From IMG/VR virus record IMGVR_UViG_3300045988_068596: a stretch of 64,000 nucleotides of DNA, one strand, 5' to 3'. Source of the stretch: a virus. Shown piece after piece: positions 1 through 64,000 of the stretch. How positions within the stretch are numbered: position 1 is the first letter of the stretch; every line of letters begins with the position of its first letter. The notes beneath the pieces are model-generated. The model made no database searches, was not told the origin of the DNA, and worked only from the letters and a program-made list of their open reading frames with translations. The position numbers were made by a program, and so were the translations under genes.

Positions 1-49
1 CACGTTCCCGCCTTACATAAAAAAAATTAAAAATTTTTATGTTTATCTA

Positions 50-80
50 TTGACATTAAACAATATAGATGATAATATAA
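50..80 (+). promoter_or_regulatory. early sigma-A-type promoter (TTGACA-N17-TAATAT)
   Basis: TTGACA at 50-55, TAATAT at 74-79; first of about 11 near-identical promoters with the spacer motif TAAACAATA(A/T)A. Confidence 0.6.
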
Positions 81-104
81 GAGTATAGAAAAGGAGGGGA
101 AAAC

Positions 105-362
105 ATGAAAGTACAAAAAGCACCTCGTAAGGTTTACGGATTCACAAAGAAAGCGGGGGAACAACTTGCAGACCTTATCAGCAAAAAGCATTTTAACCAT
201 TATGCAAAAGTTGAAAAAATTGAGAGGAACACCGCAACAATTAAAATTCATAAATTTAAAGAGGGAAAAGGAAGACCCGCAAAAGATTATAAAGCTGTTG
301 TAACGGTTGTTAGATTGTGGCATGGTAACATTGCAGATTTTACAGACTTTAAAATAATTTAG
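105..362 (+). CDS. hypothetical early protein (85 aa, basic)
   Basis: ORF with GGAGGGG RBS directly downstream of an early promoter. Confidence 0.55.
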   Translation: MKVQKAPRKVYGFTKKAGEQLADLISKKHFNHYAKVEKIERNTATIKIHKFKEGKGRPAKDYKAVVTVVRLWHGNIADFTDFKII

Positions 363-381
363 ATTTTTTTAATCAAAACTA

Positions 382-410
382 TTGACAATAAACAATAAAC
401 ACTATATAAT
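382..410 (+). promoter_or_regulatory. early promoter (TTGACA-N17-TATAAT)
   Basis: TTGACAATAAACAATAAACACTATATAAT. Confidence 0.6.
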
Positions 411-437
411 AAACATGTAAGATAAATAAGAAGGGAA

Positions 438-701
438 TTGATAAAAATGAGTAAAAAAGCAAAGGTAAAAAACTATTTAAGAGAAAATGTTGATTTTGCA
501 GGTTTTAAAGCAGAAGTAAAAAATTCATGGTTAGCAAACCGACCAATTTCAGAATTAAGATATAACGGCGTAACAAGTAAGTATTTTTATGAAAAAAGTA
601 AAGAAGCGGTAAAGCTTGCGGGCTATAAACACCCTGAGAGCGACCGAACTTGGTTAACTGTTAATGACGTAATAGCGGAACTAATCGCAGAAACATTCTA
701 G
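438..701 (+). CDS. hypothetical early protein (87 aa)
   Basis: ORF with AAGGGAA RBS, follows a promoter. Confidence 0.55.
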   Translation: MIKMSKKAKVKNYLRENVDFAGFKAEVKNSWLANRPISELRYNGVTSKYFYEKSKEAVKLAGYKHPESDRTWLTVNDVIAELIAETF

Positions 702-715
702 GGAGGGACTAAAAA

Positions 716-1093
716 ATGACAAATAAAAATTCTAACATTCAACTAGCGTTATCAAACATTACACGTTATAAAGACATGAACGACTATAAACAAGACTATG
801 AAACACTAGAAGAAGCGCAAGCCGATTTTAACGAAAAACTAAAAAATGGCTATATTCAAAATATCACATTAGCAACGTATAACGGCGCTACACAAGAAAG
901 CACATTTTACGAGCTAACAGACGAAAATATTTTAGAAGCTATTTATACAGACTTGCACGAAACTGATTCTTATGATATGTTACAAGAAATAGAAGAAAAC
1001 ACCGACTTAACAAAATGGGACTATATACGAGCTTATACAGAAGTTTATAACGTGTTTACACTTAACGGGCTTGTATACATTGAAAGAGATTAA
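716..1093 (+). CDS. hypothetical early protein (125 aa, acidic)
   Basis: ORF with GGAGGGA RBS. Confidence 0.55.
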   Translation: MTNKNSNIQLALSNITRYKDMNDYKQDYETLEEAQADFNEKLKNGYIQNITLATYNGATQESTFYELTDENILEAIYTDLHETDSYDMLQEIEENTDLTKWDYIRAYTEVYNVFTLNGLVYIERD

Positions 1094-1112
1094 GGGGGGA
1101 CGGTGTGACGAT

Positions 1113-1286
1113 ATGAAACCGAACAAGAAACTAGAAGCATTGAAACGGGCTAGAATGGAAAAACTAGCCCGTGAGACAATCGAGAAGCCTATAGAATTTA
1201 TTTACAACGGTAACTATACACAAGAAGAAATGTATTATTTCATGGAAGAACGAAAACGATTGAAAGGAATTAAAAAACGAGAATAA
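1113..1286 (+). CDS. hypothetical small early protein (about 57 aa)
   Basis: ATG at 1113 preceded by GGGGGGA RBS; the ORF-track start at 1071 lacks an RBS. Confidence 0.45.
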   Translation: MKPNKKLEALKRARMEKLARETIEKPIEFIYNGNYTQEEMYYFMEERKRLKGIKKRE

Positions 1287-1291
1287 AACAG

Positions 1292-1320
1292 TTGACAAAG
1301 AAAAATATACATGGTATATT
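1292..1320 (+). promoter_or_regulatory. early promoter
   Basis: TTGACAAAGAAAAATATACATGGTATATT. Confidence 0.5.
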
Positions 1321-1393
1321 ATACATGTAAACAAGGGAAACACCTATTCGGACGAACTCAAAAAAAAGAGTATAAAAATTTTAGTCAAAACTA

Positions 1394-1421
1394 TTGACAA
1401 AAAGAAATAAACCTGATACAA
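1394..1421 (+). promoter_or_regulatory. early promoter
   Basis: TTGACAAAAAGAAATAAACCTGATACAAT. Confidence 0.55.
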
Positions 1422-1452
1422 TAAACTTGTAAGAAAGGAGGTAGTAAAAAAA

Positions 1453-1692
1453 ATGACGGTTAAAGTTTATAATACCTATCACAAGGAAACCGAGTTTTTA
1501 GATGGTACTATAGAAGAGGCAAGAAAAGAAAAAGAAAACATGCTTTCTATTAAGGCGTGGGAACTAGCAGAAAATGAGGTAGAGGAAGATTGGGAACTTT
1601 ACTATAAAAGCTATAAAGAAGCTTTACAGGCTACTTATAACGATATATTTTTAACGTTGTGTAGTGAAATAGAATACTCAATTGTAGAATAA
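1453..1692 (+). CDS. hypothetical early protein (79 aa)
   Basis: ORF with AGGAGG RBS. Confidence 0.55.
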   Translation: MTVKVYNTYHKETEFLDGTIEEARKEKENMLSIKAWELAENEVEEDWELYYKSYKEALQATYNDIFLTLCSEIEYSIVE

Positions 1693-1710
1693 AAAATTTA
1701 GACTTTTCTA

Positions 1711-1739
1711 TTGACAAAAGACAATAAACACTATATAAT
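1711..1739 (+). promoter_or_regulatory. early promoter
   Basis: TTGACAAAAGACAATAAACACTATATAAT. Confidence 0.6.
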
Positions 1740-1773
1740 AAACATGTAAGATAAAAGAAAGAGGGAACTAAAA

Positions 1774-2157
1774 ATGACAACTTTAAAAGAAGCATATAAC
1801 GAAATTATTGAAAGCAACTTAAACGAACCAGAAGAACGCAAAACATACTTACAGGACTTAACACAACACGGGGCAATTAGCGGAATGGTTAGCGGTTTGA
1901 TTTACTACCACGAAACAACTCAATTTTTTAATGAACACCGTGACGAAATTCTTGCAATGTTACACGAATTAAAAGAAGAAACGGGGCTAGACGAAAAAGG
2001 GCTATTCGGTGACAAGTGGAACGATTGGGAAGACTTACTAGAAGACGAAGCGGACGACTTAGACCCGTTAGCAGACACAAACAATCAAAATTTATTGGCA
2101 TGGTTTGCGGTGGAAGAGCTAGCAAAGAAAGAACTAGACGAATTAGAAGAAGCATAA
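1774..2157 (+). CDS. hypothetical early protein (127 aa, acidic C-terminus)
   Basis: ORF with AGAGGGAA RBS. Confidence 0.55.
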   Translation: MTTLKEAYNEIIESNLNEPEERKTYLQDLTQHGAISGMVSGLIYYHETTQFFNEHRDEILAMLHELKEETGLDEKGLFGDKWNDWEDLLEDEADDLDPLADTNNQNLLAWFAVEELAKKELDELEEA

Positions 2158-2160
2158 CAA

Positions 2161-2180
2161 ACAAGGCGGGAACGTTCCCG
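2161..2180 (+). terminator. palindromic hairpin GGCGGGAACGTTCCCGCC (terminator-like), part of a repeated terminator-promoter cassette
   Basis: perfect 9-bp palindrome followed by an A/T-rich run and then a promoter; the cassette 2168-2228 repeats window positions 1-60. Confidence 0.4.
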
Positions 2181-2219
2181 CCTTACATAAAAAAAGTTAA
2201 AAATTTTTATGTTTATCTA

Positions 2220-2248
2220 TTGACAAAAAGAAATAAACCTGATAATAT
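2220..2248 (+). promoter_or_regulatory. early promoter
   Basis: TTGACAAAAAGAAATAAACCTGATAATAT. Confidence 0.55.
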
Positions 2249-2273
2249 AAAGACATAGAAAGGGAGCATAAGA

Positions 2274-2552
2274 ATGTTAGATAAAGAATACTTGCATCAG
2301 CAACTAGAAAGAAGCTTTTATCCAATAAACGATATAAAACGGTTGTCAGTATTACACAAACAAGAACTTAACAACTTAAAAAACCACGTAAGAAAAGGAG
2401 CTACACCGGAACACGTAGCCAAACAATTGGAAGAACTAACAAAAGAAATGAACGAGCTTTCTAACCTTGCGTGTTCATTAGAGTTATATGTTAGAAGTGT
2501 AAAGAACCAACTAGGGAACGAACTAGGCAAAAACGTAAACAAACACGAATAA
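2274..2552 (+). CDS. hypothetical early protein (92 aa)
   Basis: ORF with AGGGAG RBS. Confidence 0.55.
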   Translation: MLDKEYLHQQLERSFYPINDIKRLSVLHKQELNNLKNHVRKGATPEHVAKQLEELTKEMNELSNLACSLELYVRSVKNQLGNELGKNVNKHE

Positions 2553-2571
2553 AAAAATTTAAAAAAAGTTA

Positions 2572-2600
2572 TTGACATTAAACAATAAACAAGCTATAAT
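2572..2600 (+). promoter_or_regulatory. early promoter
   Basis: TTGACATTAAACAATAAACAAGCTATAAT. Confidence 0.6.
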
Positions 2601-2638
2601 AAACATGTAAGATAAATGAAAGAAAGAGGGAACTAAAA

Positions 2639-3052
2639 ATGAGTAAAAAAGTTGGAACAGTTATTACACTAATGAAAAGAGCAGAAAAGAAAGGCGTAGC
2701 AATCAAACGAGCAAGACAACGGGACATGTGGGGCGTAGGAGACTTACAAGAAGTTTATCGAGTAGAAAACAACGGTAAAACAGTAAGCTTATACCACTAT
2801 GAAACACTAACCGCAAAAGTTGACCTTGAAAACATGCAACTAATAGAGGTATACGGGGAAAGCCGTTCTGATGGTGATAGCGTGGCAACTTTCTTATCTG
2901 AATTAGGTTTCAAAAACTTTGACTTTGGTTTTAAACCCGTGAACGGTGGTTTTTGGTTATTCACTAACAAAGACGGGGAAAGACAAGAAATCTATCTAGA
3001 CGAACAAGGGGAGACCGCTGTTATAAATGAATTTAATCGGGTACAGGCATAA
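2639..3052 (+). CDS. hypothetical early protein (137 aa)
   Basis: ORF with AGAGGGAA RBS. Confidence 0.55.
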   Translation: MSKKVGTVITLMKRAEKKGVAIKRARQRDMWGVGDLQEVYRVENNGKTVSLYHYETLTAKVDLENMQLIEVYGESRSDGDSVATFLSELGFKNFDFGFKPVNGGFWLFTNKDGERQEIYLDEQGETAVINEFNRVQA

Positions 3053-3057
3053 CAAAA

Positions 3058-3098
3058 GAAAGAGGGGGAAACCTCTCTTTCTAAAATAAAAATTTTAA
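3058..3098 (+). terminator. intrinsic terminator-like hairpin plus T-run
   Basis: AAAGAGGGGGAAACCTCTCTTT followed by CTAAAATAAAAATTTT. Confidence 0.45.
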
Positions 3099-3107
3099 AC
3101 TTTTCTA

Positions 3108-3136
3108 TTGACAATAAACAATAAAGATAATATAAT
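3108..3136 (+). promoter_or_regulatory. early promoter
   Basis: TTGACAATAAACAATAAAGATAATATAAT. Confidence 0.6.
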
Positions 3137-3147
3137 ACTAGTGAGGA

Positions 3148-3474
3148 ATGATAAAAATGCAAATCGAAATTATCGAACCTAAAAAAGAATTTAAATTTTT
3201 AACTAGGGAGGAACTTAACACCTATCAATTAGAAGCGGGGGAACTTGTGGAACTAACTTATATAGTAAACTACACAAAAGAAACGCCTAAAGAATTGACA
3301 AGTGTTTTCATGTTTGCGGATACCATCGGGGCAAGCTCGTATCTTGTAGACGTAGAAACGGGCATAATGACAAAGACACAAACAAAAAACCCGCTTTCTA
3401 ACTGTAATCTAGCTATAACAAAAGTAGACTTTTTCAAAACAAGCAAACTTATACTAGAAAGGAAAGAAAACTAA
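3148..3474 (+). CDS. hypothetical early protein (108 aa)
   Basis: ORF with GAGGAA RBS. Confidence 0.5.
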   Translation: MIKMQIEIIEPKKEFKFLTREELNTYQLEAGELVELTYIVNYTKETPKELTSVFMFADTIGASSYLVDVETGIMTKTQTKNPLSNCNLAITKVDFFKTSKLILERKEN

Positions 3475-3665
3475 TGAATTTAAAAGAGTGGGGCTATACA
3501 TGGGACGGCATGAAAGAAATTACACGGGAACAAGCAAAGAAACAATACAAGGAAAAAGAAACATTTATTCTATATAGTGATGACACAGAAAGCCTTATCG
3601 AGTCAGAGGAACAATTTAATATAAAGGGCGTTCGTTACGGTGTGGAAAAGGAGGGGGAACAATGA
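3474..3665 (+). CDS. hypothetical early protein (63 aa)
   Basis: ORF translationally coupled to the upstream gene. Confidence 0.45.
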   Translation: MNLKEWGYTWDGMKEITREQAKKQYKEKETFILYSDDTESLIESEEQFNIKGVRYGVEKEGEQ

Positions 3666-3859
3666 ACAAATTTCTAGAAGAAAGAAAATCAGACTTACTT
3701 ATTCAACAAAAAGAACAAGCTCAAACCTTATTGCACTATATAGAGGAAAACAAAGAACCAGACCAAACCATCATACAAAGACAAACAAACAGGCTTAACA
3801 GGTTAAGCGCTCAAATATACGAAATTAAAATGATACAAAGAAAACTAAAAAGAATATAA
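3662..3859 (+). CDS. hypothetical early protein (65 aa)
   Basis: ORF with GGAGGGGGAA RBS, overlapping stop/start. Confidence 0.45.
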   Translation: MNKFLEERKSDLLIQQKEQAQTLLHYIEENKEPDQTIIQRQTNRLNRLSAQIYEIKMIQRKLKRI

Positions 3860-3872
3860 GGAGAAAACAGAC

Positions 3873-4052
3873 ATGGAAACAGTAAAAGACATTAAAAGAA
3901 TGATAGGAATACTAAAAGAGGATATAAAGCATAAAGAAAGCTATATAAAGGAATTAGACGAACAAGGAAGAATGATAGAGTCAGAACTATTGAAAGCAGA
4001 AGTAAAAGGGATGAGGGACGTTATTCAGGACATAGAACAAGCTATATATTAG
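3873..4052 (+). CDS. hypothetical small protein (59 aa, coiled-coil)
   Basis: ATG at 3873 after AAGGAGAAAA RBS; below the ORF-track cutoff. Confidence 0.4.
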   Translation: METVKDIKRMIGILKEDIKHKESYIKELDEQGRMIESELLKAEVKGMRDVIQDIEQAIY

Positions 4053-4066
4053 AAGGAGGGGAAAAC

Positions 4067-4270
4067 ATGAAAGAAGTTAAGCTTATTCAATTAGACAAGA
4101 AAGAAATAGACAGTTATCACACATGGGGCATATTTGACACAACGGAACCAATAGAAGACGGGGACAGAATTTCTATATATGACCATAAAACGGGGGGCGT
4201 TCTACTTATAGACGTTATAACAGTAATCAAGGAAACAGAAGGCTATTTCTTTCTTATTATAGAGGAATAG
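4067..4270 (+). CDS. hypothetical early protein (67 aa)
   Basis: ORF with AGGAGGGG RBS. Confidence 0.5.
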   Translation: MKEVKLIQLDKKEIDSYHTWGIFDTTEPIEDGDRISIYDHKTGGVLLIDVITVIKETEGYFFLIIEE

Positions 4271-4659
4271 AGAGAGGAAAAGAAGAAAAAGAGCAAAGAA
4301 CCAAAAAACCAAAAAAAGACCAAAGAGCCTGAGATTTTCAAAAGTCGAGCTTTTCAGAACCCGCTTATAGGGGCGCACACTGTTTTTCTATCATTCTAGC
4401 ACAAACAAGAAGCTAGAGGGCACACAATAGCCCTAGGAAGCCACAGGAAGCCCTTAGAGCGGTTTTACATAGATTTATATATAATTATCCATAAATAAAC
4501 ATAACTATGCCAGAATGCTTTAAAATAGCTTAAAATAAATTGAAATATTTAAGAGTTTATACTTGCATTTCATCTCTTTACATGGTATAGTATAGATAGT
4601 TAAAAGAGAGCTTCATTTATTCGGACGAGAAACAAAATAAAAAAAGTTGAGTTTAATGC

Positions 4660-4689
4660 TTGACAAGGTAAAATATACATGATAATATA
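4660..4689 (+). promoter_or_regulatory. sigma-A-type promoter
   Basis: TTGACAAGGTAAAATATACATGATAATAT; the transcript would start in the GTGTGGT...ACCACAC hairpin region. Confidence 0.45.
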
Positions 4690-4763
4690 AAGGTGTGGTT
4701 AGGGTTAAACCTTACAGGAAAACGAGCACGACCACACAAACAAAAAAAATTAAACTTATCTAT

Positions 4764-4791
4764 TGACATTAAACAATAAACAAGCTATAAT
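4764..4791 (+). promoter_or_regulatory. early promoter
   Basis: TTGACATTAAACAATAAACAAGCTATAAT. Confidence 0.6.
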
Positions 4792-4825
4792 AAAGGTGTA
4801 AGGTAAAGAGAGGGAGGAAACGACA

Positions 4826-4972
4826 TGGAATACAACACACTAGACGAATTATTAGACAGTAAAGAATTTAAGGACTTCATGGACGAACTAGAGGACGATG
4901 GTTTTTTTGACCAATTCGAGGACGAAGAAGACGGGAACACACTAGCAGACACGGGACGTTATCCAGAATAAG
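4826..4972 (+). CDS. hypothetical small acidic protein (48 aa)
   Basis: ATG after GAGGGAGGAAA RBS; very acidic (D/E-rich); below the ORF-track cutoff. Confidence 0.4.
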
Positions 4973-4986
4973 GGAGGGGCTTAACA

Positions 4987-5211
4987 ATGAAAGCAATTAT
5001 AATTAAACAGCTTAAGGACGGTTACAACGGCATTCTAGCACGTAAGGAAAACGGTTGGACAAATGAGGAACTAGACAGTTATACAGCGGGCGTAAGCAAT
5101 ACACTATTTGACCTTATCAACGATTTACAGGGCGGGGGCTTTATTACAGACAAGGAAGCGGAGGAAATCGAAGAGGTGTTTTCTAACACGATTGACACAC
5201 TAGAATTTTAG
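4987..5211 (+). CDS. hypothetical early protein (74 aa)
   Basis: ORF with GGGAGGGG RBS. Confidence 0.5.
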   Translation: MKAIIIKQLKDGYNGILARKENGWTNEELDSYTAGVSNTLFDLINDLQGGGFITDKEAEEIEEVFSNTIDTLEF

Positions 5212-5220
5212 ACTAATCTA

Positions 5221-5249
5221 TTGACAATAAGCAATAACTTTGGTATTCT
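5221..5249 (+). promoter_or_regulatory. early promoter
   Basis: TTGACAATAAGCAATAACTTTGGTATTCT. Confidence 0.45.
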
Positions 5250-5283
5250 ATATTTGTAAGATAAATGAAGGGAATTGATAAGA

Positions 5284-5550
5284 ATGAAAAATCTAATGAA
5301 TGAAACTATCTATAGTAATATTACATTAAACCTAACTAAGAAGGCGCAAGGCATTATATCCCAATATGTAGACCATAACGAGGGCTACCCAAGACAAAAG
5401 AACAGAGGTCACTACTACCGCTATACAGTTACATTTATCAATGGTGAAACGTTCGAAAGTAATAGCAAGGCGGACATTGCTCACTATATTTCATCTATGA
5501 CAGCGGACGAACTAGAAACCATCATCAAGGAAGCACAAGCCGAGCAGTAA
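5284..5550 (+). CDS. hypothetical early protein (about 88 aa)
   Basis: ORF; ATG at 5284 is best spaced from the GAAGGGAA RBS. Confidence 0.45.
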   Translation: MKNLMNETIYSNITLNLTKKAQGIISQYVDHNEGYPRQKNRGHYYRYTVTFINGETFESNSKADIAHYISSMTADELETIIKEAQAEQ

Positions 5551-5559
5551 GAAATAGGT

Positions 5560-5650
5560 ATATACCAGTTAACCCCACCCCGTGGTTTTGCGACCGTATT
5601 TAGGGGCGGGGCTATCAGGGCACCCTCGACCCTCGGGTACCTATTTTTTG
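5560..5650. terminator. GC-rich structured region followed by TATTTTTT at the convergence of the + early and - middle transcription units (likely terminator)
   Basis: G/C-rich palindromic segments and a T-run at 5640-5649; the motif TTAACCCCACCCCGT occurs twice (5568, 5713). Confidence 0.35.
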
Positions 5651-5749
5651 GACTGGAAATTTTTTTCTAGAAATTTGGAAAGTCAACACTAAAAGTCAAC
5701 ACCTTATAACTAACCCCACCCCGTTGATGAGGATGAGGTCTTTTTGTAG

Positions 5750-5996
5750 TTAGATTCCGTTATTCCAACCACCCACATCTTTATGAGTATCGAAACCACA
5801 ATCAGGGCAGTAACCTGCTTGTTCTGCATCTGTTGGGTACATGCTATAGCTATAATAGAAAGCATACATCTCCATGTTTTCATGCGTACACTCTGATTCC
5901 TTTTTCTTATACGGGTAAGGACATGCAGGACAGGTAAATGTATACTCTCCTGTTGAACCAATTAAACGTTCCCCACATTTTGGGCAAATATCCGCA
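5750..5996 (-). CDS. zinc-ribbon protein (CPxCG x3)
   Basis: ORF; probable GTG start with AAGGAGGAAG RBS; the upstream part of the ORF-track frame overlaps the neighbouring gene. Confidence 0.4.
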
Positions 5997-6017
5997 ACCA
6001 CCTTAATCTTCCTCCTT

Positions 6018-6338
6018 TTAGTTTGAATGTTTAACTTGTTCCGCCATATTCTTTGCGAAGTATGTCCAGTATTTATGAAAGTCTGCGAAGTCAAAGAAAT
6101 ACTCCCCAACAATCTCTCCTGCTTGATTGCGGTAAAGTGGTACTTTCGTTTTCTCGTCTTTATGGATTTCATACTCTGTGTCATTTAACGAAATCCATAC
6201 ACTACCCGGAGTCACACTAGTTACTGTTGCCTTATCACAACCTAGTATCGGGTCACGAAGTTCCGGTTTTGTGAAGACTATGTCCCCAACCTCCAATTTG
6301 TTTAATCGCTCTTTGTCTATTAATGTTGTTTCCATTTG
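6018..6338 (-). CDS. hypothetical protein (106 aa)
   Basis: ATG METT... preceded by AAGGAGGAAGAACAA. Confidence 0.5.
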   Translation of the reverse strand, partial: QMETTLIDKERLNKLEVGDIVFTKPELRDPILGCDKATVTSVTPGSVWISLNDTEYEIHKDEKTKVPLYRNQAGEIVGEYFFDFADFHKYWTYFAKNMAEQVKHSN

Positions 6339-6358
6339 TTCTTCCTCCTTAAAATTTA

Positions 6359-6574
6359 TTACATTCTCTCTATTTGTCTGAAATTGATTATTTGTAGAAT
6401 AAATGTAGCAATTAGCACTAGTATTCCGACTGTGCATAGTATAATAACGAGCCAAGGCGTAGGTCTACTTGCTTCATTTGTTAACTCCCAGTATACCCCA
6501 TAGCCAAGTGCATAGGAAACAAATAATAGGAATGCCCCCTCGATTGTTAATAAAACATAGATTAGATACTTCAT
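6359..6574 (-). CDS. small membrane protein (2 TM)
   Basis: hydrophobic ORF. Confidence 0.45.
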   Translation of the reverse strand: MKYLIYVLLTIEGAFLLFVSYALGYGVYWELTNEASRPTPWLVIILCTVGILVLIATFILQIINFRQIERM

Positions 6575-6802
6575 TTAGTCTTCCTCCGTACTTAATGGGT
6601 CTTGTAGATAGAAGTCGGAGATTCCCCATTTGTTTACATAAGTGATTTCTCCTCCTTTACTACCTGTCACCTGTTTTAACTTGTATGTGACTTCTTCCCC
6701 GTCTTCACGAGAGTTTCCGTCTTTGTCTATTATGAACAATGGAGTCTTCTCTGTGTCTAATAGTTCGTAACGCTCACCTGTTAGCTTGTGTATATAAATC
6801 AT
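6575..6802 (-). CDS. hypothetical protein
   Basis: ORF with GGAGGA RBS. Confidence 0.45.
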   Translation of the reverse strand: MIYIHKLTGERYELLDTEKTPLFIIDKDGNSREDGEEVTYKLKQVTGSKGGEITYVNKWGISDFYLQDPLSTEED

Positions 6803-6803
6803 G

Positions 6804-7037
6804 TTATCCCTCCTTTAGAATAATACACATATAGATACAATCACCATAGTTTTCACTGTCATATGTGATATAGTCTACTTCATAGTCTAGTAATTGTTCT
6901 GGGAAATCTTTTGAGTAAAACTCTGTACGCCATGACCGTTCTGCACAATAGGGTTCCCCGTCAAAGTCTTTAATATAGATTCGGAAAGAGTCACCAACTG
7001 ATAAGATGTCTCTAACTTGTCTAAGTGTTAATTTCAA
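6804..7037 (-). CDS. hypothetical protein
   Basis: ORF with RBS. Confidence 0.45.
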   Translation of the reverse strand: MKLTLRQVRDILSVGDSFRIYIKDFDGEPYCAERSWRTEFYSKDFPEQLLDYEVDYITYDSENYGDCIYMCIILKEG

Positions 7038-7043
7038 ATGTCT

Positions 7044-7211
7044 TGCACCTCCGGTTCTGTGATGTCTAAGACAGCTATTACTTGTACCTGTCCTACTCCT
7101 TCTATATATAATGGTGTAAATAAACCAGTTAACTCGACTAGGTTATCATGTCTAATCGTGATAGCATTGAACTTATAATTACACCCATAAATAACTTCAT
7201 AGATGCCCATA
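7044..7211 (-). CDS. hypothetical small protein (55 aa)
   Basis: ATG with GGAGGG RBS; below the ORF-track cutoff. Confidence 0.35.
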
Positions 7212-7262
7212 AAAACCCTCCTGTAATTTATACTTAAAGTATATCACTTAGAGGGTTAATTG

Positions 7263-7589
7263 TCAATACCAAGCAGGCAAAGATTGTTCATAATTGAAAG
7301 ACCAACCACTAGAGTTTAAAACTTCTCCTATCTCGTTTACACTCTTTGCTTTCCTAATCTTCTTTCTAGCATCAAGGTGTTCTTTCCTTGTTATACTACT
7401 ATATAAGGTTTCTCCTAACCTTATAAGAAGTTCTTCTTTAAACTTTTTGAAGGTGTCTCCTTCGTAATAGTCTGCCCATTCCCATGTAATACTTTGTGTT
7501 CCTTTAAATACTTTACTGAACCCTGATATGGTTATGGTGTATTTGATTGTCATTGGTAGTTCCTTCACCGTCTTATCTCCTATACCCAT
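7263..7589 (-). CDS. hypothetical protein
   Basis: ORF. Confidence 0.45.
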   Translation of the reverse strand: MGIGDKTVKELPMTIKYTITISGFSKVFKGTQSITWEWADYYEGDTFKKFKEELLIRLGETLYSSITRKEHLDARKKIRKAKSVNEIGEVLNSSGWSFNYEQSLPAWY

Positions 7590-7777
7590 GAAATCTTCCT
7601 GTTTTGTTGTGGACGAAATACCTCTACTTTACGTGTATGAATGTCCCTACCTATAATAGCGTAAGGGCTGTAATCTATCACCTCATACAAACGTACAGTG
7701 TAGGGATGTTCTTCCCTTATAAAGCTACTAGCTTCTGCAATACTGAAAACCTTATTAACAATACGTACTGCCTTCAT
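7580..7777 (-). CDS. hypothetical protein
   Basis: ORF. Confidence 0.4.
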   Translation of the reverse strand: MKAVRIVNKVFSIAEASSFIREEHPYTVRLYEVIDYSPYAIIGRDIHTRKVEVFRPQQNRKISWV

Positions 7778-7940
7778 TACACACCACTGTACCTTTCTTG
7801 CTCTTCATAGATAGCCATGTCTTCTTGTAGTTCGACTTCTCTATCTATACATTTATAACAGGTTTCGAAGGTGTAGTCGAAGTCACAATCTAATTCACTC
7901 ACTAGTCTTCCACAACTAGCACAACGTACCTCATTTTCCA

Positions 7941-8321
7941 TTACTTTGCACTCCCAATATATTGAACAAAGTAATTTGAGCCTTTTTTAGCTAAAGTAAA
8001 CATAGCTGTAACTTCTCCTTGTTCTATTACTTCATGAGTAATTAAGTCTACTAAGTTAATACTACTCATATTTGCAATAAAAGCCTCTCCACAAGGATGC
8101 CCCTCTACAAGTATATGTGCTCCTGATGCTGAACGACCTCGGTAAGAGTCTAGGATACGAATGTATCCTTTAAAATCTACCTTTTCAATTACTTGATATT
8201 TTTCGGGGTAGTGTTCAATATAAGCATCCCCATATTCAAGTAACCGCCAATCAGTTAACCCTCTTGCTTTATCTGGTACCCAAATATTGTCTAATCTTTC
8301 TAAATAATAGGTTACTGCCAT
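7941..8321 (-). CDS. hypothetical protein
   Basis: ORF with GGAGGAGA RBS. Confidence 0.5.
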   Translation of the reverse strand: MAVTYYLERLDNIWVPDKARGLTDWRLLEYGDAYIEHYPEKYQVIEKVDFKGYIRILDSYRGRSASGAHILVEGHPCGEAFIANMSSINLVDLITHEVIEQGEVTAMFTLAKKGSNYFVQYIGSAK

Positions 8322-8343
8322 TGTTTCTCCTCCTTGTTAGGTA

Positions 8344-8781
8344 TTACTCCCATAGGAATATATCGTTTCTTATAACAAAAATGTCTTCTAGCGGAGTATT
8401 ATAATGCAACTCTACATTATGATTTTCTTTCATGTAGGTTTTTGCATAATCAAATAAATGCTCTGGACACTTAAAACTAAATGAACCACCATCTGCATCT
8501 TTGCAAGCTATATGCTCTTCCATAGTACTATTGACAAACCAGTTTACACACTTTGGTGGATAACCTAGCATAATTCCTAGTGCATAATCTTTTCCGTGTT
8601 TTCCTGATAATTTAGAAAACTCAGCTAGTTGTTCCAATTTAGAAACAACAAGTATGCCATTTTTGCCTACAGAAGTTGCAAAATGCTCCCGTACAACACG
8701 TTTAAGTTCCGGTGTCCCAATAAAGATGGCATCTCTTAGTCCCAAATTAAATGCCACAGTTTCTTCTGCTAAAATAACCAT
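8344..8781 (-). CDS. hypothetical protein directly downstream of rtcB
   Basis: ORF; no motif recognised. Confidence 0.45.
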   Translation of the reverse strand: MVILAEETVAFNLGLRDAIFIGTPELKRVVREHFATSVGKNGILVVSKLEQLAEFSKLSGKHGKDYALGIMLGYPPKCVNWFVNSTMEEHIACKDADGGSFSFKCPEHLFDYAKTYMKENHNVELHYNTPLEDIFVIRNDIFLWE

Positions 8782-8844
8782 GATAATCTCTCCTCTTATA
8801 CCTAATTACTCTTTTGATAGTTTGCTTCTTCTAATTGTCCGCCA

Positions 8845-10089
8845 CTATTTCGCTTTAAAATTATATACAGGTTTGACAATCTTTTGAATATCTACTGTAT
8901 CTTTGATGATTTCTTTGATTTCGTCAGCATTCTTGTATGCTTTTGGTGCTTCGTCTAGTGTACTTTGAACAACAGATGTTGTATAGATACCAGACATTGT
9001 TTGTTTAAACTCATCTAAGTCAAGCAGTTCTTTTGCTTTAGAACGAGACAATACACGCCCTGCTCCATGAGGTGCAGAATTATTCCAATCAGTGTTTCCT
9101 TTTCCTACACCAATGATAGAGCCTTCTTTCATGTTTAAAGGAATAACAAGTCTAACACCCTCCTGTGCATCTGTGGCACCTTTACGAATAGTGTTGGAGG
9201 CTACATCAATATAATTATGAATAGAGTCAAATGAGTCAACTACAGTCCAACCCATATTAGAAACAATCTTATCAATGATAGTTTTACGATTCATGTAAGC
9301 ATAACGTTGTGCTAGTTGCATATCATTTAAATAGTCATCCACTGCGGAACCTTCTAAGTATGGCAATTGTGGTTTAACATTGACAGCTTTAAAATTCTTA
9401 ATAGCCTCTTGGATTTCTGCCTGTCTGCCTTCTTGCTTAAGTGTCTCAATCATAGTTGCTAAACCTTTGTCATCACGTTCATGGTATAAATCCGCTTTCT
9501 TCTGGTGATATTGGGCTACTTTAAGTCCTAAAGAACGGGAACCTGTATGAACTAACAAGTAGTAATTGTTTTCGTCATCTTTACTTAATTCGATAAAATG
9601 GTTTCCACCACCTAAAGTACCTAAAGATAAGGTAACACGTTCAATAAATGGTTCTTCTGTTGCACCTTTAAACGTCATAGATTCTAACATGTGCTTAATC
9701 GTATTCGGTACAGTAGGATGAAGTTCGTCCAAATTTTCTCTAATGTTAAACCCAGAAGGAACCACTTTGTTAATCACTGCGTCCAATTTAGCCCATTCGG
9801 TATCTGTCGTGTCTTCTGGCTTCTCAATTTGAGCTACCATAATACCACAACCTACATCTACACCAACAATAGAGGGTACAACTCGTTTAATACCGTCTGG
9901 ATAATGAATCGTTGTACCAACTGTAGAGCCTTTACCATAATGTGCATCTGGCATAATTCTAACAATGCCACCGTCTGTTACCGGTTCATTAATCATTGTT
10001 GTAACCTGACCGATAGTGCCTTCATCGACTGTATTAATAAACATTTTCGCATCAGTATACTTACCGTTAAGTTCAATTAAGTTATTCAT
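8845..10089 (-). CDS. rtcB: RNA-splicing ligase RtcB
   Basis: 414 aa; the motifs MPDAHYGKGSTVG and GVDVGCGM and the C-terminal NSAPHGAGR match RtcB family signatures. Confidence 0.85.
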   Translation of the reverse strand: MNNLIELNGKYTDAKMFINTVDEGTIGQVTTMINEPVTDGGIVRIMPDAHYGKGSTVGTTIHYPDGIKRVVPSIVGVDVGCGIMVAQIEKPEDTTDTEWAKLDAVINKVVPSGFNIRENLDELHPTVPNTIKHMLESMTFKGATEEPFIERVTLSLGTLGGGNHFIELSKDDENNYYLLVHTGSRSLGLKVAQYHQKKADLYHERDDKGLATMIETLKQEGRQAEIQEAIKNFKAVNVKPQLPYLEGSAVDDYLNDMQLAQRYAYMNRKTIIDKIVSNMGWTVVDSFDSIHNYIDVASNTIRKGATDAQEGVRLVIPLNMKEGSIIGVGKGNTDWNNSAPHGAGRVLSRSKAKELLDLDEFKQTMSGIYTTSVVQSTLDEAPKAYKNADEIKEIIKDTVDIQKIVKPVYNFKAK

Positions 10090-10270
10090 CAGTTTTCTCC
10101 CCCACTAATACTTTCTTCATCTTTTCATCTAGTCTCTGTATAATCTCTTGTTGTTCCTGAGCTAGCTTTGCATGGTGTTCACGCTGTTTTTTATACTTAG
10201 CATAAGCAAATAGTTCTTCTGTAGTTAGTTCTTCTAATTTACGTGTAAATGGTGTAGCTTCAAATTCCAT
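10082..10270 (-). CDS. hypothetical small protein
   Basis: ORF. Confidence 0.4.
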   Translation of the reverse strand: MEFEATPFTRKLEELTTEELFAYAKYKKQREHHAKLAQEQQEIIQRLDEKMKKVLVGEKTDE

Positions 10271-10358
10271 TACAAGTACCTCCTTGTTTTTTATACTTAA
10301 AGTATATCATGTAAGATAAAAAGAAGCAAGCAGTTTTTACACTACTTGCTATATTTTT

Positions 10359-11099
10359 TTAAACAAATTCTTCTCTTACTTCTCCCCAACTTTGGTCTGG
10401 GTCTGGTAAGCTAAAAGGTAGTTTCTCCTGTTCTTCCTTAGATAAGCCCTGATAACATTTCTCATGTACTGCAATGGTTCCAGAACTACCCTGAGCAACG
10501 GGTAACGCACTAATCAATTCCCCCATAGCTTCCCTAAACTTTTTATAGTCTTCGTCATCAGCGTTATCGACTAGGACATACACATCGCATTCTGCTTTAC
10601 GTGCATTTGCAATGTTTTCCTCACTAGGAGCATCATAGAAATTTTTTCTTTGTAATTCAAGATACTTAACTGCTTTAATTAGTCTTTTAGCATAGTTTTT
10701 AGCTATCGGGTCAACATCAATACCATTTTGTAAATATTCTACTAATTGATACTTCGCATCCCCTGATGAGATACCGAATAGAGATAAGCAACTTGTAGAT
10801 AAAATATCTCCACTTGGAAGTATCTTGTTAGAACCAAAATGGTGAGAATCCGCCCTACCAAACTCTGAATCACATATCTCAGAGTGGCTATTAGGGTTTG
10901 GAGCACCGTCTACTGTATAGTCTTCACCTCTATAGTCCTTATCTTCCATGACACCACCATACTCATTGTAGTGCCCTACCGTTTCTCCAATTAACTTTCC
11001 CTGTCTAACATGTTTTAACCGACAAAGTTCCCCACCATTAAAGCAGTCACCCACAATCTGTGTATTACATACTGGACAAATATAACCAAAACATCCCAT
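10359..11099 (-). CDS. hypothetical Cys-rich protein
   Basis: ORF; N-terminal CPVCNT...C...C. Confidence 0.5.
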   Translation of the reverse strand: MGCFGYICPVCNTQIVGDCFNGGELCRLKHVRQGKLIGETVGHYNEYGGVMEDKDYRGEDYTVDGAPNPNSHSEICDSEFGRADSHHFGSNKILPSGDILSTSCLSLFGISSGDAKYQLVEYLQNGIDVDPIAKNYAKRLIKAVKYLELQRKNFYDAPSEENIANARKAECDVYVLVDNADDEDYKKFREAMGELISALPVAQGSSGTIAVHEKCYQGLSKEEQEKLPFSLPDPDQSWGEVREEFV

Positions 11100-11311
11100 T
11101 AGTTCTCTCCTCCTTTTTCACTTGGGTCTACAAACGGAATATCTATTGCACCAACCGCTTCATAGTAAGGGACAACCCGATATAGCGTTCCCGGACGATG
11201 CTTACTAGAATTTTTCATAGCACCTTCTGCTCTACCTTTTGTCGTATGCACCCCTTTTACAATAATTTCACCGGTAACTCTATGTTTCATTTCTAATACA
11301 TATAATGGCAT
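11099..11311 (-). CDS. hypothetical protein
   Basis: ORF. Confidence 0.45.
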   Translation of the reverse strand: MPLYVLEMKHRVTGEIIVKGVHTTKGRAEGAMKNSSKHRPGTLYRVVPYYEAVGAIDIPFVDPSEKGGEN

Positions 11312-11312
11312 C

Positions 11313-12053
11313 TTACATTCCCCCTACAAGTTGGATACCTTCGTTTTTAAAGGATACTTCTCTAGCTTTTTCTATTTGTTCTAGTATACGCACAGCTTGT
11401 GAAGCACCACCAAAGCCATTGTTGATATTCACAACAGAAATACCAGAAGTGCAACTAGTTAGTGCAGTATTTAACGCTGTGTAACCATCTGCTGAAATAC
11501 CGTAACCTGTTGAAGTTGGTACAGCAATAATAGGTAAATCAATTAAACCTGCAAGTACTACAGGTAGTGCTCCCTCAAAGCCTTGTACAGATACTACCGC
11601 ATTACTCTTTGTAATAGCATCTGTAGAAGCCATTAGTTTTTTCAAGTCATTTACACCAATATCATGAAACGACACAGGGACATATCCATTTAAAAGTACG
11701 GTTAAATAAGCTTCGTCTACGGTGTCTCTATCAGCTACACCCGCAGATGTAATTGCCACAGATAGGTCACTCTCTGTAGGGTTTGCACGATAAAACGCTG
11801 TCTGACTAGACTTGCAATACACAAAAGGGCTTCCCTCTCCCCAATTATCTACCCAATCTGGTTCCTCAAGTTCCTCTGCTTTTTCTATAATTTCCCCCCA
11901 AGAGAGAACCTGTGATGTTTCAAAAGGTAGTGCGTAGAACACGTCTAAAGGTAATTTTGTTACCATGATATTTGTATCTGCGGGTATCTCTGCAATCTGA
12001 CTGGCTAGTTCCTGTGCAGTTTTATTTCCACCAAATAGTGTACGTAATTTCAT
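11313..12053 (-). CDS. LarB-like / PurE-family enzyme (homolog of the pyridinium-3,5-biscarboxylic acid mononucleotide synthase)
   Basis: 246 aa; the C-terminal block FEGALPVVLAGLIDLPIIAVPTSTGYG...VVNINNGFGGA closely resembles the LarB/PurE-like fold motif GMEGALPSVV..PVIAVPTSVGYG..VVNIDNGFGAA. Confidence 0.6.
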   Translation of the reverse strand: MKLRTLFGGNKTAQELASQIAEIPADTNIMVTKLPLDVFYALPFETSQVLSWGEIIEKAEELEEPDWVDNWGEGSPFVYCKSSQTAFYRANPTESDLSVAITSAGVADRDTVDEAYLTVLLNGYVPVSFHDIGVNDLKKLMASTDAITKSNAVVSVQGFEGALPVVLAGLIDLPIIAVPTSTGYGISADGYTALNTALTSCTSGISVVNINNGFGGASQAVRILEQIEKAREVSFKNEGIQLVGGM

Positions 12054-12295
12054 TAGTTAATCTCCTCTAAAAATTTAGTTTTGTCTACTGGTTCTATCGT
12101 TCCATCTTCCTCGATTCCTTGAACTTTGAATAGTAAGAACTCTGGCATCGCACAGACAACAGCAGGGTCATATGCTGTTTCCGGGTCACATGCCATCTCA
12201 AACATGTTAGTGTCTTTGTTATAGAAAAAACATAAGTCCCCGATTCTTTCATCTGGGTATAAAAAGTCAGCAATGTAAAAAGCCATGTATTTCAT
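12053..12295 (-). CDS. hypothetical protein
   Basis: ORF. Confidence 0.45.
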   Translation of the reverse strand: MKYMAFYIADFLYPDERIGDLCFFYNKDTNMFEMACDPETAYDPAVVCAMPEFLLFKVQGIEEDGTIEPVDKTKFLEEIN

Positions 12296-12296
12296 A

Positions 12297-12665
12297 CTAG
12301 TTCCCTCCTGTTATTTTATTGTATAGTTTAGTAAGAAATCCAATCTTTTTATTGCTAGGTTCAGTTATCAACCATGTTATTGTTAGTGATTTAATTCGTG
12401 GAGCCAAAGCATTTTGCAGATAAGTTACATAGTCATTCTCTTGGACAGATACTGAATAGCCCTTTCCTATTAAAAATCGGTTAACTGCCTCTACCTCCTG
12501 CTTGTTAATATTAATGTCAGAGATAACACACCAGTATTGCCCTAGCTCCACTGCTTCCTTAATACTAGGTAGTACCTTATTTTTAATAAAGTCTACGGAA
12601 TTTTGGACTAACATTTCCTGTTCTTTTTCAACAGTCTTATTATAAACCTCCTCTGCTGACATCAT
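12297..12665 (-). CDS. hypothetical protein
   Basis: ORF. Confidence 0.45.
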   Translation of the reverse strand: MMSAEEVYNKTVEKEQEMLVQNSVDFIKNKVLPSIKEAVELGQYWCVISDININKQEVEAVNRFLIGKGYSVSVQENDYVTYLQNALAPRIKSLTITWLITEPSNKKIGFLTKLYNKITGGN

Positions 12666-13516
12666 TATGCACCAACTCCAATTTCTTCATCTAGCTTTAA
12701 GGATTTAATCTTATTACTAAACATGTTAGCTTGCTCATTATAATGTAAAGCTAACAACATCTTAATGTTATTTTCAAACTCAGATGCTTTTGAATCCACA
12801 TATGCTTCCCGCACTAGTGAATACATTGTGATGTTATCCTTACAGAATGCCCAAAGAGGCGTATCCAACTCACTTTTTAGCACACGAGTTTTAAACAGAT
12901 AGTCTGGCTCTTTGCTACGGTTCTCAATTTGCTTTTCTGTAATTTTCAAGTCTTCTTCTCGGATTTTCATTACACGAGTGGTACATGTAAAGTCTCCTTC
13001 GGTTACTTCCGATGGTCTAACATCTACTCGTACACCAACTAAATATAAAGAATCCTCTCTTGAAATGTATACAGGTTCTATGTCCACAATCTTAGTGAAT
13101 GGGCACTCGTAACCATTCTTAGCAAACCAATCTGTAATTAAGGACTGTAACTCATCTTGCTTATCTTCTGGAATTTCATCTGTTAGGTAGTAGTCCTCTG
13201 CAACTTCCCCAACTTCTTCATAGACCATCTCTTGTGTACGTTCCAAGAATGAATCAACATCTACAGGGAGATAAACCGGAGCCACTCTTCCAACTACAAA
13301 ACTGTTGATTGGTTCTTCTGGTAGAAATCCTAAAATATCCTCTACGTGTTCCCAGATTTCCTCTACAAAAGTTTTCCCATTTCTAACGGCATCTACGGCT
13401 AGTTTACCTGCATGAATAGCCTCTTCCTTGGTATCGAAATAAGCACAAGCTCTCCAAACTTCTACATCTGTATCACTTGCACACATCCATTTTCCTACTA
13501 AAGACTCATTACTCAT
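12665..13516 (-). CDS. hypothetical protein (283 aa)
   Basis: ORF. Confidence 0.5.
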   Translation of the reverse strand: MSNESLVGKWMCASDTDVEVWRACAYFDTKEEAIHAGKLAVDAVRNGKTFVEEIWEHVEDILGFLPEEPINSFVVGRVAPVYLPVDVDSFLERTQEMVYEEVGEVAEDYYLTDEIPEDKQDELQSLITDWFAKNGYECPFTKIVDIEPVYISREDSLYLVGVRVDVRPSEVTEGDFTCTTRVMKIREEDLKITEKQIENRSKEPDYLFKTRVLKSELDTPLWAFCKDNITMYSLVREAYVDSKASEFENNIKMLLALHYNEQANMFSNKIKSLKLDEEIGVGA

Positions 13517-13827
13517 TTTTTCTTTCCTCCCATTTTATCCTTATCTAGACCCCATATATGTGCCCATTTACGACAAAAGTGTTTATCATAATCTAAGTCC
13601 ATACCGGTAGCACCTTCGAAGTCTTTAAACTCTTCATAAAATTCCGATTCTTTAAACTCATCCCACTTTTTCAATTCAACCATCCTATACATAAGTTGGT
13701 CAAATTGATAGTCTGGTATTTTAATTGCATCTAATTCATAATACAGATAACTGTGTAGTAGTAAAGCACGCTCTGTCATATTTATAAAGGACAGGTTATC
13801 TAGTATAGTATTATTTACAACGGTCAC
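13513..13827 (-). CDS. hypothetical protein
   Basis: ORF. Confidence 0.45.
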   Translation of the reverse strand: MTVVNNTILDNLSFINMTERALLLHSYLYYELDAIKIPDYQFDQLMYRMVELKKWDEFKESEFYEEFKDFEGATGMDLDYDKHFCRKWAHIWGLDKDKMGGKKK

Positions 13828-13830
13828 TTG

Positions 13831-14109
13831 TTACTCCCCCGGAATTGAAATTATTACTTCTATATCTAACACAGCCATAATCTTAAACAAGGATGGTAAG
13901 CTAATTACAGTTAACCCGTTTTCATATGTAGAAATGGCTTTTTGTGTAATGCCTGCCTTTGTAGCTAATGCACGTTGAGATAGACCTTGTTCTTCTCGTG
14001 CACTATGAATATATCCTCGTAATGTATCAGATAAGGCACGTGTGTATTCTTCTGTATCATCCTTATTAACACCCAGTTCAGCAACTGTTTCGGTTAAATT
14101 GATTTTCAT
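13831..14109 (-). CDS. HTH XRE-family DNA-binding protein
   Basis: LSQRALATKAGITQKAISTYENG helix-turn-helix; start MKINL after GGGGGAGAA RBS. Confidence 0.55.
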   Translation of the reverse strand: MKINLTETVAELGVNKDDTEEYTRALSDTLRGYIHSAREEQGLSQRALATKAGITQKAISTYENGLTVISLPSLFKIMAVLDIEVIISIPGE

Positions 14110-14198
14110 GTTTTCTCCCCCTTGCCTTTCTATACTCATAGTATATCAGATACCTTTCAGTACGTCAACAACTTTAAATAAAAAAATCCTAGTATTTA

Positions 14199-14540
14199 CT
14201 AGGATTTTTTCTCTCTTTGTATTGCATCTGCAAGCATCTCACTAAAGCAGGTTCCTCCATTATAGAAAGTAAACAAAAAGTTATACATGTCTGGCTCACC
14301 TTCCACAGGAGTAAGCACGGACACTTCATCATTATCTAAAATAGTTTGTTCGACCGCATGATAAAGGTCATCCCCTACTTTGACATAGCTATCGTAATTC
14401 TCTGCTAAAAACCATTCCATGTCACTATCATAGTAACTAGGTCGTTCTTCTCTACTTTGTGTAAATAAGCTAACTGCTTTATACTGTTCTGCCTCTGTAA
14501 GCTTACGTACCTTACCTACACGTGTTTCCATTTCTGACAT
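14199..14540 (-). CDS. hypothetical protein
   Basis: ORF. Confidence 0.45.
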   Translation of the reverse strand: MSEMETRVGKVRKLTEAEQYKAVSLFTQSREERPSYYDSDMEWFLAENYDSYVKVGDDLYHAVEQTILDNDEVSVLTPVEGEPDMYNFLFTFYNGGTCFSEMLADAIQREKKS

Positions 14541-14552
14541 TATATTCGCTCC

Positions 14553-14783
14553 TTAAATATGGTCTTCATCTTTAAATGTTTCATAAGAATAGTGCACCTG
14601 CGTTCTAACATAAAAGACCTTATTACAGCTTGGACAAGTTGTTTCCCAAATTGCCCCCTCCTCCACATTCTCTGAGCTATAGATTCCAGAGTGATACAGG
14701 TCTTCCTCGTCTTTCATAGTTTCCTTACAAAATGGGCAAGTAGGGTATAATTCCTTCTCTTCTATAATGTATCCTTTATACAT
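14553..14783 (-). CDS. zinc-ribbon protein
   Basis: CPFC...CPSC. Confidence 0.45.
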   Translation of the reverse strand: MYKGYIIEEKELYPTCPFCKETMKDEEDLYHSGIYSSENVEEGAIWETTCPSCNKVFYVRTQVHYSYETFKDEDHI

Positions 14784-14794
14784 AGGGACTCCTC

Positions 14795-15091
14795 CTACTT
14801 AAACGCTTCGTCTAAATCAAGTTCACGTTTTGCGATTTCAGTGATTTCTTCAATGGCTTCTTGGTATTCTCGGATAGTTGTAATCTCTTTACAATTTCCT
14901 CCTAAGACCCAATGACGTTGAATCATGTGTAAAGCTTTTGTAAGGTTCGTTTGGTAACCGATAAGCGCAACATTCTCGTTTCCTTTTTTGTCGTAAGTGA
15001 TTTCTCCTTTGTCGTTACGAACTACACGTTTTACAGTTACGTTGTCTGCATCGCTAGTAATGCGATAGTCTAGTACTTTCATGTTTAACAT
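14795..15091 (-). CDS. hypothetical protein
   Basis: ORF. Confidence 0.45.
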   Translation of the reverse strand: MLNMKVLDYRITSDADNVTVKRVVRNDKGEITYDKKGNENVALIGYQTNLTKALHMIQRHWVLGGNCKEITTIREYQEAIEEITEIAKRELDLDEAFK

Positions 15092-15561
15092 TATTTGTCT
15101 CTTCCTTTCATTCGTTGGTTTCCTGTACGAGGTTTAAATTTACGTGGTAAAACACGGGTATTGCGTTTAGCTTCATTATATTTACGTTTAAGCCGAACCT
15201 TTCTGTCTGACTGATGTTCAAACATGTCTGCAAGAGCGGAGCAGTAATCAATCTCTGCACGTACTTTTTCTCCCACATATCTTTCTAAATAGAATACATC
15301 AAGAGCTACTTTACTATAGTCAATGTCATATTGACTAATAGTAACAATGCGCTCAACTGTGTATCTATCACAAATAGAGAATCGTAAGTAAATTATTAAC
15401 TGGTCAAATCTTAAGTCATAATAGAGTGGTTTAAGATAGTCCAACTTAATACGGTTATCTATTTCGTATAGGTGTTCTTTTGTATAGTCTAACAGAGCAA
15501 TAATTCGATTGTCTGTTTCATTCATTTCTAACGTCATACCTTCGTCCTTTCCGGTGTGCAT
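15091..15561 (-). CDS. hypothetical protein
   Basis: ORF. Confidence 0.45.
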   Translation of the reverse strand: MHTGKDEGMTLEMNETDNRIIALLDYTKEHLYEIDNRIKLDYLKPLYYDLRFDQLIIYLRFSICDRYTVERIVTISQYDIDYSKVALDVFYLERYVGEKVRAEIDYCSALADMFEHQSDRKVRLKRKYNEAKRNTRVLPRKFKPRTGNQRMKGRDK

Positions 15562-15619
15562 TAATAGAGTCTACGGTTACATGTCTTAGCTGAAAGCTTA
15601 CTTAGTTAGACTCGGATAA

Positions 15620-15678
15620 AAGCCTCTTACCTAGACCTGTCCGCTAACAGCGGAGGACATTATCTAGGTAAGGGCTAA
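15620..15678 (-). terminator. intrinsic terminator (nested 10-bp hairpin plus GCTTTTAT)
   Basis: CTTACCTAGA...CCGCTGTTAGCGG...TCTAGGTAAG followed on the minus strand by AGGCTTTTATCC. Confidence 0.5.
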
Positions 15679-15725
15679 GGATAAACACACCCTATACATA
15701 CCGTTAATGTGACACGCCCGGTTCG

Positions 15726-16124
15726 TTACTGTCTTAAAATAAGGTCTGTTGGTAGTACTGAGTAGCGTTTTTCATCCACTAGGTTTAACCCATCTTTGCC
15801 GAGAACTGCCACTACAAGTTTGTCTTCATCGTATCCTGTAACTACCAAGTTAGCCCCCATTAGTTGTTCATTTCTTGCATAAAGTCCTGCCGGTGAATAG
15901 AGAACCCAATCCCCAATGTTATATACCCCTTTAAGATACTTACCACACATTGGGCAGTACTTAATAAATGTTCTAGCCTCTGCGGTCATTGTCGTACGAA
16001 CATTCCCATAACTATGAAAACTAAACTGTGCACGCAGTACATTATGGTCTACGCCTATACCAATACCGCCTGATTCGTCCTCTAAATTATAAAGTAATTC
16101 TCCACCCTCACACCAATTACACAT
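15726..16124 (-). CDS. zinc-finger protein
   Basis: CNWC...CPMCG motifs. Confidence 0.4.
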   Translation of the reverse strand: MCNWCEGGELLYNLEDESGGIGIGVDHNVLRAQFSFHSYGNVRTTMTAEARTFIKYCPMCGKYLKGVYNIGDWVLYSPAGLYARNEQLMGANLVVTGYDEDKLVVAVLGKDGLNLVDEKRYSVLPTDLILRQ

Positions 16125-16380
16125 GTTGCTCCTCCTTCGCTTTTTGGATTTCACTTTGTAAAAAATTAATGTACCTTGGATTTTCTATATTAAACATATC
16201 CTGAACATATACGGCTCCTAGTTCTCTACGATACGCATAGTCCACACCAATACGTCTATAGAACTCATGGTTAACATGATACATAAACTGATGGAATCTT
16301 GTATGTTGTCCTCTTAAATCATACAGCTCCTGTAATAGGTCACAGATTTGTACAAATTCTTCCTTTGTTCCACTTGCCAT
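16117..16380 (-). CDS. hypothetical protein
   Basis: ORF with AGGAGGAGA RBS. Confidence 0.45.
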   Translation of the reverse strand: MASGTKEEFVQICDLLQELYDLRGQHTRFHQFMYHVNHEFYRRIGVDYAYRRELGAVYVQDMFNIENPRYINFLQSEIQKAKEEQHV

Positions 16381-16456
16381 GATTTATCTCCTCCTTACCT
16401 GTTACCTAAAGTATATCAAAACCCAGAGCATCTGTCAACACTCTGGGTATTTTTTT

Positions 16457-18097
16457 TTATTGTACAGATAATAAGGAAGCTACGTTAATGTAAGTAATCA
16501 AACCTTTTTCTACGTCCTGTACAATTGGGTACTCTGCTTTGTCTTCATACATGATGTTATCTCGTACATATAGCATCTCTGATTCAACATAACGGAAGAT
16601 AGCATCTGAACTACCTGTTGTTGCTAATCGTATCCGTTTCTTATCCGTAGGGTTTGCTATGACTGCCTGATTTTTACTTAGCTTACATAACAACTTAAAC
16701 ATTCTTGTAATGTTTTCATCTTCTAAAGCCGGAGAAGATGTTGTTTTCTTCTTCAATCGTTGTTCCATATAAATTGGAATTGCTTGTGCAGATAACTTCA
16801 TCGTAGTATCACTATTTAAGAAGTATTCTGTAGTAGTTAAAACAACCTTTGATTGTTCTAGAAACTTAAGCTGTAAATAGCATCGCAAATCATCTTCTGA
16901 GAATGATTTTTGGTATTTTGAATGGTCTGCATTTATCCATTCTACGATGCTACTTAAGAAGGTTACAGGTCTCTTACCAGAATAAGAAATACTAATATAG
17001 TCAGATGTATTTACTATCTCTTTTGCGCAAGAGATTTCATATATGGTAGCCCCCTCTAGGTCACTGTCTTCACCGATAAAAATAGTAGTTAAAAAGCTAC
17101 TTGGGACAAATCCTACATGGATAAATTCTTGGGTTTCTGGTAGATGTGACTCAATAAAACTACCTAAAAGTTCTTTCCACAAGAACTGCTCGTCCTTGAC
17201 TAGTGCTTCCTTCTTTTGAAGTTTATAGAACAAAAGGTCAAACGCAGTATACCAATCTTCGGAAATTTTTAGTTTAGTTAATTCTTCATCTACTGGAACA
17301 TCAATAGTAGCAGACGTGTCTTCCTCAACTTCCGTGCTATCTAAATCATTATCCCATAAATCAAATGTTTTACGGAGACAAAACTCTCTCCATAATGTAT
17401 CACTCGGGTCTTCTCCATATTGCAATAACATCTGCTTTCCAATTGAAGTTAATGTAACTTTACCTCGACTATTGGTGCCCTCGTTATAATCTTGAATACA
17501 CCCTTTATACCGCAAAGAAAGTAACATAGTGTTCGTTGCTTTATCTTCAATAAGTTTTAATATTTGTTTATAGCCGTACTCCATATAGAAAACAGGGAAG
17601 TTCTTTTGCTCAACAAAAGCTTCGTGCTCCACCTCTAACCCACGTTTTTGTCTTCCGAGTTTATCAATTATACGAAGCGCCTCTAATTCTCGTTCCTCAA
17701 TAGTTACAACATACTGACTGATTTTGTTTTCGTAAGCTAAAGCGGTGTTCATCTCTTGCAAAATCTGTTTAAATAAATCGTTTGCATCTTTTGCCTTCTG
17801 AGTCTTAAATGTTCTGATTGTCGTATCATAGAAACGTTCGTGACTCGAAATAGCAAACTGCCCAATGTATCGTTTACCTTTTAAATTTAAACGATTTTCG
17901 TTACGATTACCTAGAGTAAACGTTACATAGACAGACTCACTAGACTTAGAAAAATAAATATCTTGAACAACTATGCCGATAGTTTCAAGCTCGTTTATAC
18001 GTTTAGTAAAATCACTCTCATATTGTGGTCTGTTTATATTTTTGCAGTGTTTTCTATAGTGTACTGCCACAGTTTTCGATTCTTTTGCCACATCCAA
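16457..18097 (-). CDS. hypothetical large protein (546 aa)
   Basis: ORF. Confidence 0.55.
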   Translation of the reverse strand: MDVAKESKTVAVHYRKHCKNINRPQYESDFTKRINELETIGIVVQDIYFSKSSESVYVTFTLGNRNENRLNLKGKRYIGQFAISSHERFYDTTIRTFKTQKAKDANDLFKQILQEMNTALAYENKISQYVVTIEERELEALRIIDKLGRQKRGLEVEHEAFVEQKNFPVFYMEYGYKQILKLIEDKATNTMLLSLRYKGCIQDYNEGTNSRGKVTLTSIGKQMLLQYGEDPSDTLWREFCLRKTFDLWDNDLDSTEVEEDTSATIDVPVDEELTKLKISEDWYTAFDLLFYKLQKKEALVKDEQFLWKELLGSFIESHLPETQEFIHVGFVPSSFLTTIFIGEDSDLEGATIYEISCAKEIVNTSDYISISYSGKRPVTFLSSIVEWINADHSKYQKSFSEDDLRCYLQLKFLEQSKVVLTTTEYFLNSDTTMKLSAQAIPIYMEQRLKKKTTSSPALEDENITRMFKLLCKLSKNQAVIANPTDKKRIRLATTGSSDAIFRYVESEMLYVRDNIMYEDKAEYPIVQDVEKGLITYINVASLLSVQ

Positions 18098-18106
18098 TTA
18101 CCTCTC

Positions 18107-18427
18107 TTATCTTTCTTCTTTTGCAACGTATGCTTCTAATACAATAGTTCTAATCGGTGCTTCTTCATGTACTTCATCTTTTACCTTCTTAATTACACCT
18201 TCTCTTAGCAGTCCTTCTCCTAACTTATGCGAAGCTTCTAGCATTCGTAAGTTTACAAGTTCATCACTATCAAATACACTCACATCTAAGCTTACTCTGT
18301 AAGGTAATACTTGTTGGTATACACGGGTGACTGTTAGAGGTTCCCCTATAAGAGGACTCTTCCCAACTCGAGAAAATGCCCAGTTATCTAGTTTTTGGTT
18401 AAACTGCTTCTTTAATCTGTCTAACAT
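18107..18427 (-). CDS. hypothetical protein
   Basis: ORF with GGAGGTGAA RBS. Confidence 0.45.
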   Translation of the reverse strand: MLDRLKKQFNQKLDNWAFSRVGKSPLIGEPLTVTRVYQQVLPYRVSLDVSVFDSDELVNLRMLEASHKLGEGLLREGVIKKVKDEVHEEAPIRTIVLEAYVAKEER

Positions 18428-18500
18428 GTTTTCACCTCCATGTATATAGTATACATGTTAAGCCTTACAAAAGTCAACAATAAAATAAAAAAACATACAA

Positions 18501-19241
18501 CTAAGTATGTTTTTTCGGTACAAAATATTTCTCTTGAATATTACCGTCTTTATCTACAACAACGCCATTTAACTGTCCGCCATAGGCACAAGCACCATCA
18601 ATAAAGATTGTACGGTCTCCCAAATAAATATCACAGTTATTACCTTTATGAAAGTTCACTGTAGGTGTATGTCCTACAATAATAGTTTTACTTGTCTCGT
18701 TCTTTTGGAATGGATTTGGTCTAGTCCAAAGCATTTCATGTTCCTCTGCTGTTTTCCAGTCTGGCTGTCTCCATCTTGGGATACCTCCATGCACAAATAG
18801 CACGTTACCGAACTCGTAGTAAGGTTCTAGGAGTTCCAAGGTGTCTTTTACATTAGAGTTATTAAGAAGCTCTGTACGCAACGCTAGGGCGCTAAGAGAA
18901 GCTGTCTTAGTTCCTAGAATAGAATTAGCAGTCTCTTGACCTCCTTGATAATACCACACTGAGTATATCTCTTGCAAGTCCTCATAATCTGGTTCTAATC
19001 TTAATGGGAAACTAAGGAAATCTAATAGCATTTGGTCATGGTTCCCTTTAATTGCTGTGCCACCAGAAGCCATATGTTCATAAACAAAACCTAGAACTTC
19101 TTTTGATTGGAGACCTCTGTCTACATAATCTCCTAAAAGAACCAATTCCTGTTCTTCACGATTCCAATTTTTTAATAACTCCATAAACTCATCGTACATA
19201 CCATGTATATCTGATACTACGAACGCTTTCTCTTTGCTCAT
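18501..19241 (-). CDS. PPP-family Ser/Thr protein phosphatase / ApaH-like metallophosphoesterase
   Basis: DIHG, GDYVDRG and GNHD motifs (calcineurin-like, lambda-PPase type). Confidence 0.7.
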   Translation of the reverse strand: MSKEKAFVVSDIHGMYDEFMELLKNWNREEQELVLLGDYVDRGLQSKEVLGFVYEHMASGGTAIKGNHDQMLLDFLSFPLRLEPDYEDLQEIYSVWYYQGGQETANSILGTKTASLSALALRTELLNNSNVKDTLELLEPYYEFGNVLFVHGGIPRWRQPDWKTAEEHEMLWTRPNPFQKNETSKTIIVGHTPTVNFHKGNNCDIYLGDRTIFIDGACAYGGQLNGVVVDKDGNIQEKYFVPKKHT

Positions 19242-19498
19242 TAATCGTCCTCTACTTTCTCAAAATATCGAAAGAACGCATACCAATCATATCGTTCAGT
19301 AACCTGCTTACTCTCGTGCATAAATACAAACTCAACGTATTTGTGTTTAACTGCATGAGGGTCTACTGGTTCCCAAGGAAGCCTGCGAGGATAATCATAA
19401 TAAACTTTTGTTGGAATGACTTCTCGCATTAACAATTTAGGGTACCGCTTTTTAGGACGGTACCTTTTTCCTAAAACATGTTCGTATGTCGGTCTCAT
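19241..19498 (-). CDS. hypothetical protein
   Basis: ORF. Confidence 0.4.
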   Translation of the reverse strand: MRPTYEHVLGKRYRPKKRYPKLLMREVIPTKVYYDYPRRLPWEPVDPHAVKHKYVEFVFMHESKQVTERYDWYAFFRYFEKVEDD

Positions 19499-20103
19499 TC
19501 TACTGTACCATGTTTCGTATAAGTTAAGCCGGACTCGTTGAAATGCTTTTCCTTTTCTTCAATCAAGTCAATACACTCTTTAATTGTGTATGGTGTCCCA
19601 AAAGGGTGTAAAGTTAATTCCGGTGAGTCAATACCTACATTTAGTAAATTAGGTTCTTGATAAGCCATCTCATGAATATGTCCATGTAAGTTTACTCGGT
19701 TTCCTCGACTACCAATAATGAGTGGATAGTGTGTTAAATGGATGATTTTTCTTTCCTGCTTTAGTATTACGCCAACATCACTCCAAAATACTCGTTCACG
19801 TAATTCCTCATCCCGATTAATCGTTTTTAAAAGCTTGGTACTGTCGTGGTTTCCTTTAACCATGATAATGATACCGTTTAGCTTACGAAGAATCTCTAGA
19901 GTATCCTTTGGTTTCTGGTTCATAGCAAAGTCCCCTAGATGGTACACAGTGTCTTCCGGACGAACTCGTTTGTTCCATGTCTTGATTAAGTAATCGTTCA
20001 TTTCGTCCACATCAGCAAACCTACGTCTTGTCTCTACAAAGCCATCTTCTCCACAAATATTGTGATGATTGAAGTGCATGTCTGAAATTACATATGTTTT
20101 CAT
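19495..20103 (-). CDS. calcineurin-like metallophosphoesterase
   Basis: DMHFNHH, HLGDF, GNHD and GHIH motifs. Confidence 0.65.
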   Translation of the reverse strand: MKTYVISDMHFNHHNICGEDGFVETRRRFADVDEMNDYLIKTWNKRVRPEDTVYHLGDFAMNQKPKDTLEILRKLNGIIIMVKGNHDSTKLLKTINRDEELRERVFWSDVGVILKQERKIIHLTHYPLIIGSRGNRVNLHGHIHEMAYQEPNLLNVGIDSPELTLHPFGTPYTIKECIDLIEEKEKHFNESGLTYTKHGTVE

Positions 20104-20675
20104 TCTAGCAACCCTCCCAATTCAAAGTTATCGAAACACTCTGCATTGTATACATTTTGAATGGCATTCCGATAGAACTCTACAGTCTCTAGACTAACTG
20201 GGGTGAAGTTGTGTACATCTACTCCTACATTAAGTCCGTCACGTTTCACCTTTTGTTTTTCATGAATATGCCCAAATAAGCCAAAATAGCCATCTTTGAT
20301 TTTATCTTCTGAATAACTCATATGGGAAGGCTCATGGACAAGAACTAATTTTTGGTCTACAAGAGTGACAATTTCTCCTTTTCTAACAAATTCAAAGTAT
20401 TTTTCTTGTTCCGGAGTAATAAACCCACCTTTACCATCCCGTTCATAGTTACCAAATAATAAATGAATTTTACCTTTAAGCTGTTTAGCTACTTCGAAGT
20501 TACCGAAATCCCCTAAATGGTAAACAGTGTCTTCTTCATCTACAACATCGTTCCACCGTTCTATCATAGCTAAATCAGCATGTTCTACATTATCAAAATA
20601 CATACCTCGCATAGAATATTTGAAAGTACGTTCTTGTCCAAAGTGTGTGTCGGACGTAAACCAAATCTTACTCAT
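20100..20675 (-). CDS. calcineurin-like metallophosphoesterase (paralog)
   Basis: SDTHFG, HLGDFG, GNYE and GHIH motifs. Confidence 0.65.
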   Translation of the reverse strand: MSKIWFTSDTHFGQERTFKYSMRGMYFDNVEHADLAMIERWNDVVDEEDTVYHLGDFGNFEVAKQLKGKIHLLFGNYERDGKGGFITPEQEKYFEFVRKGEIVTLVDQKLVLVHEPSHMSYSEDKIKDGYFGLFGHIHEKQKVKRDGLNVGVDVHNFTPVSLETVEFYRNAIQNVYNAECFDNFELGGLLE

Positions 20676-21209
<534 letters not shown>

Positions 21210-21236
21210 TTACTCCTCTATGCAATTTAATTATGA

Positions 21237-21587
21237 TTATGTTGTGACTATTAATAGAACTAACAATTGAAGATAATGAACTGTTTGGTCAATTGTTAAT
21301 TGTGTTTTGGGGTCTGGTACTATCGAAGGAAACCATGTACTTTGTGCTTTGAGATAATCCATTACAAAATGTGGTAACCATAGAACAATTAAAATGTGTG
21401 CTAATGTAATAGACAAACCAATTAGGTAGCCTGTCATAGCAATTGTAAAAGTCCAAATAGTTGCATGGATAAATAACACATACAAGTCTTTTGTTTTTTC
21501 TCTTGCAATATATTCACTTTGTAGTGCGTAATCTCCTACAGCATGTGCCCCTACTAACATAACAAACATAGTAATATATGGTGTCAT
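21237..21587 (-). CDS. integral membrane protein
   Basis: 3-4 predicted TM helices. Confidence 0.45.
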   Translation of the reverse strand: MTPYITMFVMLVGAHAVGDYALQSEYIAREKTKDLYVLFIHATIWTFTIAMTGYLIGLSITLAHILIVLWLPHFVMDYLKAQSTWFPSIVPDPKTQLTIDQTVHYLQLLVLLIVTT

Positions 21588-21811
21588 TATATTCTACCAC
21601 CCTCATCTAATAGTTTCTCTAACGGAATGAACTCTGTTGTCCGTCTAAGAACAACATCTCCTGATTCCTCAATTGTATCAAGCCAACGTTTACTACCATC
21701 ACTCATACGAAACAATCTTAAAGGGTATCCCATTTCATCATATTGTATGATATTTGTTCTTTCGTATACGTAAGGCTCTGGCTTCTTTTTTATAAAGTTA
21801 AACCAGTTCAT
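21587..21811 (-). CDS. hypothetical protein
   Basis: ORF. Confidence 0.4.
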   Translation of the reverse strand: MNWFNFIKKKPEPYVYERTNIIQYDEMGYPLRLFRMSDGSKRWLDTIEESGDVVLRRTTEFIPLEKLLDEGGRI

Positions 21812-22068
21812 TCCTGCACCTCTTCATAAGTGTCTGCAAAGATGTCTGGTTTACATGGATAAACTTCACCTTGAACACCTCGAATGATGTAGTCTCCCAC
21901 AGAAACGTGCATCCAACCTTCAAGTGTTTTAATATAAAGTTCTCCTTCTTCAAAACTGTAATCTGCATTTAATATCCATTCTGGGACATAATAGTTTCCT
22001 GTGGAATCCATAAAATCTCCATCAAATTTAAATGCCTCAATTACTACTGGTTTCTTTCTGTACTTCAT
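21808..22068 (-). CDS. hypothetical protein
   Basis: ORF. Confidence 0.4.
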   Translation of the reverse strand: MKYRKKPVVIEAFKFDGDFMDSTGNYYVPEWILNADYSFEEGELYIKTLEGWMHVSVGDYIIRGVQGEVYPCKPDIFADTYEEVQE

Positions 22069-22285
22069 ATGTTACCTCCGTATTTACTATATTTTGTAGT
22101 ATAAAAGATACTTCTATACCACGAAAGTCTTTGTGTGGCTTAGTTCGTATACTTTTATATTCAACTGCTTGTTCAATACTTTTTAGCATATGTTTGGCAT
22201 AACTACCTACAAACATATAATACCTACCATCTATTGTATATACACGTAGTATTTTCTTAGTTTTTGTCATTGATAGCACCTTCAA
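22037..22285 (-). CDS. hypothetical protein
   Basis: ORF. Confidence 0.35.
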   Translation of the reverse strand: MKVLSMTKTKKILRVYTIDGRYYMFVGSYAKHMLKSIEQAVEYKSIRTKPHKDFRGIEVSFILQNIVNTEVTYEVQKETSSN

Positions 22286-22499
22286 TGTATTTTAATTCAC
22301 GCATCAACTTAATAAAAGAAGCAGTGTCTAAAATAATTGACATGTCATCGCTTCTATCTTGTATAGTAATTTCTACCACTGTATCTTCTTCGTCAAGACT
22401 ACGACGGTCTTCCTCATAAGTTACTTTAACGCTACTGATAACGCCATCATCACTATACAATGCGTAATACCTATTTGTACTTATTTCCACTCCAATCAA
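22257..22499 (-). CDS. hypothetical protein
   Basis: ORF. Confidence 0.35.
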   Translation of the reverse strand: MIGVEISTNRYYALYSDDGVISSVKVTYEEDRRSLDEEDTVVEITIQDRSDDMSIILDTASFIKLMRELKYIEGAINDKN

Positions 22500-22693
22500 C
22501 CCCTTTCTTTTATTGGTCTAGTTCCGTTTCCTTGCACTTTTGTTCCTCTATATTTAACAGCACAGTCAGCGTGCTGTAGTCTCCAATAACCATTATTTCT
22601 TTCGAAATGTCCTTGACCTTTTTCTACAAAGGTACCGCACCTGTAGCAATAACCCGGATACTTGTTGCGCATAGTAGTCTCCCCTTTACACAA
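22496..22693 (-). CDS. zinc-ribbon protein
   Basis: CYRCG...C..C. Confidence 0.4.
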   Translation of the reverse strand: MCKGETTMRNKYPGYCYRCGTFVEKGQGHFERNNGYWRLQHADCAVKYRGTKVQGNGTRPIKERG

Positions 22694-23279
22694 GTTCTAA
22701 CGAGATACTTAATATACCAGAATATTTATCTTTTACAGCTTCTTCTACTTGATTAATTGCTTCTTCCAGTGAAATAGTTGTATTCGTATCCTCGGAATAA
22801 GTCTTAGCTAAAATCCGTATTGCATGAACTTGGGAAACCTCTTTTAGTTCAACAGAGGTATTGTCTTCGTCATCCACATAGGCTTGCTCTTTGTATATCT
22901 CTAAAGCTTTGCTAGGACTATAGGCTGATATAAGCGCAAAATAAGGGCTAGTTACTTCATAGAACTTAATTCCTGTTAAGTTAAAGAAAGGTGTTACGTA
23001 GTCCATTACGCCTTTTTTCATGCGTAGTTCATTTGAATGTTTTAAGCTATCATAGTGCTCTTTTTCTACTACAACAACCTCGACTACTTTACCTTTTTCT
23101 ACTTCATTTGGGGTACATAGTCTATCTCTAGCTCCAAGATAACTACACATTAGTGCATCTTTAACTATCGTTCCAGAAGCAGTATTATACCCTGTTTTAT
23201 AAAACCCATCTTCCCTTACTGCAACATATAATTTTAACGGCTCACTCATACTAGTTTTCCTCCTCTGTAATAGTATCAT
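22686..23279 (-). CDS. hypothetical protein
   Basis: ORF. Confidence 0.45.
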   Translation of the reverse strand: MILLQRRKTSMSEPLKLYVAVREDGFYKTGYNTASGTIVKDALMCSYLGARDRLCTPNEVEKGKVVEVVVVEKEHYDSLKHSNELRMKKGVMDYVTPFFNLTGIKFYEVTSPYFALISAYSPSKALEIYKEQAYVDDEDNTSVELKEVSQVHAIRILAKTYSEDTNTTISLEEAINQVEEAVKDKYSGILSISLELV

Positions 23280-23473
23280 AGAAAATCATCCCAACCGACT
23301 CCCACGCTACGCATAAAACAAGACTTATTACATAGTAAGTATCTTTTATGATACTCATTTTTAAAACTCAGAGTGCTTCCGCACTCTGAACAATATAACT
23401 TCACTTTTTTGTCTGGGTATCCATCGTTGAGTATCTCCTGCTTAAATCTCTTAATTCCTTGTCGTCTATTCAT
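23276..23473 (-). CDS. zinc-ribbon protein
   Basis: CSECG...C. Confidence 0.4.
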   Translation of the reverse strand: MNRRQGIKRFKQEILNDGYPDKKVKLYCSECGSTLSFKNEYHKRYLLCNKSCFMRSVGVGWDDFL

Positions 23474-24031
23474 CTATAACCTCTTTTCCACTGGCACAGC
23501 AAACGCCCATAAATCTGCATTAATTTCTTTTATCTCCCGCTCTGTAAAACTATTCTTCCAAGTTCTACAATGCTTGTTATTTTTAACCACGGAAAGGTGG
23601 GTATAAGTCTCCCCGGACATTGTTTTAGTTTGAACGAGATAATATGTTTCATTAACAACCGTTAACTTAACATGATACAACGGTTCTTCAACCTTATAAC
23701 CAAGAATACAAGCCCTCTCAAAATCATAGCGACAATACGCTATTTCAAAATATCTACTCAATTTGTCTAATTCCAAAGTATCCGGTAAATTTACTGTATC
23801 AGGTGTGTTATTCCGAAATTCTTGGATTGCATCACTAGGTGCCCAATTACGTTTCGTTACCCAATCAACAAACTCCGCCACAAAATTTGGTATAACTGGT
23901 TTATCTACTTCCCCTATCTTTCTCATTATTGTAATTCCGGCATTTATACCCTCGTTATAACAAAAGTCTCTTATATCAGTTCCTGACATCCTATGGCTTT
24001 CTAGTTCCTTAATCGCTTCTTGTTTATTCAT
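23474..24031 (-). CDS. hypothetical protein
   Basis: ORF. Confidence 0.45.
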   Translation of the reverse strand: MNKQEAIKELESHRMSGTDIRDFCYNEGINAGITIMRKIGEVDKPVIPNFVAEFVDWVTKRNWAPSDAIQEFRNNTPDTVNLPDTLELDKLSRYFEIAYCRYDFERACILGYKVEEPLYHVKLTVVNETYYLVQTKTMSGETYTHLSVVKNNKHCRTWKNSFTEREIKEINADLWAFAVPVEKRL

Positions 24032-24033
24032 AG

Positions 24034-24792
24034 CTACTCCTTCTCTAAATTCTCTCTCTTGGCTAACAACCGGAAATTTTCATAAAAATAACCTAAAGTT
24101 TCGTCACCGATAGCCCCATCATCTGCATCAGTGTAAAATTCATCTTTAACTCCGTTAACTAAAAGTACCCCGTCATCATCTATTCCTTCAACAAAATATA
24201 CCTTTGCTTCATGTGTACCTTTACGAATAACTAAATCCCCAACATTCACTTCCCATTTAGGTATTGGCTCTACTTCATCTGGCAATTTAATTATTGTAAA
24301 GTGCGTTTTATACTCTGGGAAGTCATCGTCTAATGGAGTACCAGAATATGGTGCTTCACTAATAGGAAAATCCCACCAAAGAACATCCCCCATGTCTTCA
24401 TGCCATTTATCTGCTCGATATGCTATAACCCTCTGAGAGTTGTCCTGATAATCTTTCACAGGTTCGATTGATAACCAAGCTCCCATAAACTCTTCTGTAT
24501 TATTAGCAATCCACTTTAGTGCTACTGTTTCTTGTAGACTTCCGGTAAAAGGTTGGGACTTAGTTTTATAACTAACTAGAATTTCCATTATAGTATCAAA
24601 GTCTGTATCCGGGCTTTCTTTCCAATAAGTGAGCAAGTCTTGCACTTCTTCTGGCAAGGAGTAACTTATTATAGCCTGCTGTTTTTTTAACGAACGAATA
24701 GCATTTTGTAAGTAAGCTTCTTCGACATCCCGACTTTTATTACCATTTAAAACCCGCTCAATCTCATCAATTGCATGTTCAATGTGATTCAT
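24034..24792 (-). CDS. hypothetical protein
   Basis: ORF. Confidence 0.45.
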   Translation of the reverse strand: MNHIEHAIDEIERVLNGNKSRDVEEAYLQNAIRSLKKQQAIISYSLPEEVQDLLTYWKESPDTDFDTIMEILVSYKTKSQPFTGSLQETVALKWIANNTEEFMGAWLSIEPVKDYQDNSQRVIAYRADKWHEDMGDVLWWDFPISEAPYSGTPLDDDFPEYKTHFTIIKLPDEVEPIPKWEVNVGDLVIRKGTHEAKVYFVEGIDDDGVLLVNGVKDEFYTDADDGAIGDETLGYFYENFRLLAKRENLEKE

Positions 24793-24794
24793 TA

Positions 24795-25139
24795 TTATTC
24801 CTCCTTTAAACCCCCAAATTTTCTGTCTAATTCAACACCAAATTCAAATTCATCAGCTTTCTTCGATAATTTGCACATATCTTCATAATTTTTCTTGAAG
24901 TTCTTATGAATAATCGGAGAACAATAACCTGTCTCTATCCGTGCTAATGAATACTTGACCAGTCTAGCAATTTTATACTCTAATGTTTGATAATTAACAA
25001 CAATATTTAATTTATTTTTTGGGTTGTACCACTCATGTGTATATGGAGGCATTGTAACCCTATTCTCAAACCCTAAACCTGTCAACAGCTTTTTGACTGC
25101 TTCTGTATTAACTTCTAATGTGTCCATGTCTACCTCCAC
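24795..25139 (-). CDS. hypothetical protein
   Basis: ORF. Confidence 0.4.
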   Translation of the reverse strand: MEVDMDTLEVNTEAVKKLLTGLGFENRVTMPPYTHEWYNPKNKLNIVVNYQTLEYKIARLVKYSLARIETGYCSPIIHKNFKKNYEDMCKLSKKADEFEFGVELDRKFGGLKEE

Positions 25140-25534
25140 CAGTTAGGTTCTTTAATAATTTGCCACGCTCTTTTTAGTTGTTCTTCGTTGAAATGTCCAA
25201 AATGACAATCCTCTTTAGGAATACCAAGCTTACAAGCTAACACACTGTACAGCTCTCCCCTACTTATCTGTCTAGACTTCCATACAGGGTCAAATAAACT
25301 GTGACATAGTTTTTTCCATCGTTTCATAGGTGGTGTAGCTAAAATACCTAGTGGTTCTTTTGGTCTGTTCTTGTGAGTCCCTACACTAGCACCACAACCT
25401 GTACAATAATAACATTTACCATTACCGTAAACTTTCCCATATAATACTTCATTACTTGTCCAAATAACTTTAGCTCCACAGTAAGGGCAGTTATCTGGTA
25501 CTAACATTTTATCCATGATTTGTTCACCTCTCAT
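25130..25534 (-). CDS. zinc-finger domain protein (phage DUF-type, CPYCG/CTGCG)
   Basis: CPYCGAK...CYYCTGCG; this family is common in phages. Confidence 0.45.
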   Translation of the reverse strand: MRGEQIMDKMLVPDNCPYCGAKVIWTSNEVLYGKVYGNGKCYYCTGCGASVGTHKNRPKEPLGILATPPMKRWKKLCHSLFDPVWKSRQISRGELYSVLACKLGIPKEDCHFGHFNEEQLKRAWQIIKEPNWWR

Positions 25535-25608
25535 GTATACAGTATACCTCTATGGTATCAGTAAGTCAACACTTTTTTTACAAAAAAAAGAACAGCATTT
25601 CTGCTGTC

Positions 25609-25812
25609 CTAAAAATCACACCAATCATCTTTATCGTAAGAATCATCTGTGTAGTGTTCTTTACCTTTAATGTTATTAACATTAACATGCTCGTCTTCCT
25701 CTGGTTGCTCTTCTTTGTTTTTCTTAACGAAGTAGTAACCAATAGAGAAAGCTATACCCCCAAGCAACAGTATAATAAGAGCGATAAAGAATTTAGCAAT
25801 GAAGAATCCCAT
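25609..25812 (-). CDS. small membrane protein
   Basis: single TM; translationally coupled to the SPFH gene. Confidence 0.4.
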   Translation of the reverse strand: MGFFIAKFFIALIILLLGGIAFSIGYYFVKKNKEEQPEEDEHVNVNNIKGKEHYTDDSYDKDDWCDF

Positions 25813-26669
25813 TACTTGTCAGTGTCCACGATTGCTTGTCCGTCACCGATTGTAGTAGTAACCCAACCGTGTTCCTTACGAGCTTGTGCTTCTTCGTAAC
25901 GAACTAGTTCATCCGTAACAGATTCTGCAATTTTCTTGTTAGCTTCTGCTTGTGCATTAGCTTTGTCTCTAATAGCTTGGGCTTCCGCTTGGGCTTTCAA
26001 AGTAACTTTTGTAGCCTCAGTTTCTGCTTGTGTTTTTTGAGTTTTAGCATCTAACTCAGCTTTTTTAGCTTCTTGTCCTGAACGGATAATTGCATCAATT
26101 GATTTTTGTGTTTCTGGGTCAACGTCAGGTACACCTACCGTTACGTTTTCAACTAAGAAACCTTTACCTTCAACTGAATCAGAGAAACGAGCTAACACTT
26201 CTCCCTCAACCTCAGAAGACTTACCTGAAAGAACATCTAGCAAACTGTACTTAGAATAAACTTCACGAGCAGTCTTTTGTAGACGAGATTTCAACCAACC
26301 TTTTTCAATGTCCTCAGATGTTACGTTACCGAACTCTTTGTACATTTTAGTTGCTTGTTTAGGGTCTACTTTGTAGTCATACTTAATGTTAACTACAGTT
26401 TTCTTACCGTCAGATGTAGAAACCGCAACATCTTTAGCTTGGATAGTTTGTAAACGGATTGGGTATTGTGTTACTTTATCAATACCTACCCATTTAACAC
26501 CGGGCTGTAATGCTTCGGATTTAACACCACCGTTAGGTGAGAAACGTACACCTACATAACCGTTGTCGATTCGTTCGAAGAAACGGAAAGCACCGATTGT
26601 ACCTCCAATCAATAAAATAACTGCAACCACTCCGGCTACGACTAGGCGTTTAAACGTCTTCTCGGTCAT
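25812..26669 (-). CDS. SPFH/Band-7 (prohibitin/HflC-like) membrane protein
   Basis: N-terminal TM, then an SPFH-like domain (GYVGVRFSPNGGV...) and an Ala/Gln/Glu-rich coiled-coil C-terminus. Confidence 0.6.
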   Translation of the reverse strand: MTEKTFKRLVVAGVVAVILLIGGTIGAFRFFERIDNGYVGVRFSPNGGVKSEALQPGVKWVGIDKVTQYPIRLQTIQAKDVAVSTSDGKKTVVNIKYDYKVDPKQATKMYKEFGNVTSEDIEKGWLKSRLQKTAREVYSKYSLLDVLSGKSSEVEGEVLARFSDSVEGKGFLVENVTVGVPDVDPETQKSIDAIIRSGQEAKKAELDAKTQKTQAETEATKVTLKAQAEAQAIRDKANAQAEANKKIAESVTDELVRYEEAQARKEHGWVTTTIGDGQAIVDTDK

Positions 26670-26766
26670 AAAAATAATTCCTCCAATATTTAGTTTTTTA
26701 TGTGTAAGTTTTCCCCTTACAAATAGTAGTATACCTTACACTGTATAACAAGTCAACAACTTTTTT

Positions 26767-27381
26767 TTATTTTCTTGTGGAAAATAATTTAATGGGTGTA
26801 TGGTCTTCCCCTTCAAGATACTTACCATCTTCCCACAAGACCACTGAGCCTTTCTCTAGGCTTCTCTGCACATCAATGATACGTTGATTCCATGAACCAC
26901 GGAAAACAAGGTTAGGGTTGAATTTATCCTGCTCAAAACGACCATCTACTAGTACATCTACGTAAGATAATAATTCAAGCTTATCTTCCCAGTTTTCAGC
27001 GTTAGAATCCGTAAGCTCTTCAAAGGTATAACCTGACCATGACCAGATTGTTTTACCTGTTAGCTCCGATTTAATACGTTTAGCTAAAGGCAGTAGAACT
27101 TGTGTATTTAAGAAAGGTTCTCCACCTAACAAAGTAATACCATCACAATAATCTTGTGAAATATCTTTAAGGATTTGGTCTTCTACTTCTTGGGTGTAAT
27201 CTTTACCCCAACTAAAGTTTTGTGCCTTTTTATTGTAACATCCTAAACAATTAAAAGGGCAACCGGAGACGTAGATACTTCCACGTACCCCGATACCGTC
27301 TACCATTACAGGAAACTTGTAATCAGCATATTTACCCTTAGACAGTCTTTCTGCTGTCCATGTCATTGGGTCTTTACTCAT
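26767..27381 (-). CDS. nrdG: anaerobic ribonucleotide reductase activating protein NrdG (radical SAM)
   Basis: CPFNCLGC (CxxxCxxC) radical-SAM cluster motif; start MSKDP after AAGAAAGAGGGAAA RBS. Confidence 0.75.
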   Translation of the reverse strand: MSKDPMTWTAERLSKGKYADYKFPVMVDGIGVRGSIYVSGCPFNCLGCYNKKAQNFSWGKDYTQEVEDQILKDISQDYCDGITLLGGEPFLNTQVLLPLAKRIKSELTGKTIWSWSGYTFEELTDSNAENWEDKLELLSYVDVLVDGRFEQDKFNPNLVFRGSWNQRIIDVQRSLEKGSVVLWEDGKYLEGEDHTPIKLFSTRK

Positions 27382-27667
27382 CTGTATTTCCCTCTTTCTT
27401 AACATGTAACCCTTCGTCATAACCTGATTGAGTGAACTTAGCTTGACAAATTGAACACTTGTAAGCCTTGTACCCCAAATTATTATAGGGTTTTACTTGG
27501 TCTTCTCCGTCTTCATCTTGGTGTGTACATGCTTTTTGTAATGCCTTTAATACTTCATTTCGTTGCTTGATTAATCGCTCTTTCTTTGCTAAATGTCTAT
27601 GCTCTTCATGTAAAATCGCAGACTCTGCAATAGCTAAAAGATTTTGTAAAGAGGAAGCTGTACTCAT
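27374..27667 (-). CDS. hypothetical small Cys-containing protein
   Basis: ORF. Confidence 0.4.
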   Translation of the reverse strand: MSTASSLQNLLAIAESAILHEEHRHLAKKERLIKQRNEVLKALQKACTHQDEDGEDQVKPYNNLGYKAYKCSICQAKFTQSGYDEGLHVKKEGNTDE

Positions 27668-28629
27668 TAAATTGCCACCTCATAATTAAATCTTCCGTTA
27701 TGTTTATAATCTTCAACCTTAAGTTTAGATAATGAGCATTCAAAGAAATTAGCCGTATCGTCTATTTCCCAAGGAAGAACCAATTTAGGTTCCGAATTTA
27801 GCACTTCGTCTGACATAGGAGCAGTTACCTGTTTGATTGCTTGTTCCATGTGACGGTCATAGATATGTGCATTATCAATATTCCAGAACATTGTACCCAA
27901 CTCTAAGCCAGATACCTTAGCCATAACTACATGTAACGCATGATACTGCAATACGTTAAATGGCAGTCCTAAGCACACATCCGCACTGCGTTGCTTAACG
28001 TGTAAGTTCAACTTACCACCCTGTACTGTCCAGTGAGTAGCCCATACACAAGGTTCTAATGCCATTTCATCTAAGTCTTCCACATCCCATAGAGTTGTCA
28101 TAATTCTACGAGAACTTCGATTGTATTTTAGTTGATATAGAATAGTTTCTACCTGATTAAACTTAACGTAGCACTTATAGTCTTTTGTTTCAGGGTTAAC
28201 ATCAACCATAATATCCTCTTCGGGAAAAAAGTCTTCCGGAGAAGCTACATAAAATTCATTATTCATGTCTAGTTGCACTTTACGTTTTTTATTGCGTAAC
28301 TGCCAACCATAAGCTTTTCCGATTGTACCATCTTCTTGTTCCCATTCGTCCCAAATAGTTACTCCACGTTCTTGTAACCACTTGACATCGTTAGACATTG
28401 CTTGCCAAATCCACTCTAATTCTGTAAATGCCCACTTAGAGCCTACAAATTTACTCTTAAGAATTGGCAGTCCCATGTCTGGTGTAATTTCAAAGCTTAC
28501 ACCTTCAATTGCATATGCAGGAGCAGGTTCCCCATCTTCATAGTGTGCTCGTACTTCATCGGGGTTTTGCAAAATACCTTTTTCTTTGATGGCTAACACA
28601 AGGTCAGCATAAATTTTATCAAAACTCAT
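27667..28629 (-). CDS. thymidylate synthase-family enzyme (divergent ThyA; possible pyrimidine hydroxymethylase)
   Basis: ThyA blocks are present (DMGLPIL, RRIMTTLW, RSADVCLGLPFN). The catalytic-Cys region reads MALEPCVWATHWTV instead of the canonical LPPCH...QFYV. Confidence 0.65.
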   Translation of the reverse strand: MSFDKIYADLVLAIKEKGILQNPDEVRAHYEDGEPAPAYAIEGVSFEITPDMGLPILKSKFVGSKWAFTELEWIWQAMSNDVKWLQERGVTIWDEWEQEDGTIGKAYGWQLRNKKRKVQLDMNNEFYVASPEDFFPEEDIMVDVNPETKDYKCYVKFNQVETILYQLKYNRSSRRIMTTLWDVEDLDEMALEPCVWATHWTVQGGKLNLHVKQRSADVCLGLPFNVLQYHALHVVMAKVSGLELGTMFWNIDNAHIYDRHMEQAIKQVTAPMSDEVLNSEPKLVLPWEIDDTANFFECSLSKLKVEDYKHNGRFNYEVAI

Positions 28630-28644
28630 GTGTGTTCTCCTTTT

Positions 28645-29268
28645 CTATGTTCGTCTAACTATATTGATAGAGTCTGTATACCCATTTCTTCGTACCCACT
28701 CTGTATAACTGTTGTGCTCTTCTTGCGCAATTGCTTTTAAAGAACCGTACCACTTCTTGACCTCTTCCCGTTTTTTACGTTTGAATACTAATGATTTGTT
28801 TTTATCTATGACGTTGATAATCTTACTTACTCCACCAGTATTATCTATAAGCATTAATCGTGAAACGGTCGGTTTTGAGGGAAACATCTTTTTGCATTCC
28901 CTACATAATTCTTCTATTTGCCCACCTAATGCACGCAAATCTGATACTCTACGACCACAACGTATACACTCAGTTCCGTAAGCCTGCTCGAAATATTGTG
29001 CGTTAATACGAGGGAACTTTTGCGTAAGTCTTAAGTTAGTTGAAGGTGTTTTAACTCTTTTTCTTAGTACTGTTTTGTTTTTCTTAACCTTAACACTAAC
29101 TGGGTCATTACCATCAAAGTTAAAAGAAAAACTAATTGTTCCAGAAGGGTTAATTACCGGAGTAACTACATTGCGTTCTTCTCGGTCTGCTAACACCCGT
29201 ACATCTGTTATACGAGGACGGGTTTTCTTTGTGAATAATCGTCCTCGTGTGTAATCTATACCTTGCAT
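28645..29268 (-). CDS. basic Cys-ribbon protein
   Basis: CIRCGR...CRECKK. Confidence 0.4.
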   Translation of the reverse strand: MQGIDYTRGRLFTKKTRPRITDVRVLADREERNVVTPVINPSGTISFSFNFDGNDPVSVKVKKNKTVLRKRVKTPSTNLRLTQKFPRINAQYFEQAYGTECIRCGRRVSDLRALGGQIEELCRECKKMFPSKPTVSRLMLIDNTGGVSKIINVIDKNKSLVFKRKKREEVKKWYGSLKAIAQEEHNSYTEWVRRNGYTDSINIVRRT

Positions 29269-29269
29269 A

Positions 29270-30019
29270 TTACAAACCTAGCCATGAACGTACTTTGCTG
29301 AAAGGAGGTTTCTTTTCAGGTTCCTTGTACTCAGAGTTTGTACGTTTTAATTTATCATTGTAGTTATCTGCAAGTGTTAACAATTCATCAGGATTTACTG
29401 TTTCACAATAAAAAGCAATCTCTTCCCCAGTTAGCTCTCTATTTTCTTCAATCAATTTATCAAGAGTCAAATCACAATACTCATCTTCCCAGTCAGCTAA
29501 GAAGTACATACGTTCCATGACATAATCTGATGTTTCATCTAAGAATATACCGAATAGAATTGGGTCTTTATCTCGGTTATCTTTTGCTACTTGTTGACCT
29601 ACTTCATCTGTATAATCTGTAAACATAATAACTAAGCGGTCAAATTTATCTTGTACACGTTCGATTACAGGAACAACTTCATCTGGAATTTCACGGGGAA
29701 AATCTTTAAGGTCAGCTAGTTTAACTGAACGATTTTCCACATTTTCAATAAAGTTTTCAATATCTTCTGAATACACAAAAGTTGTAATGCCCATATCTCG
29801 AATTTCTTTTTCTAATTGGATTGTTCTAATATGATGGCGTAACAAAGAAATCTGTCTATCTTGCTTTGTTTTAATTGCCTTTTCTAACATACGTAATGCG
29901 TTTGCGTAATAACGGTCTAGGTCGGCATCTTGATTTTCCTTTTTATTTTGTTTTACTCGTTCGAAGAACTCTGTAGGTGATAGTTCTTCTAATGGTTTCG
30001 TTGTTAAGTTTTCAGTCAT
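29270..30019 (-). CDS. hypothetical protein
   Basis: start MTENLTT with RBS; the upstream extension in the ORF track lacks an RBS. Confidence 0.45.
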   Translation of the reverse strand: MTENLTTKPLEELSPTEFFERVKQNKKENQDADLDRYYANALRMLEKAIKTKQDRQISLLRHHIRTIQLEKEIRDMGITTFVYSEDIENFIENVENRSVKLADLKDFPREIPDEVVPVIERVQDKFDRLVIMFTDYTDEVGQQVAKDNRDKDPILFGIFLDETSDYVMERMYFLADWEDEYCDLTLDKLIEENRELTGEEIAFYCETVNPDELLTLADNYNDKLKRTNSEYKEPEKKPPFSKVRSWLGL

Positions 30020-30092
30020 GATACATCCTCCTAAAAAAATATTCCTTACAGGAAATAATATATCACCTGTAAGGAATAAAGTCAACACTATA

Positions 30093-30560
30093 TTAAAAAA
30101 TTGTTGTAAGCATTTGACTGTGGTCTAACGCTAAGACAGCATCCCCAGTAACACGCCCATCACGATATAGAATAATTGTAGTATCATCGGTTGAGATGTC
30201 TACTTTAGCCTCGTGAGAGGTGATGGTAAACCATACGTAATCACTATCAGATTCGTCTTCTTTACGTTCAGCATCTGACCGCATTTGAGCTATATACATT
30301 TGTGCAAGATTATGCCCAGAAGGGTCTCTATTAGGGTCTCCAAACACTGTAGATGGACTAATACCTTCTTCTTGTCCGTCTAATGAAACTGTTTCTAAAA
30401 TACTCTCAGCAAGCATATTAGGGGTATCTGTGGCTCCTAAAAAAGCGTTAGGTAATTCGTACACACCTTCTTGAACTCGGTGTAGTAAAATAGTAGCACC
30501 TACTTCTAATTGGTTCCTTAATACAACTAAAGAAACGTTAAATCCTACTTTTTCAATCAT
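30093..30560 (-). CDS. hypothetical protein
   Basis: ORF. Confidence 0.4.
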   Translation of the reverse strand: MIEKVGFNVSLVVLRNQLEVGATILLHRVQEGVYELPNAFLGATDTPNMLAESILETVSLDGQEEGISPSTVFGDPNRDPSGHNLAQMYIAQMRSDAERKEDESDSDYVWFTITSHEAKVDISTDDTTIILYRDGRVTGDAVLALDHSQMLTTIF

Positions 30561-30822
30561 GTTCTTTCCTCCATTTTTCCATTTCATTTATTTTATCAGG
30601 CAATGTTCTTCTTGTTAAACAGCCTGTAGTACTTACATGAAGCCTTTGAACTCCATTATTTTTGCCTAGAACTTCGTCTGCTTTCTTATAGAGCATGTCT
30701 GTATGTTTTGGACAAGCTATCTCATTAAAAGATGCTCCGTTATCTGCTACACTTACAATCCCATTTGCACAGAATCGACTACGACAACCTATACATTCAT
30801 TCGCTAGCTTCTTCATGAGCAA
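30553..30822 (-). CDS. Cys-rich small protein
   Basis: CIGCRSRFC...ACPKH. Confidence 0.4.
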   Translation of the reverse strand: MLMKKLANECIGCRSRFCANGIVSVADNGASFNEIACPKHTDMLYKKADEVLGKNNGVQRLHVSTTGCLTRRTLPDKINEMEKWRKEHD

Positions 30823-31126
30823 CCTCCCACTCTGTGGCTTCCCTTAACTGTAACTGTCTAGCTTCTTGTAAAGGGCTGATATAATCAGGTAACTCATCTA
30901 CCGGTGTAAAACGTTTTGTTCCGTCTTCAAGTATACCATAAAAATGGTCTGCCGGACGTGCAAAAACTGTGTTAGCATTTGGTGAATAAGGGTTAGGATA
31001 CATTCTTCGATACAACACTAACTGCTCCCCAGTCTCTGTATGAAGTACATCATCATATTCTAGTGTAGCATAATAAGCACCCTTATAATGACGAAACCAC
31101 GTTCCGGCTCTATGCTTATATTCCAT
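30797..31126 (-). CDS. DUF1653-like protein
   Basis: WFRHYKGAYY...VLYRRMY pattern. Confidence 0.4.
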   Translation of the reverse strand: MEYKHRAGTWFRHYKGAYYATLEYDDVLHTETGEQLVLYRRMYPNPYSPNANTVFARPADHFYGILEDGTKRFTPVDELPDYISPLQEARQLQLREATEWEVAHEEASE

Positions 31127-31154
31127 TCCTCTTCCCCCTAAAGAAAAGCTAGCA

Positions 31155-31898
31155 CTAGGCTAGCTCTTTATTTTTACCTTTGGTTAATTTACCACTTTCA
31201 TCATACCACGCATAGATGGCAGTTACAACATTTGTTTGATATAAAACATCTCTAATTGCGAACCAGTAGTTACCAGAACCGAAATCTAGTAAGAACCAGA
31301 AGAAGTTACTTGCAAACCATCCCCACCATGAAAAGTCGATTCGCATAATCATTAAGAATTGAGATACGATTCCTAGTAAGTAAGCAATAATGTTACCCCA
31401 ATACATGATGTTACCCATTAGGGAACCATCTGTAGTAAAACCAATTTTATCTCCGTACATAATTAAGACAATTAAACCTACAATTGTGAATGCTAAAGTA
31501 AATACTACCCAAAAAGCGTTCATCTTACCTACTTTAATACGCCCATCTTCATCTTGATTGGATTCTTTTGTCCACTCTTTTAACCCGATAATGTGTGTAA
31601 TACCGTAGTAAATACCTGCAAAAGCCAAACCGAAGTTCCCAAACATAGTATTAATAATGATTTCACCAACGTTAGAACTAATACCTAAGATATTTCCCAT
31701 TTTAGGATAACGGTCTGCTAAAGATACCACACAAGGTACACCTAAGCAGTATGCTGTGATATAAAATAACCAGTTAGTTTTATCTGACCAGTCGGTAACA
31801 AACACCCCCACAACCAGTCCCAGTACCACCAAAGTGATTGCGTACTGTTTGCGCCACTTCCCATTAGCTAGTGAAATATTGTCCATAAATGTTTTCAT
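31155..31898 (-). CDS. pnuC: PnuC-family nicotinamide riboside transporter
   Basis: about 7 TM helices, 247 aa, Trp-rich helices typical of PnuC; adjacent to nadR. Confidence 0.55.
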   Translation of the reverse strand: MKTFMDNISLANGKWRKQYAITLVVLGLVVGVFVTDWSDKTNWLFYITAYCLGVPCVVSLADRYPKMGNILGISSNVGEIIINTMFGNFGLAFAGIYYGITHIIGLKEWTKESNQDEDGRIKVGKMNAFWVVFTLAFTIVGLIVLIMYGDKIGFTTDGSLMGNIMYWGNIIAYLLGIVSQFLMIMRIDFSWWGWFASNFFWFLLDFGSGNYWFAIRDVLYQTNVVTAIYAWYDESGKLTKGKNKELA

Positions 31899-31899
31899 A

Positions 31900-32265
31900 T
31901 TATTTCTCCTCCTTTGTTTTTGCCCAAGAAATTATAACTACTCTTACCGGTTCCCCATTGATGTAAATATGCGTTTTAGTATTTACTGTAAAACCTCTTT
32001 CTGCCAAAACCTCCGACAGAACTTGCTCCTGACTATAAAACATCTTCCACGCTAACGCATTTTTATTTGAAGCTAAAATTAATTCTCTACTATGGGGAGC
32101 CTGTTCCTTGATTAAACCTAAAATGTAATTAAGCTCTTTTCTATAGTTTTCTTTCGCATAGAGCTGTCTAGCACTTTCAGCATTAAAGTCTGCCAACTTT
32201 CTCTCTTCTACTAGCCCATTTAAAAACTCATCTGCCCAAGAAGATTCTTCTTTTTCACTCATCAT
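31900..32265 (-). CDS. hypothetical protein
   Basis: ORF between pnuC and nadR. Confidence 0.4.
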   Translation of the reverse strand: MMSEKEESSWADEFLNGLVEERKLADFNAESARQLYAKENYRKELNYILGLIKEQAPHSRELILASNKNALAWKMFYSQEQVLSEVLAERGFTVNTKTHIYINGEPVRVVIISWAKTKEEK

Positions 32266-33389
32266 ATCTCCTCCTTGTTAGTCCAAATTTCGTCCACATA
32301 TAATTGCAATGTATCAACTGTAGTTCCTTCTAGGTACTTTTCGATAATTTTCTTGCAAAGTTCATAACGAGTTTCATAATCACTCGCAGTTACCTCCACA
32401 TATGGGATATGATTCTCCGCATATAATCTCTTCAACAGGTTTTGGAAGTCTTGTCTACGTTTTTCATCACCGATTAAACGCATACCATCATCTACCCATT
32501 TAGTCGAATTATCTAGCAAAATAACCAAGTCAAAGCGGTCATTGTCAATCTTATCTTGTACAGATGGATGGGGTTTTCCTTCATACGTAATACAAAAGGC
32601 TTGTGTAGCTACGTAGTCTGTATCTGAAATAGTAAATCTATTAGCATTACGTCTTGCAAATCTAACATCTTGATAGTGACCATTAGCAATTGCTTGGTAG
32701 TCACTGTACTGTAACGCACTCTCATCTCCGCCTAATTCAAGTTCACAGTAGTTACGACCGTATTCCCAAACAGTCGTAGTAGCAAAGTAGTTACCTAGCT
32801 TATCTACCATCAAAGTTTTACCACTAGACTCTCCTCCTGCAATTACAATTGTAGGAGCCAATGCTTCCCGGCTAGCACGAGGTAGATAGTCCCAGTACTT
32901 AATAGGGTTGTTACGTACTTTTGTTGCACTAATGTTAACATTAGAACGCTCTGGGTCTACTAACGTAGTAGGACAGCCAAAGTATTTTTGGTACCCTTCC
33001 GCATCCTGTGGTTCACTTGAAAAGAAGGTTGCTTCTTCCCAATCAAAACCTCTTTCAGCCAACACACGATTACCTGTTACAGTCTCTTTCACAAGGTTTG
33101 CCCATGCTTCCCATCCGTTAGGATACTCTGGAATGCTTGATTCATCTACGAGTACAGGAATGATAACATCTCGTTGAACTTGAAAAGTCTTTTGAACAAT
33201 TCGTAGTTTGTCTCGTGCTGTTAGTGGACGTTTCATGTTAGAATCCATGTATAAACGGTCATCTCTACTGTCTGAGTGGCTTACCACTACAACAAGAGTC
33301 TCTACTTGTGTGCTTGCTTTTTGAATCATATCTACATGTCCTTTGTGTAAGGGATAGAATTTCCCAACTACTACTCCGAACTTTTTCAT
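32262..33389 (-). CDS. nadR: NadR-like bifunctional NMN adenylyltransferase / ribosylnicotinamide kinase
   Basis: N-terminal GKFYPLHKGH (HxGH nucleotidyltransferase) and a downstream Walker A GGESSGKT (RNK domain). Confidence 0.7.
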   Translation of the reverse strand: MKKFGVVVGKFYPLHKGHVDMIQKASTQVETLVVVVSHSDSRDDRLYMDSNMKRPLTARDKLRIVQKTFQVQRDVIIPVLVDESSIPEYPNGWEAWANLVKETVTGNRVLAERGFDWEEATFFSSEPQDAEGYQKYFGCPTTLVDPERSNVNISATKVRNNPIKYWDYLPRASREALAPTIVIAGGESSGKTLMVDKLGNYFATTTVWEYGRNYCELELGGDESALQYSDYQAIANGHYQDVRFARRNANRFTISDTDYVATQAFCITYEGKPHPSVQDKIDNDRFDLVILLDNSTKWVDDGMRLIGDEKRRQDFQNLLKRLYAENHIPYVEVTASDYETRYELCKKIIEKYLEGTTVDTLQLYVDEIWTNKEEI

Positions 33390-33443
33390 ACCTTATTCCT
33401 CCTTTTAGGTATTTTTTACTATAATTAATTATACCACACTTTA

Positions 33444-34181
33444 CTAGTTATTTTCAATATAAAAATAGCCATAAATTAAACCAATTGTTAGTGCAATCCA
33501 CCCGATAACAATTAATATCGTAGAAAGGATTCCTTTAGACAATTTGGACTCAACAAATTTATCATATGCAGTATAAGAAACGTTAATAGCGCTGTCTTTA
33601 CCTCTAACTGACTGTAACCCATTTTCACTAGCATCCGCAAGGAAAGTTAAATGTAACTTCTTAGGTACGCCATAGTAGGTAATACGTACATCTGATGATA
33701 AGTACTTAGTAGTTATATACTTGCCATCGAACCCAGTAAACTTGTTAAAATCGTATATATGGTCGTGTACTTTAACTTTATCAACCTGTTTAGTTTTAGA
33801 ACCATAGTACACCCATTCCCAGTAAGTTTCTGTTTTAGTTTTTGTGTTACCTTTCTCGTCTACATAACTAACTGTTCTAGTCCGCATCTCATAGTGTTCC
33901 TCTTCTGCAACAACTTTCATGTATTCTCCACCAATACGAGGAAACGTTACTGGTTTTATTGCTGTGAAATCACTATGCGTATAAAAGATACCTTGTTGTG
34001 TATCTAACACGTAATCATACGTTTCTTTATCATCTGCCGGAATAGCGGTTTCGTACATTTGATTCGATTTTATCCGGTTCTCTTCTACTTTTCCATGTAC
34101 CCATATTCCTAGTAAACTAGTTAAGGTAACAATTAGCATAGGAATAATGATGAACCGGATTCTACCGTCCACCCGTATCAT
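33444..34181 (-). CDS. membrane protein (N- and C-terminal TM)
   Basis: hydrophobic termini; sits with the LemA gene. Confidence 0.45.
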   Translation of the reverse strand: MIRVDGRIRFIIIPMLIVTLTSLLGIWVHGKVEENRIKSNQMYETAIPADDKETYDYVLDTQQGIFYTHSDFTAIKPVTFPRIGGEYMKVVAEEEHYEMRTRTVSYVDEKGNTKTKTETYWEWVYYGSKTKQVDKVKVHDHIYDFNKFTGFDGKYITTKYLSSDVRITYYGVPKKLHLTFLADASENGLQSVRGKDSAINVSYTAYDKFVESKLSKGILSTILIVIGWIALTIGLIYGYFYIENN

Positions 34182-34726
34182 TTGCTAAACAGGTCTGTAT
34201 GACCTTTAGGCTCCACAGGGATTGTTAACAATTCATAATCTTGTACTTCATACCCTTGCAGTGCAAGTAACTTACGATTTAAGAAAGTTCTAGTAAATCG
34301 TTTATAATCTGAAATTTGTCGGTTATAAGCTTTACGATGACTAGCAACTCGATTCTCTGTAATACTGAACTCCTTCATTGCTTGTTTGTAATTATCCTGT
34401 GATTTAAGTTCTGGATACTTTTCGACTACTGCATTTAAAGTCGTTTTAGCTGAGTCTACTTTACCAGTTTCTGCTTGTTGTCTTGCTTTAACAATAAGCT
34501 CTAATGTACTCTTTTCGTAGTTATTATAGCTCTCAATAGCATCTACTAAATTTTGAAACAAATCTACTCGTCTGTTTTCCTCAGTATTTAAATCACCATA
34601 GGCTTGCTCAATAGATACTTCGTAACTGATAGCTCTATTTTCTACATGTTTTACTCCAAAAAATGCAACAATACCTAATAATAAAACCCCTACTAGTGAA
34701 ACAATAATTGTATTCGCTTTATTCAT
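34178..34726 (-). CDS. LemA-family protein
   Basis: N-terminal TM plus a LemA-like helical domain. Confidence 0.55.
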   Translation of the reverse strand: MNKANTIIVSLVGVLLLGIVAFFGVKHVENRAISYEVSIEQAYGDLNTEENRRVDLFQNLVDAIESYNNYEKSTLELIVKARQQAETGKVDSAKTTLNAVVEKYPELKSQDNYKQAMKEFSITENRVASHRKAYNRQISDYKRFTRTFLNRKLLALQGYEVQDYELLTIPVEPKGHTDLFSK

Positions 34727-35096
34727 GCGCTTTTCCTCCTAAGAACTGTTTAAGAATTTCTCTCCAATTGACATATTCTGTTGTATGTCCTTTGTCATCA
34801 ATGTAAACATCTGCACCAAGCTTACGGCTGTTATTTCCATATGCTTTCATTAAATCTGGATGATTCTCATTGATGTAGTGATAGTTAATACCACATTCTG
34901 CCAAAAACCTTTTTGCTTGTTCTAACTCTTCGCCTTCACGACATGTCCATATAAGAATTTGTTTTCCTGACTTGTATAGGCTGTTAATCACTTCTTTTGC
35001 ATGTGGTTGTAGCCCTACAATATTTGGAAATTCACTTCTTACAATAGTGTCATCAAAGTCGATAGCTATGTATTTGCACTTTGATAAATCTTTCAT
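34719..35096 (-). CDS. HAD-superfamily phosphatase / 5'-nucleotidase
   Basis: IAIDFDDTIV (DxDxT) motif. Confidence 0.6.
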   Translation of the reverse strand: MKDLSKCKYIAIDFDDTIVRSEFPNIVGLQPHAKEVINSLYKSGKQILIWTCREGEELEQAKRFLAECGINYHYINENHPDLMKAYGNNSRKLGADVYIDDKGHTTEYVNWREILKQFLGGKAHE

Positions 35097-35190
35097 TTGT
35101 TTCTCCTTTCAAATAAAAAAGGTATACCCTTCTTTGCTACAAGAATAAGTATACCTTATGAGTATCACTAAGTCAACACTATCTTACAAA

Positions 35191-35430
35191 TTATTTGTAA
35201 GAATTTTTTATTTCTTTGATTTTTCCCATTTGTACGCCCGTAAAACTAATACCTGTAGATGTTTCTACGTAAGGTAATGAAGTTACGGACTTACTAACTA
35301 AATAATCTCTGGCTGTTGGGTCTTCATCAATGTTTCGTTCTTCAAAGAGAATTTTCTCCCCTTCAAGCATACGTTTCACGAATGTACACTGACCACAACC
35401 ATTTTTTGAGTAGACTGTTACTTTAGGCAT
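35191..35430 (-). CDS. nrdH: glutaredoxin-like NrdH redoxin
   Basis: 79 aa with a CGQC redox motif. Confidence 0.55.
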   Translation of the reverse strand: MPKVTVYSKNGCGQCTFVKRMLEGEKILFEERNIDEDPTARDYLVSKSVTSLPYVETSTGISFTGVQMGKIKEIKNSYK

Positions 35431-36187
35431 GAGGAACCTCCTTTTTAAACCATTTAGAGTTTGTAAATGCTAATACGTCATTTGCTAGGTATAACATGTA
35501 AGTTAGCATTAGTACATAAACTGCATGTCCATGTAAAGCTGTTTGAATCCATAGAGCTACTGACATTAGTCCTTGGAAAGTCCAGAAGTAATATTGTGCT
35601 CTAAAGCCTTTCACACACAGTACAGCTCCAACTAAACCAATCATTGCACTTGTTGCATCTAAGAAAGCCTGCGGTGAATGTAAAACAACCGTATCTAATA
35701 AGTATAAAGCAACCCAGAAAACAACAATAAGACCTAATGTTTTAAGCATGTGTACAGGTTGCATTTTACGAGGTTTCAAACCCTCATTCCATTGTTTAGA
35801 GAAGATGATAGGAATATCTAACAAAACAATATAAGCAGTTTGCATAATAATATCACTGTAGTTACCTGTTACAGTTGCTACACCGATTAATAGAATAGCA
35901 GAAATAAACCCTAAAATACCATTAATTGATTTACCCATTGTAATTGTTACAGTACATGTAAATCCAATAATTCCTGCAATTGTAGCAGTAAACCCTGTCA
36001 TTGTTAACCCTTGACCTTGTAGCATAGGTAGAATAATACCGGTAAATACTTGGACTGCCATTCCGACAAACCATAATACACGAGCTGATTTATTCCAACC
36101 AGTTAAACCATCTTTATAATATTCGTAAGTGAATAATTTTTCAATATTTCCTTTGTTATCTTTCCAAAACTTTTTTAACTTGTCCAT
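35423..36187 (-). CDS. PnuC-like membrane transporter (possible nucleoside uptake)
   Basis: 7-TM, PnuC-like; adjacent to a deoxynucleoside kinase. Confidence 0.45.
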   Translation of the reverse strand: MDKLKKFWKDNKGNIEKLFTYEYYKDGLTGWNKSARVLWFVGMAVQVFTGIILPMLQGQGLTMTGFTATIAGIIGFTCTVTITMGKSINGILGFISAILLIGVATVTGNYSDIIMQTAYIVLLDIPIIFSKQWNEGLKPRKMQPVHMLKTLGLIVVFWVALYLLDTVVLHSPQAFLDATSAMIGLVGAVLCVKGFRAQYYFWTFQGLMSVALWIQTALHGHAVYVLMLTYMLYLANDVLAFTNSKWFKKEVPHA

Positions 36188-36204
36188 TTGTTATTTTTCC
36201 TCCA

Positions 36205-37026
36205 TTAAATAGCTTTCTCTAGTGTGTATAAGTCTTGATTGTCAGTAAACTTGCTTAATTCATGGAAAGGTAGTTTACCCTCTAATCTATTATATAGCTT
36301 CAATGCAACTTGTGTAGCGTGGTCTTTACACCAAGGTAAGCCGTTTAACTCACATAAACATTTAACTGTATCTACAGTAGATAGTGCCCCGACTTCACAC
36401 AACTTACTCAAAATAATTGTTAACAAGTAAACACGGTCTCCCTTATCATTCACAAAGTCTTTATCTGTTACATCTAAAACAATTTTAGGGAATCCCATAT
36501 CTTTTTGTAACCAATTTTGATAGTTCTCATGATGGCGTTTAAAGTATTCGTATAATTCAGTACCCTCTTCTACTTTCTCAAACTCACGGGCACGTGCATT
36601 GATTCGTTTGATTTCTTCTTCAAAAGAACAATTTAATACAATCATTAAATCGGGAGTCTTTTTAGGTAATGGTTCTAATTCTTTTAACATACGATTAAGC
36701 AATCGGTGATAAACTCCCTGTTCCATTTCTGTAACATGACCCTCTTGTACTAGTTGGTCTAAGAAGATACTGTCTTCAAAAATAGAACGGTCTAAAATAC
36801 CGTTATCTACACTCATAGCTTCTTGAATCATTTCGAAGCGTTTAGATAGCATATCTATTTGGAAAAGTAGTCCATACTTTGCTTTATCTTGGTAGAACAA
36901 TTCAAGCATTGGATTTTCCTCTACCGGTTCATAAACTGCTTTTGTGTTTAAAAGATTTGCTAATATTTCTGTCATTGATGATTTACCTACACCAATAACT
37001 CCGGCTAATGTAATTATCATAACCAT
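36205..37026 (-). CDS. deoxynucleoside kinase
   Basis: P-loop GVIGVGKSS; E-P-V and LDRSIFED (DRS) motifs of the dNK/dCK/dGK family. Confidence 0.75.
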   Translation of the reverse strand: MVMIITLAGVIGVGKSSMTEILANLLNTKAVYEPVEENPMLELFYQDKAKYGLLFQIDMLSKRFEMIQEAMSVDNGILDRSIFEDSIFLDQLVQEGHVTEMEQGVYHRLLNRMLKELEPLPKKTPDLMIVLNCSFEEEIKRINARAREFEKVEEGTELYEYFKRHHENYQNWLQKDMGFPKIVLDVTDKDFVNDKGDRVYLLTIILSKLCEVGALSTVDTVKCLCELNGLPWCKDHATQVALKLYNRLEGKLPFHELSKFTDNQDLYTLEKAI

Positions 37027-37092
37027 CTCCTCTAACTTTTTCTTATTTTTGACAATATTAAGAGCCTGACTAGCAGGCTCTAATAAACCTTA

Positions 37093-37166
37093 CATATGTT
37101 TCACACGTGCATCTATTTCTTTTTTACGTCCGTGTGCATTAGGACGAGCTTGTGGTTGACCCAAAT
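37093..37166 (-). CDS. nrdD: nrdD exon 2 (C-terminal 25 codons restoring the glycyl-radical motif)
   Basis: Joining ...CAG TGT GGG T | AT TTG GGT CAA... gives RQCGYLGQPQARPNAHGRKKEIDARVKHM*. Compare E. coli RRTCGYLGSPDARPFNAGKKEEVKRRVKH. Confidence 0.7.
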
Positions 37167-38222
37167 CCTTAATACCCTCGGTTTCCCGATATTTATTAGG
37201 GGAGTAGACTATACCTTAGACAACAAAACTTTGAACTTTTTCTTGATAATATCTAACGATAACGGGAAATAGCGTACAACAATAGCAAATAGTTTTTCGT
37301 TCTCTTGACTGCTAGCACCTAGGTTTACTCTTTTAATGCCATGTTCATAGAACCTTACGCCCGTTTTAGCGTACCATTGGTCGATTAAAGCTTGGCGCTC
37401 TTCGTCAGTCCAATTGTAAGTTGTAATGCAGAAGCGCCCCTTAGTCCGCTCCTTATTAGAATAAGCAAACCAACCATCGTCAAGTAAATGGATAATAAGA
37501 CCCAGTTCGTCTAACTCCTTAATAACTTCCAATCTTGTCATCTGCTTATACGGAAGTAATGATGGGGTAGTTAGCGTTGTAAATTCTTTTGCATCCGAAA
37601 ATCTGCAATCATTCTGGTTCTTATCGTAAATAGTCGAGTTTTCTGTAAGTTCACCTAACGATTGGTATTTCCATCGTAAGTAATCCGCTTCACCTAAAGC
37701 ATGACACTCAGAATATTGCACATTATGCCTTCCGTTAAGTTTAAACCGACCATCACCTAACCAACCACCTAATAATACTTGGTGCTGTATTGGATTGATG
37801 TTTACTTCCTTGTTGTGGGGTTGTTGCTTCTTAAACCTACGCCCTATTTCGTAAACTTGGTGTACTGTACAGTTATATTGGTTTGCTAAATTCTGTGCAG
37901 TAGTTGTTCCATATTTTTTTGCTATTTCCTGTTGTATGTTTTTATCAAGTTGTTTAGTCATTTTGTAGCCTCCGTGATTATAGTCGTTGAGCGTTATTCC
38001 TTATATGTCTAGTATAACATAAAACCTAACTAACTGATTTTACGTTTAAATAAGGAATCTTCGTTGCGGATTTACCAATCTCCAACTCTTTTACCATACC
38101 TGAGTGGTTAGTTCAGCCCCTGTATGTATTACTACTACAGGTTGGTGTTTGGAGCTATAAGGTAGTTCCCGTCAATTTACACGGTTTATTATAGTGTGAG
38201 CCTTTAGGCTATTATTTTTTTA
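37167..38222 (-). mobile_element. group I intron in nrdD (intron ends in G, upstream exon ends in U) carrying a LAGLIDADG homing endonuclease
   Basis: nrdD frame is interrupted right after Cys-Gly of the CGY glycyl-radical motif and resumes 1056 nt downstream; ORF inside. Confidence 0.65.
37209..37961 (-). CDS. LAGLIDADG homing endonuclease (intron-encoded)
   Basis: two LAGLIDADG-like motifs (VLLGGWLGDG and IIHLLDDGW). Confidence 0.65.
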   Translation of the reverse strand: MTKQLDKNIQQEIAKKYGTTTAQNLANQYNCTVHQVYEIGRRFKKQQPHNKEVNINPIQHQVLLGGWLGDGRFKLNGRHNVQYSECHALGEADYLRWKYQSLGELTENSTIYDKNQNDCRFSDAKEFTTLTTPSLLPYKQMTRLEVIKELDELGLIIHLLDDGWFAYSNKERTKGRFCITTYNWTDEERQALIDQWYAKTGVRFYEHGIKRVNLGASSQENEKLFAIVVRYFPLSLDIIKKKFKVLLSKV

Positions 38223-46530: not shown

Positions 46531-46617
46531 TGGAAGGCATGGGATTCGAACCCACACATGCTGTTACACATCTACTTGGTTTCCAACCAAGCCTCTTTAC
46601 CGTTTGAGTAACCTTCC
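46531..46617 (-). tRNA. tRNA-Ser (GGA), class II
   Basis: acceptor GGAAGGT, anticodon stem-loop CTTGG-TTGGAAA-CCAAG, long variable arm. Confidence 0.7.
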
Positions 46618-46712
46618 GTCTTGGGAGCAGGCGGGTTTGTGTCAAGTACACAATACCTAATCTTTTGTGCATGTTGTTCCCTAGGCTTCATGCACACCCT
46701 ACTATCTGCATA

Positions 46713-46898
46713 CTAACAGACCTGCCAATTTTCTAACACTTTTTCTAATGCTTCGTATGGACACATTACTGTCTTACCGTGAACATCATGTATTCTCAAA
46801 ATAATATAATGCTCATTTATCTCGGAGGTAACAAAGTATATCTTGTCCTTCACTAAACCTAAACTTCCGTTTAAACCAATGAATTTTAAATACATCAT
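46713..46898 (-). CDS. hypothetical small protein
   Basis: ORF with AGGAGG RBS. Confidence 0.4.
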   Translation of the reverse strand: MMYLKFIGLNGSLGLVKDKIYFVTSEINEHYIILRIHDVHGKTVMCPYEALEKVLENWQVC

Positions 46899-47211
46899 GT
46901 TACCTCCTAACTATGTATAACCCATGAAGCATCATGGGGGGACTGTAGTATGCCCAACCTGCGGGGATGCTCCGCTCTGAATCCGTAGAAATCAGCCACA
47001 ATTATGTCACTGGTAAGGATTTGCACCTTACATGCACACTTCCATTAGTTAGTCGGCACCTTCGAGATAGGGACATACAGCTTCAATTTTCTAATGGATT
47101 TATAGGAATCTAGCCTTACAGTTGTTTACCCGACTTGTTCTAGACTAGCCTGAATCTTCCCCTGTGCTATACTGTGTTAATTAGCGTTTACCTATTCCGC
47201 CACAGTGACTA

Positions 47212-47559
47212 TGGAGTAGACGGGACTCGAACCCGTGTCCTAACGTAGAACCATACAAAATTCTACGGGCGTAGTTACTAGTTTTAATCTACGTTAAGGT
47301 TACAACTAATAACTGAAATTACCTTAACTGAGTGGTAAAGCCTCTCCTGAGTTATCCACTTTTACCTCAGCGTTGTCGGTTAATGAGTCCTCTAGGTAGA
47401 ACCGACCCTAGTCTAGAGGGGTAAGTGTGTAGCTAGTCTAAAACTAGGCTACAGCTAATAATTCTTCGTTTTTAGCAGTTATATTTACTGCGATGATTAA
47501 GTCATCACTCTGCCCGCTATTCATATATTTCTTACGCCAGTCGAAACCAAAACTACCCC
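47212..47559 (-). ncRNA. ssrA: tmRNA (SsrA), tag peptide AKNEELLAVA
   Basis: 5' end GGGGTAGTTTTGGTTTCGACTGGCG (compare tmRNA 5' GGGGCUGAUUCUGGAUUCGACGGG). Internal frame GCT AAA AAC GAA GAA TTA TTA GCT GTA GCC TAG (47447-47476). 3' tRNA-like end ACGGG-TTCGAGT-CCCGT-CTACTCC-A pairs with the 5' GGGGTAG. Length about 348 nt. Confidence 0.75.
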
Positions 47560-47792
47560 AACATAAGAATTTCTTTTGACTAACCCTACCCTTCCGGCAG
47601 GGTCTAATCAAAAGTATACAATTAAAAAAATGAAAATGAGTTACGGAAAATGTAACATCTCCACCACCGGACTATAAGGGTAAGTTGTTCCGGTCTTTAA
47701 CCTAAGTACTTTACTTAAATCTAACAGGACAGTCTTCATTACGTAAACTACTTAACCATGTAAAACGTAAAGGTCAATTTCCGTTGACCTAA

Positions 47793-47877
47793 TACAAGAG
47801 GAGGGATTCGAACCCTCACGCCCATCATAGGCATGGCATTCTAAGTGCCACATGTCTACCAATTCCAACACTCTCGC
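47793..47877 (-). tRNA. tRNA-Leu (TAG), class II
   Basis: anticodon stem-loop TGGCA-CTTAGAA-TGCCA, long variable arm, T-arm GAGGG-TTCGAAT-CCCTC. Confidence 0.7.
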
Positions 47878-47962
47878 ATAATAACAGCCCTACCCACCTA
47901 CTGTTCTGCTAGCATATAGCTTGCAGGCTTTTTATCTGTGTTATAAAAACCAGAAAGGTTAT

Positions 47963-48045
47963 ACAGGTAACAGGAGTCGAACCTGCATGTCACAAAGGAC
48001 AATGGATTTTAAGTCCACAGCGTATACCAATTCCGCCATACCCGC
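47963..48045 (-). tRNA. tRNA-Leu (TAA), class II
   Basis: anticodon stem-loop GTGGA-CTTAAAA-TCCAT, T-loop TTCGACT. Confidence 0.65.
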
Positions 48046-48222
48046 ATAATCACTTTTTAAACTAGATTATTTATGATTCCTCACTTCTGGAAAAATACCA
48101 CTTTATATATCAACATTTTTCTTATGAATGGGTTAAGATATGTTTTAACGAAAAAGAGGCTAAAAGAGTATTTCCTCAAAATTTTCGGTCAAGTTAATCT
48201 AGTAAGGAAAAGTGTAACCTTA

Positions 48223-48294
48223 TGTGACTGCTCAGAATCGAACTGAGATTCATGTTTCCACAGAACACTGCCTTACCATTAGGCTACAGTCACC
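48223..48294 (-). tRNA. tRNA-His (GTG) with encoded G-1
   Basis: extra 5' G before acceptor GTGACTG/CAGTCAC; anticodon loop CTGTGGA. Confidence 0.75.
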
Positions 48295-48365
48295 ATCATG
48301 TGTTCCTTACAAGAATTACTATACAGCATCTTGTAAGGAAAGTCAACACTTACATATAAATTTAT

Positions 48366-48587
48366 TTAAAAAAGTTTTGATGAATCTAATTGAGAGAAAC
48401 TTTCGGGTAGAGAACCTAGCTCTTCCATGTACTCTTGGTCAATCTCGTAAACAGTTAACTCCGTTACTTCATTTTCAATGGTAAGTTTCATTGCTTCTGC
48501 TGTTTGTATACTGTGTCCTTCTACTTGAAGCTTATCATCAAGATAAATGCCTTCCCAGTCTCCTGCAACTACATAATCTGCTTTCAA
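48366..48587 (-). CDS. hypothetical acidic protein
   Basis: ORF. Confidence 0.4.
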   Translation of the reverse strand: MKADYVVAGDWEGIYLDDKLQVEGHSIQTAEAMKLTIENEVTELTVYEIDQEYMEELGSLPESFSQLDSSKLF

Positions 48588-48595
48588 GATATTAC

Positions 48596-48847
48596 CTACT
48601 TTCTCCTCAATTTCTGATAAAAATTATTATCCTTGTAATCTTCCTCGTGGGCATAAAATTTTTTCATATCATATGTCCAACAAGTTTCTTCTAATCGTTT
48701 ATGATGTGTCAATGTTACTTCATCATCAAAACGACCTTGATTTAATTTATGCCTGTAATTTCTGTTAACCATTCTTTTTATGTCTCGAACAGTTGAATCC
48801 TTCATACAAACATAACGGTAATAGGGTTTTCTGTAACTTCTACTCAT
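48596..48847 (-). CDS. hypothetical basic protein
   Basis: ORF with AGGAGGA RBS. Confidence 0.45.
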   Translation of the reverse strand: MSRSYRKPYYRYVCMKDSTVRDIKRMVNRNYRHKLNQGRFDDEVTLTHHKRLEETCWTYDMKKFYAHEEDYKDNNFYQKLRRK

Positions 48848-48900
48848 TGTAAGTCCTCCTTAATAGGTACTTACAATTTATTTAACCTTTTTTTCATTTT

Positions 48901-49185
48901 TTATAGCCCTCTTTCGAACAGACGTCTTAAAGTCTTACCCTCATTATTTAAAACATATACCGAGTTAACATAAGCCTTTGTCTCTCCTTTGTTGTCAACT
49001 CTATATTCATAGGGTTCATTTGGAACACGGGTAATCTCTTCATGTTTAGAATTAAGTAAAGAAAAAGCATTTTCTTGTTCTAAAAGAAATTGTACCCCAT
49101 CAATAAGTTCGATAAAAGGTTTAGTGGTTGGTTCAGTGCTGTCTTTTGGAACGTATTTTCGTTCTCCCAAAATTTGTAATATCAT
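48901..49185 (-). CDS. hypothetical protein
   Basis: ORF with AGGAG RBS. Confidence 0.45.
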   Translation of the reverse strand: MILQILGERKYVPKDSTEPTTKPFIELIDGVQFLLEQENAFSLLNSKHEEITRVPNEPYEYRVDNKGETKAYVNSVYVLNNEGKTLRRLFERGL

Positions 49186-49293
49186 ATCTATCTATCTCCT
49201 ATATGTGAATATATTTACCTCCCGAAAAACGTTTCTTCACCAAAGTGTAAGACGTAAACTAACGACAGGTCATAGTTTTCCAATTAAGGCAAA

Positions 49294-49367
49294 TACCAGT
49301 GAGAGGATTTGAACCTCTGACACCCGCCTTATCAAGACGATGCTCTAACCAACTGAGCTACACTGGT
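49294..49367 (-). tRNA. tRNA-Ile (GAT)
   Basis: acceptor ACCAGTG, D-arm GCTCAGTTGGTTAGAGC, anticodon loop TTGATAA. Confidence 0.8.
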
Positions 49368-49520
49368 GTGACCCATGTGTCAGGACTTTCACCTGTTCTC
49401 GGGGTGCCCCGCCTCTCTACTAATCTCCTCATTCGGTGCCCCTAATAGAGTGACTAGAGATAGTTAGCAGTAAAAATTATATATCATGAATCAAATTTTT
49501 ACTGCATCCTATATACACGA

Positions 49521-49592
49521 TACCGTCTACAGGATTTGAACCTGTGACATCCACCTTGTAAGGGTGGCGTTCTCCCACTGAACTAAGACGGT
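49521..49592 (-). tRNA. tRNA-Val (TAC)
   Basis: anticodon stem-loop CCACC-CTTACAA-GGTGG, T-loop TTCAAAT. Confidence 0.8.
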
Positions 49593-49600
49593 GAAAAATA

Positions 49601-49669
49601 CGGAAGACAGGATTTGAACCTGCGATATAGGAGTTTTAGTGCACTCATTGTCTCCCACGGTATCCGTTG
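49601..49669 (-). tRNA. tRNA-like element, anticodon unassigned (possible pseudogene)
   Basis: canonical T-arm GCAGG-TTCAAAT-CCTGT and a partial acceptor; no clean D or anticodon arm. Confidence 0.3.
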
Positions 49670-49701
49670 CGTATTGCCATCACGCCACTCCCGTATGCTA
49701 A

Positions 49702-49774
49702 CCGACAGTAAAGGAATCGAACCTCTATCACTAGATTCGTAGTCTAGCATCCTATCCAATTGAACGAACTGTCG
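49702..49774 (-). tRNA. tRNA-Arg (ACG)
   Basis: acceptor CGACAGT/ACTGTCG, anticodon stem-loop CTAGA-CTACGAA-TCTAG, T-loop TTCGATT. Confidence 0.75.
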
Positions 49775-49876
49775 CTCTAGGCTAGCAATTACGCAGACTG
49801 ACTATAGGCACCTTCGTCCCGTCACCTGTAAGTGCCCTCCTACAGGTTGTCCGTGGCACCGCAATGTACTAACCGA

Positions 49877-49950
49877 TGTCCCCACAGGGATTTGAACCCC
49901 GAACCCCCCGATTAAAAGTCGGGTGCTCTAGCCAATTGAGCTATGAAGAC
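49877..49950 (-). tRNA. tRNA-Lys (TTT)
   Basis: D-arm GCTCAATTGGCTAGAGC, anticodon stem-loop CCCGA-CTTTTAA-TCGGG. Confidence 0.75.
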
Positions 49951-50009
49951 AGTTGTGTTTTTCAAGATAACCCTCTCGAAAAACCGTTACTAATAGAAAA
50001 ACTAAGGGT

Positions 50010-50083
50010 CTCGACTGACAGATTTGAACTGCCTGCTCCTCCTAAGAGGCGTGTTACCAAAGCCATACACCAACTCTTCGAGA
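50010..50083 (-). tRNA. tRNA-like pseudogene (anticodon arm replaced by a closed hairpin)
   Basis: T-arm GGCAG-TTCAAAT-CTGTC and a 6-bp acceptor, but the anticodon region is the closed hairpin CCTCTTAGGAGG. Confidence 0.3.
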
Positions 50084-50084
50084 A

Positions 50085-50158
50085 TATCCCCTACAGGATT
50101 CGAACCTGTGACCCCCTGATTAAGAGTCAGGTGCTACCACCAACTGAGCTAAGGAGAT
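50085..50158 (-). tRNA. tRNA-Lys (CTT)
   Basis: anticodon stem-loop CCTGA-CTCTTAA-TCAGG, T-arm ACAGG-TTCGAAT-CCTGT. Confidence 0.65.
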
Positions 50159-50175
50159 AAGATTATCAATAGCTA

Positions 50176-50248
50176 GTTAAGCCTTACGGAATCGAACCGC
50201 CATGAGGTTATGAAGCTCACATAGACCACTAGACACAAAACTAGCTTA
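50176..50248 (-). tRNA. tRNA-like with CAT anticodon (Met/Ile2?), degenerate
   Basis: T-loop TTCGATT, loop TTCATAA; weak stems. Confidence 0.35.
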
Positions 50249-50350
50249 TTGATAAAATTCTATATAGATAATTGTATGCAATGTTCGCACTAACTAACCA
50301 GATAACCAGTCAATCATTCAAAACATTAATTTGTGAGTTTCCGCTCACAA

Positions 50351-50423
50351 TGCTGATTGAGAGAATCGAACTCCCATTCCCGGGTTACAAAGCCGGAGTA
50401 ATAGCCGTTATACTAAATCAGCG
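50351..50423 (-). tRNA. tRNA-Thr (TGT)
   Basis: acceptor GCTGATT/AATCAGC, anticodon loop TTTGTAA, T-arm GGGAG-TTCGATT-CTCTC. Confidence 0.65.
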
Positions 50424-50447
50424 TAACCCCTCAATAGAGGGGAATTA

Positions 50448-51539
50448 TTATACTAAGTTACCATACCCGTAGGTATTTGTTTGAGCTTGTTTAAACATAA
50501 TGCTCTTGATAGTTAAGTCGTTGTACTTTTCATCGTCTTCATCATCAAGGTACACATCAACGTTAACGTTCTTACCGGAAATACCGATTGTTTCGTCTTT
50601 ACCAACTGTTAAGTCTTTACTGTTGAAGGATACATCAAAGTAAATGCTATCTTCTTTTGTACGACTACCGAACGAAACTCTGTCACCGAATAAATCTAAG
50701 CTTCGAGAGTTGATTACAACAGGTTGTAACCCACCTTCAAATTGAATAGTTACTGTGTAATATTGATTTTCAATATTAAGGATGTTTAAGTCAGCAATAG
50801 CTTCACCAAATGGGATACCAAAGCTTAATTCCAATGCAATTGCTCGTAAGCAGTCATAGTTTAACTTAATTCTACGACTAAACTTAACAACACTGTCAAT
50901 TTCACCATAGTAAGCTTCGTCTAACTTATCTTGCAAGTAAGTACGAATTTCATCTGCATCAGGATATTCGAAACGTAAATGATAATGGAAACGTCCCGGA
51001 CGGTTAAGCATAAAGTCATTTACACGACTTAAGCTATTAACAGTAAGAGCGTAGATACGTTTACGTTGTGATAAACCATCGAATAAGCTCAATAGTTTTT
51101 CTTGTGGTTCACGACCGTCACGGTCATTAAATACTTTTTCAAATTCATCGAACAGGATAAGAGACTCTTGGTCAATACTGTCAATAAATTCTGCAATCCC
51201 CGGATAAGCTTCTGTAATTAAGATAACAGGCATATCCTCTTCAATAGCTCGTTGAGATAATATTTGAGTAAATAGTGATTTACCAATCCCTTTGTCTCCA
51301 CTTAAAATGATTCCTAAGCTACGATTAATTGTTTTAAATGTGTGTAGCACTTTTTCAATTTTAGCTAAACGGTCACCGTAAACTTTAGGTTCTTTCAATT
51401 CAAAATCGTCTGTTACTACTAGTGAGAACCCAGACATTGGATTGAATCGAACTTTATAAGTTTGCGCAGGCAACTTATCATAAGTTTTAAGGTCGTTTGC
51501 ATAAATTTCATAGTTACTACCATAGTTGATTACTTTCAT
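50448..51539 (-). CDS. AAA+ ATPase
   Basis: Walker A GDKGIGKS and Walker B ILFDEFE; start MKVINYG (the ORF-track upstream extension would overlap tRNA-Phe). Confidence 0.6.
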   Translation of the reverse strand: MKVINYGSNYEIYANDLKTYDKLPAQTYKVRFNPMSGFSLVVTDDFELKEPKVYGDRLAKIEKVLHTFKTINRSLGIILSGDKGIGKSLFTQILSQRAIEEDMPVILITEAYPGIAEFIDSIDQESLILFDEFEKVFNDRDGREPQEKLLSLFDGLSQRKRIYALTVNSLSRVNDFMLNRPGRFHYHLRFEYPDADEIRTYLQDKLDEAYYGEIDSVVKFSRRIKLNYDCLRAIALELSFGIPFGEAIADLNILNIENQYYTVTIQFEGGLQPVVINSRSLDLFGDRVSFGSRTKEDSIYFDVSFNSKDLTVGKDETIGISGKNVNVDVYLDDEDDEKYNDLTIKSIMFKQAQTNTYGYGNLV

Positions 51540-51578
51540 AAATATTCCCCTTATTCGTGTTTTATTAGCATTTGCTAA

Positions 51579-51652
51579 TGGAGAGGGGTGGAATTGAACC
51601 ACCGACCCCTAGGGTTTCAATCTAGTGCTCTAACCTACTGAGCTACCTCTCC
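51579..51652 (-). tRNA. tRNA-Phe (GAA)
   Basis: acceptor GGAGAGG, D-arm GCTCAGTAGGTTAGAGC, anticodon loop TTGAAAC. Confidence 0.7.
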
Positions 51653-51774
51653 GTGTCAATTTGGACTTATCCCCCACGTGGTTACTAAGATAAGTCCTAT
51701 GCCTTTGAAGTGTGGATACTCAAAAAATGAGTACAGGTACTAAAAATCTGATGACAAGTCAGATTTATGTCATA

Positions 51775-51847
51775 AGCAGAAGGTGAGATTCGAACTCACG
51801 TTCAGGGGTTTGCAATCCCTAGCCTTAACCCACTTGGCTACTCCCGC
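51775..51847 (-). tRNA. tRNA-Cys (GCA)
   Basis: anticodon loop TTGCAAA, T-arm GTGAG-TTCGAAT-CTCAC. Confidence 0.65.
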
Positions 51848-52087
51848 ATTGGCATCCCTCTAGGTTTTTATCTGCATCGGGACTCACATAAACTGATAAG
51901 TGAAAACAGGGCACTAGTCTGCTTTACACCTGCGCTATCAGAACCTAGACTCAGCAACACTGCCTTAGATGACTTTAATCTTGTAAACACGTCACATTCT
52001 TCAACAATTACCAGTAGAGTGCTACATACCAGTAATTCGTTCCTGTGAAGGATAGTACACTATAACTATCACCGCTGTCCAAGAATA

Positions 52088-52159
52088 CACGCCGTGAAGG
52101 ATTCGAACCCCCGTCTTCCGGGTTGGAGCCGGAAATGATAGCCACTACACCAACAGCGC
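52088..52159 (-). tRNA. tRNA-Trp (CCA)
   Basis: anticodon stem-loop TCCGG-CTCCAAC-CCGGA. Confidence 0.7.
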
Positions 52160-52246
52160 AAGATTCGGAGGGGAGGGACTAGCAACCCTCCGAAAAATGT
52201 AAGATAATGAGAGATTAAAACATGCCACTATTAAAAGTGGAATAGG

Positions 52247-52292
52247 TAATTAAGGATTCGAACCTTACAAGCCCTTACTGCTTACCTTGTAA
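52247..52292 (-). ncRNA. tRNA-like minihelix (acceptor plus T-arm only)
   Basis: AGGTAAG, 13 nt, TAAGG-TTCGAAT-CCTTA, ATTACCT; no D or anticodon arms. Confidence 0.3.
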
Positions 52293-52329
52293 ACTTATAG
52301 TATCATGTGTTGTACCGAAAGTCAACACT

Positions 52330-52362
52330 TTTTATAAAAATAATAGGGAGAAATATTTCTCC
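52330..52362 (-). terminator. intrinsic terminator (GGGAGAAATATTTCTCCC plus T-run)
   Basis: perfect hairpin followed by TATTATTTTTAT on the minus strand, then an AAGTGTTGAC promoter. Confidence 0.5.
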
Positions 52363-52369
52363 CTAAAAA

Positions 52370-52443
52370 TGGACTATACCGGAATTGAACCGATGACCTG
52401 TCAGTTATGAGCTGACGGCTCTGACCTACTGAGCTAATAGTCC
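52370..52443 (-). tRNA. tRNA-Met (CAT)
   Basis: D-arm GCTCAGTAGGTCAGAGC, anticodon stem-loop GTCAG-CTCATAA-CTGAC, T-loop TTCAATT. Confidence 0.8.
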
Positions 52444-52650
52444 GTGTAATAATACCACGAAATAAACCTTAGTAAGTCATATAGTCCCAGAAAGGGAGAC
52501 ATATGAAACTAGTGTTGAATGCCATAATCGTTTAATAAATGTGACTGAGAGAGTAATAAATTTCTTAGGCATGTCCATATGCCCCCTTTCCAATAATGAT
52601 AGTTTTAAGATATAAACAGAATAAATAAAAGAGAAAATAATAATGAATAA

Positions 52651-52723
52651 TAGCGCATGAGAGAGTCGAACTCTCGATTCCGGTTCGAAAGACCGGTGTC
52701 TTGACCGCTTGACCAATGCGCCA
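52651..52723 (-). tRNA. tRNA-Arg (TCG)
   Basis: anticodon stem-loop CCGGT-CTTTCGA-ACCGG. Confidence 0.7.
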
Positions 52724-52727
52724 TAAA

Positions 52728-52803
52728 CGAGCTATATGGGACTTGAACCCATGACCTTCTCCGTGACAGGGAGACGAGCACTCCTGACTGCTCCAATAGC
52801 CCA
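52728..52803 (-). tRNA. tRNA-Asp (GTC)
   Basis: anticodon stem-loop TCTCC-CTGTCAC-GGAGA, T-arm ATGGG-TTCAAGT-CCCAT. Confidence 0.7.
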
Positions 52804-52927
52804 ATGTTTCCCCAACCACCGCCACCTAGGGGATTCGTACGTCTACGTGAGTTTTCTGGTTATACATTATTGTTCAAGACAATAGTTGTACGAGTGGAAT
52901 ACCAATTTACCACTCTGCGGTTCCTAT

Positions 52928-52999
52928 TGCGGTAGGTGGGAGTCGAACCCACTAAAGCTTGGTTATGAGCCAAGTGCCTAAACCGTTCGGCATCTCCGC
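52928..52999 (-). tRNA. tRNA with CAT anticodon (Met/fMet/Ile2), imperfect acceptor stem
   Basis: anticodon stem-loop CTTGG-CTCATAA-CCAAG, T-arm GTGGG-TTCGACT-CCCAC. Confidence 0.55.
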
Positions 53000-53702
53000 A
53001 GTAATACAAGTCTGGTTAAAAACTCAAAACTTAATAGATTAAGGGCTTTTCTTCCTGCTTCATATACACTCACTGCATTCGGTCACATACTCAGAGAGGC
53101 TGAACCATCGGGAGCTACCCAATAGCTTCTCTCTGCCTTTAATGTATGGTCTAGCACGGTGGCTAACAACGTTCACCTAAACATTCAGCATTAAAAGTAT
53201 TATTTTACATATAACCCATATGTCTTCTGTAATATTTTCATCCAACGCTGACTTAAGCTACTTGTACCAAGGTCTCTTGTTAAACCTGTATTTCTACAGT
53301 TCTCGTCAAAGGGAGTCTTTTGAGTTTTCCAAGGTCTGCCAAGCTTCTCACACTTCCACCTAACTTGGATTCTTTTCCACAGGAACGTCTATTGTATCCC
53401 CCAAGAGTCTTGTACCTTACAATCCATGTATACTCCACATAACGCTTAACTGATATTAGCTTTTACTAATAGTTACTCCTATGTTACCATAAGACCTACC
53501 TGCAACCCAAAGCACTATCGCACCTTCGGTTACATCCAGATTCACGCCACGTTATCCTAGCAAGCTGTTCAAACTTTCTGCACTAGGTTCAAAATCTATT
53601 AAGTTTTCAATTTTTAACCACTAACTTGTGGTGTAATATTAATATAGCATAACATTACAAAGTTGTAAACACCTTTTTGTAAGTTTTTTTGATTTTTTTT
53701 GA

Positions 53703-53791
53703 TGGAAGGTAAGGGGGTCGAACCCTTACACCGGATTTCTCCGACCTAACTGATTAGCAATCAGCCCTCTTAACCATTTGAGTAACCTTCC
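53703..53791 (-). tRNA. tRNA-Ser (GCT), class II
   Basis: acceptor GGAAGGT, anticodon loop TTGCTAA, long variable arm. Confidence 0.7.
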
Positions 53792-53830
53792 AAAAGCAAA
53801 AAGGGAACCCCTGTAATTAAACAGGGGTAA
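53792..53830 (-). terminator. intrinsic terminator (CCCCTGT..ACAGGGG plus T-run)
   Basis: hairpin followed by TTCCCTTTTTGCTTTT on the minus strand. Confidence 0.55.
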
Positions 53831-53900
53831 GAGAGATGTCTCTAAAAGCCTACAACCATTATAACATAGAAACATAGTTTGTACAGCCGTAACTGTACAA

Positions 53901-53972
53901 CTGTCAGGACAGGGTTCGAACCTGTATCGCAACCTTCAAAGGGTCGTGTCCTACCTGTTAGACGACCTGACA
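53901..53972 (-). tRNA. tRNA-Gln (TTG)
   Basis: acceptor TGTCAGG/CCTGACA, anticodon stem-loop CGACC-CTTTGAA-GGTTG. Confidence 0.7.
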
Positions 53973-53974
53973 AA

Positions 53975-54022
53975 AAGGTGGAACCTCCCTAAATTTGGGG
54001 AAGAGGGAGGTTCTCATGCTAT
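53975..54022 (-). terminator. intrinsic terminator-like hairpin (GAACCTCCCT/AGGGAGGTTC)
   Basis: 10-bp stem followed by CACCTTTTTG on the minus strand. Confidence 0.4.
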
Positions 54023-54064
54023 TAACAAACACGAATTTGCTAACCAAGTAATCTTGACTAGCAA

Positions 54065-54135
54065 CTCACCTAGCAGGACTTGAACCTACAAGAACTGGTT
54101 AACAGCCAGTCATGATACCGTTTCATCATAGGTGA
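54065..54135 (-). tRNA. tRNA-Asn (GTT)
   Basis: D-arm ATGAAACGGTATCAT, anticodon stem-loop ACTGG-CTGTTAA-CCAGT. Confidence 0.7.
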
Positions 54136-54378
54136 ATTTTAGTTCTATCAACATTATAACACAAAAGCTGATAGAACTAGCAACTTTTTTACAAACTTAA
54201 CAACTTTTTTCTTAACTACTGATTCAGCAACTTACTCAATAGTTAAAGACTTAAAGAAAGAGGAAGTAATTGAGGTATGTCAATCACTAACTAAAGTATA
54301 CAACATTTTTATCATCCTGACAACAACTAAATGCAAAAAAGTTCAAAAAAGATTATAAATAGTTAAATTATCAGAATA

Positions 54379-54521
54379 TTCAAATTAATGTCCTATTTTA
54401 AATTTTTGACCTCCTTATATACTTAATACTATATATTAAATCTATATATCTAAATTATATAAATATTAGACCATATATTATTAATATATATAAGACTTGC
54501 AAAAAATTAAAATAGGACATT
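54379..54521. repeat. AT-rich element bounded by 22-nt inverted repeats (AATGTCCTATTTTAAATTTTT...AAAAATTAAAATAGGACATTT); copy 1
   Basis: a homologous IR-bounded element recurs at 59855-59982. Confidence 0.55.
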
Positions 54522-54570
54522 TTTCTGACAATTCACTTTTAGATAAAAAGAAAGAGAGCAAAATGCCCTC

Positions 54571-54909
54571 TTACCGTGTTTCAAAGTATTCCTTGATTGT
54601 ATACTCTCTAGCTTCTTTAGCTTCCTCAGTTTCATCTTTAGGAGCTAAATACAATTTAGTAATTGTAGCGGGTACCTCTACCATCTTATAGTCAATAAAA
54701 GTAGCTTGACGTAGATTTAAGTATCGGATACCTGTTGTTCTATCAGTACCTGTATGAACAGGCAAGAAAGTTAATTCTTTACCTCTGACAGAGCCATTAG
54801 CTTGCGTTAGTGCATCAACTACAGTTCCGCCCATATAGCGTGGAAATAGGTAAACCTTGTCAGTACCTACTGTAATTTCTGCGACCTTTTCGTGTGTTGG
54901 ATAGTTCAC
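54571..54909 (-). CDS. hypothetical protein
   Basis: ORF with GGAGAAA RBS. Confidence 0.45.
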   Translation of the reverse strand: MNYPTHEKVAEITVGTDKVYLFPRYMGGTVVDALTQANGSVRGKELTFLPVHTGTDRTTGIRYLNLRQATFIDYKMVEVPATITKLYLAPKDETEEAKEAREYTIKEYFETR

Positions 54910-54963
54910 TTATAATTTCTCCTTTCAGAATATGCTATAATTACAGTATAAGTATAACACATT

Positions 54964-55311
54964 CTATGGTTTAAAAATGCTGAACACGTAAGTCACAACC
55001 GCACCGAGAACAATCATGAAGATGTTTTCCACGATGTCTCTTTTATGGTCAAACTCTTTGTCGTTTACACCTTCGAGAGCATCAATGGTTTCTTCCAGTT
55101 TTGTAATCTGGTACGTAAGATGTGAATATTTCTCTTCATGAACAGCTAACCTTTTATCAAGACTGTTAACGATGTCCTTCAATTCACTAACTGCATTATT
55201 CAGTTCTGTGTTGTCCTGTTTAATGCCCTTCTCAGTTAGTTCTCCATGTTGGAGCTTGTCTTCCAATCGTTGCAGTCTTAATACTAGGTCACCTACTTGG
55301 TAATCGTTCAT
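54964..55311 (-). CDS. XhlA-like coiled-coil membrane protein (lysis-associated)
   Basis: long coiled-coil plus a C-terminal TM helix. Confidence 0.45.
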   Translation of the reverse strand: MNDYQVGDLVLRLQRLEDKLQHGELTEKGIKQDNTELNNAVSELKDIVNSLDKRLAVHEEKYSHLTYQITKLEETIDALEGVNDKEFDHKRDIVENIFMIVLGAVVTYVFSIFKP

Positions 55312-55350
55312 TTGTGCTCCCCCTCTCGGTTGTATAGCTCAATCTCCCGG

Positions 55351-55608
55351 TCAGTTAGAAAACCACATGTAACCGCCTATGCCCAGAATACATCCGACAA
55401 GGTAAATAATTGGAGTATACAGCCCAATGAAGAGCATAACCACGCTACCAACACTAAGTCCGTATAATATCAAAAGATACTTATACGATGCCAAAGGACT
55501 TAAATCTGCTTGCAGTTTTTTGTACTGTATAGCTCGGGTGACATAGTAGGATGCTGAGTAAACGAACAACTGTAGCAATAACATAGCAATAAATGCTAGT
55601 CGGTACAT
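55351..55608 (-). CDS. holin-like small membrane protein (2-3 TM)
   Basis: 85-aa hydrophobic ORF. Confidence 0.4.
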   Translation of the reverse strand: MYRLAFIAMLLLQLFVYSASYYVTRAIQYKKLQADLSPLASYKYLLILYGLSVGSVVMLFIGLYTPIIYLVGCILGIGGYMWFSN

Positions 55609-55726
55609 TCTATCGCCTCTCTTCTTTCCTAGAGCTATCTTTAATATAGTACACCAAAGCCTTTATAATCAGGTGTGCTAGATTAAATATGTAGGCTAAA
55701 AAATATAAACGGAAGAGTGAGAAAAA

Positions 55727-55996
55727 GTGAAGGTACGGAAAAAATTATTATACAAATCAATTTTTATCACCATCTCTGTTATCATCATGATTTGTGCAAG
55801 CAAGCTGATTGCAGATGTGCTAGGCTTAGAACAACATTTTACAGCAACAATGCTTGTAGGAGGTTCTTTGTGGGCTTGGATAGCTAGTATTGTCTTTGAT
55901 TCTTATGAGAAGAGAAAAAAGAAGGATAATCTACAGCAACAGCTTAATGAAGCACTGCGTGATTTAAAAGAGATAAAAGCGTTAATCAAAAAATAA
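55727..55996 (+). CDS. holin-like protein (N-terminal TM plus charged coiled-coil tail)
   Basis: 89 aa; BhlA/holin-like architecture. Confidence 0.4.
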   Translation: MKVRKKLLYKSIFITISVIIMICASKLIADVLGLEQHFTATMLVGGSLWAWIASIVFDSYEKRKKKDNLQQQLNEALRDLKEIKALIKK

Positions 55997-56006
55997 TTAA
56001 TAAGGG

Positions 56007-56294
56007 GTGGAGGATATGTCCCTTACAAGAGAAGAAATAAAGCAAAAAAGGCAGTATATTTTTAGCAAAGCTCAAAAGACGACAAATATACGAAAAGGGG
56101 ATAAACGCATAGCAAGTGCTACACGGATGTGTGCAGTATGTGGAAGACCGTTGTCCAGACTTGTTCTTACTAATGGTTCTGCAATAGTTACTACAGCACA
56201 TGTAAGCTGTAAGATGTCAGATTTAGTACGATTGAACATGTGCGAAGACATACGGTCTTGCTATGCGTATACAAGTAAAAAGGGGGAGGAATAG
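56007..56294 (+). CDS. hypothetical Cys-containing protein
   Basis: ORF with GGGTGGAGG RBS. Confidence 0.4.
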   Translation: MEDMSLTREEIKQKRQYIFSKAQKTTNIRKGDKRIASATRMCAVCGRPLSRLVLTNGSAIVTTAHVSCKMSDLVRLNMCEDIRSCYAYTSKKGEE

Positions 56295-56298
56295 CCAC

Positions 56299-56727
56299 AT
56301 GAGTATGGCAGACCGTATTAAAGAAAATGCTGAACAAAAGAAAATGGAACGTACATCCGAACAACGATTACGTGACACATTTAATAATGCTTCTCTCACG
56401 TTAATTAACCAGTTCATGGCTAAAGTTATGGCAGGTTCAATAGACATAGATGACGTTGGGGATTTAACCCGTCTATTCCAAATCTACATGCAGATTAATA
56501 ATATCAATGCAGGAATGCAAGAGGGAACTGGTCAATTACCTGCTCTTAGTGCTACACAAAAAGATATTATTGCAGACAAGGTAAGCACTGAAAAGGCTAC
56601 CATAGACGGAGAGGAGGAGGAAGTTGTTTCGTTGGAGGAGTTAGCTAAATTATCGGATGAAGAGATTGATAAGATGCTATTGGATAAGGAAATCCAAATG
56701 AACAAAGAAAACGAAGCAACGTTTTAA
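56299..56727 (+). CDS. putative terminase small subunit
   Basis: directly upstream of, and overlapping, the large terminase; acidic helical protein; start MSMADR after AAGGGGGAGGAA. Confidence 0.35.
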   Translation: MSMADRIKENAEQKKMERTSEQRLRDTFNNASLTLINQFMAKVMAGSIDIDDVGDLTRLFQIYMQINNINAGMQEGTGQLPALSATQKDIIADKVSTEKATIDGEEEEVVSLEELAKLSDEEIDKMLLDKEIQMNKENEATF

Positions 56728-57788
56728 TGACAAATAAAGCACAACATATTGCTAAAATGGCAAAAGAAATGTATGGGACGGACAAAATAACAACTGCACA
56801 GCTTGCCTACATCACAGACATGTTAACTCCGTCCACATATTTACTAAGAAACCACTCCGTTCGTAATCATCCGATTACATTTATGATTTCCGGACGTGAC
56901 CAACAAAAAGCCCAAGCGCATAGACCTTGGCAAGTAAAAATTATTAATGACCAACATCGAACAAAGGCAGTTATTAAATCACGGCAATTAGGGCTTTCAG
57001 AAATGGGTGTAGGAACCATGCTACACTTTGCAGATACACATAGTTATGATGCAGTTAAGTGTTTGTATACCTTCCCAACAAACGAACAAATGACTAAATT
57101 CGTACAAACACGTCTTGACCCCGTATTGCAACGTGGTTATTACAGTACGATTATTGACCCAGAAGTAGACTCATTAAAGGCTAAGAAGATTCGTAATAGC
57201 TTTTTATACTTCCGTTCAAGCTCTAAACCGGGAGCTGTAGAGGGGGTCGATATTGATTACCTATCTATGGATGAGTACGACCGTGTTCCTGCATTAGCCG
57301 AAGCTTCTGCATTGGAATCTATGTCATCTTCTCCATATAAGATTGTTACTCGTTGGTCTACCCCATCAGCTCCTGATGTAGGTATCCATGCTTTGTTTGA
57401 ACAGTCTGACCAATACTGGTACCTACACAAATGTGATAAGTGTAATCATTATAACCAAATGAACTATGAAGACTATGTACCAGAGGCACCAGTGGAACGT
57501 AGAGGGAACATCCTTTGTGTAAACCCTAAAGGGGTAGACCCAATTGCTAAAACAGTTGTGGATGGCTCCTTCCAATTCGTTTGTCAAAAATGTGGAGAAC
57601 CATTAGACCGTTGGTACAATGGTATATGGGTTCCTAAATATCCAGACCGTACTAAAAATGGTTTAGGTATTCGAGGATACATGATTTCTCAAATGAATGC
57701 TGTTTGGGTATCTGCTGACCAATTAAAAACAAAAGAGCTAACATCACTATCGAAACAAGCGTTCTATAACTATACGTTGGGTGAGTAA
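56727..57788 (+). CDS. terL: terminase large subunit, exon 1 (ATPase domain)
   Basis: T4-type Walker A KSRQLGLSEMG (compare gp17 SRQLGKT); ends with an in-frame stop after ...NYTLGE. Confidence 0.75.
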   Translation: MTNKAQHIAKMAKEMYGTDKITTAQLAYITDMLTPSTYLLRNHSVRNHPITFMISGRDQQKAQAHRPWQVKIINDQHRTKAVIKSRQLGLSEMGVGTMLHFADTHSYDAVKCLYTFPTNEQMTKFVQTRLDPVLQRGYYSTIIDPEVDSLKAKKIRNSFLYFRSSSKPGAVEGVDIDYLSMDEYDRVPALAEASALESMSSSPYKIVTRWSTPSAPDVGIHALFEQSDQYWYLHKCDKCNHYNQMNYEDYVPEAPVERRGNILCVNPKGVDPIAKTVVDGSFQFVCQKCGEPLDRWYNGIWVPKYPDRTKNGLGIRGYMISQMNAVWVSADQLKTKELTSLSKQAFYNYTLGE

Positions 57789-59040
57789 CGCCCCTTCAAT
57801 TGGTAACAATTGTCGAAAACTCTGTTAAACGGGCATAGGAAAATAACCAATATCCTGATAAGAGACCCTGCCTCCTGAAAAGGAAAGAGGGAATCCCGTG
57901 CTAAATCAGTGCAAAGCACTGTAAATGCCTAACGACTAAATTTCTAGGTAGCTAACCAAACGGGGTTAGTGAGAACTAGATAAGAACTACAAGACATTCT
58001 AAGTATGCTATTATAATTACTGAGAGGTGATTAGATGGCAAGGAAACAAACCACTGAAACATTTACAGCTCGAGTAGCTGAACTCACTGACAATGAATAC
58101 ATAGTTGTTGGTGAATATGTAAATAACAAAACAAAAATAGCTATAACTCACACAACGTGTAATACTACTTATCTAGTTAAACCAAAAGGTTTTTTGGATG
58201 GCAACCGATGCCCTCATTGTAGAAATAAGCTACGAGGGGCTAAGCCTAAGACACAAGAGCAGTTCGCAGAAGAGGTTGCAAACTTAACGGATAACGAGTA
58301 CATCGTTGTAGGGGAGTATACAGGGGCTACTAACAAAGTAGCAATCCAACATAGACTATGTGGTAACTCATGGAAAGTTTCTCCGAATAGCTTTTTATCT
58401 CGAGGAACACGATGCCCTACATGCGTAAGAGACATGACAGCGCAGGAGCAAAGGTACTCTACAGAGCAGTTTATTCAGAGATTAGAGGAGCGCTTTCCGA
58501 AAGAGTATACAGTACTATCTGAGTACACGGGTAGCAAGAAAAAAGTTTTGGTACGTCACAACCGCTGTGGTAATGAGTGGGAAATCAAGGCAAGTCATCT
58601 GCTACACCAAAACATGTGTCCTAGATGTAAGTCATCGAAAGGTGAAGCATTGATTCGGAAGTACTTAACAAACATAGGTTTGGATTTTACTGAACAACAA
58701 ACCTTCCCTAGTCTAGAACTTAAAAAATCACTATCCTATGATTTCTATATACCTAGTCAGCAGTTGCTGATTGAATACCAAGGTATACAACATTATGAAC
58801 CAATAGCCCACTTCGGTGGAACTAAACGGTTCGAACTTCAACAGGAGAGTGATAAAAGAAAACGAAAATACGCAAGTGAGCATGGGCTACGATTAGTGGA
58901 AGTACCCTACTCACTCGATACATTAGAAAAGGTATCGACATACTTAGAACAGGAAGTCAAACTTGTAGTGTAAAGCAGAGCAACCTAAACCAAAAAATAG
59001 GTTGATGATATAGTCTAGTCCGACTGCCAAGAGCAGTAAC
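57786..59040 (+). mobile_element. intervening sequence (probable group I intron) splitting terL and carrying a homing endonuclease
   Basis: TerL ATPase and nuclease halves are separated by about 1.25 kb that holds an HE ORF with its own RBS; boundaries approximate. Confidence 0.55.
58035..58973 (+). CDS. homing endonuclease: three tandem Zn-ribbon DNA-binding repeats plus a C-terminal Vsr-like PD-(D/E)xK nuclease (DUF559-like)
   Basis: three repeats of EY(I/T)VVGEY...CG..W...P..FL....CP.C; C-terminal block DFYIPSQQLLIEYQGIQHY...RKRKYASEHG. Confidence 0.6.
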   Translation: MARKQTTETFTARVAELTDNEYIVVGEYVNNKTKIAITHTTCNTTYLVKPKGFLDGNRCPHCRNKLRGAKPKTQEQFAEEVANLTDNEYIVVGEYTGATNKVAIQHRLCGNSWKVSPNSFLSRGTRCPTCVRDMTAQEQRYSTEQFIQRLEERFPKEYTVLSEYTGSKKKVLVRHNRCGNEWEIKASHLLHQNMCPRCKSSKGEALIRKYLTNIGLDFTEQQTFPSLELKKSLSYDFYIPSQQLLIEYQGIQHYEPIAHFGGTKRFELQQESDKRKRKYASEHGLRLVEVPYSLDTLEKVSTYLEQEVKLVV

Positions 59041-59848
59041 AAAATACTACGAAAGTAGCGGTAATTCGTATCCGTATGCTGACCAAAAACTTACTGTTAA
59101 TGCCGGTGACGTAGAACGTAACAGACGTGGAGACCTCCCAGAATCTCCTAGAGACCGTGGAGATTACAAGTTTATCTCTGTAGGTATTGACTGGGGAAAC
59201 AGACACTGGGTGTCCATTCATGGCGTTAGAACGAATGGTCAAGTAGATTTAATTAAATTGTTCTCTGTAGGTAAAGCTAACCCGTTAAACCCTGATGCAA
59301 TTGATACAGATATTCAGTCAATTCGATTACAATTAGCACCATATGAACCTGATATTATCGTTGCTGATGTTGGTGACTCTGGTGATAAAGTTGCTAAACT
59401 GATTCAGATTTATGGTAAAGACCGTGTATTTGGTTGTGTATACCCATCTACACCTAAATCTACAGGTAACTTAGTGCCTAGTTGGAATGTTCAAGGTAAC
59501 AAGGTATCTGCTGATAAGCTAATGCAGAATAAACGATACATCTCAAACATGAAAGATGGAGTTATCGGTTTCTACCACAAAATGGATAGTGAACTAATGC
59601 TTTACATTGAACACTGGGGAAATGTAGTAATTCGTGATGAAGAGGATGAAAAATCTCCTACAGGATTCCGACAAACCATCGGACGTAAAGGTGATGACCA
59701 CTATTCACAAGCTAGTGTTTATTCCATGTTAGGTTATGAACATTTGATGAACGTATTTACAGGGGCAGATGACTACGGGTTTAACTCTGATTGGATTTCT
59801 ACTCAATTGAACCCTACACCTCCTGATATTTTTACTCAGTTTACTTAA
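59041..59848 (+). CDS. terL: terminase large subunit, exon 2 (nuclease domain); 5' boundary approximate
   Basis: in-frame extension upstream of the annotated GTG gives ...DYKFISVGIDWGNRHW... (RNase H-like nuclease motif I); frame opens at 59009. Confidence 0.6.
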
Positions 59849-59854
59849 AAAAGC

Positions 59855-59982
59855 AAAATGTCCTATTTTAATTTTTCTACGTCCTTATATATTAATACTA
59901 TATATCTATATACCTATATCTAGTTAGTAAGTATATATAGTATAATATATTATATAAGGGAGACAAAAATTTAAAATAGGAC
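59855..59982. repeat. AT-rich element bounded by 22-nt inverted repeats; copy 2
   Basis: AAAATGTCCTATTTTAATTTTTC ... AAAAATTTAAAATAGGACATTTTT; shares the internal block CCTCCTTATATA..TTAATACTATATAT with copy 1. Confidence 0.55.
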
Positions 59983-60093
59983 ATTTTTATTAAATTAGCT
60001 ATTGATTGACAAAAAATAATATGCTATTATACTACTTGTCAATAATAGCACTAGTTATTTTTTCTTGTCATAACAATAAAGGAGACGTTTACA

Positions 60094-60938
60094 TGAATGA
60101 CAATCAAGAATACCAAGCTCTTGTTGATAATCTTCTTAGCTCTGTTCCAGAATTTAAACCTGTAGAAGCTACAGTCAGTAAATCCTTTTTAGAAGGTATG
60201 CTAGGCAAGAAGTTAGACTACGGGTACGTTATATCAGAAAATGAAAAATTATCAAAAGACTATTCACATATTGTGAAGGCTTATGGTTTTAACTCCTTTT
60301 ATGACCTATACTGCTATGCTGATAGTTGTGATTCACTAAATGACTATTTAATTAAAGGTGGTCAAAAAGATTTATCAAAGTTGAAGCCAGTTAAAAGACG
60401 AGTAATGAGAAATGGTAAAATGATGACGACTACTATCTACGAAGACAGTTCCGGAGAAGATGATGATAAAAACCCATTAGATAAGGACACTCAAACAGAG
60501 GAAAATGTTGAGCCAAGAAATGCTAGAGATTTAAGCAAAACAATTATTGGAGATGACCATAATGGTATAGACCCAAAACAAATTGCTAAACTTAAAACTG
60601 AGGCAGGTAATCTAAATGGGACATTTTCAACTGATTGTTCTTCATACTTAGTTCTTCAAGGAGAAACCGGAGAAATTGGTGGTGTGGCAGGTTATCGTAA
60701 AGAGGGTAGCTATTTATATTTAGCTTTCTACCAATCAGACGACCTTACAAGTGGAGTGGCTTATGTAGCATTTACACAACTATTGTTACGTGCTCGTAAA
60801 CTTGGCTTGGGCGCTAAGATTGATGCTACTGATGACCCGTTAGCACTAGAATTATTTAAAGAATACGGACTTAAAAAAAGTGGTAGTTGTTATATAATTT
60901 CCAAGAGTTCCCTACTGGAAGCGCTTGGGGAGCCATGA
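60094..60938 (+). CDS. hypothetical protein
   Basis: start MNDNQ after AAAGGAGACG RBS; the ORF-track N-terminal extension lacks an RBS. Confidence 0.5.
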
Positions 60939-61762
60939 TTTCAACTTTTGAGTTATTTTTAATTTTAGCCTTCTCAACAACCGTGTTTATATGCTATAAT
61001 CTTTTTGTAGCTCAAACAGTCAAGACAATTTTTGATTTGAGAAAAAAGGCACAAGTTGTGCTAACTGAAAGAGCAACTGAGCTAACGAAGAAGTTAACAA
61101 ACATACTGAAAGGGGATGTACAGGAGTTGCCAGAGAAAGAAAACGTAATTATTAACGAACAAACACTCTCTGACTTGTTAGTCGAAAAAGCAAGCGATGC
61201 CGACTACAAATTGTTCATTGAGAAACTGACAGAGATTGTAAAGGACTTATATTCAAATTATCAATTTCTTCGTCAAGACCCACAACCCGATGATTTCATG
61301 TCAGGCTATTTTTTAGGGTTCCAAGTTTTTAGAGAGGAATACCCTGTCGAATATGAGTATTTATTCCGATTAGCTATTGACCGTGGGTTAGACGATATTA
61401 AAATCAATAAACTCTTTGTCGAAGCTTTACAAAACGGAGAGGTATTACCATTAGGAGATGCCATTGTAGACCCTAACTTGTCCGGATGCAGTTCTATCCT
61501 TCAAGCACAAGAAGTACGTGTAAACATTGTATTCGCACCTAAAGCATACATGGAGCGTAAAGAAGAGCTGATTGAAGAAAAAACTGCTGAAATGGAAAAG
61601 CAGAAGAAAGAGCAACAAGAACTAGCAATCCAAAAAGACAACGTGGTTAAATCTGCACGTCTTGCTGAGGCTGTCATTAACGAATTAGTGGATGAAGTCG
61701 CAGAAAAACACGAACTACAAGAACTCGTTAAACAAATTAAAGAAAGCATGAGGTATTTCTAA
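60935..61762 (+). CDS. membrane-anchored coiled-coil protein
   Basis: start MISTFELFL; one TM, then a helical/acidic region. Confidence 0.45.
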   Translation: MISTFELFLILAFSTTVFICYNLFVAQTVKTIFDLRKKAQVVLTERATELTKKLTNILKGDVQELPEKENVIINEQTLSDLLVEKASDADYKLFIEKLTEIVKDLYSNYQFLRQDPQPDDFMSGYFLGFQVFREEYPVEYEYLFRLAIDRGLDDIKINKLFVEALQNGEVLPLGDAIVDPNLSGCSSILQAQEVRVNIVFAPKAYMERKEELIEEKTAEMEKQKKEQQELAIQKDNVVKSARLAEAVINELVDEVAEKHELQELVKQIKESMRYF

Positions 61763-62119
61763 ATGGCAAACCCTACAACCAAAGTAACATTAAACCAAGC
61801 ATTAATCAAAGAATTGCGTGCACTTCAAGGAAAAAGAGAGTCCTTGATTGCAAGCAATCTACATGTACCAGAACCTCAGTCAGTTATGATTCCAATTCCT
61901 AATGTTTTAGTAACAGATGGTGACAAAGAGGTACTAAAATTTATTAAAAATATCGGTTTAATTAGAGCTGATAAATCTTTTGGGTTAGATGTGGCAATTG
62001 AAGCAGGAGAAAAAGTAACCCTTACAGATGGACGTTCTTCCACTATCTTGGAATGTATTTTCTATTACACAGGAGATACAAAAATTGATGAAATTGAGCA
62101 ATTCTTAGAACAAAACTAA
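61763..62119 (+). CDS. hypothetical protein
   Basis: ORF. Confidence 0.45.
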   Translation: MANPTTKVTLNQALIKELRALQGKRESLIASNLHVPEPQSVMIPIPNVLVTDGDKEVLKFIKNIGLIRADKSFGLDVAIEAGEKVTLTDGRSSTILECIFYYTGDTKIDEIEQFLEQN

Positions 62120-62221
62120 TATTTCCTGATTAAAAAGAAGCTTTTTTTACTTGTGCTATATTAACACTGCACAGGAAAAGAGAGCTTCTTTTTTTGTGAC
62201 TTTTTTACAGGAGGTTGCAAG

Positions 62222-63478
62222 ATGGCAGGAGAAGTATTTAGTAGTTTGATTACAAGTGTTAACCCTAATTTGATGAACGCAGGTAGTCGTAACGGTATTG
62301 CTATTGACCGAATTATTCTACATCACAACGCAACAACAAATAAAGATGTTGCTATGAACACATGGTTATTAGGTGGTAGCGCAGGTACATCTGCTCACTA
62401 TGAATGTACACCAACAGAGATTATTGGATGTGTCGGTGAACAGTACTCAGCATTCCATGCCGGAGGAACTGGTGGCGCAGATATTCCTAAGATTTCTAAC
62501 CCTAACCAACGTTCAATCGGTATTGAAAATGTAAATTCAAGCGGTGCTCCTAACTGGTCAATAGACCCTCGTACAGTTACAAATTGTGCTAGATTAGTGG
62601 CAGACATTTGTAAACGTTATGGGATTCCATGTGACCGACAACATGTCTTAGGACATAACGAAGTGACTGCAACAGCATGTCCCGGAGGAATGAACGTAGA
62701 CGAAGTAGTACGTCAAGCAAAACAGTTTATGGCAGGTGGAAACAGCAGTACAGCTACAGCCACTCGTCAAGCATTCTTCGATGTTGTGAACGTAAACTCT
62801 GGTGCATTTAATGTGCAAGGATGGTTCATCCCTAGCAAGTCTACAAAAGGACAATCTATTTGGTTGTACTTTATGGACAAGAAAACGAATAAAGAAATTG
62901 CTCGTTTCCAAGGTAAACGTGTAGTTCGTGAAGACGTTAAGAAAGTATATCCATCTAACCCTAACGGAGCAGATGTTGGTTTTAACGTTGATGGTGCAAC
63001 TCCACAAAGTCTTATGGGCAAAGACTATTACTTCTTGTTACGTTACAACAACGATAACAAAGAAGAACTTTTCGTAACAGATAAAGTCTTTAAAGCACCT
63101 GCACTAGTTAACCGTGGTTGCCTAGACGTAATTAGAGGTGACAAAGGTCAGGTTACTTTACATGGATGGCATTTATCTTCCAAACGTAGAAACTCTGACA
63201 AACACTTCTTGTTCATCATGGATAAGAAAACGAATAAAGAAATTGTGCGTTTTGACGTTACAAAATCTTCGTTCAAAGCTTCCCCAGATATTCAAAAATT
63301 GTATGACGGTACAATTGCACAACGAACTAATTGTAGATTTGCTTTTGCTCATGCACTGGATGCTAAATCCCCTGCACGTGGTAAAGACATCTATATTTTA
63401 AGTCGTTACTGCTCTGACCCTGCGGGTAACAACGGGATTTCCGACCAGTTACAACTTGGTGGAACTCACAAATTGTAA
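62222..63478 (+). CDS. endolysin: N-acetylmuramoyl-L-alanine amidase (Amidase_2/PGRP) with C-terminal repeat domain
   Basis: ILHHNAT, GHNEV and CPGG motifs; two C-terminal repeats (FxMDKKTNKEIxRF). Confidence 0.8.
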   Translation: MAGEVFSSLITSVNPNLMNAGSRNGIAIDRIILHHNATTNKDVAMNTWLLGGSAGTSAHYECTPTEIIGCVGEQYSAFHAGGTGGADIPKISNPNQRSIGIENVNSSGAPNWSIDPRTVTNCARLVADICKRYGIPCDRQHVLGHNEVTATACPGGMNVDEVVRQAKQFMAGGNSSTATATRQAFFDVVNVNSGAFNVQGWFIPSKSTKGQSIWLYFMDKKTNKEIARFQGKRVVREDVKKVYPSNPNGADVGFNVDGATPQSLMGKDYYFLLRYNNDNKEELFVTDKVFKAPALVNRGCLDVIRGDKGQVTLHGWHLSSKRRNSDKHFLFIMDKKTNKEIVRFDVTKSSFKASPDIQKLYDGTIAQRTNCRFAFAHALDAKSPARGKDIYILSRYCSDPAGNNGISDQLQLGGTHKL

Positions 63479-63635
63479 CATTACATTGACCTACCTTCTG
63501 GTGGGTCTTTTTTATTACTGTAATATAATGTAAAGGAACTGTAATAATATAGGACTAACTTTGTAACACTAATTTGCTATATTAGTTCCTGTAAGCAACA
63601 CATAAAACTAAAACAACCCAAAGGAGAACGACAAC

Positions 63636-64000
63636 TTGAAGAAAACGACAATTGCAACATTAGGACTTTTAGGACTAGGACTATCATTAGGATTGGGAGC
63701 TAAAGCTCACGCAGACGAAATCCAAGAAAATGGACAAACTTACTGGCAAGTAGAATCCGGGGATACATTATCAACTATTGGTAATCGTTACGGAATTGAT
63801 TTTAACTTAATTCACCAAGCAAACTCAGACAAAGTTTCAGATGCTAACTTGATTTATGTTGGGGACAAACTATTATTACCATTAAACGGTGAAGTTCAAG
63901 CTCCTGTAGCTCAACCAGTGCAAGAAGCACCAGTTGTAGAACAAGCGCCTGTAGTAGAAGAAACACCTGTAGTTGAACAGGCACCAGTTGTTCAAGAACC
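63636..64000 (+). CDS. secreted LysM-domain protein (partial, continues beyond window); TTG start
   Basis: AAAGGAGAACGACAAC then TTG; signal peptide LKKTTIATLGLLGLGLSLGLGAKAHA; LysM YWQVESGDTLSTIGNRYG...LIYVGDKLLLP; then an AP/VV-rich linker. Confidence 0.6.
   Translation, partial: MKKTTIATLGLLGLGLSLGLGAKAHADEIQENGQTYWQVESGDTLSTIGNRYGIDFNLIHQANSDKVSDANLIYVGDKLLLPLNGEVQAPVAQPVQEAPVVEQAPVVEETPVVEQAPVVQE

Follow-up and report, generated by a model that had tools for sequence, protein, structure and literature searches.

An RtcB RNA ligase of a Schiekvirus is a known, optional gene located apart from the Ro-like/tRNA RNA block

Does an RtcB RNA ligase that is encoded by a phage together with a large tRNA set, a tmRNA and a Ro-like protein act as part of one RNA repair suite, or does it stand apart from these components? 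The question is raised by a 64,000-nucleotide stretch of viral DNA (IMG/VR record IMGVR_UViG_3300045988_068596), the whole of which is called the window here and which belongs to a Schiekvirus, a myophage of the Enterococcus phage EFDG1/TJE2 type. An initial annotation had seen in this combination a coordinated counter-defence against host tRNA cleavage and ribosome stalling. The ORF at the center of the proposal is:

8845 to 10089, minus strand: RtcB, RNA 3′-phosphate/2′,3′-cyclic phosphate : 5′-OH ligase (ATG start, 414 aa)

Its identification as RtcB was borne out. The Pfam RtcB profile PF01139 matched with 198.8 bits (E = 2.5e-58; cutoff 27), residues 43–412 of the ORF aligning end to end with positions 15–425 of the 426 in the model, and PHROG 1075 ('tRNA splicing ligase') matched with 459 bits. 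Comparison with 21 homologs (47–71% identity) revealed D48, H50, D78, C81, N163, H164, H181, H291, H341 and R345 as invariant. In an alignment, D65, H67, D95, C98, N202, H203, H234 and H404 of P. horikoshii RtcB are the counterparts of invariant positions; D78, C81, H164, H181 and H341 of the phage ORF correspond to P. horikoshii D95, C98, H203, H234 and H404, respectively, while H291 presumably corresponds to H329, as read from the invariant HN motif and not from direct alignment. The window RtcB is a genuine, full-length and apparently active RNA-repair ligase with an intact active site, and a GTP/Mn2+-dependent activity on 3′-phosphate or 2′,3′-cyclic-phosphate and 5′-OH ends would be expected. 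Two NCBIfam equivalogs of characterised bacterial RtcB types scored far under their cutoffs, PRK09588 with 105.4 bits (cutoff 407) and TIGR03073, the PrfH-associated RtcB2 ('release_rtcB'), with a partial match of 84.6 bits (cutoff 271.8), so the preferred substrates are possibly not those of the E. coli enzyme.

RtcB in Schiekvirus phages is real, ordinary and known already. The GenBank-annotated RtcB of phage EFGrKN is 100% identical to the window protein, and the deposited Schiekvirus proteins are labeled 'RtcB', 'tRNA splicing ligase' or 'RNA-2′,3′-PO4:RNA-5′-OH ligase'. Nothing of substance distinguishes them from the window, which represents a further isolate of the genus. Homologs were detected in 697 phage records. 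Among the RtcB-positive Schiekviruses (EFGrKN, TJE2, EFDG1, EfV12-phi1 and others) the protein is 98–100% identical at an unchanged genomic position, a degree of conservation that implies purifying selection. A literature search returned no paper joining RtcB and Enterococcus phage and no experimental datum on any phage RtcB.

Among Enterococcus phage records, RtcB was found in 23, and its neighbourhood was matched by 31. In TJE1 and phiSHEF13, the RtcB coding sequence is swapped for an unrelated 129-aa ORF with a homology break at 10091/10092, position 10092 being the point at which homology resumes. Natural RtcB-positive and RtcB-negative pairs share hosts, namely TJE2 and TJE1 on E. faecium UCH1 and phiSHEF16 and phiSHEF13 on E1071. 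The window RtcB is a swappable single-CDS accessory cassette, not a core gene, in a long leftward gene cluster. Its surroundings contain the following features:

8344 to 8781, minus strand: 145-aa ORF downstream of RtcB (PHROG 9516)
8888 to 8860: promoter-like site, the 145-aa ORF's own
10082 to 10270, minus strand: 62-aa ORF, its stop overlapping the RtcB start by 8 nt (PHROG 23831, unknown function)
10350 to 10325: terminator-like hairpin upstream of the 62-aa ORF

The 62-aa ORF is mere context, because RtcB-less TJE1 keeps it. That the RtcB gene itself is dispensable in nature would fit a neutral passenger, or an enzyme that acts on DNA by sealing or ppG-capping 3′-phosphate nicks introduced by host nucleases; according to work cited in PMC7790460, E. 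coli RtcB ligates and caps DNA 3′-phosphate ends. We regard this explanation as extremely improbable. The strictly conserved catalytic residues and the near-identity of the protein across isolates speak against a passenger, and the absence of DNA-repair genes around RtcB speaks against DNA ends as substrates.

Scans of the genes flanking RtcB with Pfam, NCBIfam and PHROG profiles gave no match to RtcA, RtcR, archease or PrfH/release factor. The 145-aa ORF had been suggested as a possible archease, which found no support in sequence or in co-inheritance. It matched nothing beyond noise in Pfam at E ≤ 10, archease (PF01951) included, and its homologs comprise four clusters only, all of them close relatives (72–99% identity). 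An 80% identical homolog is kept by RtcB-less phiSHEF13, and none is present in TJE1. The AF2 model of this ORF reached a pLDDT of 47.6, because just four close homologs exist. Judged by its flanking genes, the window RtcB is a predicted stand-alone enzyme with neither RtcA nor archease encoded alongside. The nearest relatives occur as lone genes, one in an Enterococcus prophage beside HicAB and terminase genes and the other on a Lysinibacillus chromosome.

The role that we consider probable, if not strongly so, is that of a conditional accessory, which reseals RNAs, above all tRNA anticodon loops, cut by host RNases in infection. The breaks would be introduced by metal-independent host ribonucleases such as anticodon nucleases and toxin-antitoxin or abortive-infection RNases, and the anticodon loops could belong to host- or phage-encoded tRNAs. 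In the GTP/Mn2+-dependent reaction a histidine, putatively His341, would take on GMP. The enzyme would then open the 2′,3′-cyclic phosphate, pass GMP to the RNA 3′-phosphate and join this end to the 5′-OH, working without archease and without RtcA. As it would act on breaks made by host RNases, the ligase would matter only on hosts carrying such a system. We infer this substrate and this counter-defence role for the window RtcB, and the idea as such is not new, having been published between 2011 and 2021. Protection by mycobacteriophage RtcB against host tRNA cleavage was hypothesized by Pope et al. 2011 (PMC3203893), and a counter-defence RtcB in jumbo phages by Iyer et al. 2021 (PMC7824862). 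Hughes et al. 2020 (PMC7790460) suggested that YrlA competitively inhibits an anticodon nuclease and provide an E. coli/Salmonella precedent for RtcB and cleaved tRNAs. In mycobacteriophage subcluster K1, whose RtcB (e.g. Anaya gp88) is approx. 32% identical to the window RtcB, the proposal was derived from a co-occurring phage tRNA (PMC3203893). Subcluster K1 consists of temperate siphophages with a single tRNA, whereas the phage of the window is a virulent myophage of large size that carries 26 tRNAs and belongs to a genus with variable RtcB.

Phage T4 uses Pnkp and Rnl1 to reseal tRNA-Lys cut in the anticodon loop by PrrC, a host abortive-infection nuclease. The logic, a phage enzyme resealing a host-cut tRNA, is shared with the proposal for RtcB. 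The chemistry differs in that T4 heals the ends before an ATP-dependent ligase acts on 3′-OH/5′-phosphate, whereas RtcB would seal 3′-phosphate/5′-OH ends directly with GTP, and the enzyme families are unrelated. This resealing logic of T4 is discussed in PMC7824862.

The other components named in the initial annotation are located in a different region of the window. A Ro-like gene is accompanied by YrlA-like elements:

42278 to 43810, minus strand: Ro60-fold protein, 510 aa, HEAT-repeat ring plus vWA/MIDAS (Pfam DUF2828+DUF7788)
43880 to 43852: promoter-like site of the Ro-like gene
43923 to 43898: terminator-like hairpin after YrlA-like RNA 1
44053 to 44166, minus strand: YrlA-like RNA 1 (Rfam YrlA 45.9 bits, E = 1.3e-8; structural descriptor match)
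44245 to 44338, minus strand: YrlA-like RNA 2 (Rfam YrlA 35.8 bits, E = 1.1e-5; descriptor match)
44459 to 44431: sigma-70-like promoter (11/12, extended −10) ahead of YrlA-like RNA 2
45345 to 45445, minus strand: YrlA-like RNA 3, between tRNA-Pro and tRNA-Ala (Rfam YrlA 28.4 bits; descriptor match)

The Ro60-like protein stood up by fold but not by sequence. DUF7788 (154.6 bits) and DUF2828 (93.3 bits) were matched in Pfam and TROVE (PF05731) was not, and a PDB sequence/profile search yielded nothing useful apart from a weak vWA match. The AF2 model (pLDDT 91.1, pTM 0.91) was compared with the PDB using Foldseek, and the top eight matches were all Ro60/TROVE structures, covered at full length with TM scores of up to 0.62 and sequence identities of 12–15% to solved Ro60 structures. 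The matches include 1yvr (E = 2.4e-7, TM 0.62) and the phage Ro60 9l5y. A fold match without a TROVE sequence match indicates a Ro60-fold relative that is not a TROVE member by sequence. The MIDAS-type motif D311-x-S313-x-S315 (DxSxS) is invariant in 44 homologs. The relationship to Ro60 is visible only by fold comparison, and a literature search for 'DUF2828' returned unrelated plant and tardigrade papers only.

The claim of tRNA-like decoys found support in the three YrlA-like elements, but all of them scored below the Rfam RF02553 gathering score of 69. Their tRNA-like core fits the family well, with many non-pairs in the outer stems. In YrlA-like RNA 1 (fold energy −35.5 kcal/mol) the permuted tRNA-like core consists of a T-arm, an 8-bp hairpin and a D-arm, and the minimum free energy fold of YrlA-like RNA 3 (−41.4 kcal/mol) displays a closing stem followed by T-arm, hairpin and D-arm. 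These are putative RNAs that may work in the manner of YrlA yet lie outside RF02553 by the Rfam criterion. YrlA-like RNAs 1 and 2 are located 240–530 nt upstream of the Ro-like gene in a promoter-terminator unit of their own and are predicted to be Y RNA partner genes adjoining it. An explicit structural descriptor was used with controls for a scan of other loci instead of a covariance model, because MAFFT left the variable hairpin out of structural register. With this strict descriptor, which under-counts, Y-like elements turned up 240–310 nt upstream of the homologous Ro-like gene at 13 of 80 viral loci, compared with two poor matches in 80 control loci. A descriptor match at 54040–54089 of the window was discarded as a false positive, which borrows the T-arm of tRNA-Asn.

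Similar phage modules have been described elsewhere. Thermus phage phiLo encodes phiRo60 with two Y-RNA-like genes, Yrl1 and Yrl2, immediately upstream (PMC12135203). Felixounavirus Bas63 gp130, a Ro60-fold protein encoded directly beside a tRNA array, was genetically shown to counter the Ppl defence (PMC11482910). RtcB is not involved in these two studies, and the window differs in that its partner RNAs are unannotated and fall under the Rfam threshold.

Upstream of the Ro-like gene, the window contains:

44739 to 54136, minus strand: tRNA array with 26 tRNAs for all 20 amino acids (ARAGORN and Rfam)
47209 to 47559, minus strand: tmRNA (ARAGORN; RF00023 145.1 bits, gathering score 47, full model)
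49599 to 49694, minus strand: aberrant tRNA-like RNA of 96 nt (Rfam tRNA 33.3 bits, 30-nt anticodon-loop insertion)
50448 to 51602: AAA+ ATPase gene inside the tRNA array (Pfam AAA)
53025 to 53611, minus strand: ROOL RNA inside the tRNA array (RF03087 260.1 bits, gathering score 99.1, E = 3e-58, full model)

ARAGORN at default settings found 24 tRNAs and the tmRNA, the latter at 47212–47559; Rfam and permissive ARAGORN added tRNA-Tyr(GTA) at 44739–44820 and a second tRNA-Met(CAT) at 52927–53000. About 27 tRNAs had been claimed, a number that is reached if the 96-nt RNA is counted, whereas the supposed triple CAT tRNAs were reduced to two CAT anticodons by ARAGORN and Rfam. The array also holds a few small ORFs, and the ROOL RNA was absent from the earlier list of components. 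PADLOC gave zero matches for RtcB, the Ro-like protein, the ATPase and the 145-aa ORF.

The tmRNA, whose presence was confirmed, encodes the tag peptide AKNEELLAVA* and is labeled ssrA in the records of several related phages. Its presence could be taken to mean that RtcB acts mainly on targets other than tRNA, such as damaged rRNA (as for RtcB2 with PrfH), cleaved mRNAs or the tmRNA, and restores ribosomes after ribotoxin attack. The weak partial match to TIGR03073 and the HicA mRNA-interferase toxin adjoining the nearest Enterococcus prophage homolog would be in line with such targets. We nevertheless hold this to be very unlikely, as the TIGR03073 score lies far under its cutoff, no PrfH/release-factor homolog was found among the scanned RtcB neighbours and the tmRNA is located 37 kb from RtcB.

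Conservation of the 96-nt RNA extends over 29 Schiekvirus records, which hardly ever annotate it. It possesses acceptor, D and T arms, but in place of an anticodon arm there are a mini-hairpin and a second hairpin whose loop measures 18–20 nt. Two lineages with 77–79% identity share one five-helix fold with compensatory changes. RtcB is a tRNA-splicing and RNA-circularising ligase in archaea and animals, and a tRNA-like RNA with a 30-nt anticodon-loop insertion next to permuted tRNA-like RNAs might suggest that the phage enzyme matures phage RNAs by splicing, circularising or joining the 96-nt RNA, the Y-like RNAs or the ROOL RNA. The chance of this is slight in the extreme: phiSHEF13 and TJE1 still have these RNAs without RtcB, no splicing endonuclease was found, and the insertion folds as conserved hairpins with no bulge-helix-bulge. 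The more specific idea of the 96-nt RNA as an RtcB-dependent spliced tRNA was rejected, as RtcB-less phiSHEF13 retains the RNA and the insert consists of conserved hairpins.

The arrangement of these features bears on the question of a common pathway. In the window, the distance from RtcB is approx. 32 kb to the Ro-like gene, approx. 35 kb to the nearest tRNA and, as mentioned, longer still to the tmRNA, and coverage of the Ro-like/tRNA/tmRNA/ROOL block is still about 93% in RtcB-less TJE1 and phiSHEF13. Linkage was further examined within ±10 kb in 160 viral loci, 80 centered on Ro-like genes and 80 on RtcB. tRNA genes were present in 64 of the 80 Ro-like loci versus 24 of the 80 RtcB loci, and RtcB was found within 10 kb of a Ro-like gene in one Ro-like-centered locus and in none of the RtcB-centered loci. 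The Ro-like gene, Y-like RNAs, tRNAs, tmRNA and ROOL RNA form a separate RNA block that is far more conserved than RtcB.

Two cases of close proximity were observed. In the Listeria Pecentumvirus phage VAfA18, the Ro-like gene is followed 1.2 kb downstream by RtcB, with tRNAs and a ROOL-like RNA alongside, and on one metagenomic IMG/VR contig (L028) the distance is 139 bp, again downstream; such adjacency points to a possible functional tie to the Ro module. In Pecentumvirus (P100/A511 group; Herelleviridae relatives) the set of components equals that of the window, with RtcB approx. 50% and the Ro-like protein approx. 44% identical, but tRNAs, ROOL-like RNA, Ro-like gene and RtcB are contiguous there, whereas in the window 32 kb separate the Ro-like gene from RtcB, which is optional. 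The linkage of bacterial Rsr-YrlA to rtcBA, on which the initial annotation had relied, is correct: the Salmonella rsr-yrlBA-rtcBA operon joins RtcB with a Ro60 ortholog and YrlA tRNA mimics and is responsive to tRNA halves with cyclic-phosphate ends (PMC7790460). Enzyme family and catalytic residues are common to the window RtcB and to E. coli/Salmonella RtcB, which is under RtcR. By contrast, the window lacks RtcA and RtcR in the scanned RtcB flanks as well as an RtcB-Ro-like operon, its Ro-like protein is a DUF2828 member and not a canonical TROVE protein, and its RtcB scores below the NCBIfam equivalog cutoffs.

From such linkage, and from the fact that every component is found within the window, one could argue that RtcB, Ro-like protein, Y-like RNAs, tRNAs and tmRNA constitute one co-evolved RNA repair/quality-control pathway, in which the Y-like RNAs have a decoy or scaffold function, damaged tRNAs are recognised by the Ro-like protein and RtcB seals them. 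We consider this unlikely. The components of the proposed suite are real and are adjacent in Pecentumvirus, but in the window genome RtcB is 32–35 kb from the block, the block is kept by RtcB-less congeners, and RtcB and a Ro-like gene were close in just 1/160 sampled loci. Moreover, the two families differ in the phages that carry them, Ro-like genes being found in Felixounaviruses and Campylobacter phages and RtcB, with a single tRNA, in cluster K mycobacteriophages. Under the favoured reading of RtcB as a conditional resealing accessory, the separate block probably serves the same broad end, sustained translation during an attack, in different ways, which may include tRNA replacement, RNPs for decoy or degradation, and the rescue of ribosomes.

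A bolder and quite unlikely version combines both elements. In it, the Ro60-fold protein, the Y-like mimics and the 96-nt RNA would be the core of a phage system for tRNA protection, and RtcB its conditional sealing arm. The mimics would soak up or report host anticodon nucleases, the Ro-like RNP would triage cut RNAs and RtcB, where present, would re-ligate them, and Listeria phages, with RtcB next to the Ro-like gene, would preserve the ancestral gene order. If this were true, the RtcB on/off polymorphism in Schiekviruses would track Enterococcus strains with an RNA-cutting defence.

The value of the RtcB gene as a discovery is small, since it is annotated in the genus, RtcB is present in approx. 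700 deposited phage genomes and the hypothesis is over a decade old. The quantitative result is that phage tRNA islands go with a DUF2828 Ro60-fold protein and not with RtcB. As a by-product, the analysis revealed unannotated RNAs in therapeutic Enterococcus phages, comprising three Y-like RNAs, one conserved aberrant tRNA-like RNA and one ROOL RNA. In practical terms, TJE2/TJE1 and phiSHEF16/phiSHEF13 represent ready-made natural RtcB-positive and RtcB-negative pairs for the anti-tRNA-cleavage hypothesis.

The window derives from a Schiekvirus (Herelleviridae, Brockvirinae), one of the virulent Enterococcus myophages with genomes of about 150 kb. The 4.2 kb surrounding the RtcB gene displayed 99.2% identity to phage TJE2 and 98.1% to EFDG1, which is nearly collinear with the window at an offset of about 79 bases. 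The locus comprises two adjacent ORFs:

8845..10089, minus strand, RtcB RNA ligase (ATG start, 414 aa)
8344-8781, minus strand, 145-aa ORF adjacent to RtcB

In agreement with the initial annotation, the RtcB ORF is real and matched Pfam PF01139 over its full length (model positions 15-425 of 426; 198.8 bits, cutoff 27; E 2.5e-58). PHROG 1075 'tRNA splicing ligase' matched at 459 bits, and a sequence search retrieved the solved RtcBs of Pyrococcus, Thermus and human. The metal ligands D95, C98, H203 and H234 of P. horikoshii RtcB aligned to D78, C81, H164 and H181 of the phage protein, and the guanylylated H404 to H341. These five residues as well as D48, H50, N163, H291 and R345 were invariant among 21 homologs (47-71% identity). 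Since the catalytic positions are aligned and invariant, the protein is very probably an active ligase.

This RtcB is already known, at record level too. Phage EFGrKN encodes a 100% identical protein annotated as 'RNA-2',3'-PO4:RNA-5'-OH ligase', and GenBank labels the counterpart in EFDG1, EfV12-phi1, PEf771 and others 'RtcB' or 'tRNA splicing ligase'. Homologs were detected by tblastn in 697 of 50,697 phage records, with Mycobacterium (221), Bacillus (63) and Listeria (58) among the hosts. The closest relatives are lone genes, one in an Enterococcus prophage and one in a Lysinibacillus chromosome, neither of which has archease, RtcA, RtcR or PrfH as a neighbour. The former is the closest Enterococcus 'cellular' RtcB (52% identity; chromosome end of Enterococcus sp. 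AZ103, L173); shortly downstream of this prophage gene lie a HicA/HicB toxin-antitoxin pair, an HNH gene, and terminase and portal genes. Temperate Enterococcus phages also carry RtcB, in the AZ103 case with no tRNA array in the 6-kb flank examined.

An archease had been suspected in the 145-aa ORF. This suggestion found no support: the ORF gave no Pfam match at E<=10, the RtcB-less phage phiSHEF13 has a homolog, and the closest RtcB relatives have no archease neighbour. Homologs of the ORF form only four clusters, all at least 72% identical, and its promoter-like site lies inside the 3' end of rtcB. The predicted structure (pLDDT 47.6) was too low in confidence for use, and the PHROG label 'replication initiation protein' is not to be trusted. 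The RtcB of E. coli is functional without archease.

Comparison within the genus characterized RtcB as a swappable cassette. The RtcB neighbourhood was matched by 31 phage records, while RtcB itself is encoded in only 23 Enterococcus records. In TJE1, an unrelated ORF replaces window positions 8336-10091, which hold both the 145-aa ORF and RtcB; in phiSHEF13 the replaced segment is only ~8832-10091, i.e. RtcB alone. The homology break coincides exactly with the RtcB start codon. The slot is occupied by:

L003:1935-2324 (TJE1 locus), 129-aa ORF unrelated to RtcB
L004:1990-2379 (phiSHEF13 locus), 129-aa ORF unrelated to RtcB

Pfam gave no match for this ORF, and its only PADLOC hit was weak (PDC-M08B, E 3.9e-4); its gene possibly serves a substitute accessory or anti-defence function. 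E. faecium UCH1 served as isolation host of both TJE1 (RtcB-less) and TJE2 (RtcB-positive), and E1071 as that of both phiSHEF13 (RtcB-less) and phiSHEF16 (RtcB-positive). RtcB is therefore dispensable on those hosts. Both RtcB-less phages keep about 93% of the 12.4-kb block carrying the Ro-like gene, Y-like RNAs, tRNAs, tmRNA and ROOL RNA, at about 94% identity. A role of RtcB in the maturation of phage RNAs is contradicted by the persistence of all those RNAs in RtcB-less phages, and is highly improbable. We assign a similarly slight chance to RtcB having a DNA-end function or being a neutral passenger.

For the tRNA array, ARAGORN at default settings detected 24 tRNAs and a tmRNA in the window. 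Rfam and permissive ARAGORN added a second tRNA-Met(CAT) (52927-53000) and a tRNA-Tyr(GTA) (44739-44820), giving 26 tRNAs that serve all 20 amino acids. The initial annotation had listed a tmRNA, which is present, and about 27 tRNAs with three CAT tRNAs; the twenty-seventh match is an aberrant tRNA-like RNA, and the CAT tRNAs are two, not three. Further elements of the array are:

47212-47559, minus strand, tmRNA (ARAGORN; tag AKNEELLAVA*)
49599-49694, minus strand, aberrant tRNA-like RNA of 96 nt, between tRNA-Val and tRNA-Arg
50448-51602, minus strand, AAA+ ATPase of 384 aa (PHROG 2376), in the middle of the tRNA array
53025-53611, minus strand, full-length ROOL RNA (260 bits), inside the tRNA array

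The 96-nt RNA has normal acceptor, D and T arms, while two hairpins, one of them miniature and the other with a loop of 18-20 nt, stand in for the anticodon arm. It is kept in 29 Schiekvirus records, among them RtcB-less phiSHEF13, and is annotated in almost none. Folded separately, two sequence lineages (77-79% identity) give the same shape of five helices, and each of the two novel hairpins carries compensatory changes (ACGG/CCGT to CCGTG/CACGG and GGGAG/CTCCT to GGAAG/CTTCT). The ROOL RNA was missing from the initial list and is without annotation in the EFDG1 record; the region that includes it shows about 90% conservation in Kochikohdavirus phages as well, and ROOL is known to occur near phage tRNA islands (PMC12286853). 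The AAA+ ATPase gene and its flanking tRNAs are conserved together in Schiekvirus and Kochikohdavirus.

The Ro-like gene and the three Y-like RNAs are:

42278-43810, minus strand, Ro-like protein of 510 aa (Pfam DUF2828 and DUF7788, weak vWA match)
44053-44166, minus strand, YrlA-like RNA 1 (Rfam YrlA, 45.9 bits)
44245-44338, minus strand, YrlA-like RNA 2 (35.8 bits)
45345-45445, minus strand, YrlA-like RNA 3 (28.4 bits)

By sequence, Pfam TROVE was not assigned to the Ro-like protein, and neither the protein nor a 44-sequence profile retrieved Ro60 from the PDB. Its AlphaFold model (pLDDT 91, pTM 0.91), however, resembled Ro60/TROVE structures: these made up the eight highest-ranking PDB hits, all full-length, among them Xenopus Ro (1yvr; E 2.4e-7, TM 0.62) and Ro60 of Thermus phage phiLo (9l5y). 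The MIDAS motif DxSxS is invariant in 44 homologs. Thus, the proposed Ro60-like protein has a Ro60 fold according to the model, but its sequence places it outside the TROVE family. The proposed tRNA-like decoys exist as the three Y-like RNAs, all of which score below the Rfam YrlA gathering score of 69; the match covers a permuted tRNA-like core (T-arm, closed acceptor-like hairpin, D-arm), whereas the outer stems are poor. On the minus strand, a predicted promoter (11/12, extended -10; 44459-44431) is followed by Y-like RNAs 2 and 1, a terminator (43923-43898), a second promoter (43880-43852) and the Ro-like coding sequence. The two RNAs look like a transcription unit of their own that directly precedes the Ro-like gene; in phiLo, Yrl1/Yrl2 precede phiRo60 in the same arrangement (PMC12135203).

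A structural descriptor of the permuted core was scanned against 80 Ro-like-centred viral loci, with 80 RtcB-centred loci and shuffled sequence as controls. In 13 of the 80 loci, from diverse viral contigs, such elements occurred no more than 1.5 kb from the Ro-like gene; nearly all shared its strand, at a typical upstream distance of 240-310 nt. The RtcB-centred loci gave two poor matches and shuffled sequence 1-7. Mycobacterium phage MsGreen has an Rfam YrlA match beside its Ro-like gene. The YrlA-like RNAs of the window and the one at L006:4564-4672 are unannotated, and all score under the gathering threshold. This recurrence suggests that the DUF2828 family widely has Y-RNA-type partners, for which these are candidates. 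Such a partnership was not found stated in the searchable literature; the supplement of a 2014 survey lay outside that search.

The initial annotation had joined RtcB and these RNAs in a coordinated repair suite. In the window, some 32 kb separate RtcB from the Ro-like gene, and the nearest tRNA is some 35 kb away. Within 10 kb on either side, the 80 Ro-like-centred IMG/VR loci contained tRNAs in 64 cases (54 within 3 kb), tmRNA in five and RtcB in one; the RtcB-centred loci contained tRNAs in 24 of 80 (12 within 3 kb) and neither a Ro-like gene nor tmRNA (0/80 each). Both samples include near-duplicates, and the counts describe local linkage rather than genome-wide co-occurrence. In 8 of 8 unrelated GenBank phages inspected (Listeria, Mycobacterium, Escherichia, Staphylococcus, Campylobacter, Bacillus, Vibrio and Stenotrophomonas), tRNAs lay within 3 kb of the Ro-like gene. 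Hence phage tRNA islands partner with the Ro-like gene and not with RtcB. Members of the Ro-like family were present in 698 phage records, whose host profile (Escherichia 120, Mycobacterium 95, Salmonella 77, others) is unlike that of RtcB. In cluster K1 mycobacteriophages, RtcB is accompanied by only one tRNA. Four lines of evidence, namely distance, presence or absence in the genus, the linkage sample and distribution, indicate that RtcB is separable from the RNA block.

The components of the suite are nevertheless present, and linked elsewhere. In Listeria Pecentumvirus VAfA18, tRNA-Arg and tRNA-Pro precede a ROOL-like RNA (L005:1460-2011; at 89.8 bits slightly below threshold), which the Ro-like gene follows directly. 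Next come four small ORFs and then RtcB, 1.2 kb from the Ro-like gene. On contig L028, RtcB follows the Ro-like gene after 139 bp, and the cited bacterial linkage of Rsr-YrlA to rtcBA holds for the Salmonella operon rsr-yrlBA-rtcBA (Hughes et al. 2020). These arrangements make a functional relationship between RtcB and the Ro-like module plausible. A fully coordinated suite in the window's phage is unlikely, given the distance, the retention of the block without RtcB and the scarce linkage; in Schiekvirus each behaves as a module, with RtcB an optional one.

Other genes of the window include:

11313-12053, minus strand, LarB homolog (nickel-pincer cofactor biosynthesis; NCBIfam 158 bits, cutoff 175), two genes from RtcB
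18501-21206, minus strand, three consecutive calcineurin-like metallophosphoesterases, then a DEDD (Rv2179c-like) 3'-5' exoribonuclease

The LarB homolog is labelled 'circadian phase modifier' in EFDG1, whose annotation also lists a NadR-like NMN adenylyltransferase and two PnuC transporters. The metallophosphoesterases and the exoribonuclease are possible nucleic-acid end-processing enzymes.

Protection against host tRNA cleavage was proposed in 2011 for mycobacteriophage RtcB from its co-occurrence with tRNAs (PMC3203893). In the picture drawn by Iyer et al. (2021), RtcB/Rnl ligases complement the phage tRNAs, as does a ROT/TROVE protein together with its tRNA-like partner (PMC7824862). In Anabaena, tRNA arrays are co-regulated with rtcB, the tRNAs being regarded as 'sponges' for toxin RNases (PMC8421152). 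YrlA is a possible competitive inhibitor of anticodon nuclease (Hughes et al. 2020), and Felixounavirus Bas63 counteracts the Ppl defence system through a Ro60-like protein encoded beside its tRNA array (PMC11482910). The literature searched yielded no experimental work on any phage RtcB.

RtcB-mediated repair of rRNA, mRNA or tmRNA is improbable: the PrfH-type model TIGR03073 reached 84.6 bits (cutoff 271.8), and PrfH did not appear among the neighbours scanned. With moderate confidence overall, we favour a stand-alone RtcB that travels as an accessory cassette and reseals host-cut RNAs; the biological role within this explanation has about an even chance of being right. Host defence or toxin RNases would cut RNAs to leave 2',3'-cyclic-phosphate and 5'-OH ends, and the phage RtcB would reseal them, most likely at tRNA anticodon loops. 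Such an RtcB would be useful only on hosts with these nucleases.

Follow-up and report, generated by a model that had tools for sequence, protein, structure and literature searches.

An open reading frame in a phage genome segment of 64,000 nucleotides (IMG/VR record IMGVR_UViG_3300045988_068596; this whole stretch is hereafter called the window) raises two questions, namely whether its product is a LarB rather than a PurE of purine synthesis, and what use a phage could have for such an enzyme. Studies of LarB have until now concerned its part in making the nickel-pincer cofactor from an NAD precursor, a pathway which it opens by converting NaAD and CO2 to P2CMN and AMP. An earlier note on this DNA, made from the letters alone, had described the product as a LarB-like enzyme of the PurE family without LarC or LarE partners, and had placed it beside PnuC and NadR in the NAD metabolism of the phage.

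The gene and its genomic setting

The window has a GC content of 36-38% and shares 97-99% identity with the EFDG1/EfV12-phi1/TJE2 group of Enterococcus phages, taken here to be the genus Schiekvirus. The phage carries about 26 tRNAs and one tmRNA. The gene under study and its translation signals are as follows.

11313..12053, minus strand: phage LarB-like coding sequence, 246 amino acids plus TAA, with ATG start (ORF list, codons checked)
12054..12075, minus strand: ribosome-binding site AGAGGAG and TAATG overlap of the upstream stop codon with the LarB start codon (read from the sequence)

The ORFs 12053..12295 and 11099..11311 abut the gene on either side, and the Shine-Dalgarno sequence and the TAATG overlap indicate that it lies within a long minus-strand operon of small early-region genes. 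A gene encoding RtcB is found 1.2 kb downstream on the same strand. The dN/dS ratio of the LarB gene against three orthologues was 0.07-0.16, which together with the invariant catalytic residues described below indicates, as far as sequence can tell, that the gene is functional and under purifying selection; a pseudogene or decaying copy was ruled out by the same ratio.

The protein is matched over its full length by PHROG 24096, the function of which is annotated as unknown. Several GenBank phage records label the gene LarB, P2CMN synthase or circadian phase modifier, and some phage records name it AIR carboxylase. The LarB gene matched none of the PADLOC defence-system models, and when the flanking ORFs were scanned with Pfam, PHROG and PADLOC, no defence model matched and no hidden LarA, LarC or LarE emerged.

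Identification of the product as a LarB-family protein

The NCBIfam LarB model NF033503 matched the phage protein with an E-value of 2e-46 and 158.3 bits, over amino acids 77-225 only, which is below the curated equivalog cut-off of 175 bits. The string of C-terminal LarB motifs that the earlier note had read from the translation was present (EGALPVVLAGLIDLPIIAVPTSTGYGISADGYTALNTALTSCTSGISVVNINNGFGGA), and with this E-value the resemblance is far above chance. The sequences of the solved Lactiplantibacillus plantarum LarB were matched with E-values of 7e-28 (7MJ0) and 2.6e-28 (8SOQ), without gaps over amino acids 97-223, a stretch which corresponds to residues 117-243 of the L. plantarum enzyme. 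The structure code 7ZC0, which had been proposed for comparison, was absent among the LarB entries returned (7MJ0, 7MJ1, 7MJ2, 8SOQ, 8STC and 8STD).

LarB is an octamer whose active sites lie where subunits meet. An AlphaFold model of the phage LarB monomer, built with 118 homologues as input, had a pLDDT of 87.9. In Foldseek it matched every LarB chain in the PDB (among them 7MJ0 and 8STD) with an E-value of about 1e-16 and a TM-score (target) of 0.86, at about 33% sequence identity, over about 219 columns, so that both LarB domains are covered. PurE structures matched the same model with an E-value of only about 1e-6 and a TM-score of 0.47.

The sequence profiles of PurE agreed with this. 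With the PurE model TIGR01162 the protein reached 14.1 bits, the cut-off being 149.6, and with Pfam AIRC (PF00731) it reached 28.1 bits over amino acids 147-228, where the gathering score is 30. The hallmarks of PurE are a GSxSD P-loop and a catalytic His in the 40s loop; the aligned P-loop and 40s-type loop of the phage protein read SAGVADR and GVNDLKK, and both hallmarks are missing from it. The earlier note had named classical PurE as the homologue that would speak against its reading, and it is LarB that scores best, with 158.3 bits against 14.1 for TIGR01162. The product of ORF 11313-12053 is a LarB-family protein with the two-domain LarB fold and not a PurE, which is only a distant fold relative.

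Domains, catalytic residues and remodelled loops

The domains and the residues discussed in this section are located as follows.

11766..12053, minus strand: N-terminal LarB-type domain, amino acids 1-96 (secondary structure of the model, Foldseek, weak HMMER alignment)
11370..11765, minus strand: C-terminal PurE-fold catalytic domain, amino acids 97-228 (ungapped LarB alignment, Pfam AIRC)
11727..11741, minus strand: P-loop G105-V-A-D108-R109, cellular consensus G-T-S/A-D-L (column counts)
11637..11651, minus strand: loop N135-D-L-K-K139, replacing cellular A-G-(I/L)-(H/W)-R (column counts)
11577..11585, minus strand: signature of the phage subfamily, Q157-G158-F159 (cellular A-G-M), just before Glu160
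11574..11576, minus strand: codon of Glu160, equivalent to LarB Glu180 (alignment, codon checked)
11451..11453, minus strand: codon of Cys201, equivalent to L. plantarum LarB Cys221 (alignment, codon checked)

Residues were counted in an alignment of 29 phage-type and 89 cellular sequences, the cellular set consisting of the best 89 matches only, 30 of which form one near-identical group. The N-terminal domain was aligned weakly by HMMER, amino acids 5-42 corresponding to LarB 51-89. Its core, (Y/F)G..K(T/S)...N(I/L)(M/L)(I/V)T(K/R), is kept and reads LRTLFGGNKT...NIMVTKL in the phage protein, for which the cellular counterpart is G-x-PEVVYGxGKT...LxTR. K11 is a Lys in 27 of the 29 phage-type and in all 89 cellular sequences. 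The cellular G-x-P-E motif is missing from the phage domain, and its Glu, found in 89/89 cellular sequences, is replaced by R, I or V in the phage set. A variable insert modelled with low confidence occupies approximately amino acids 45-75, with pLDDT below 50 at amino acids 61-73; across the C-terminal domain pLDDT is mostly above 90.

Conservation of the LarB catalytic Cys, which the earlier note had raised, was borne out, since the position of Cys201 is a Cys throughout the alignment of 118 sequences (29/29 phage-type, 89/89 cellular). In work attributed to Rankin et al. 2021, the equivalent Cys221 of L. plantarum LarB is reportedly the nucleophile that attacks the pyridinium ring at C4, with Glu180 as the proposed base taking the C5 proton after CO2 capture. 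The position of Glu160, equivalent to Glu180, is Glu in 29/29 phage-type sequences and always acidic in the cellular ones (Glu in 59 and Asp in 30 of 89). The VPT, GYG and VNI-NG motifs, as well as the Gly and the Asp (D108) of the P-loop, are invariant in the aligned sequences.

Around this preserved core, several positions differ between the two groups. The P-loop Thr (T126 in L. plantarum numbering, present in 94% of the cellular sequences) is replaced by L, I or V in the phage clade, which has also gained a clade-specific Arg (R109). The S127 position is always Ala in the phage clade, as it is in 31% of the cellular LarBs sampled, and replacing this Ser by Ala in L. plantarum LarB (S127A) has been reported to shift the reaction from unproductive hydrolysis towards the dicarboxylated product (PMC13524815). 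In the signature before Glu160, the position of Q157 (A177) is Gln in 29/29 phage-type sequences versus Ala in 89/89 cellular ones, and that of F159 (M179) is Phe in 29/29 versus Met in 82/89. R159, present in 89/89 cellular sequences, is Lys in 25 of the 29 phage-type sequences, and G156, likewise found in 89/89, is D, T or N in the phage clade. By analogy with PurE, the loop N135-K139 would be the counterpart of the '40s loop', and the changes would affect all three loops that bind substrate, namely the P-loop, the '40s loop' and the '70s loop'. The replacements are conserved within the phage clade, and these changes at otherwise invariant positions point to altered specificity of the phage LarB rather than to decay.

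A phage-only subfamily of LarB

In a search of 5.8 billion proteins about 30 clusters aligned with the phage LarB over its full length at 45-97% identity, and cellular LarBs aligned only over the C-terminal 55-60% of the protein. The 29 phage-type sequences formed one split in 200/200 neighbour-joining bootstraps of the C-terminal domain, with an overall identity among members of only about 40-60%. In an exhaustive profile search the phage-type proteins and a few further clusters of the QGFEG type came on top, with 354-186 bits, and most of the approximately 4,000 LarB clusters scored at most 178 bits. By these comparisons the phage LarBs are a monophyletic, phage-only subfamily.

The lytic carriers are Enterococcus phages of Schiekvirus and Kochikohdavirus. 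Another carrier is a 97-kb related contig, where the LarB gene is near genes for Gad2, YoqU and NADAR. Temperate prophage carriers, with integrase, ERF, RusA/VRR_NUC and terminase genes, have LarB in the early region; one of their LarB clusters is named from Lactobacillus intestinalis genomes. A further group of carriers consists of phages that encode DNA polymerase III alpha along with PnuC and Nudix, and members of the subfamily were also found in other gut phage contigs. The phage-type loci are not independent and represent roughly six lineages. An all-against-all BLAST of the neighbouring genes in six contexts gave only the LarB homologue as common to all, the one exception to this lack of shared neighbours being the backbone synteny between the window and its Herelle-like relative (L002). 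The accessory early regions around LarB also carry Gad2, NADAR, a solo Nlig-Ia domain, Mom and Sequestin.

Scans of IMG/VR and the JGI metagenome collection added few phage-type loci. Back-translated VQGFEGALP was found in 12 stretches of the JGI collection, 6 of which were phage-type LarB genes, and the other 6 had no LarB match. Three 'viral' matches of 44% identity were rejected as low-GC bacterial larB-larC loci. The matches listed in a GTDB scan with the phage-clade alignment were all cellular LarBs sharing at most 52% identity, none of them in a prophage or from Enterococcus, and the plasmid collection contained no phage-type LarB copy. A literature search found no relevant study of a phage LarB, and LarB and PurE are unmentioned in the largest survey of viral NAD/ADP-ribose systems, which thus provides no precedent. 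The phage-only LarB subfamily is new, and the LarB label of some GenBank records was known already.

LarC, LarE and the lar genes of the host

Partner genes were searched with LarA, LarC1 and LarE of a complete lar operon from Lactiplantibacillus daoliensis (L072) as queries. In tblastn no homologues of LarA, LarC or LarE were found in the whole 64-kb window, and LarC or LarE occurred within 10 kb at 61 of 80 cellular LarB loci versus 0 of 19 phage-type loci. The statement of the earlier note that no LarC or LarE was visible near the gene thus holds for the window and extends to the 19 phage-type loci. Among 50,697 phage records, no LarC or LarE was found in any complete phage or in any Enterococcus phage, the sole matches being three short unannotated faecal fragments, which are pieces of ordinary lar operons.

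The lar genes may be provided by the host. According to a transcriptome paper, Enterococcus faecalis OG1RF, which is the listed host of a 97.5% identical relative of the window phage, has larA, larC and larE, expressed and regulated (PMC13210022), so the missing phage partners do not by themselves imply new chemistry; should these genes truly be there, the phage enzyme could just be supplying the host pathway. Queries with a Lactiplantibacillus LarC and an Aerococcaceae LarE gave no Enterococcus-named protein among the best 120 matches of each, most of which are nameless. Both LarE and LarC are regarded as turning over only once (PMC11796402), and an extra LarB alone should therefore not raise the output of cofactor.

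PnuC and NadR in the same phage

Two NAD-related genes lie 19 kb from the LarB gene in the window.

31155-31898, minus strand: PnuC
32262-33389, minus strand: NadR-like NMN adenylyltransferase/ribosylnicotinamide kinase

PnuC and NadR constitute NARP3, a counter-defence module which rebuilds NAD+ against Sir2-HerA (PMC13464706). NadR was found in 416 phage records, of which 27 were Enterococcus phages, all at least 95% identical; the approximately 389 NadR-carrying phages of other hosts were absent from the 36 records with a LarB match. LarB was present in nine Kochikohdavirus records without a NadR match, and no PnuC or NadR was found in the flanks of about 20 kb in the temperate Lactobacillus prophages with LarB. 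The gene is neither part of the two-gene PnuC/NadR (NARP3) unit nor co-inherited with it. Of the association drawn in the earlier note, the presence of PnuC and NadR in the same phage was correct, and a link to LarB was not supported in the form given there, since the modules occur apart; obligatory coupling was rejected on the Kochikohdavirus phages without NadR and the prophages without either gene.

PnuC does recur elsewhere. In one locus (L106) a divergent LarB-like gene directly adjoins PnuC, and in a related one (L093) a LarB-like gene is 8 kb from PnuC and Nudix. Together with the lineage of the window, this gives two independent phage lineages in which PnuC is next to or near a LarB-type gene. 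This recurrence in a further lineage makes a loose metabolic link possible, and LarB with PnuC and NadR is read as a loose metabolic association, not as a system.

Possible roles of the phage enzyme

That the LarB-type carboxylation chemistry is retained in the phage enzyme seems rather probable. Cys201 would attack a host dinucleotide, NaAD or possibly NAD+, at C4 of its pyridinium ring, the adduct would activate C5 for CO2 capture, and Glu160 would then restore aromaticity. Cleavage of the phosphoanhydride would probably follow and yield AMP and a 3,5-dicarboxypyridinium mononucleotide (P2CMN or an analogue), and the P-loop position which is always Ala suggests tight coupling to the carboxylated product instead of plain hydrolysis. 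The weakest step is the role: during lytic growth the enzyme may convert part of the host pyridine-nucleotide pool, in the service of phage takeover or of counter-defence around NAD and not of lactate racemase supply. The whole statement, a catalytically competent, phage-specific LarB with a stand-alone role on the host NaAD/NAD pool, is the explanation preferred here, tentatively and with somewhat less than even confidence.

A novel NAD-derived reaction, which had been suggested in the earlier note, is plausible, as the predicted substrate loops are remodelled and the score lies under the LarB equivalog cut-off. It is improbable, but conceivable, that a dicarboxylated pyridine nucleotide, be it P2CMN, the uncleaved dinucleotide or a 5-carboxy-NAD analogue, is made for its own sake and acts as a counter-measure against NAD-based immunity. 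Such a product might be an analogue that resists or inhibits NADases; alternatively, LarB might shunt the host nicotinate branch while the PnuC route of the phage rebuilds NAD+. If true, this would be a new metabolite-based form of anti-defence, and LarB chemistry would for the first time be seen at work outside the synthesis of the nickel-pincer cofactor.

A stand-alone role is favoured by the solitary occurrence of the LarB gene in several unrelated phage backbones, with LarC or LarE at none of the 19 phage-type loci compared with 61 of the 80 cellular ones, by catalytic residues that are invariant in a clade of about 40-60% identity with dN/dS of 0.07-0.16, by conserved replacements in all three predicted substrate loops together with a score of 158 bits under the equivalog cut-off of 175, and by PnuC beside or near the gene in two independent lineages; with single-turnover LarE and LarC, moreover, extra LarB by itself should not increase the cofactor output (PMC11796402). 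The changed residues could, however, be neutral drift around the same reaction, and Ala at the S127 position is shared with 31% of the sampled cellular LarBs. No gain from NaAD consumption is evident in a phage whose PnuC and NadR restore NAD+, no PADLOC model matched and the viral NAD/ADP-ribose survey offers no precedent. The lar genes reported in OG1RF also make a plain pathway role possible, and feeding of the host nickel-pincer pathway is a serious rival, even if we consider it on balance unlikely. The gene would then be an auxiliary metabolic gene for an ordinary LarB, which would supply P2CMN from NaAD to host LarE and LarC and thereby, in the course of infection, more cofactor to LarA-type racemases or epimerases of the host. 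The strong homology in both domains, the intact catalytic residues, the annotation in several GenBank records and the larA, larC and larE reported in the host of the 97.5% identical relative would all fit, as would the always-Ala position, which matches the variant described as P2CMN-favouring (PMC13524815). This explanation is weakened by the single-turnover nature ascribed to LarE and LarC, with which LarB would not be the limiting step, by the absence of phage-encoded LarC or LarE, and by the changes at four positions invariant in the sampled cellular LarBs in a protein that scores below the equivalog cut-off. Neither search gave an Enterococcus-named LarC or LarE among its best 120 matches, racemisation of lactate or hydroxy acids has no apparent benefit for a lytic phage, and the same gene is also carried by temperate Lactobacillus prophages.

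The LarB scaffold could instead have been repurposed to capture or cleave NAD+ or an NAD-derived molecule without carboxylation, as a sponge or a phosphoanhydride hydrolase against NAD-based immunity, which we regard as quite unlikely. LarB is said, again with attribution to Rankin et al. 2021, to form a covalent Cys adduct with NAD+, and the title of PDB entry 7MJ1 describes LarB in complex with NAD. Remodelled residues of the phosphate-binding loop, and the Gad2, NADAR, solo Nlig-Ia, Mom and Sequestin genes which the accessory early regions also hold, are in line with such a binder or hydrolase. Yet no Thoeris-type signal is known to have a pyridinium ring, and both the base and the Cys that attacks the ring are strictly conserved; the few sites per oligomer would in addition make a poor sponge for millimolar NAD+. 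LarB is known to yield unproductive hydrolysis products (PMC13524815), but Ala at the S127 position speaks against plain hydrolysis as the selected activity, no PADLOC model matched and no paper on a phage LarB was found. A link to RNA, namely removal or modification of NAD caps alongside the neighbouring RtcB ligase and the phage tRNAs, is very improbable. The position of RtcB 1.2 kb downstream on the same strand, the presence of about 26 tRNAs and a tmRNA, and the cleavage of a dinucleotide phosphoanhydride by LarB would be compatible with it. RtcB joins 3'-phosphate and 5'-OH ends, however, which differ from the 5'-phosphate left by cap removal, and no RNA-binding domain was seen in the Pfam scan; coupling to RtcB was rejected, as RtcB is not a neighbour in any other lineage examined. 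Practically no weight is given to a classical PurE acting as AIR carboxylase or N5-CAIR mutase in purine synthesis, for which the PurE fold of the C-terminal domain and the AIR carboxylase label of some records could be cited. This function was rejected on the profile, structure and motif tests described above, in which TIGR01162 reached 14 of the 149.6 bits, AIRC stayed under its gathering score and the PurE structures matched at about 1e-6 and TM 0.47 against 1e-16 and 0.86 for LarB; the LarB N-terminal domain and the LarB Cys are present, and the P-loop and His loop of PurE are missing.

The phage branch of LarB is conserved, selected, always without LarC and LarE, and has remodelled putative substrate loops. 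This suggests either that phages tap the nickel-pincer pathway of the host, a form of auxiliary metabolism that would be unreported, or that LarB chemistry is put to another use in the phage-host conflict over NAD (NARP1-3, Thoeris, Sir2, TIR NADases), a very active field. Should the enzyme prove to be an ordinary LarB, the result would be modest. The hosts, E. faecalis and E. faecium, and the phages, Schiekvirus and Kochikohdavirus, which are used in phage therapy work, are experimentally tractable.

Comparison with known systems

The phage protein shares with L. plantarum LarB the two-domain fold, the Cys, the acidic base, the P-loop Gly and Asp, the VPT-GYG and VNI-NG motifs and a similar length, and differs from it by R159K, A177Q, G156D/T/N, T126 to L/I/V and M179F in the phage clade. 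The first approximately 40 residues and the N-terminal G-x-P-E motif of L. plantarum LarB are missing from the phage protein. Unlike cellular LarBs, it is phage-encoded, has an insert in the N-terminal domain and never adjoins larC, larE or larA. With PurE it has in common the fold of the C-terminal domain and, if the equivalence of loops drawn by analogy is correct, the arrangement of the three substrate loops, whereas PurE is without the N-terminal LarB domain. The only other viral protein with this fold in BFVD is an 'AIR carboxylase' of Catovirus CTV1 (A0A1V0S9M6; E-value 5.8e-14, TM-score (query) 0.76), a protein of 490 amino acids from a giant virus of eukaryotes, which is twice as long and 23% identical.

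The cyanobacterial CpmA ('circadian phase modifier') is a LarB orthologue and the source of the label in several phage records. The larB, larC and larE homologues of Synechocystis together support synthesis of the nickel-pincer cofactor (PMC11796402). The cyanobacterial gene thus works with LarC and LarE of the same genome, whereas the phage clade has neither and is changed at positions invariant in the sampled cellular LarBs. Like NARP3 (PnuC and NadR), the phage LarB would be a phage enzyme acting on the pyridine-nucleotide pool of the host. It differs from NARP3 in lying outside the two-gene module and being inherited separately, and from the NARP pathways in general in its direction, as these rebuild NAD+ and LarB chemistry consumes an NAD precursor.

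Transcription direction and RNA genes

Both the GC and the AT skew change sign at approximately 6 kb and 56 kb of the window, and these points are probably switches in the direction of transcription, since all of the ORFs examined between approximately 8.8 and 34.7 kb, as well as the RNA genes at 45-54 kb, lie on the minus strand. The RNA genes and an RNA ligase gene were located as follows:

8845-10089, RtcB RNA ligase
45016-54136, minus strand, tRNA array (24 tRNA genes by ARAGORN, 26 by Rfam)
47209-47559, tmRNA with the tag peptide AKNEELLAVA, part of the tRNA array region
53025-53611, minus strand, full-length ROOL RNA within the tRNA array (Rfam RF03087, scoring 260 bits where the gathering score is 99)

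Genes surrounding the LarB-like gene

Three genes flanking the phage LarB-like gene, either in the window or in the related Enterococcus phage ZJGS4, were considered:

13513-13827, minus strand, stand-alone Nlig-Ia domain (match to Pfam PF22745 at E=4e-19), located three genes upstream
10359-11099, minus strand, 246 amino acid protein whose N-terminus is rich in Cys and His (CPVC...C...C..H), located two genes downstream
ZJGS4 20743-21429 (counterpart site in the window ~11100-11313), additional 687-bp gene, directly downstream

Nlig-Ia is the domain (Ia) with which NAD-dependent DNA ligase binds NAD+; the corresponding gene is labelled 'DNA ligase' in relatives. Solo Nlig-Ia domains have been described from 81 phages, and a role in NAD+ sensing was proposed for them (Iyer et al. 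2022).

The protein encoded at 10359-11099 is called a 'minor head protein' by PHROGs and in relatives, a label which looks doubtful because the gene is sited in an early-region operon. It had no match in Pfam or PADLOC, and the gene is not kept beside the LarB-like gene in other lineages. The additional 687-bp gene is found in several close relatives (ZJGS4, GVEsP-1, EA1 and PEf771) and is absent from the window. In the relatives whose sequence was read, namely ZJGS4 and two metagenome contigs, the LarB-like ORF extends a few residues beyond the position of the stop codon in the window; the ZJGS4 gene is annotated as encoding 252 amino acids.

LarB-like genes elsewhere

A divergent LarB-like gene lies beside or near pnuC in a separate group of phages which have DNA polymerase III alpha and a ParM-like protein, represented by two loci:

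L106, 3209-7234
L093, 18804-20149

A Nudix protein, judged by eye to resemble ADP-ribose pyrophosphatase, is encoded near the LarB-like gene, and such flanking sequence as was available showed no NadR. The representative-protein search also gave two entries (P0290 and P0291) that are each a tandem or fused LarB-like protein. In the viral structure collection BFVD, the only other viral structure with a LarB-like fold was a giant-virus 'AIR carboxylase' of 490 amino acids from Catovirus CTV1 (A0A1V0S9M6; E=5.8e-14, TM(query) 0.76).

Comparison of the PnuC/NadR pair with NARP3

The window also encodes a PnuC/NadR pair, identified with Pfam:

31155-33389, minus strand, PnuC, a 121 amino acid ORF and a NadR-like protein

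PnuC (247 amino acids) has the NMN_transporter domain, and the NadR-like protein (375 amino acids) has cytidylyltransferase-like and AAA_28 domains. NARP3, the phage PnuC and NadR module which rebuilds NAD+, was described in 2026 as a two-gene arrangement in Enterobacteriaceae phages, in a paper that makes no mention of Enterococcus (PMC13464706). The gene pair in the window corresponds to this two-gene arrangement and occurs in an Enterococcus phage.

Follow-up and report, generated by a model that had tools for sequence, protein, structure and literature searches.

A complete one-piece tmRNA gene in the tRNA island of an Enterococcus phage of the genus Schiekvirus

A genuine and complete one-piece tmRNA gene (ssrA) is located on the minus strand of the window, the whole analysed stretch of 64,000 nt of viral DNA (IMG/VR record IMGVR_UViG_3300045988_068596), which belongs to an Enterococcus myophage of the genus Schiekvirus (Herelleviridae; Brockvirinae). 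Judging from sequence comparisons, the gene probably (probability about 0.8) provides this virulent phage with a functional tmRNA that is expressed from a minus-strand tRNA island and supplements the ribosome rescue of the host in lytic growth. The existence of the gene in the genus is already recorded; the details on structure, covariation and constraint are new.

Identity and anatomy of the gene

ARAGORN placed a tmRNA on the minus strand at 47212-47559; its tag is AKNEELLAVA*, and the coding part comprises nt 84-116 of the gene (nt 1 of the tmRNA numbering is position 47559 of the window). In agreement, the Rfam tmRNA model RF00023 matched 47209-47559 of the same strand over its full length (model positions 1-374 of 374) with 145.1 bits and an E value of 6.2e-57, the gathering score being 47 bits. 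A sequence-only reading had proposed these coordinates, strand and tag, which ARAGORN reproduced exactly, and had named ARAGORN or an Rfam tmRNA model as checks; both were positive. The tmRNA interpretation is thus supported: covariance model and pseudoknot folding succeeded, and the tag frame is conserved in relatives. All sequence elements quoted in its favour are present, namely GGGGTAGTTTTGGTTTCGACTGGCG at the 5' end, the T-arm, and CTACTCC as the 3' strand of the acceptor stem, which pairs with GGGGTAG from G1-C347 through G7-C341 including G3·U345. The tag frame was also correctly recognized, with its start at nt 84 instead of about 90 nt from the 5' end. The statement that the region is free of six-frame ORFs is true only for longer ORFs; a mechanically called ORF of 55 amino acids with a TTG start (47444-47611, minus strand) overlaps the 5' portion of the gene. 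The features of the gene and its upstream flank are the following:

47212..47559, minus strand: entire one-piece tmRNA (ssrA) gene, 348 nt through the discriminator A (ARAGORN, RF00023, sequence, structure, covariation)
47553..47559, minus strand: 5' strand of the acceptor stem, GGGGUAG (nt 1-7), pairing with nt 341-347 and including G3 of G3·U
nt 1-7 / 341-347: acceptor stem with G3·U345
nt 20-29 / 311-320: P2a, preceded by G18·A322 and A19·G321
nt 33-40 / 301-308: P2b
nt 44-48 / 290-294: P2c
47490..47508, minus strand: hairpin at the PK1 position, nt 52-58 / 64-70, 7 bp, loop CUUAA (stem enumeration, centroid fold)
13 nt between hairpin and resume codon: single-stranded stretch with U79-A80 at -5/-4
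47444..47476, minus strand: tag reading frame GCU..UAG, nt 84-116, encoding AKNEELLAVA (ARAGORN)
nt 84-86: resume codon GCU
tag codons: GCU AAA AAC GAA GAA UUA UUA GCU GUA GCC
nt 114-116: stop codon UAG, within helix P5
47428..47453, minus strand: P5, nt 107-111 / 128-132 and 113-116 / 124-127, 100% of cells paired
47274..47419, minus strand: block of the pseudoknots PK2-PK4
nt 141-147 / 165-171 with 154-160 / 179-185, minus strand: PK2 (hand-derived, alignment A2)
nt 190-194 / 209-213 with 200-204 / 225-229, minus strand: PK3 (hand-derived, alignment A2)
nt 233-239 / 260-266 with 247-254 / 279-286, minus strand: PK4 (hand-derived, alignment A2)
47212..47236, minus strand: T-arm, acceptor 3' strand and discriminator (Rfam alignment; T-stem covariation)
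nt 324-328 / 336-340: T-arm, stem ACGGG/CCCGU (5 bp), loop UUCGAGU
nt 341-348: acceptor 3' strand CUACUCC and discriminator A348
47650..47708, minus strand: upstream block, promoter-like (TTAAAG, 18 nt, TATAGT; MAFFT alignment of upstream flanks)

The tRNA-like domain has the 7-bp acceptor stem, the equivalent of the G3·U70 pair, a loop of the UUCRA type and the discriminator A. Its base (GAC with GGA of GGAC) is formed in the window by the tandem G18·A322 and A19·G321 and by the pair C20-G320. In the mRNA-like domain, an alanine resume codon is preceded by U-A at -5/-4, the encoded peptide has a hydrophobic, alanine-rich end, and the stop codon lies in P5. The dinucleotide U79-A80 is the counterpart of U85/A86 in E. 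coli tmRNA, the chief determinant of frame choice (PMC2481249); the resume codon is placed 13 nt past the hairpin in the phage RNA and 12 nt past PK1 in E. coli. Pseudoknots between tag frame and T-arm had been proposed as a check: PK2, PK3 and PK4 folded as three clean H-type pseudoknots with 99-100% of cells paired, and compensatory changes were present in the set. The nested minimum-free-energy fold (z = -3.0) recovered P1, P2, P5, PK2-S1 and the T-arm, the PK1-position hairpin was seen in the centroid structure. A CCA is not encoded after the discriminator, the next bases are UAG; it is likewise absent from all 24 tRNA genes of the island and from the host-type ssrA of loci L004 and L013. 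Thus, the transcript would require 3' trimming and post-transcriptional CCA addition, as known from the established tRNA maturation in Firmicutes.

A PK1 pseudoknot with helices 3 and 4 was not found between P2 and the resume codon. Enumeration of crossing helices, a simple stacking-energy search and not a full pseudoknot predictor, yielded only the 7-bp hairpin; the sole crossing candidate consisted of 3 A-U pairs, and its 2-nt loop would need to bridge 7 bp. A true PK1 could not be built in this enumeration and was rejected. In the alignment with enterococcal tmRNAs, 7 nt are missing from the phage RNA exactly at the second PK1 strand of the hosts, hence the hairpin in place of PK1 is attributed to a 7-nt deletion that takes out the strand for the second PK1 helix. 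All 14 phage copies have the identical hairpin, so that covariation neither backs nor contradicts it. Precedents have been described: the tmRNA of Oenococcus oeni and one plastid tmRNA are without helix 4 (PMC1168896), and a small stable hairpin replaced PK1 of E. coli with tagging kept (Tanner et al. 2006, as reported in PMC3968760). O. oeni is a member of the Lactobacillales; by description, its tmRNA likewise has a single hairpin in place of a pseudoknot at the PK1 position. The missing PK1 is unusual but not disqualifying, and by analogy the hairpin is compatible with function.

Relatives, covariation and constraint

A 601-nt query around the gene was compared by blastn to 50,697 phage records. 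It matched 32 records, every one an Enterococcus phage, and the fetched records belong to the genus Schiekvirus. The whole gene is present in 29 of the 32 matched GenBank records; EA1, GVEsP-1, ZJGS3 and ZJGS4 are 100% identical to the window across the query. An ssrA or tmRNA annotation exists in six records (Bop, Bill, CCS1, iF6, 113 and vB_Edu_21C1), most others are unannotated. In PEF1, four coding sequences for hypothetical proteins are laid over the matched tmRNA region; these are spurious. The tmRNA of Schiekvirus is mentioned or listed in PMC10054541 and PMC9004378 (Table S1), and EFDG1 and EfV12-phi1 appear in the supplementary table of tmRNA phages of the latter survey from 2022. From the sister-phage annotations and the survey, the existence of the gene was thus already known, and it adds little as a discovery. 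The searchable literature yielded neither a structural or functional description of the Schiekvirus tmRNA nor expression, aminoacylation or tagging data or another functional test for any phage tmRNA. Phage tmRNAs are indeed uncommon, as the sequence-only reading had stated, but the survey with 402 tmRNA-bearing phage genomes among 18,146 (2.3%) does not agree with a restriction to jumbo phages (PMC9004378).

Pattern scans of viral and metagenome contigs added further Schiekvirus-type copies and one divergent lineage on a 48-kb contig (L005, identical to L022). The tmRNA of this contig is 86% identical to that of the window and carries the same tag, the order of the tRNA genes is different, and at most 19% of the length of its 11-kb locus matches Schiekvirus genomes, with about 77% identity. 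The metagenome scan for divergent phage homologues gave only four loci, one of them duplicating the divergent lineage, thus all covariation evidence comes from two lineages and the variation within the genus. In the alignment of 14 distinct phage tmRNA copies (A2), 98.3% of 1260 pair cells were standard pairs. Changes on both sides were observed for nine pairs, compared to 0 in all six slid controls, and the covariation score of 0.080 was reached by 0 of 500 shuffles (0.039 in shuffles). The compensatory changes are located in the acceptor stem, the T-stem, PK2-S2, PK4-S1 and PK4-S2. The acceptor pairs 5:343 and 6:342 occur in three compensatory variants (UA/AU, CG/UA, AU/UA), two T-stem pairs are changed on both sides among the phage copies, and G3·U is unchanged throughout the 14 copies.

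The two lineages have 0 differences in nt 34-127, a stretch that takes in the tag frame with its resume context, the hairpin and the 5' strands of P2b and P2c, and 46 differences elsewhere. The peptide AKNEELLAVA is identical in every copy found, including the divergent lineage, and the lone substitution in the tag frame of any copy, U102C in EfV12-phi1, changes UUA to CUA, both leucine codons. A frame not conserved in relatives had been named as an observation against a tmRNA; the frame was kept in all relatives found. At the level of sequence, the frozen template region together with the invariant peptide marks a working RNA, the template of which would be read.

Genome setting, proposed role and rival explanations

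The gene is situated inside a co-oriented minus-strand island (45016-54136) with 24 tRNA genes called by ARAGORN and two further tRNA matches found by Rfam only. The tRNAs called by ARAGORN cover 19 of 20 amino acids; a tRNA-Tyr was not called in the island. A full-length ROOL RNA was also located within the island by Rfam. The ORFs of the island code for domains of unknown function and an AAA ATPase. A CCA-adding enzyme, SmpB or tRNA-processing enzymes are not among them, on which ground it was rejected that the phage encodes a processing or partner protein within the island. The upstream block 47650..47708 is the only flanking sequence common to both phage lineages in the MAFFT alignment. 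It is at best a weak candidate for a promoter, and a scan for consensus promoters did not pick it up. Neither a convincing consensus sigma-70 promoter nor a convincing intrinsic terminator was present in the flanks beside the gene. A terminator-like hairpin sits after the upstream tRNA-Leu gene.

For the proposed rescue function, the precursor would be trimmed like a tRNA, with RNase P acting at the 5' end and with trimming and a CCA-adding enzyme at the 3' end. Host AlaRS would load alanine via the invariant G3·U pair, host SmpB would bind, and EF-Tu would bring the tmRNA to ribosomes that have stalled on mRNAs which are broken or lack a stop codon. A tblastn search of the phage records with E. 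coli SmpB detected, at the sensitivity of tblastn and among the matches listed, no SmpB in tmRNA-bearing phages: only two of the 68 phage records found are Enterococcus records, and the one listed is not a tmRNA-bearing phage. The RNA would therefore rely on host SmpB, together with AlaRS and EF-Tu of the host. Translation is predicted to resume at GCU (nt 84), placed by U79-A80, and to end at UAG in P5. The appended sequence would be AAKNEELLAVA, counting the alanine on the charged tmRNA. The tag has a polar head and a hydrophobic tail. Twelve tabulated bacterial tmRNA tags end in AVA, and two tags of Campylobacterota end in LAVA, so the ending of the phage tag is within the natural range of proteolysis tags. 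The ribosome would be recycled; the product, owing to the hydrophobic end of its tag, would probably go to host proteolysis of the ClpXP type. The phage may benefit from ribosomes being kept available while it grows lytically, a phase of reduced RNA synthesis in the host and frequent damage to mRNAs, and the tmRNA would complement the near-complete tRNA set of the phage. Schiekvirus EFP01, a viable isolate, has kept no more than the final 14 nt of the gene, which are joined to the 5' portion of a sequence resembling tRNA-Asp; the neighbouring tRNA-Leu genes are also lost and a transposase gene is nearby. Thus, the tmRNA is accessory and not essential, and any benefit should be conditional.

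Within Schiekvirus, the tRNA-like domain has more than its share of the substitutions (14 in 67 nt versus 15 in 281 nt elsewhere, Fisher p = 2e-4), and pairing in this domain is upheld via compensatory changes. In six of the 14 copies, the window copy not being among them, GUCAACAC replaces GUUAGGAC at nt 316-323. With this variant junction (...AACAC), the conserved pairs C20-G320 and A19·G321 of the domain base are lost, and the Rfam score is 14-19 bits lower. The haplotypes of the domain are mosaic in acceptor, T-stem and junction; acceptor type and junction type are found combined in all four ways, which indicates recombination or repeated change. In three copies, a gene for a Seg-like homing endonuclease (GIY-YIG/NUMOD1) lies 5 nt past the 3' end of the tmRNA gene, and all three have the variant junction, which suggests homing-associated co-conversion. 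From these sequence patterns, co-conversion seems the simplest account of the haplotype variation, and an escape from a host factor is more speculative. For the two-piece BLAST matches in 113 and EfV12-phi1, an intron or endonuclease inside the tmRNA gene was considered and rejected, since the annotation puts the GIY-YIG gene 5 nt beyond the 3' end.

A wider interpretation of this pattern is tentative and we regard it as unlikely: the tRNA-like domain would be under diversifying pressure next to 280 near-frozen nucleotides, the pressure would be exerted by a host factor able to tell the phage tmRNA from that of the host, or by a Seg-like homing endonuclease aimed at the 3' end of the gene, and the RNA would be a PK1-less rescue RNA dependent on host SmpB that matters mainly when defences damage mRNAs or tRNAs. 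If true, a virus-encoded tmRNA would for the first time have a defined biological role. A related and rather improbable explanation is a counter-defence, in which the phage tmRNA replaces the host tmRNA when defence systems (mRNA- or tRNA-cleaving toxins, abortive-infection nucleases) disable or overwhelm trans-translation, and the fast-changing domain reflects escape from a nuclease or inhibitor by which this domain is recognized. The clustered substitutions with retained pairing, the four acceptor and junction combinations and the location in a large tRNA island are in favour; large phage tRNA islands have been proposed to counter tRNA-targeting defences. However, co-conversion by the adjoining endonuclease is a simpler possible cause of the clustering, the sample of 14 copies is small, and a tmRNA-targeting nuclease is not known from Enterococcus.

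Quite improbable is a decoy, an RNA that mainly soaks up host SmpB or EF-Tu or otherwise inhibits the trans-translation of the host, tagging not being its purpose. A phage apparently without its own SmpB would compete for the host protein, and molecules consisting only of a tRNA-like domain strongly inhibit tmRNA (PMC4131195); for that of mycobacteriophage DS6A a decoy role has been suggested. In the Schiekvirus gene, however, the mRNA-like domain is the best conserved part, with nt 34-127 unchanged, an invariant peptide and only a synonymous change, and a decoy would have no need for the frame-setting U-A, the stop codon in P5 and three covarying pseudoknots. A decaying relic, that is, a chance copy of host ssrA or an attP-type fragment that is now non-functional, is strongly disfavoured and hardly credible: the loss of the gene in EFP01, the six copies with a non-consensus junction of the tRNA-like domain and the frequent ssrA 3' fragments serving as integration sites in phages (PMC3029335) could be explained by it, but the gene is full length, keeps its structural elements with compensatory changes at about 50% identity to host ssrA, is present, with one and the same tag, in 29 of 32 related GenBank records and in a distant lineage, and its carriers are virulent Herelleviridae.

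For the preferred rescue function, Schiekvirus offers a tractable case. The phages can be cultivated and are candidates for therapy against E. faecalis and E. faecium; their host is amenable to genetic work, and EFP01 supplies a natural deletion. The gene presents a natural variant of PK1 reduced to a hairpin and several haplotypes of the tRNA-like domain for studies on the recognition by SmpB and AlaRS. A first functional study of a phage tmRNA could start from the hairpin, the frozen template, the variability of the tRNA-like domain and the deletion in EFP01. A practical point for annotation is that most records of the genus lack a label for the gene and that PEF1 has the spurious coding sequences.

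Comparison with tmRNAs of the host and of other phages

Host-type tmRNAs were recovered at prophage ends, with the tags AKNENNSFALAA, AKNENNSYALAA and others; the one with the tag AKNENNSFALAA is 100% identical to E. faecalis-derived records. The phage tmRNA shares with the chromosomal ssrA of E. faecalis and E. faecium the one-piece organization, G3·U, P2, P5, PK2-4 and the absence of an encoded CCA. An identical stretch of 23 nt, UAAAUAUAACUGCUAAAAACGAA, covers in phage and enterococcal RNAs the frame-setting region and AKNE, the first four residues of the tag. In contrast, the overall identity to E. faecalis-type ssrA is about 50%, and 31-39% over PK2-4. The phage RNA has 348 nt, the enterococcal ssrA 364-365 nt; the phage tag is two residues shorter and ends in LLAVA, whereas the host tags end in (F/Y)ALAA; the stop codon is UAG in the phage and UAA in the host. 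Host ssrA scored 214-219 bits in Rfam and the phage copies 127-146 bits. With a phage profile in nhmmer, the phage copies obtained 373-443 bits, the enterococcal tmRNAs 26 and 22 bits in two pieces, and only the ends and the resume region aligned with the host tmRNA. A recent capture from the host was rejected on this pattern and on the identity of about 50%. A scan of bacterial genomes with a permissive pattern had tmRNAs of many phyla among the matches listed, none of them close (best 48 bits, nhmmer). The low identity and nhmmer scores indicate an old, independently evolving lineage in the style of the Bacilli/Lactobacillales.

Complete ssrA genes in large virulent phages, commonly near tRNA genes, are likewise known from cluster C mycobacteriophages (Bxz1 group), Bacillus phage G and marine myophages such as Melnitz (PMC4131195, PMC9004378, PMC4472892). 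A sequence relationship to the tmRNAs of other phages was not detected; in the blastn search of the 50,697 phage records, the gene was found only in Enterococcus phages. An attP-type ssrA fragment does not describe the gene, which is full length, about 50% identical to host ssrA and placed in the tRNA island of a virulent Herelleviridae phage. The tmRNAs of the Melnitz type are permuted two-piece molecules linked to a riboswitch, unlike the one-piece gene of the Enterococcus phages, and DS6A carries the tRNA-like domain only, whereas the Enterococcus phage gene is full length.

Junction variant and homing endonuclease at the tmRNA 3' end

In an alignment of 14 distinct phage tmRNA copies, six copies had GUCAACAC in place of GUUAGGAC at tmRNA nt 316-323 (window 47237-47244). 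The exchange disrupts the conserved pairs C20-G320 and A19·G321 at the base of the tRNA-like domain and is accompanied by Rfam scores 14-19 bits lower. The acceptor and T stems of these six copies are still compensated. A homing endonuclease gene, encoded on the other strand and lying 5 nt past the 3' terminus of the tmRNA, was located in two phages:

Phage 113, locus L001, 1609-2331, plus strand: GIY-YIG + NUMOD1 (Seg-like) homing endonuclease gene, 240 aa
Phage EfV12-phi1, locus L003, 1607-2329: GIY-YIG + NUMOD1 homing endonuclease gene

A metagenome locus (L020) presumably carries such a gene as well, judged solely from a 1.25-kb gap between tmRNA and tRNA-Ser; the window lacks the gene. 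With this locus counted on the strength of its gap, all three tmRNA copies accompanied by the endonuclease gene have the GUCAACAC junction, and none of the seven copies with the GUUAGGAC junction has the gene, a distribution suggestive of homing in which the 3' end of the tmRNA was co-converted. For several phages, BLAST homology to the window ends at or just past this 3' end.

The upstream flank and the tRNA island

The only flanking sequence conserved between the window and the divergent lineage L005 was a block of about 59 nt with promoter-like hexamers (TTAAAG, 18 nt, TATAGT). Downstream of it, a small GUUAC/GUAAC hairpin is present in both lineages. The following features accompany the tmRNA gene in the window:

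47650-47708 (approximate), minus strand: conserved block, 95-150 nt upstream of the tmRNA
49599-49694, minus strand: Rfam tRNA match, 96 nt, 33 bits, not called by ARAGORN
50448-51602, minus strand: AAA ATPase, the largest ORF of the tRNA island
52928-52999, minus strand: Rfam tRNA match, 72 nt, not called by ARAGORN
53025-53611, minus strand: full-length ROOL RNA (Rfam RF03087, 260 bits, gathering score 99, E = 3e-58)

Within the island, the ROOL RNA is flanked by tRNA-Ser(gct) and a tRNA whose anticodon is CAU. The 72-nt match can be folded into a cloverleaf carrying the anticodon CAU and is thus predicted to be a second tRNA of the Met, initiator or Ile2 type; the 96-nt match has acceptor, D and T arms and lacks a regular anticodon arm. 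The island yielded no tRNA-Tyr. A 3' CCA is encoded neither by the tmRNA gene nor by any of the 24 tRNA genes (45016-54136, minus strand), and no gene for a CCA-adding enzyme occurs within the same range.

Annotation and loss of the tmRNA gene

Most Schiekvirus records, including that of the type phage EFDG1, do not annotate the tmRNA gene. In PEF1 (OQ653963.1, 130814-131414), a 601-nt match covering the locus underlies four 'hypothetical protein' CDS, probably a misannotation. Enterococcus phage EFP01 (KY549443; locus L149, 2501-4222) retains only the last 14 nt of the tmRNA, joined to the 5' portion of a sequence resembling tRNA-Asp, and both tRNA-Leu genes are missing from the locus:

L149 2528-2600: tRNA-Asp-like sequence (Rfam 'tRNA'), acceptor strands unpaired
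L149 3080-4222: transposase CDS

EFP01 is a case of natural tmRNA loss.
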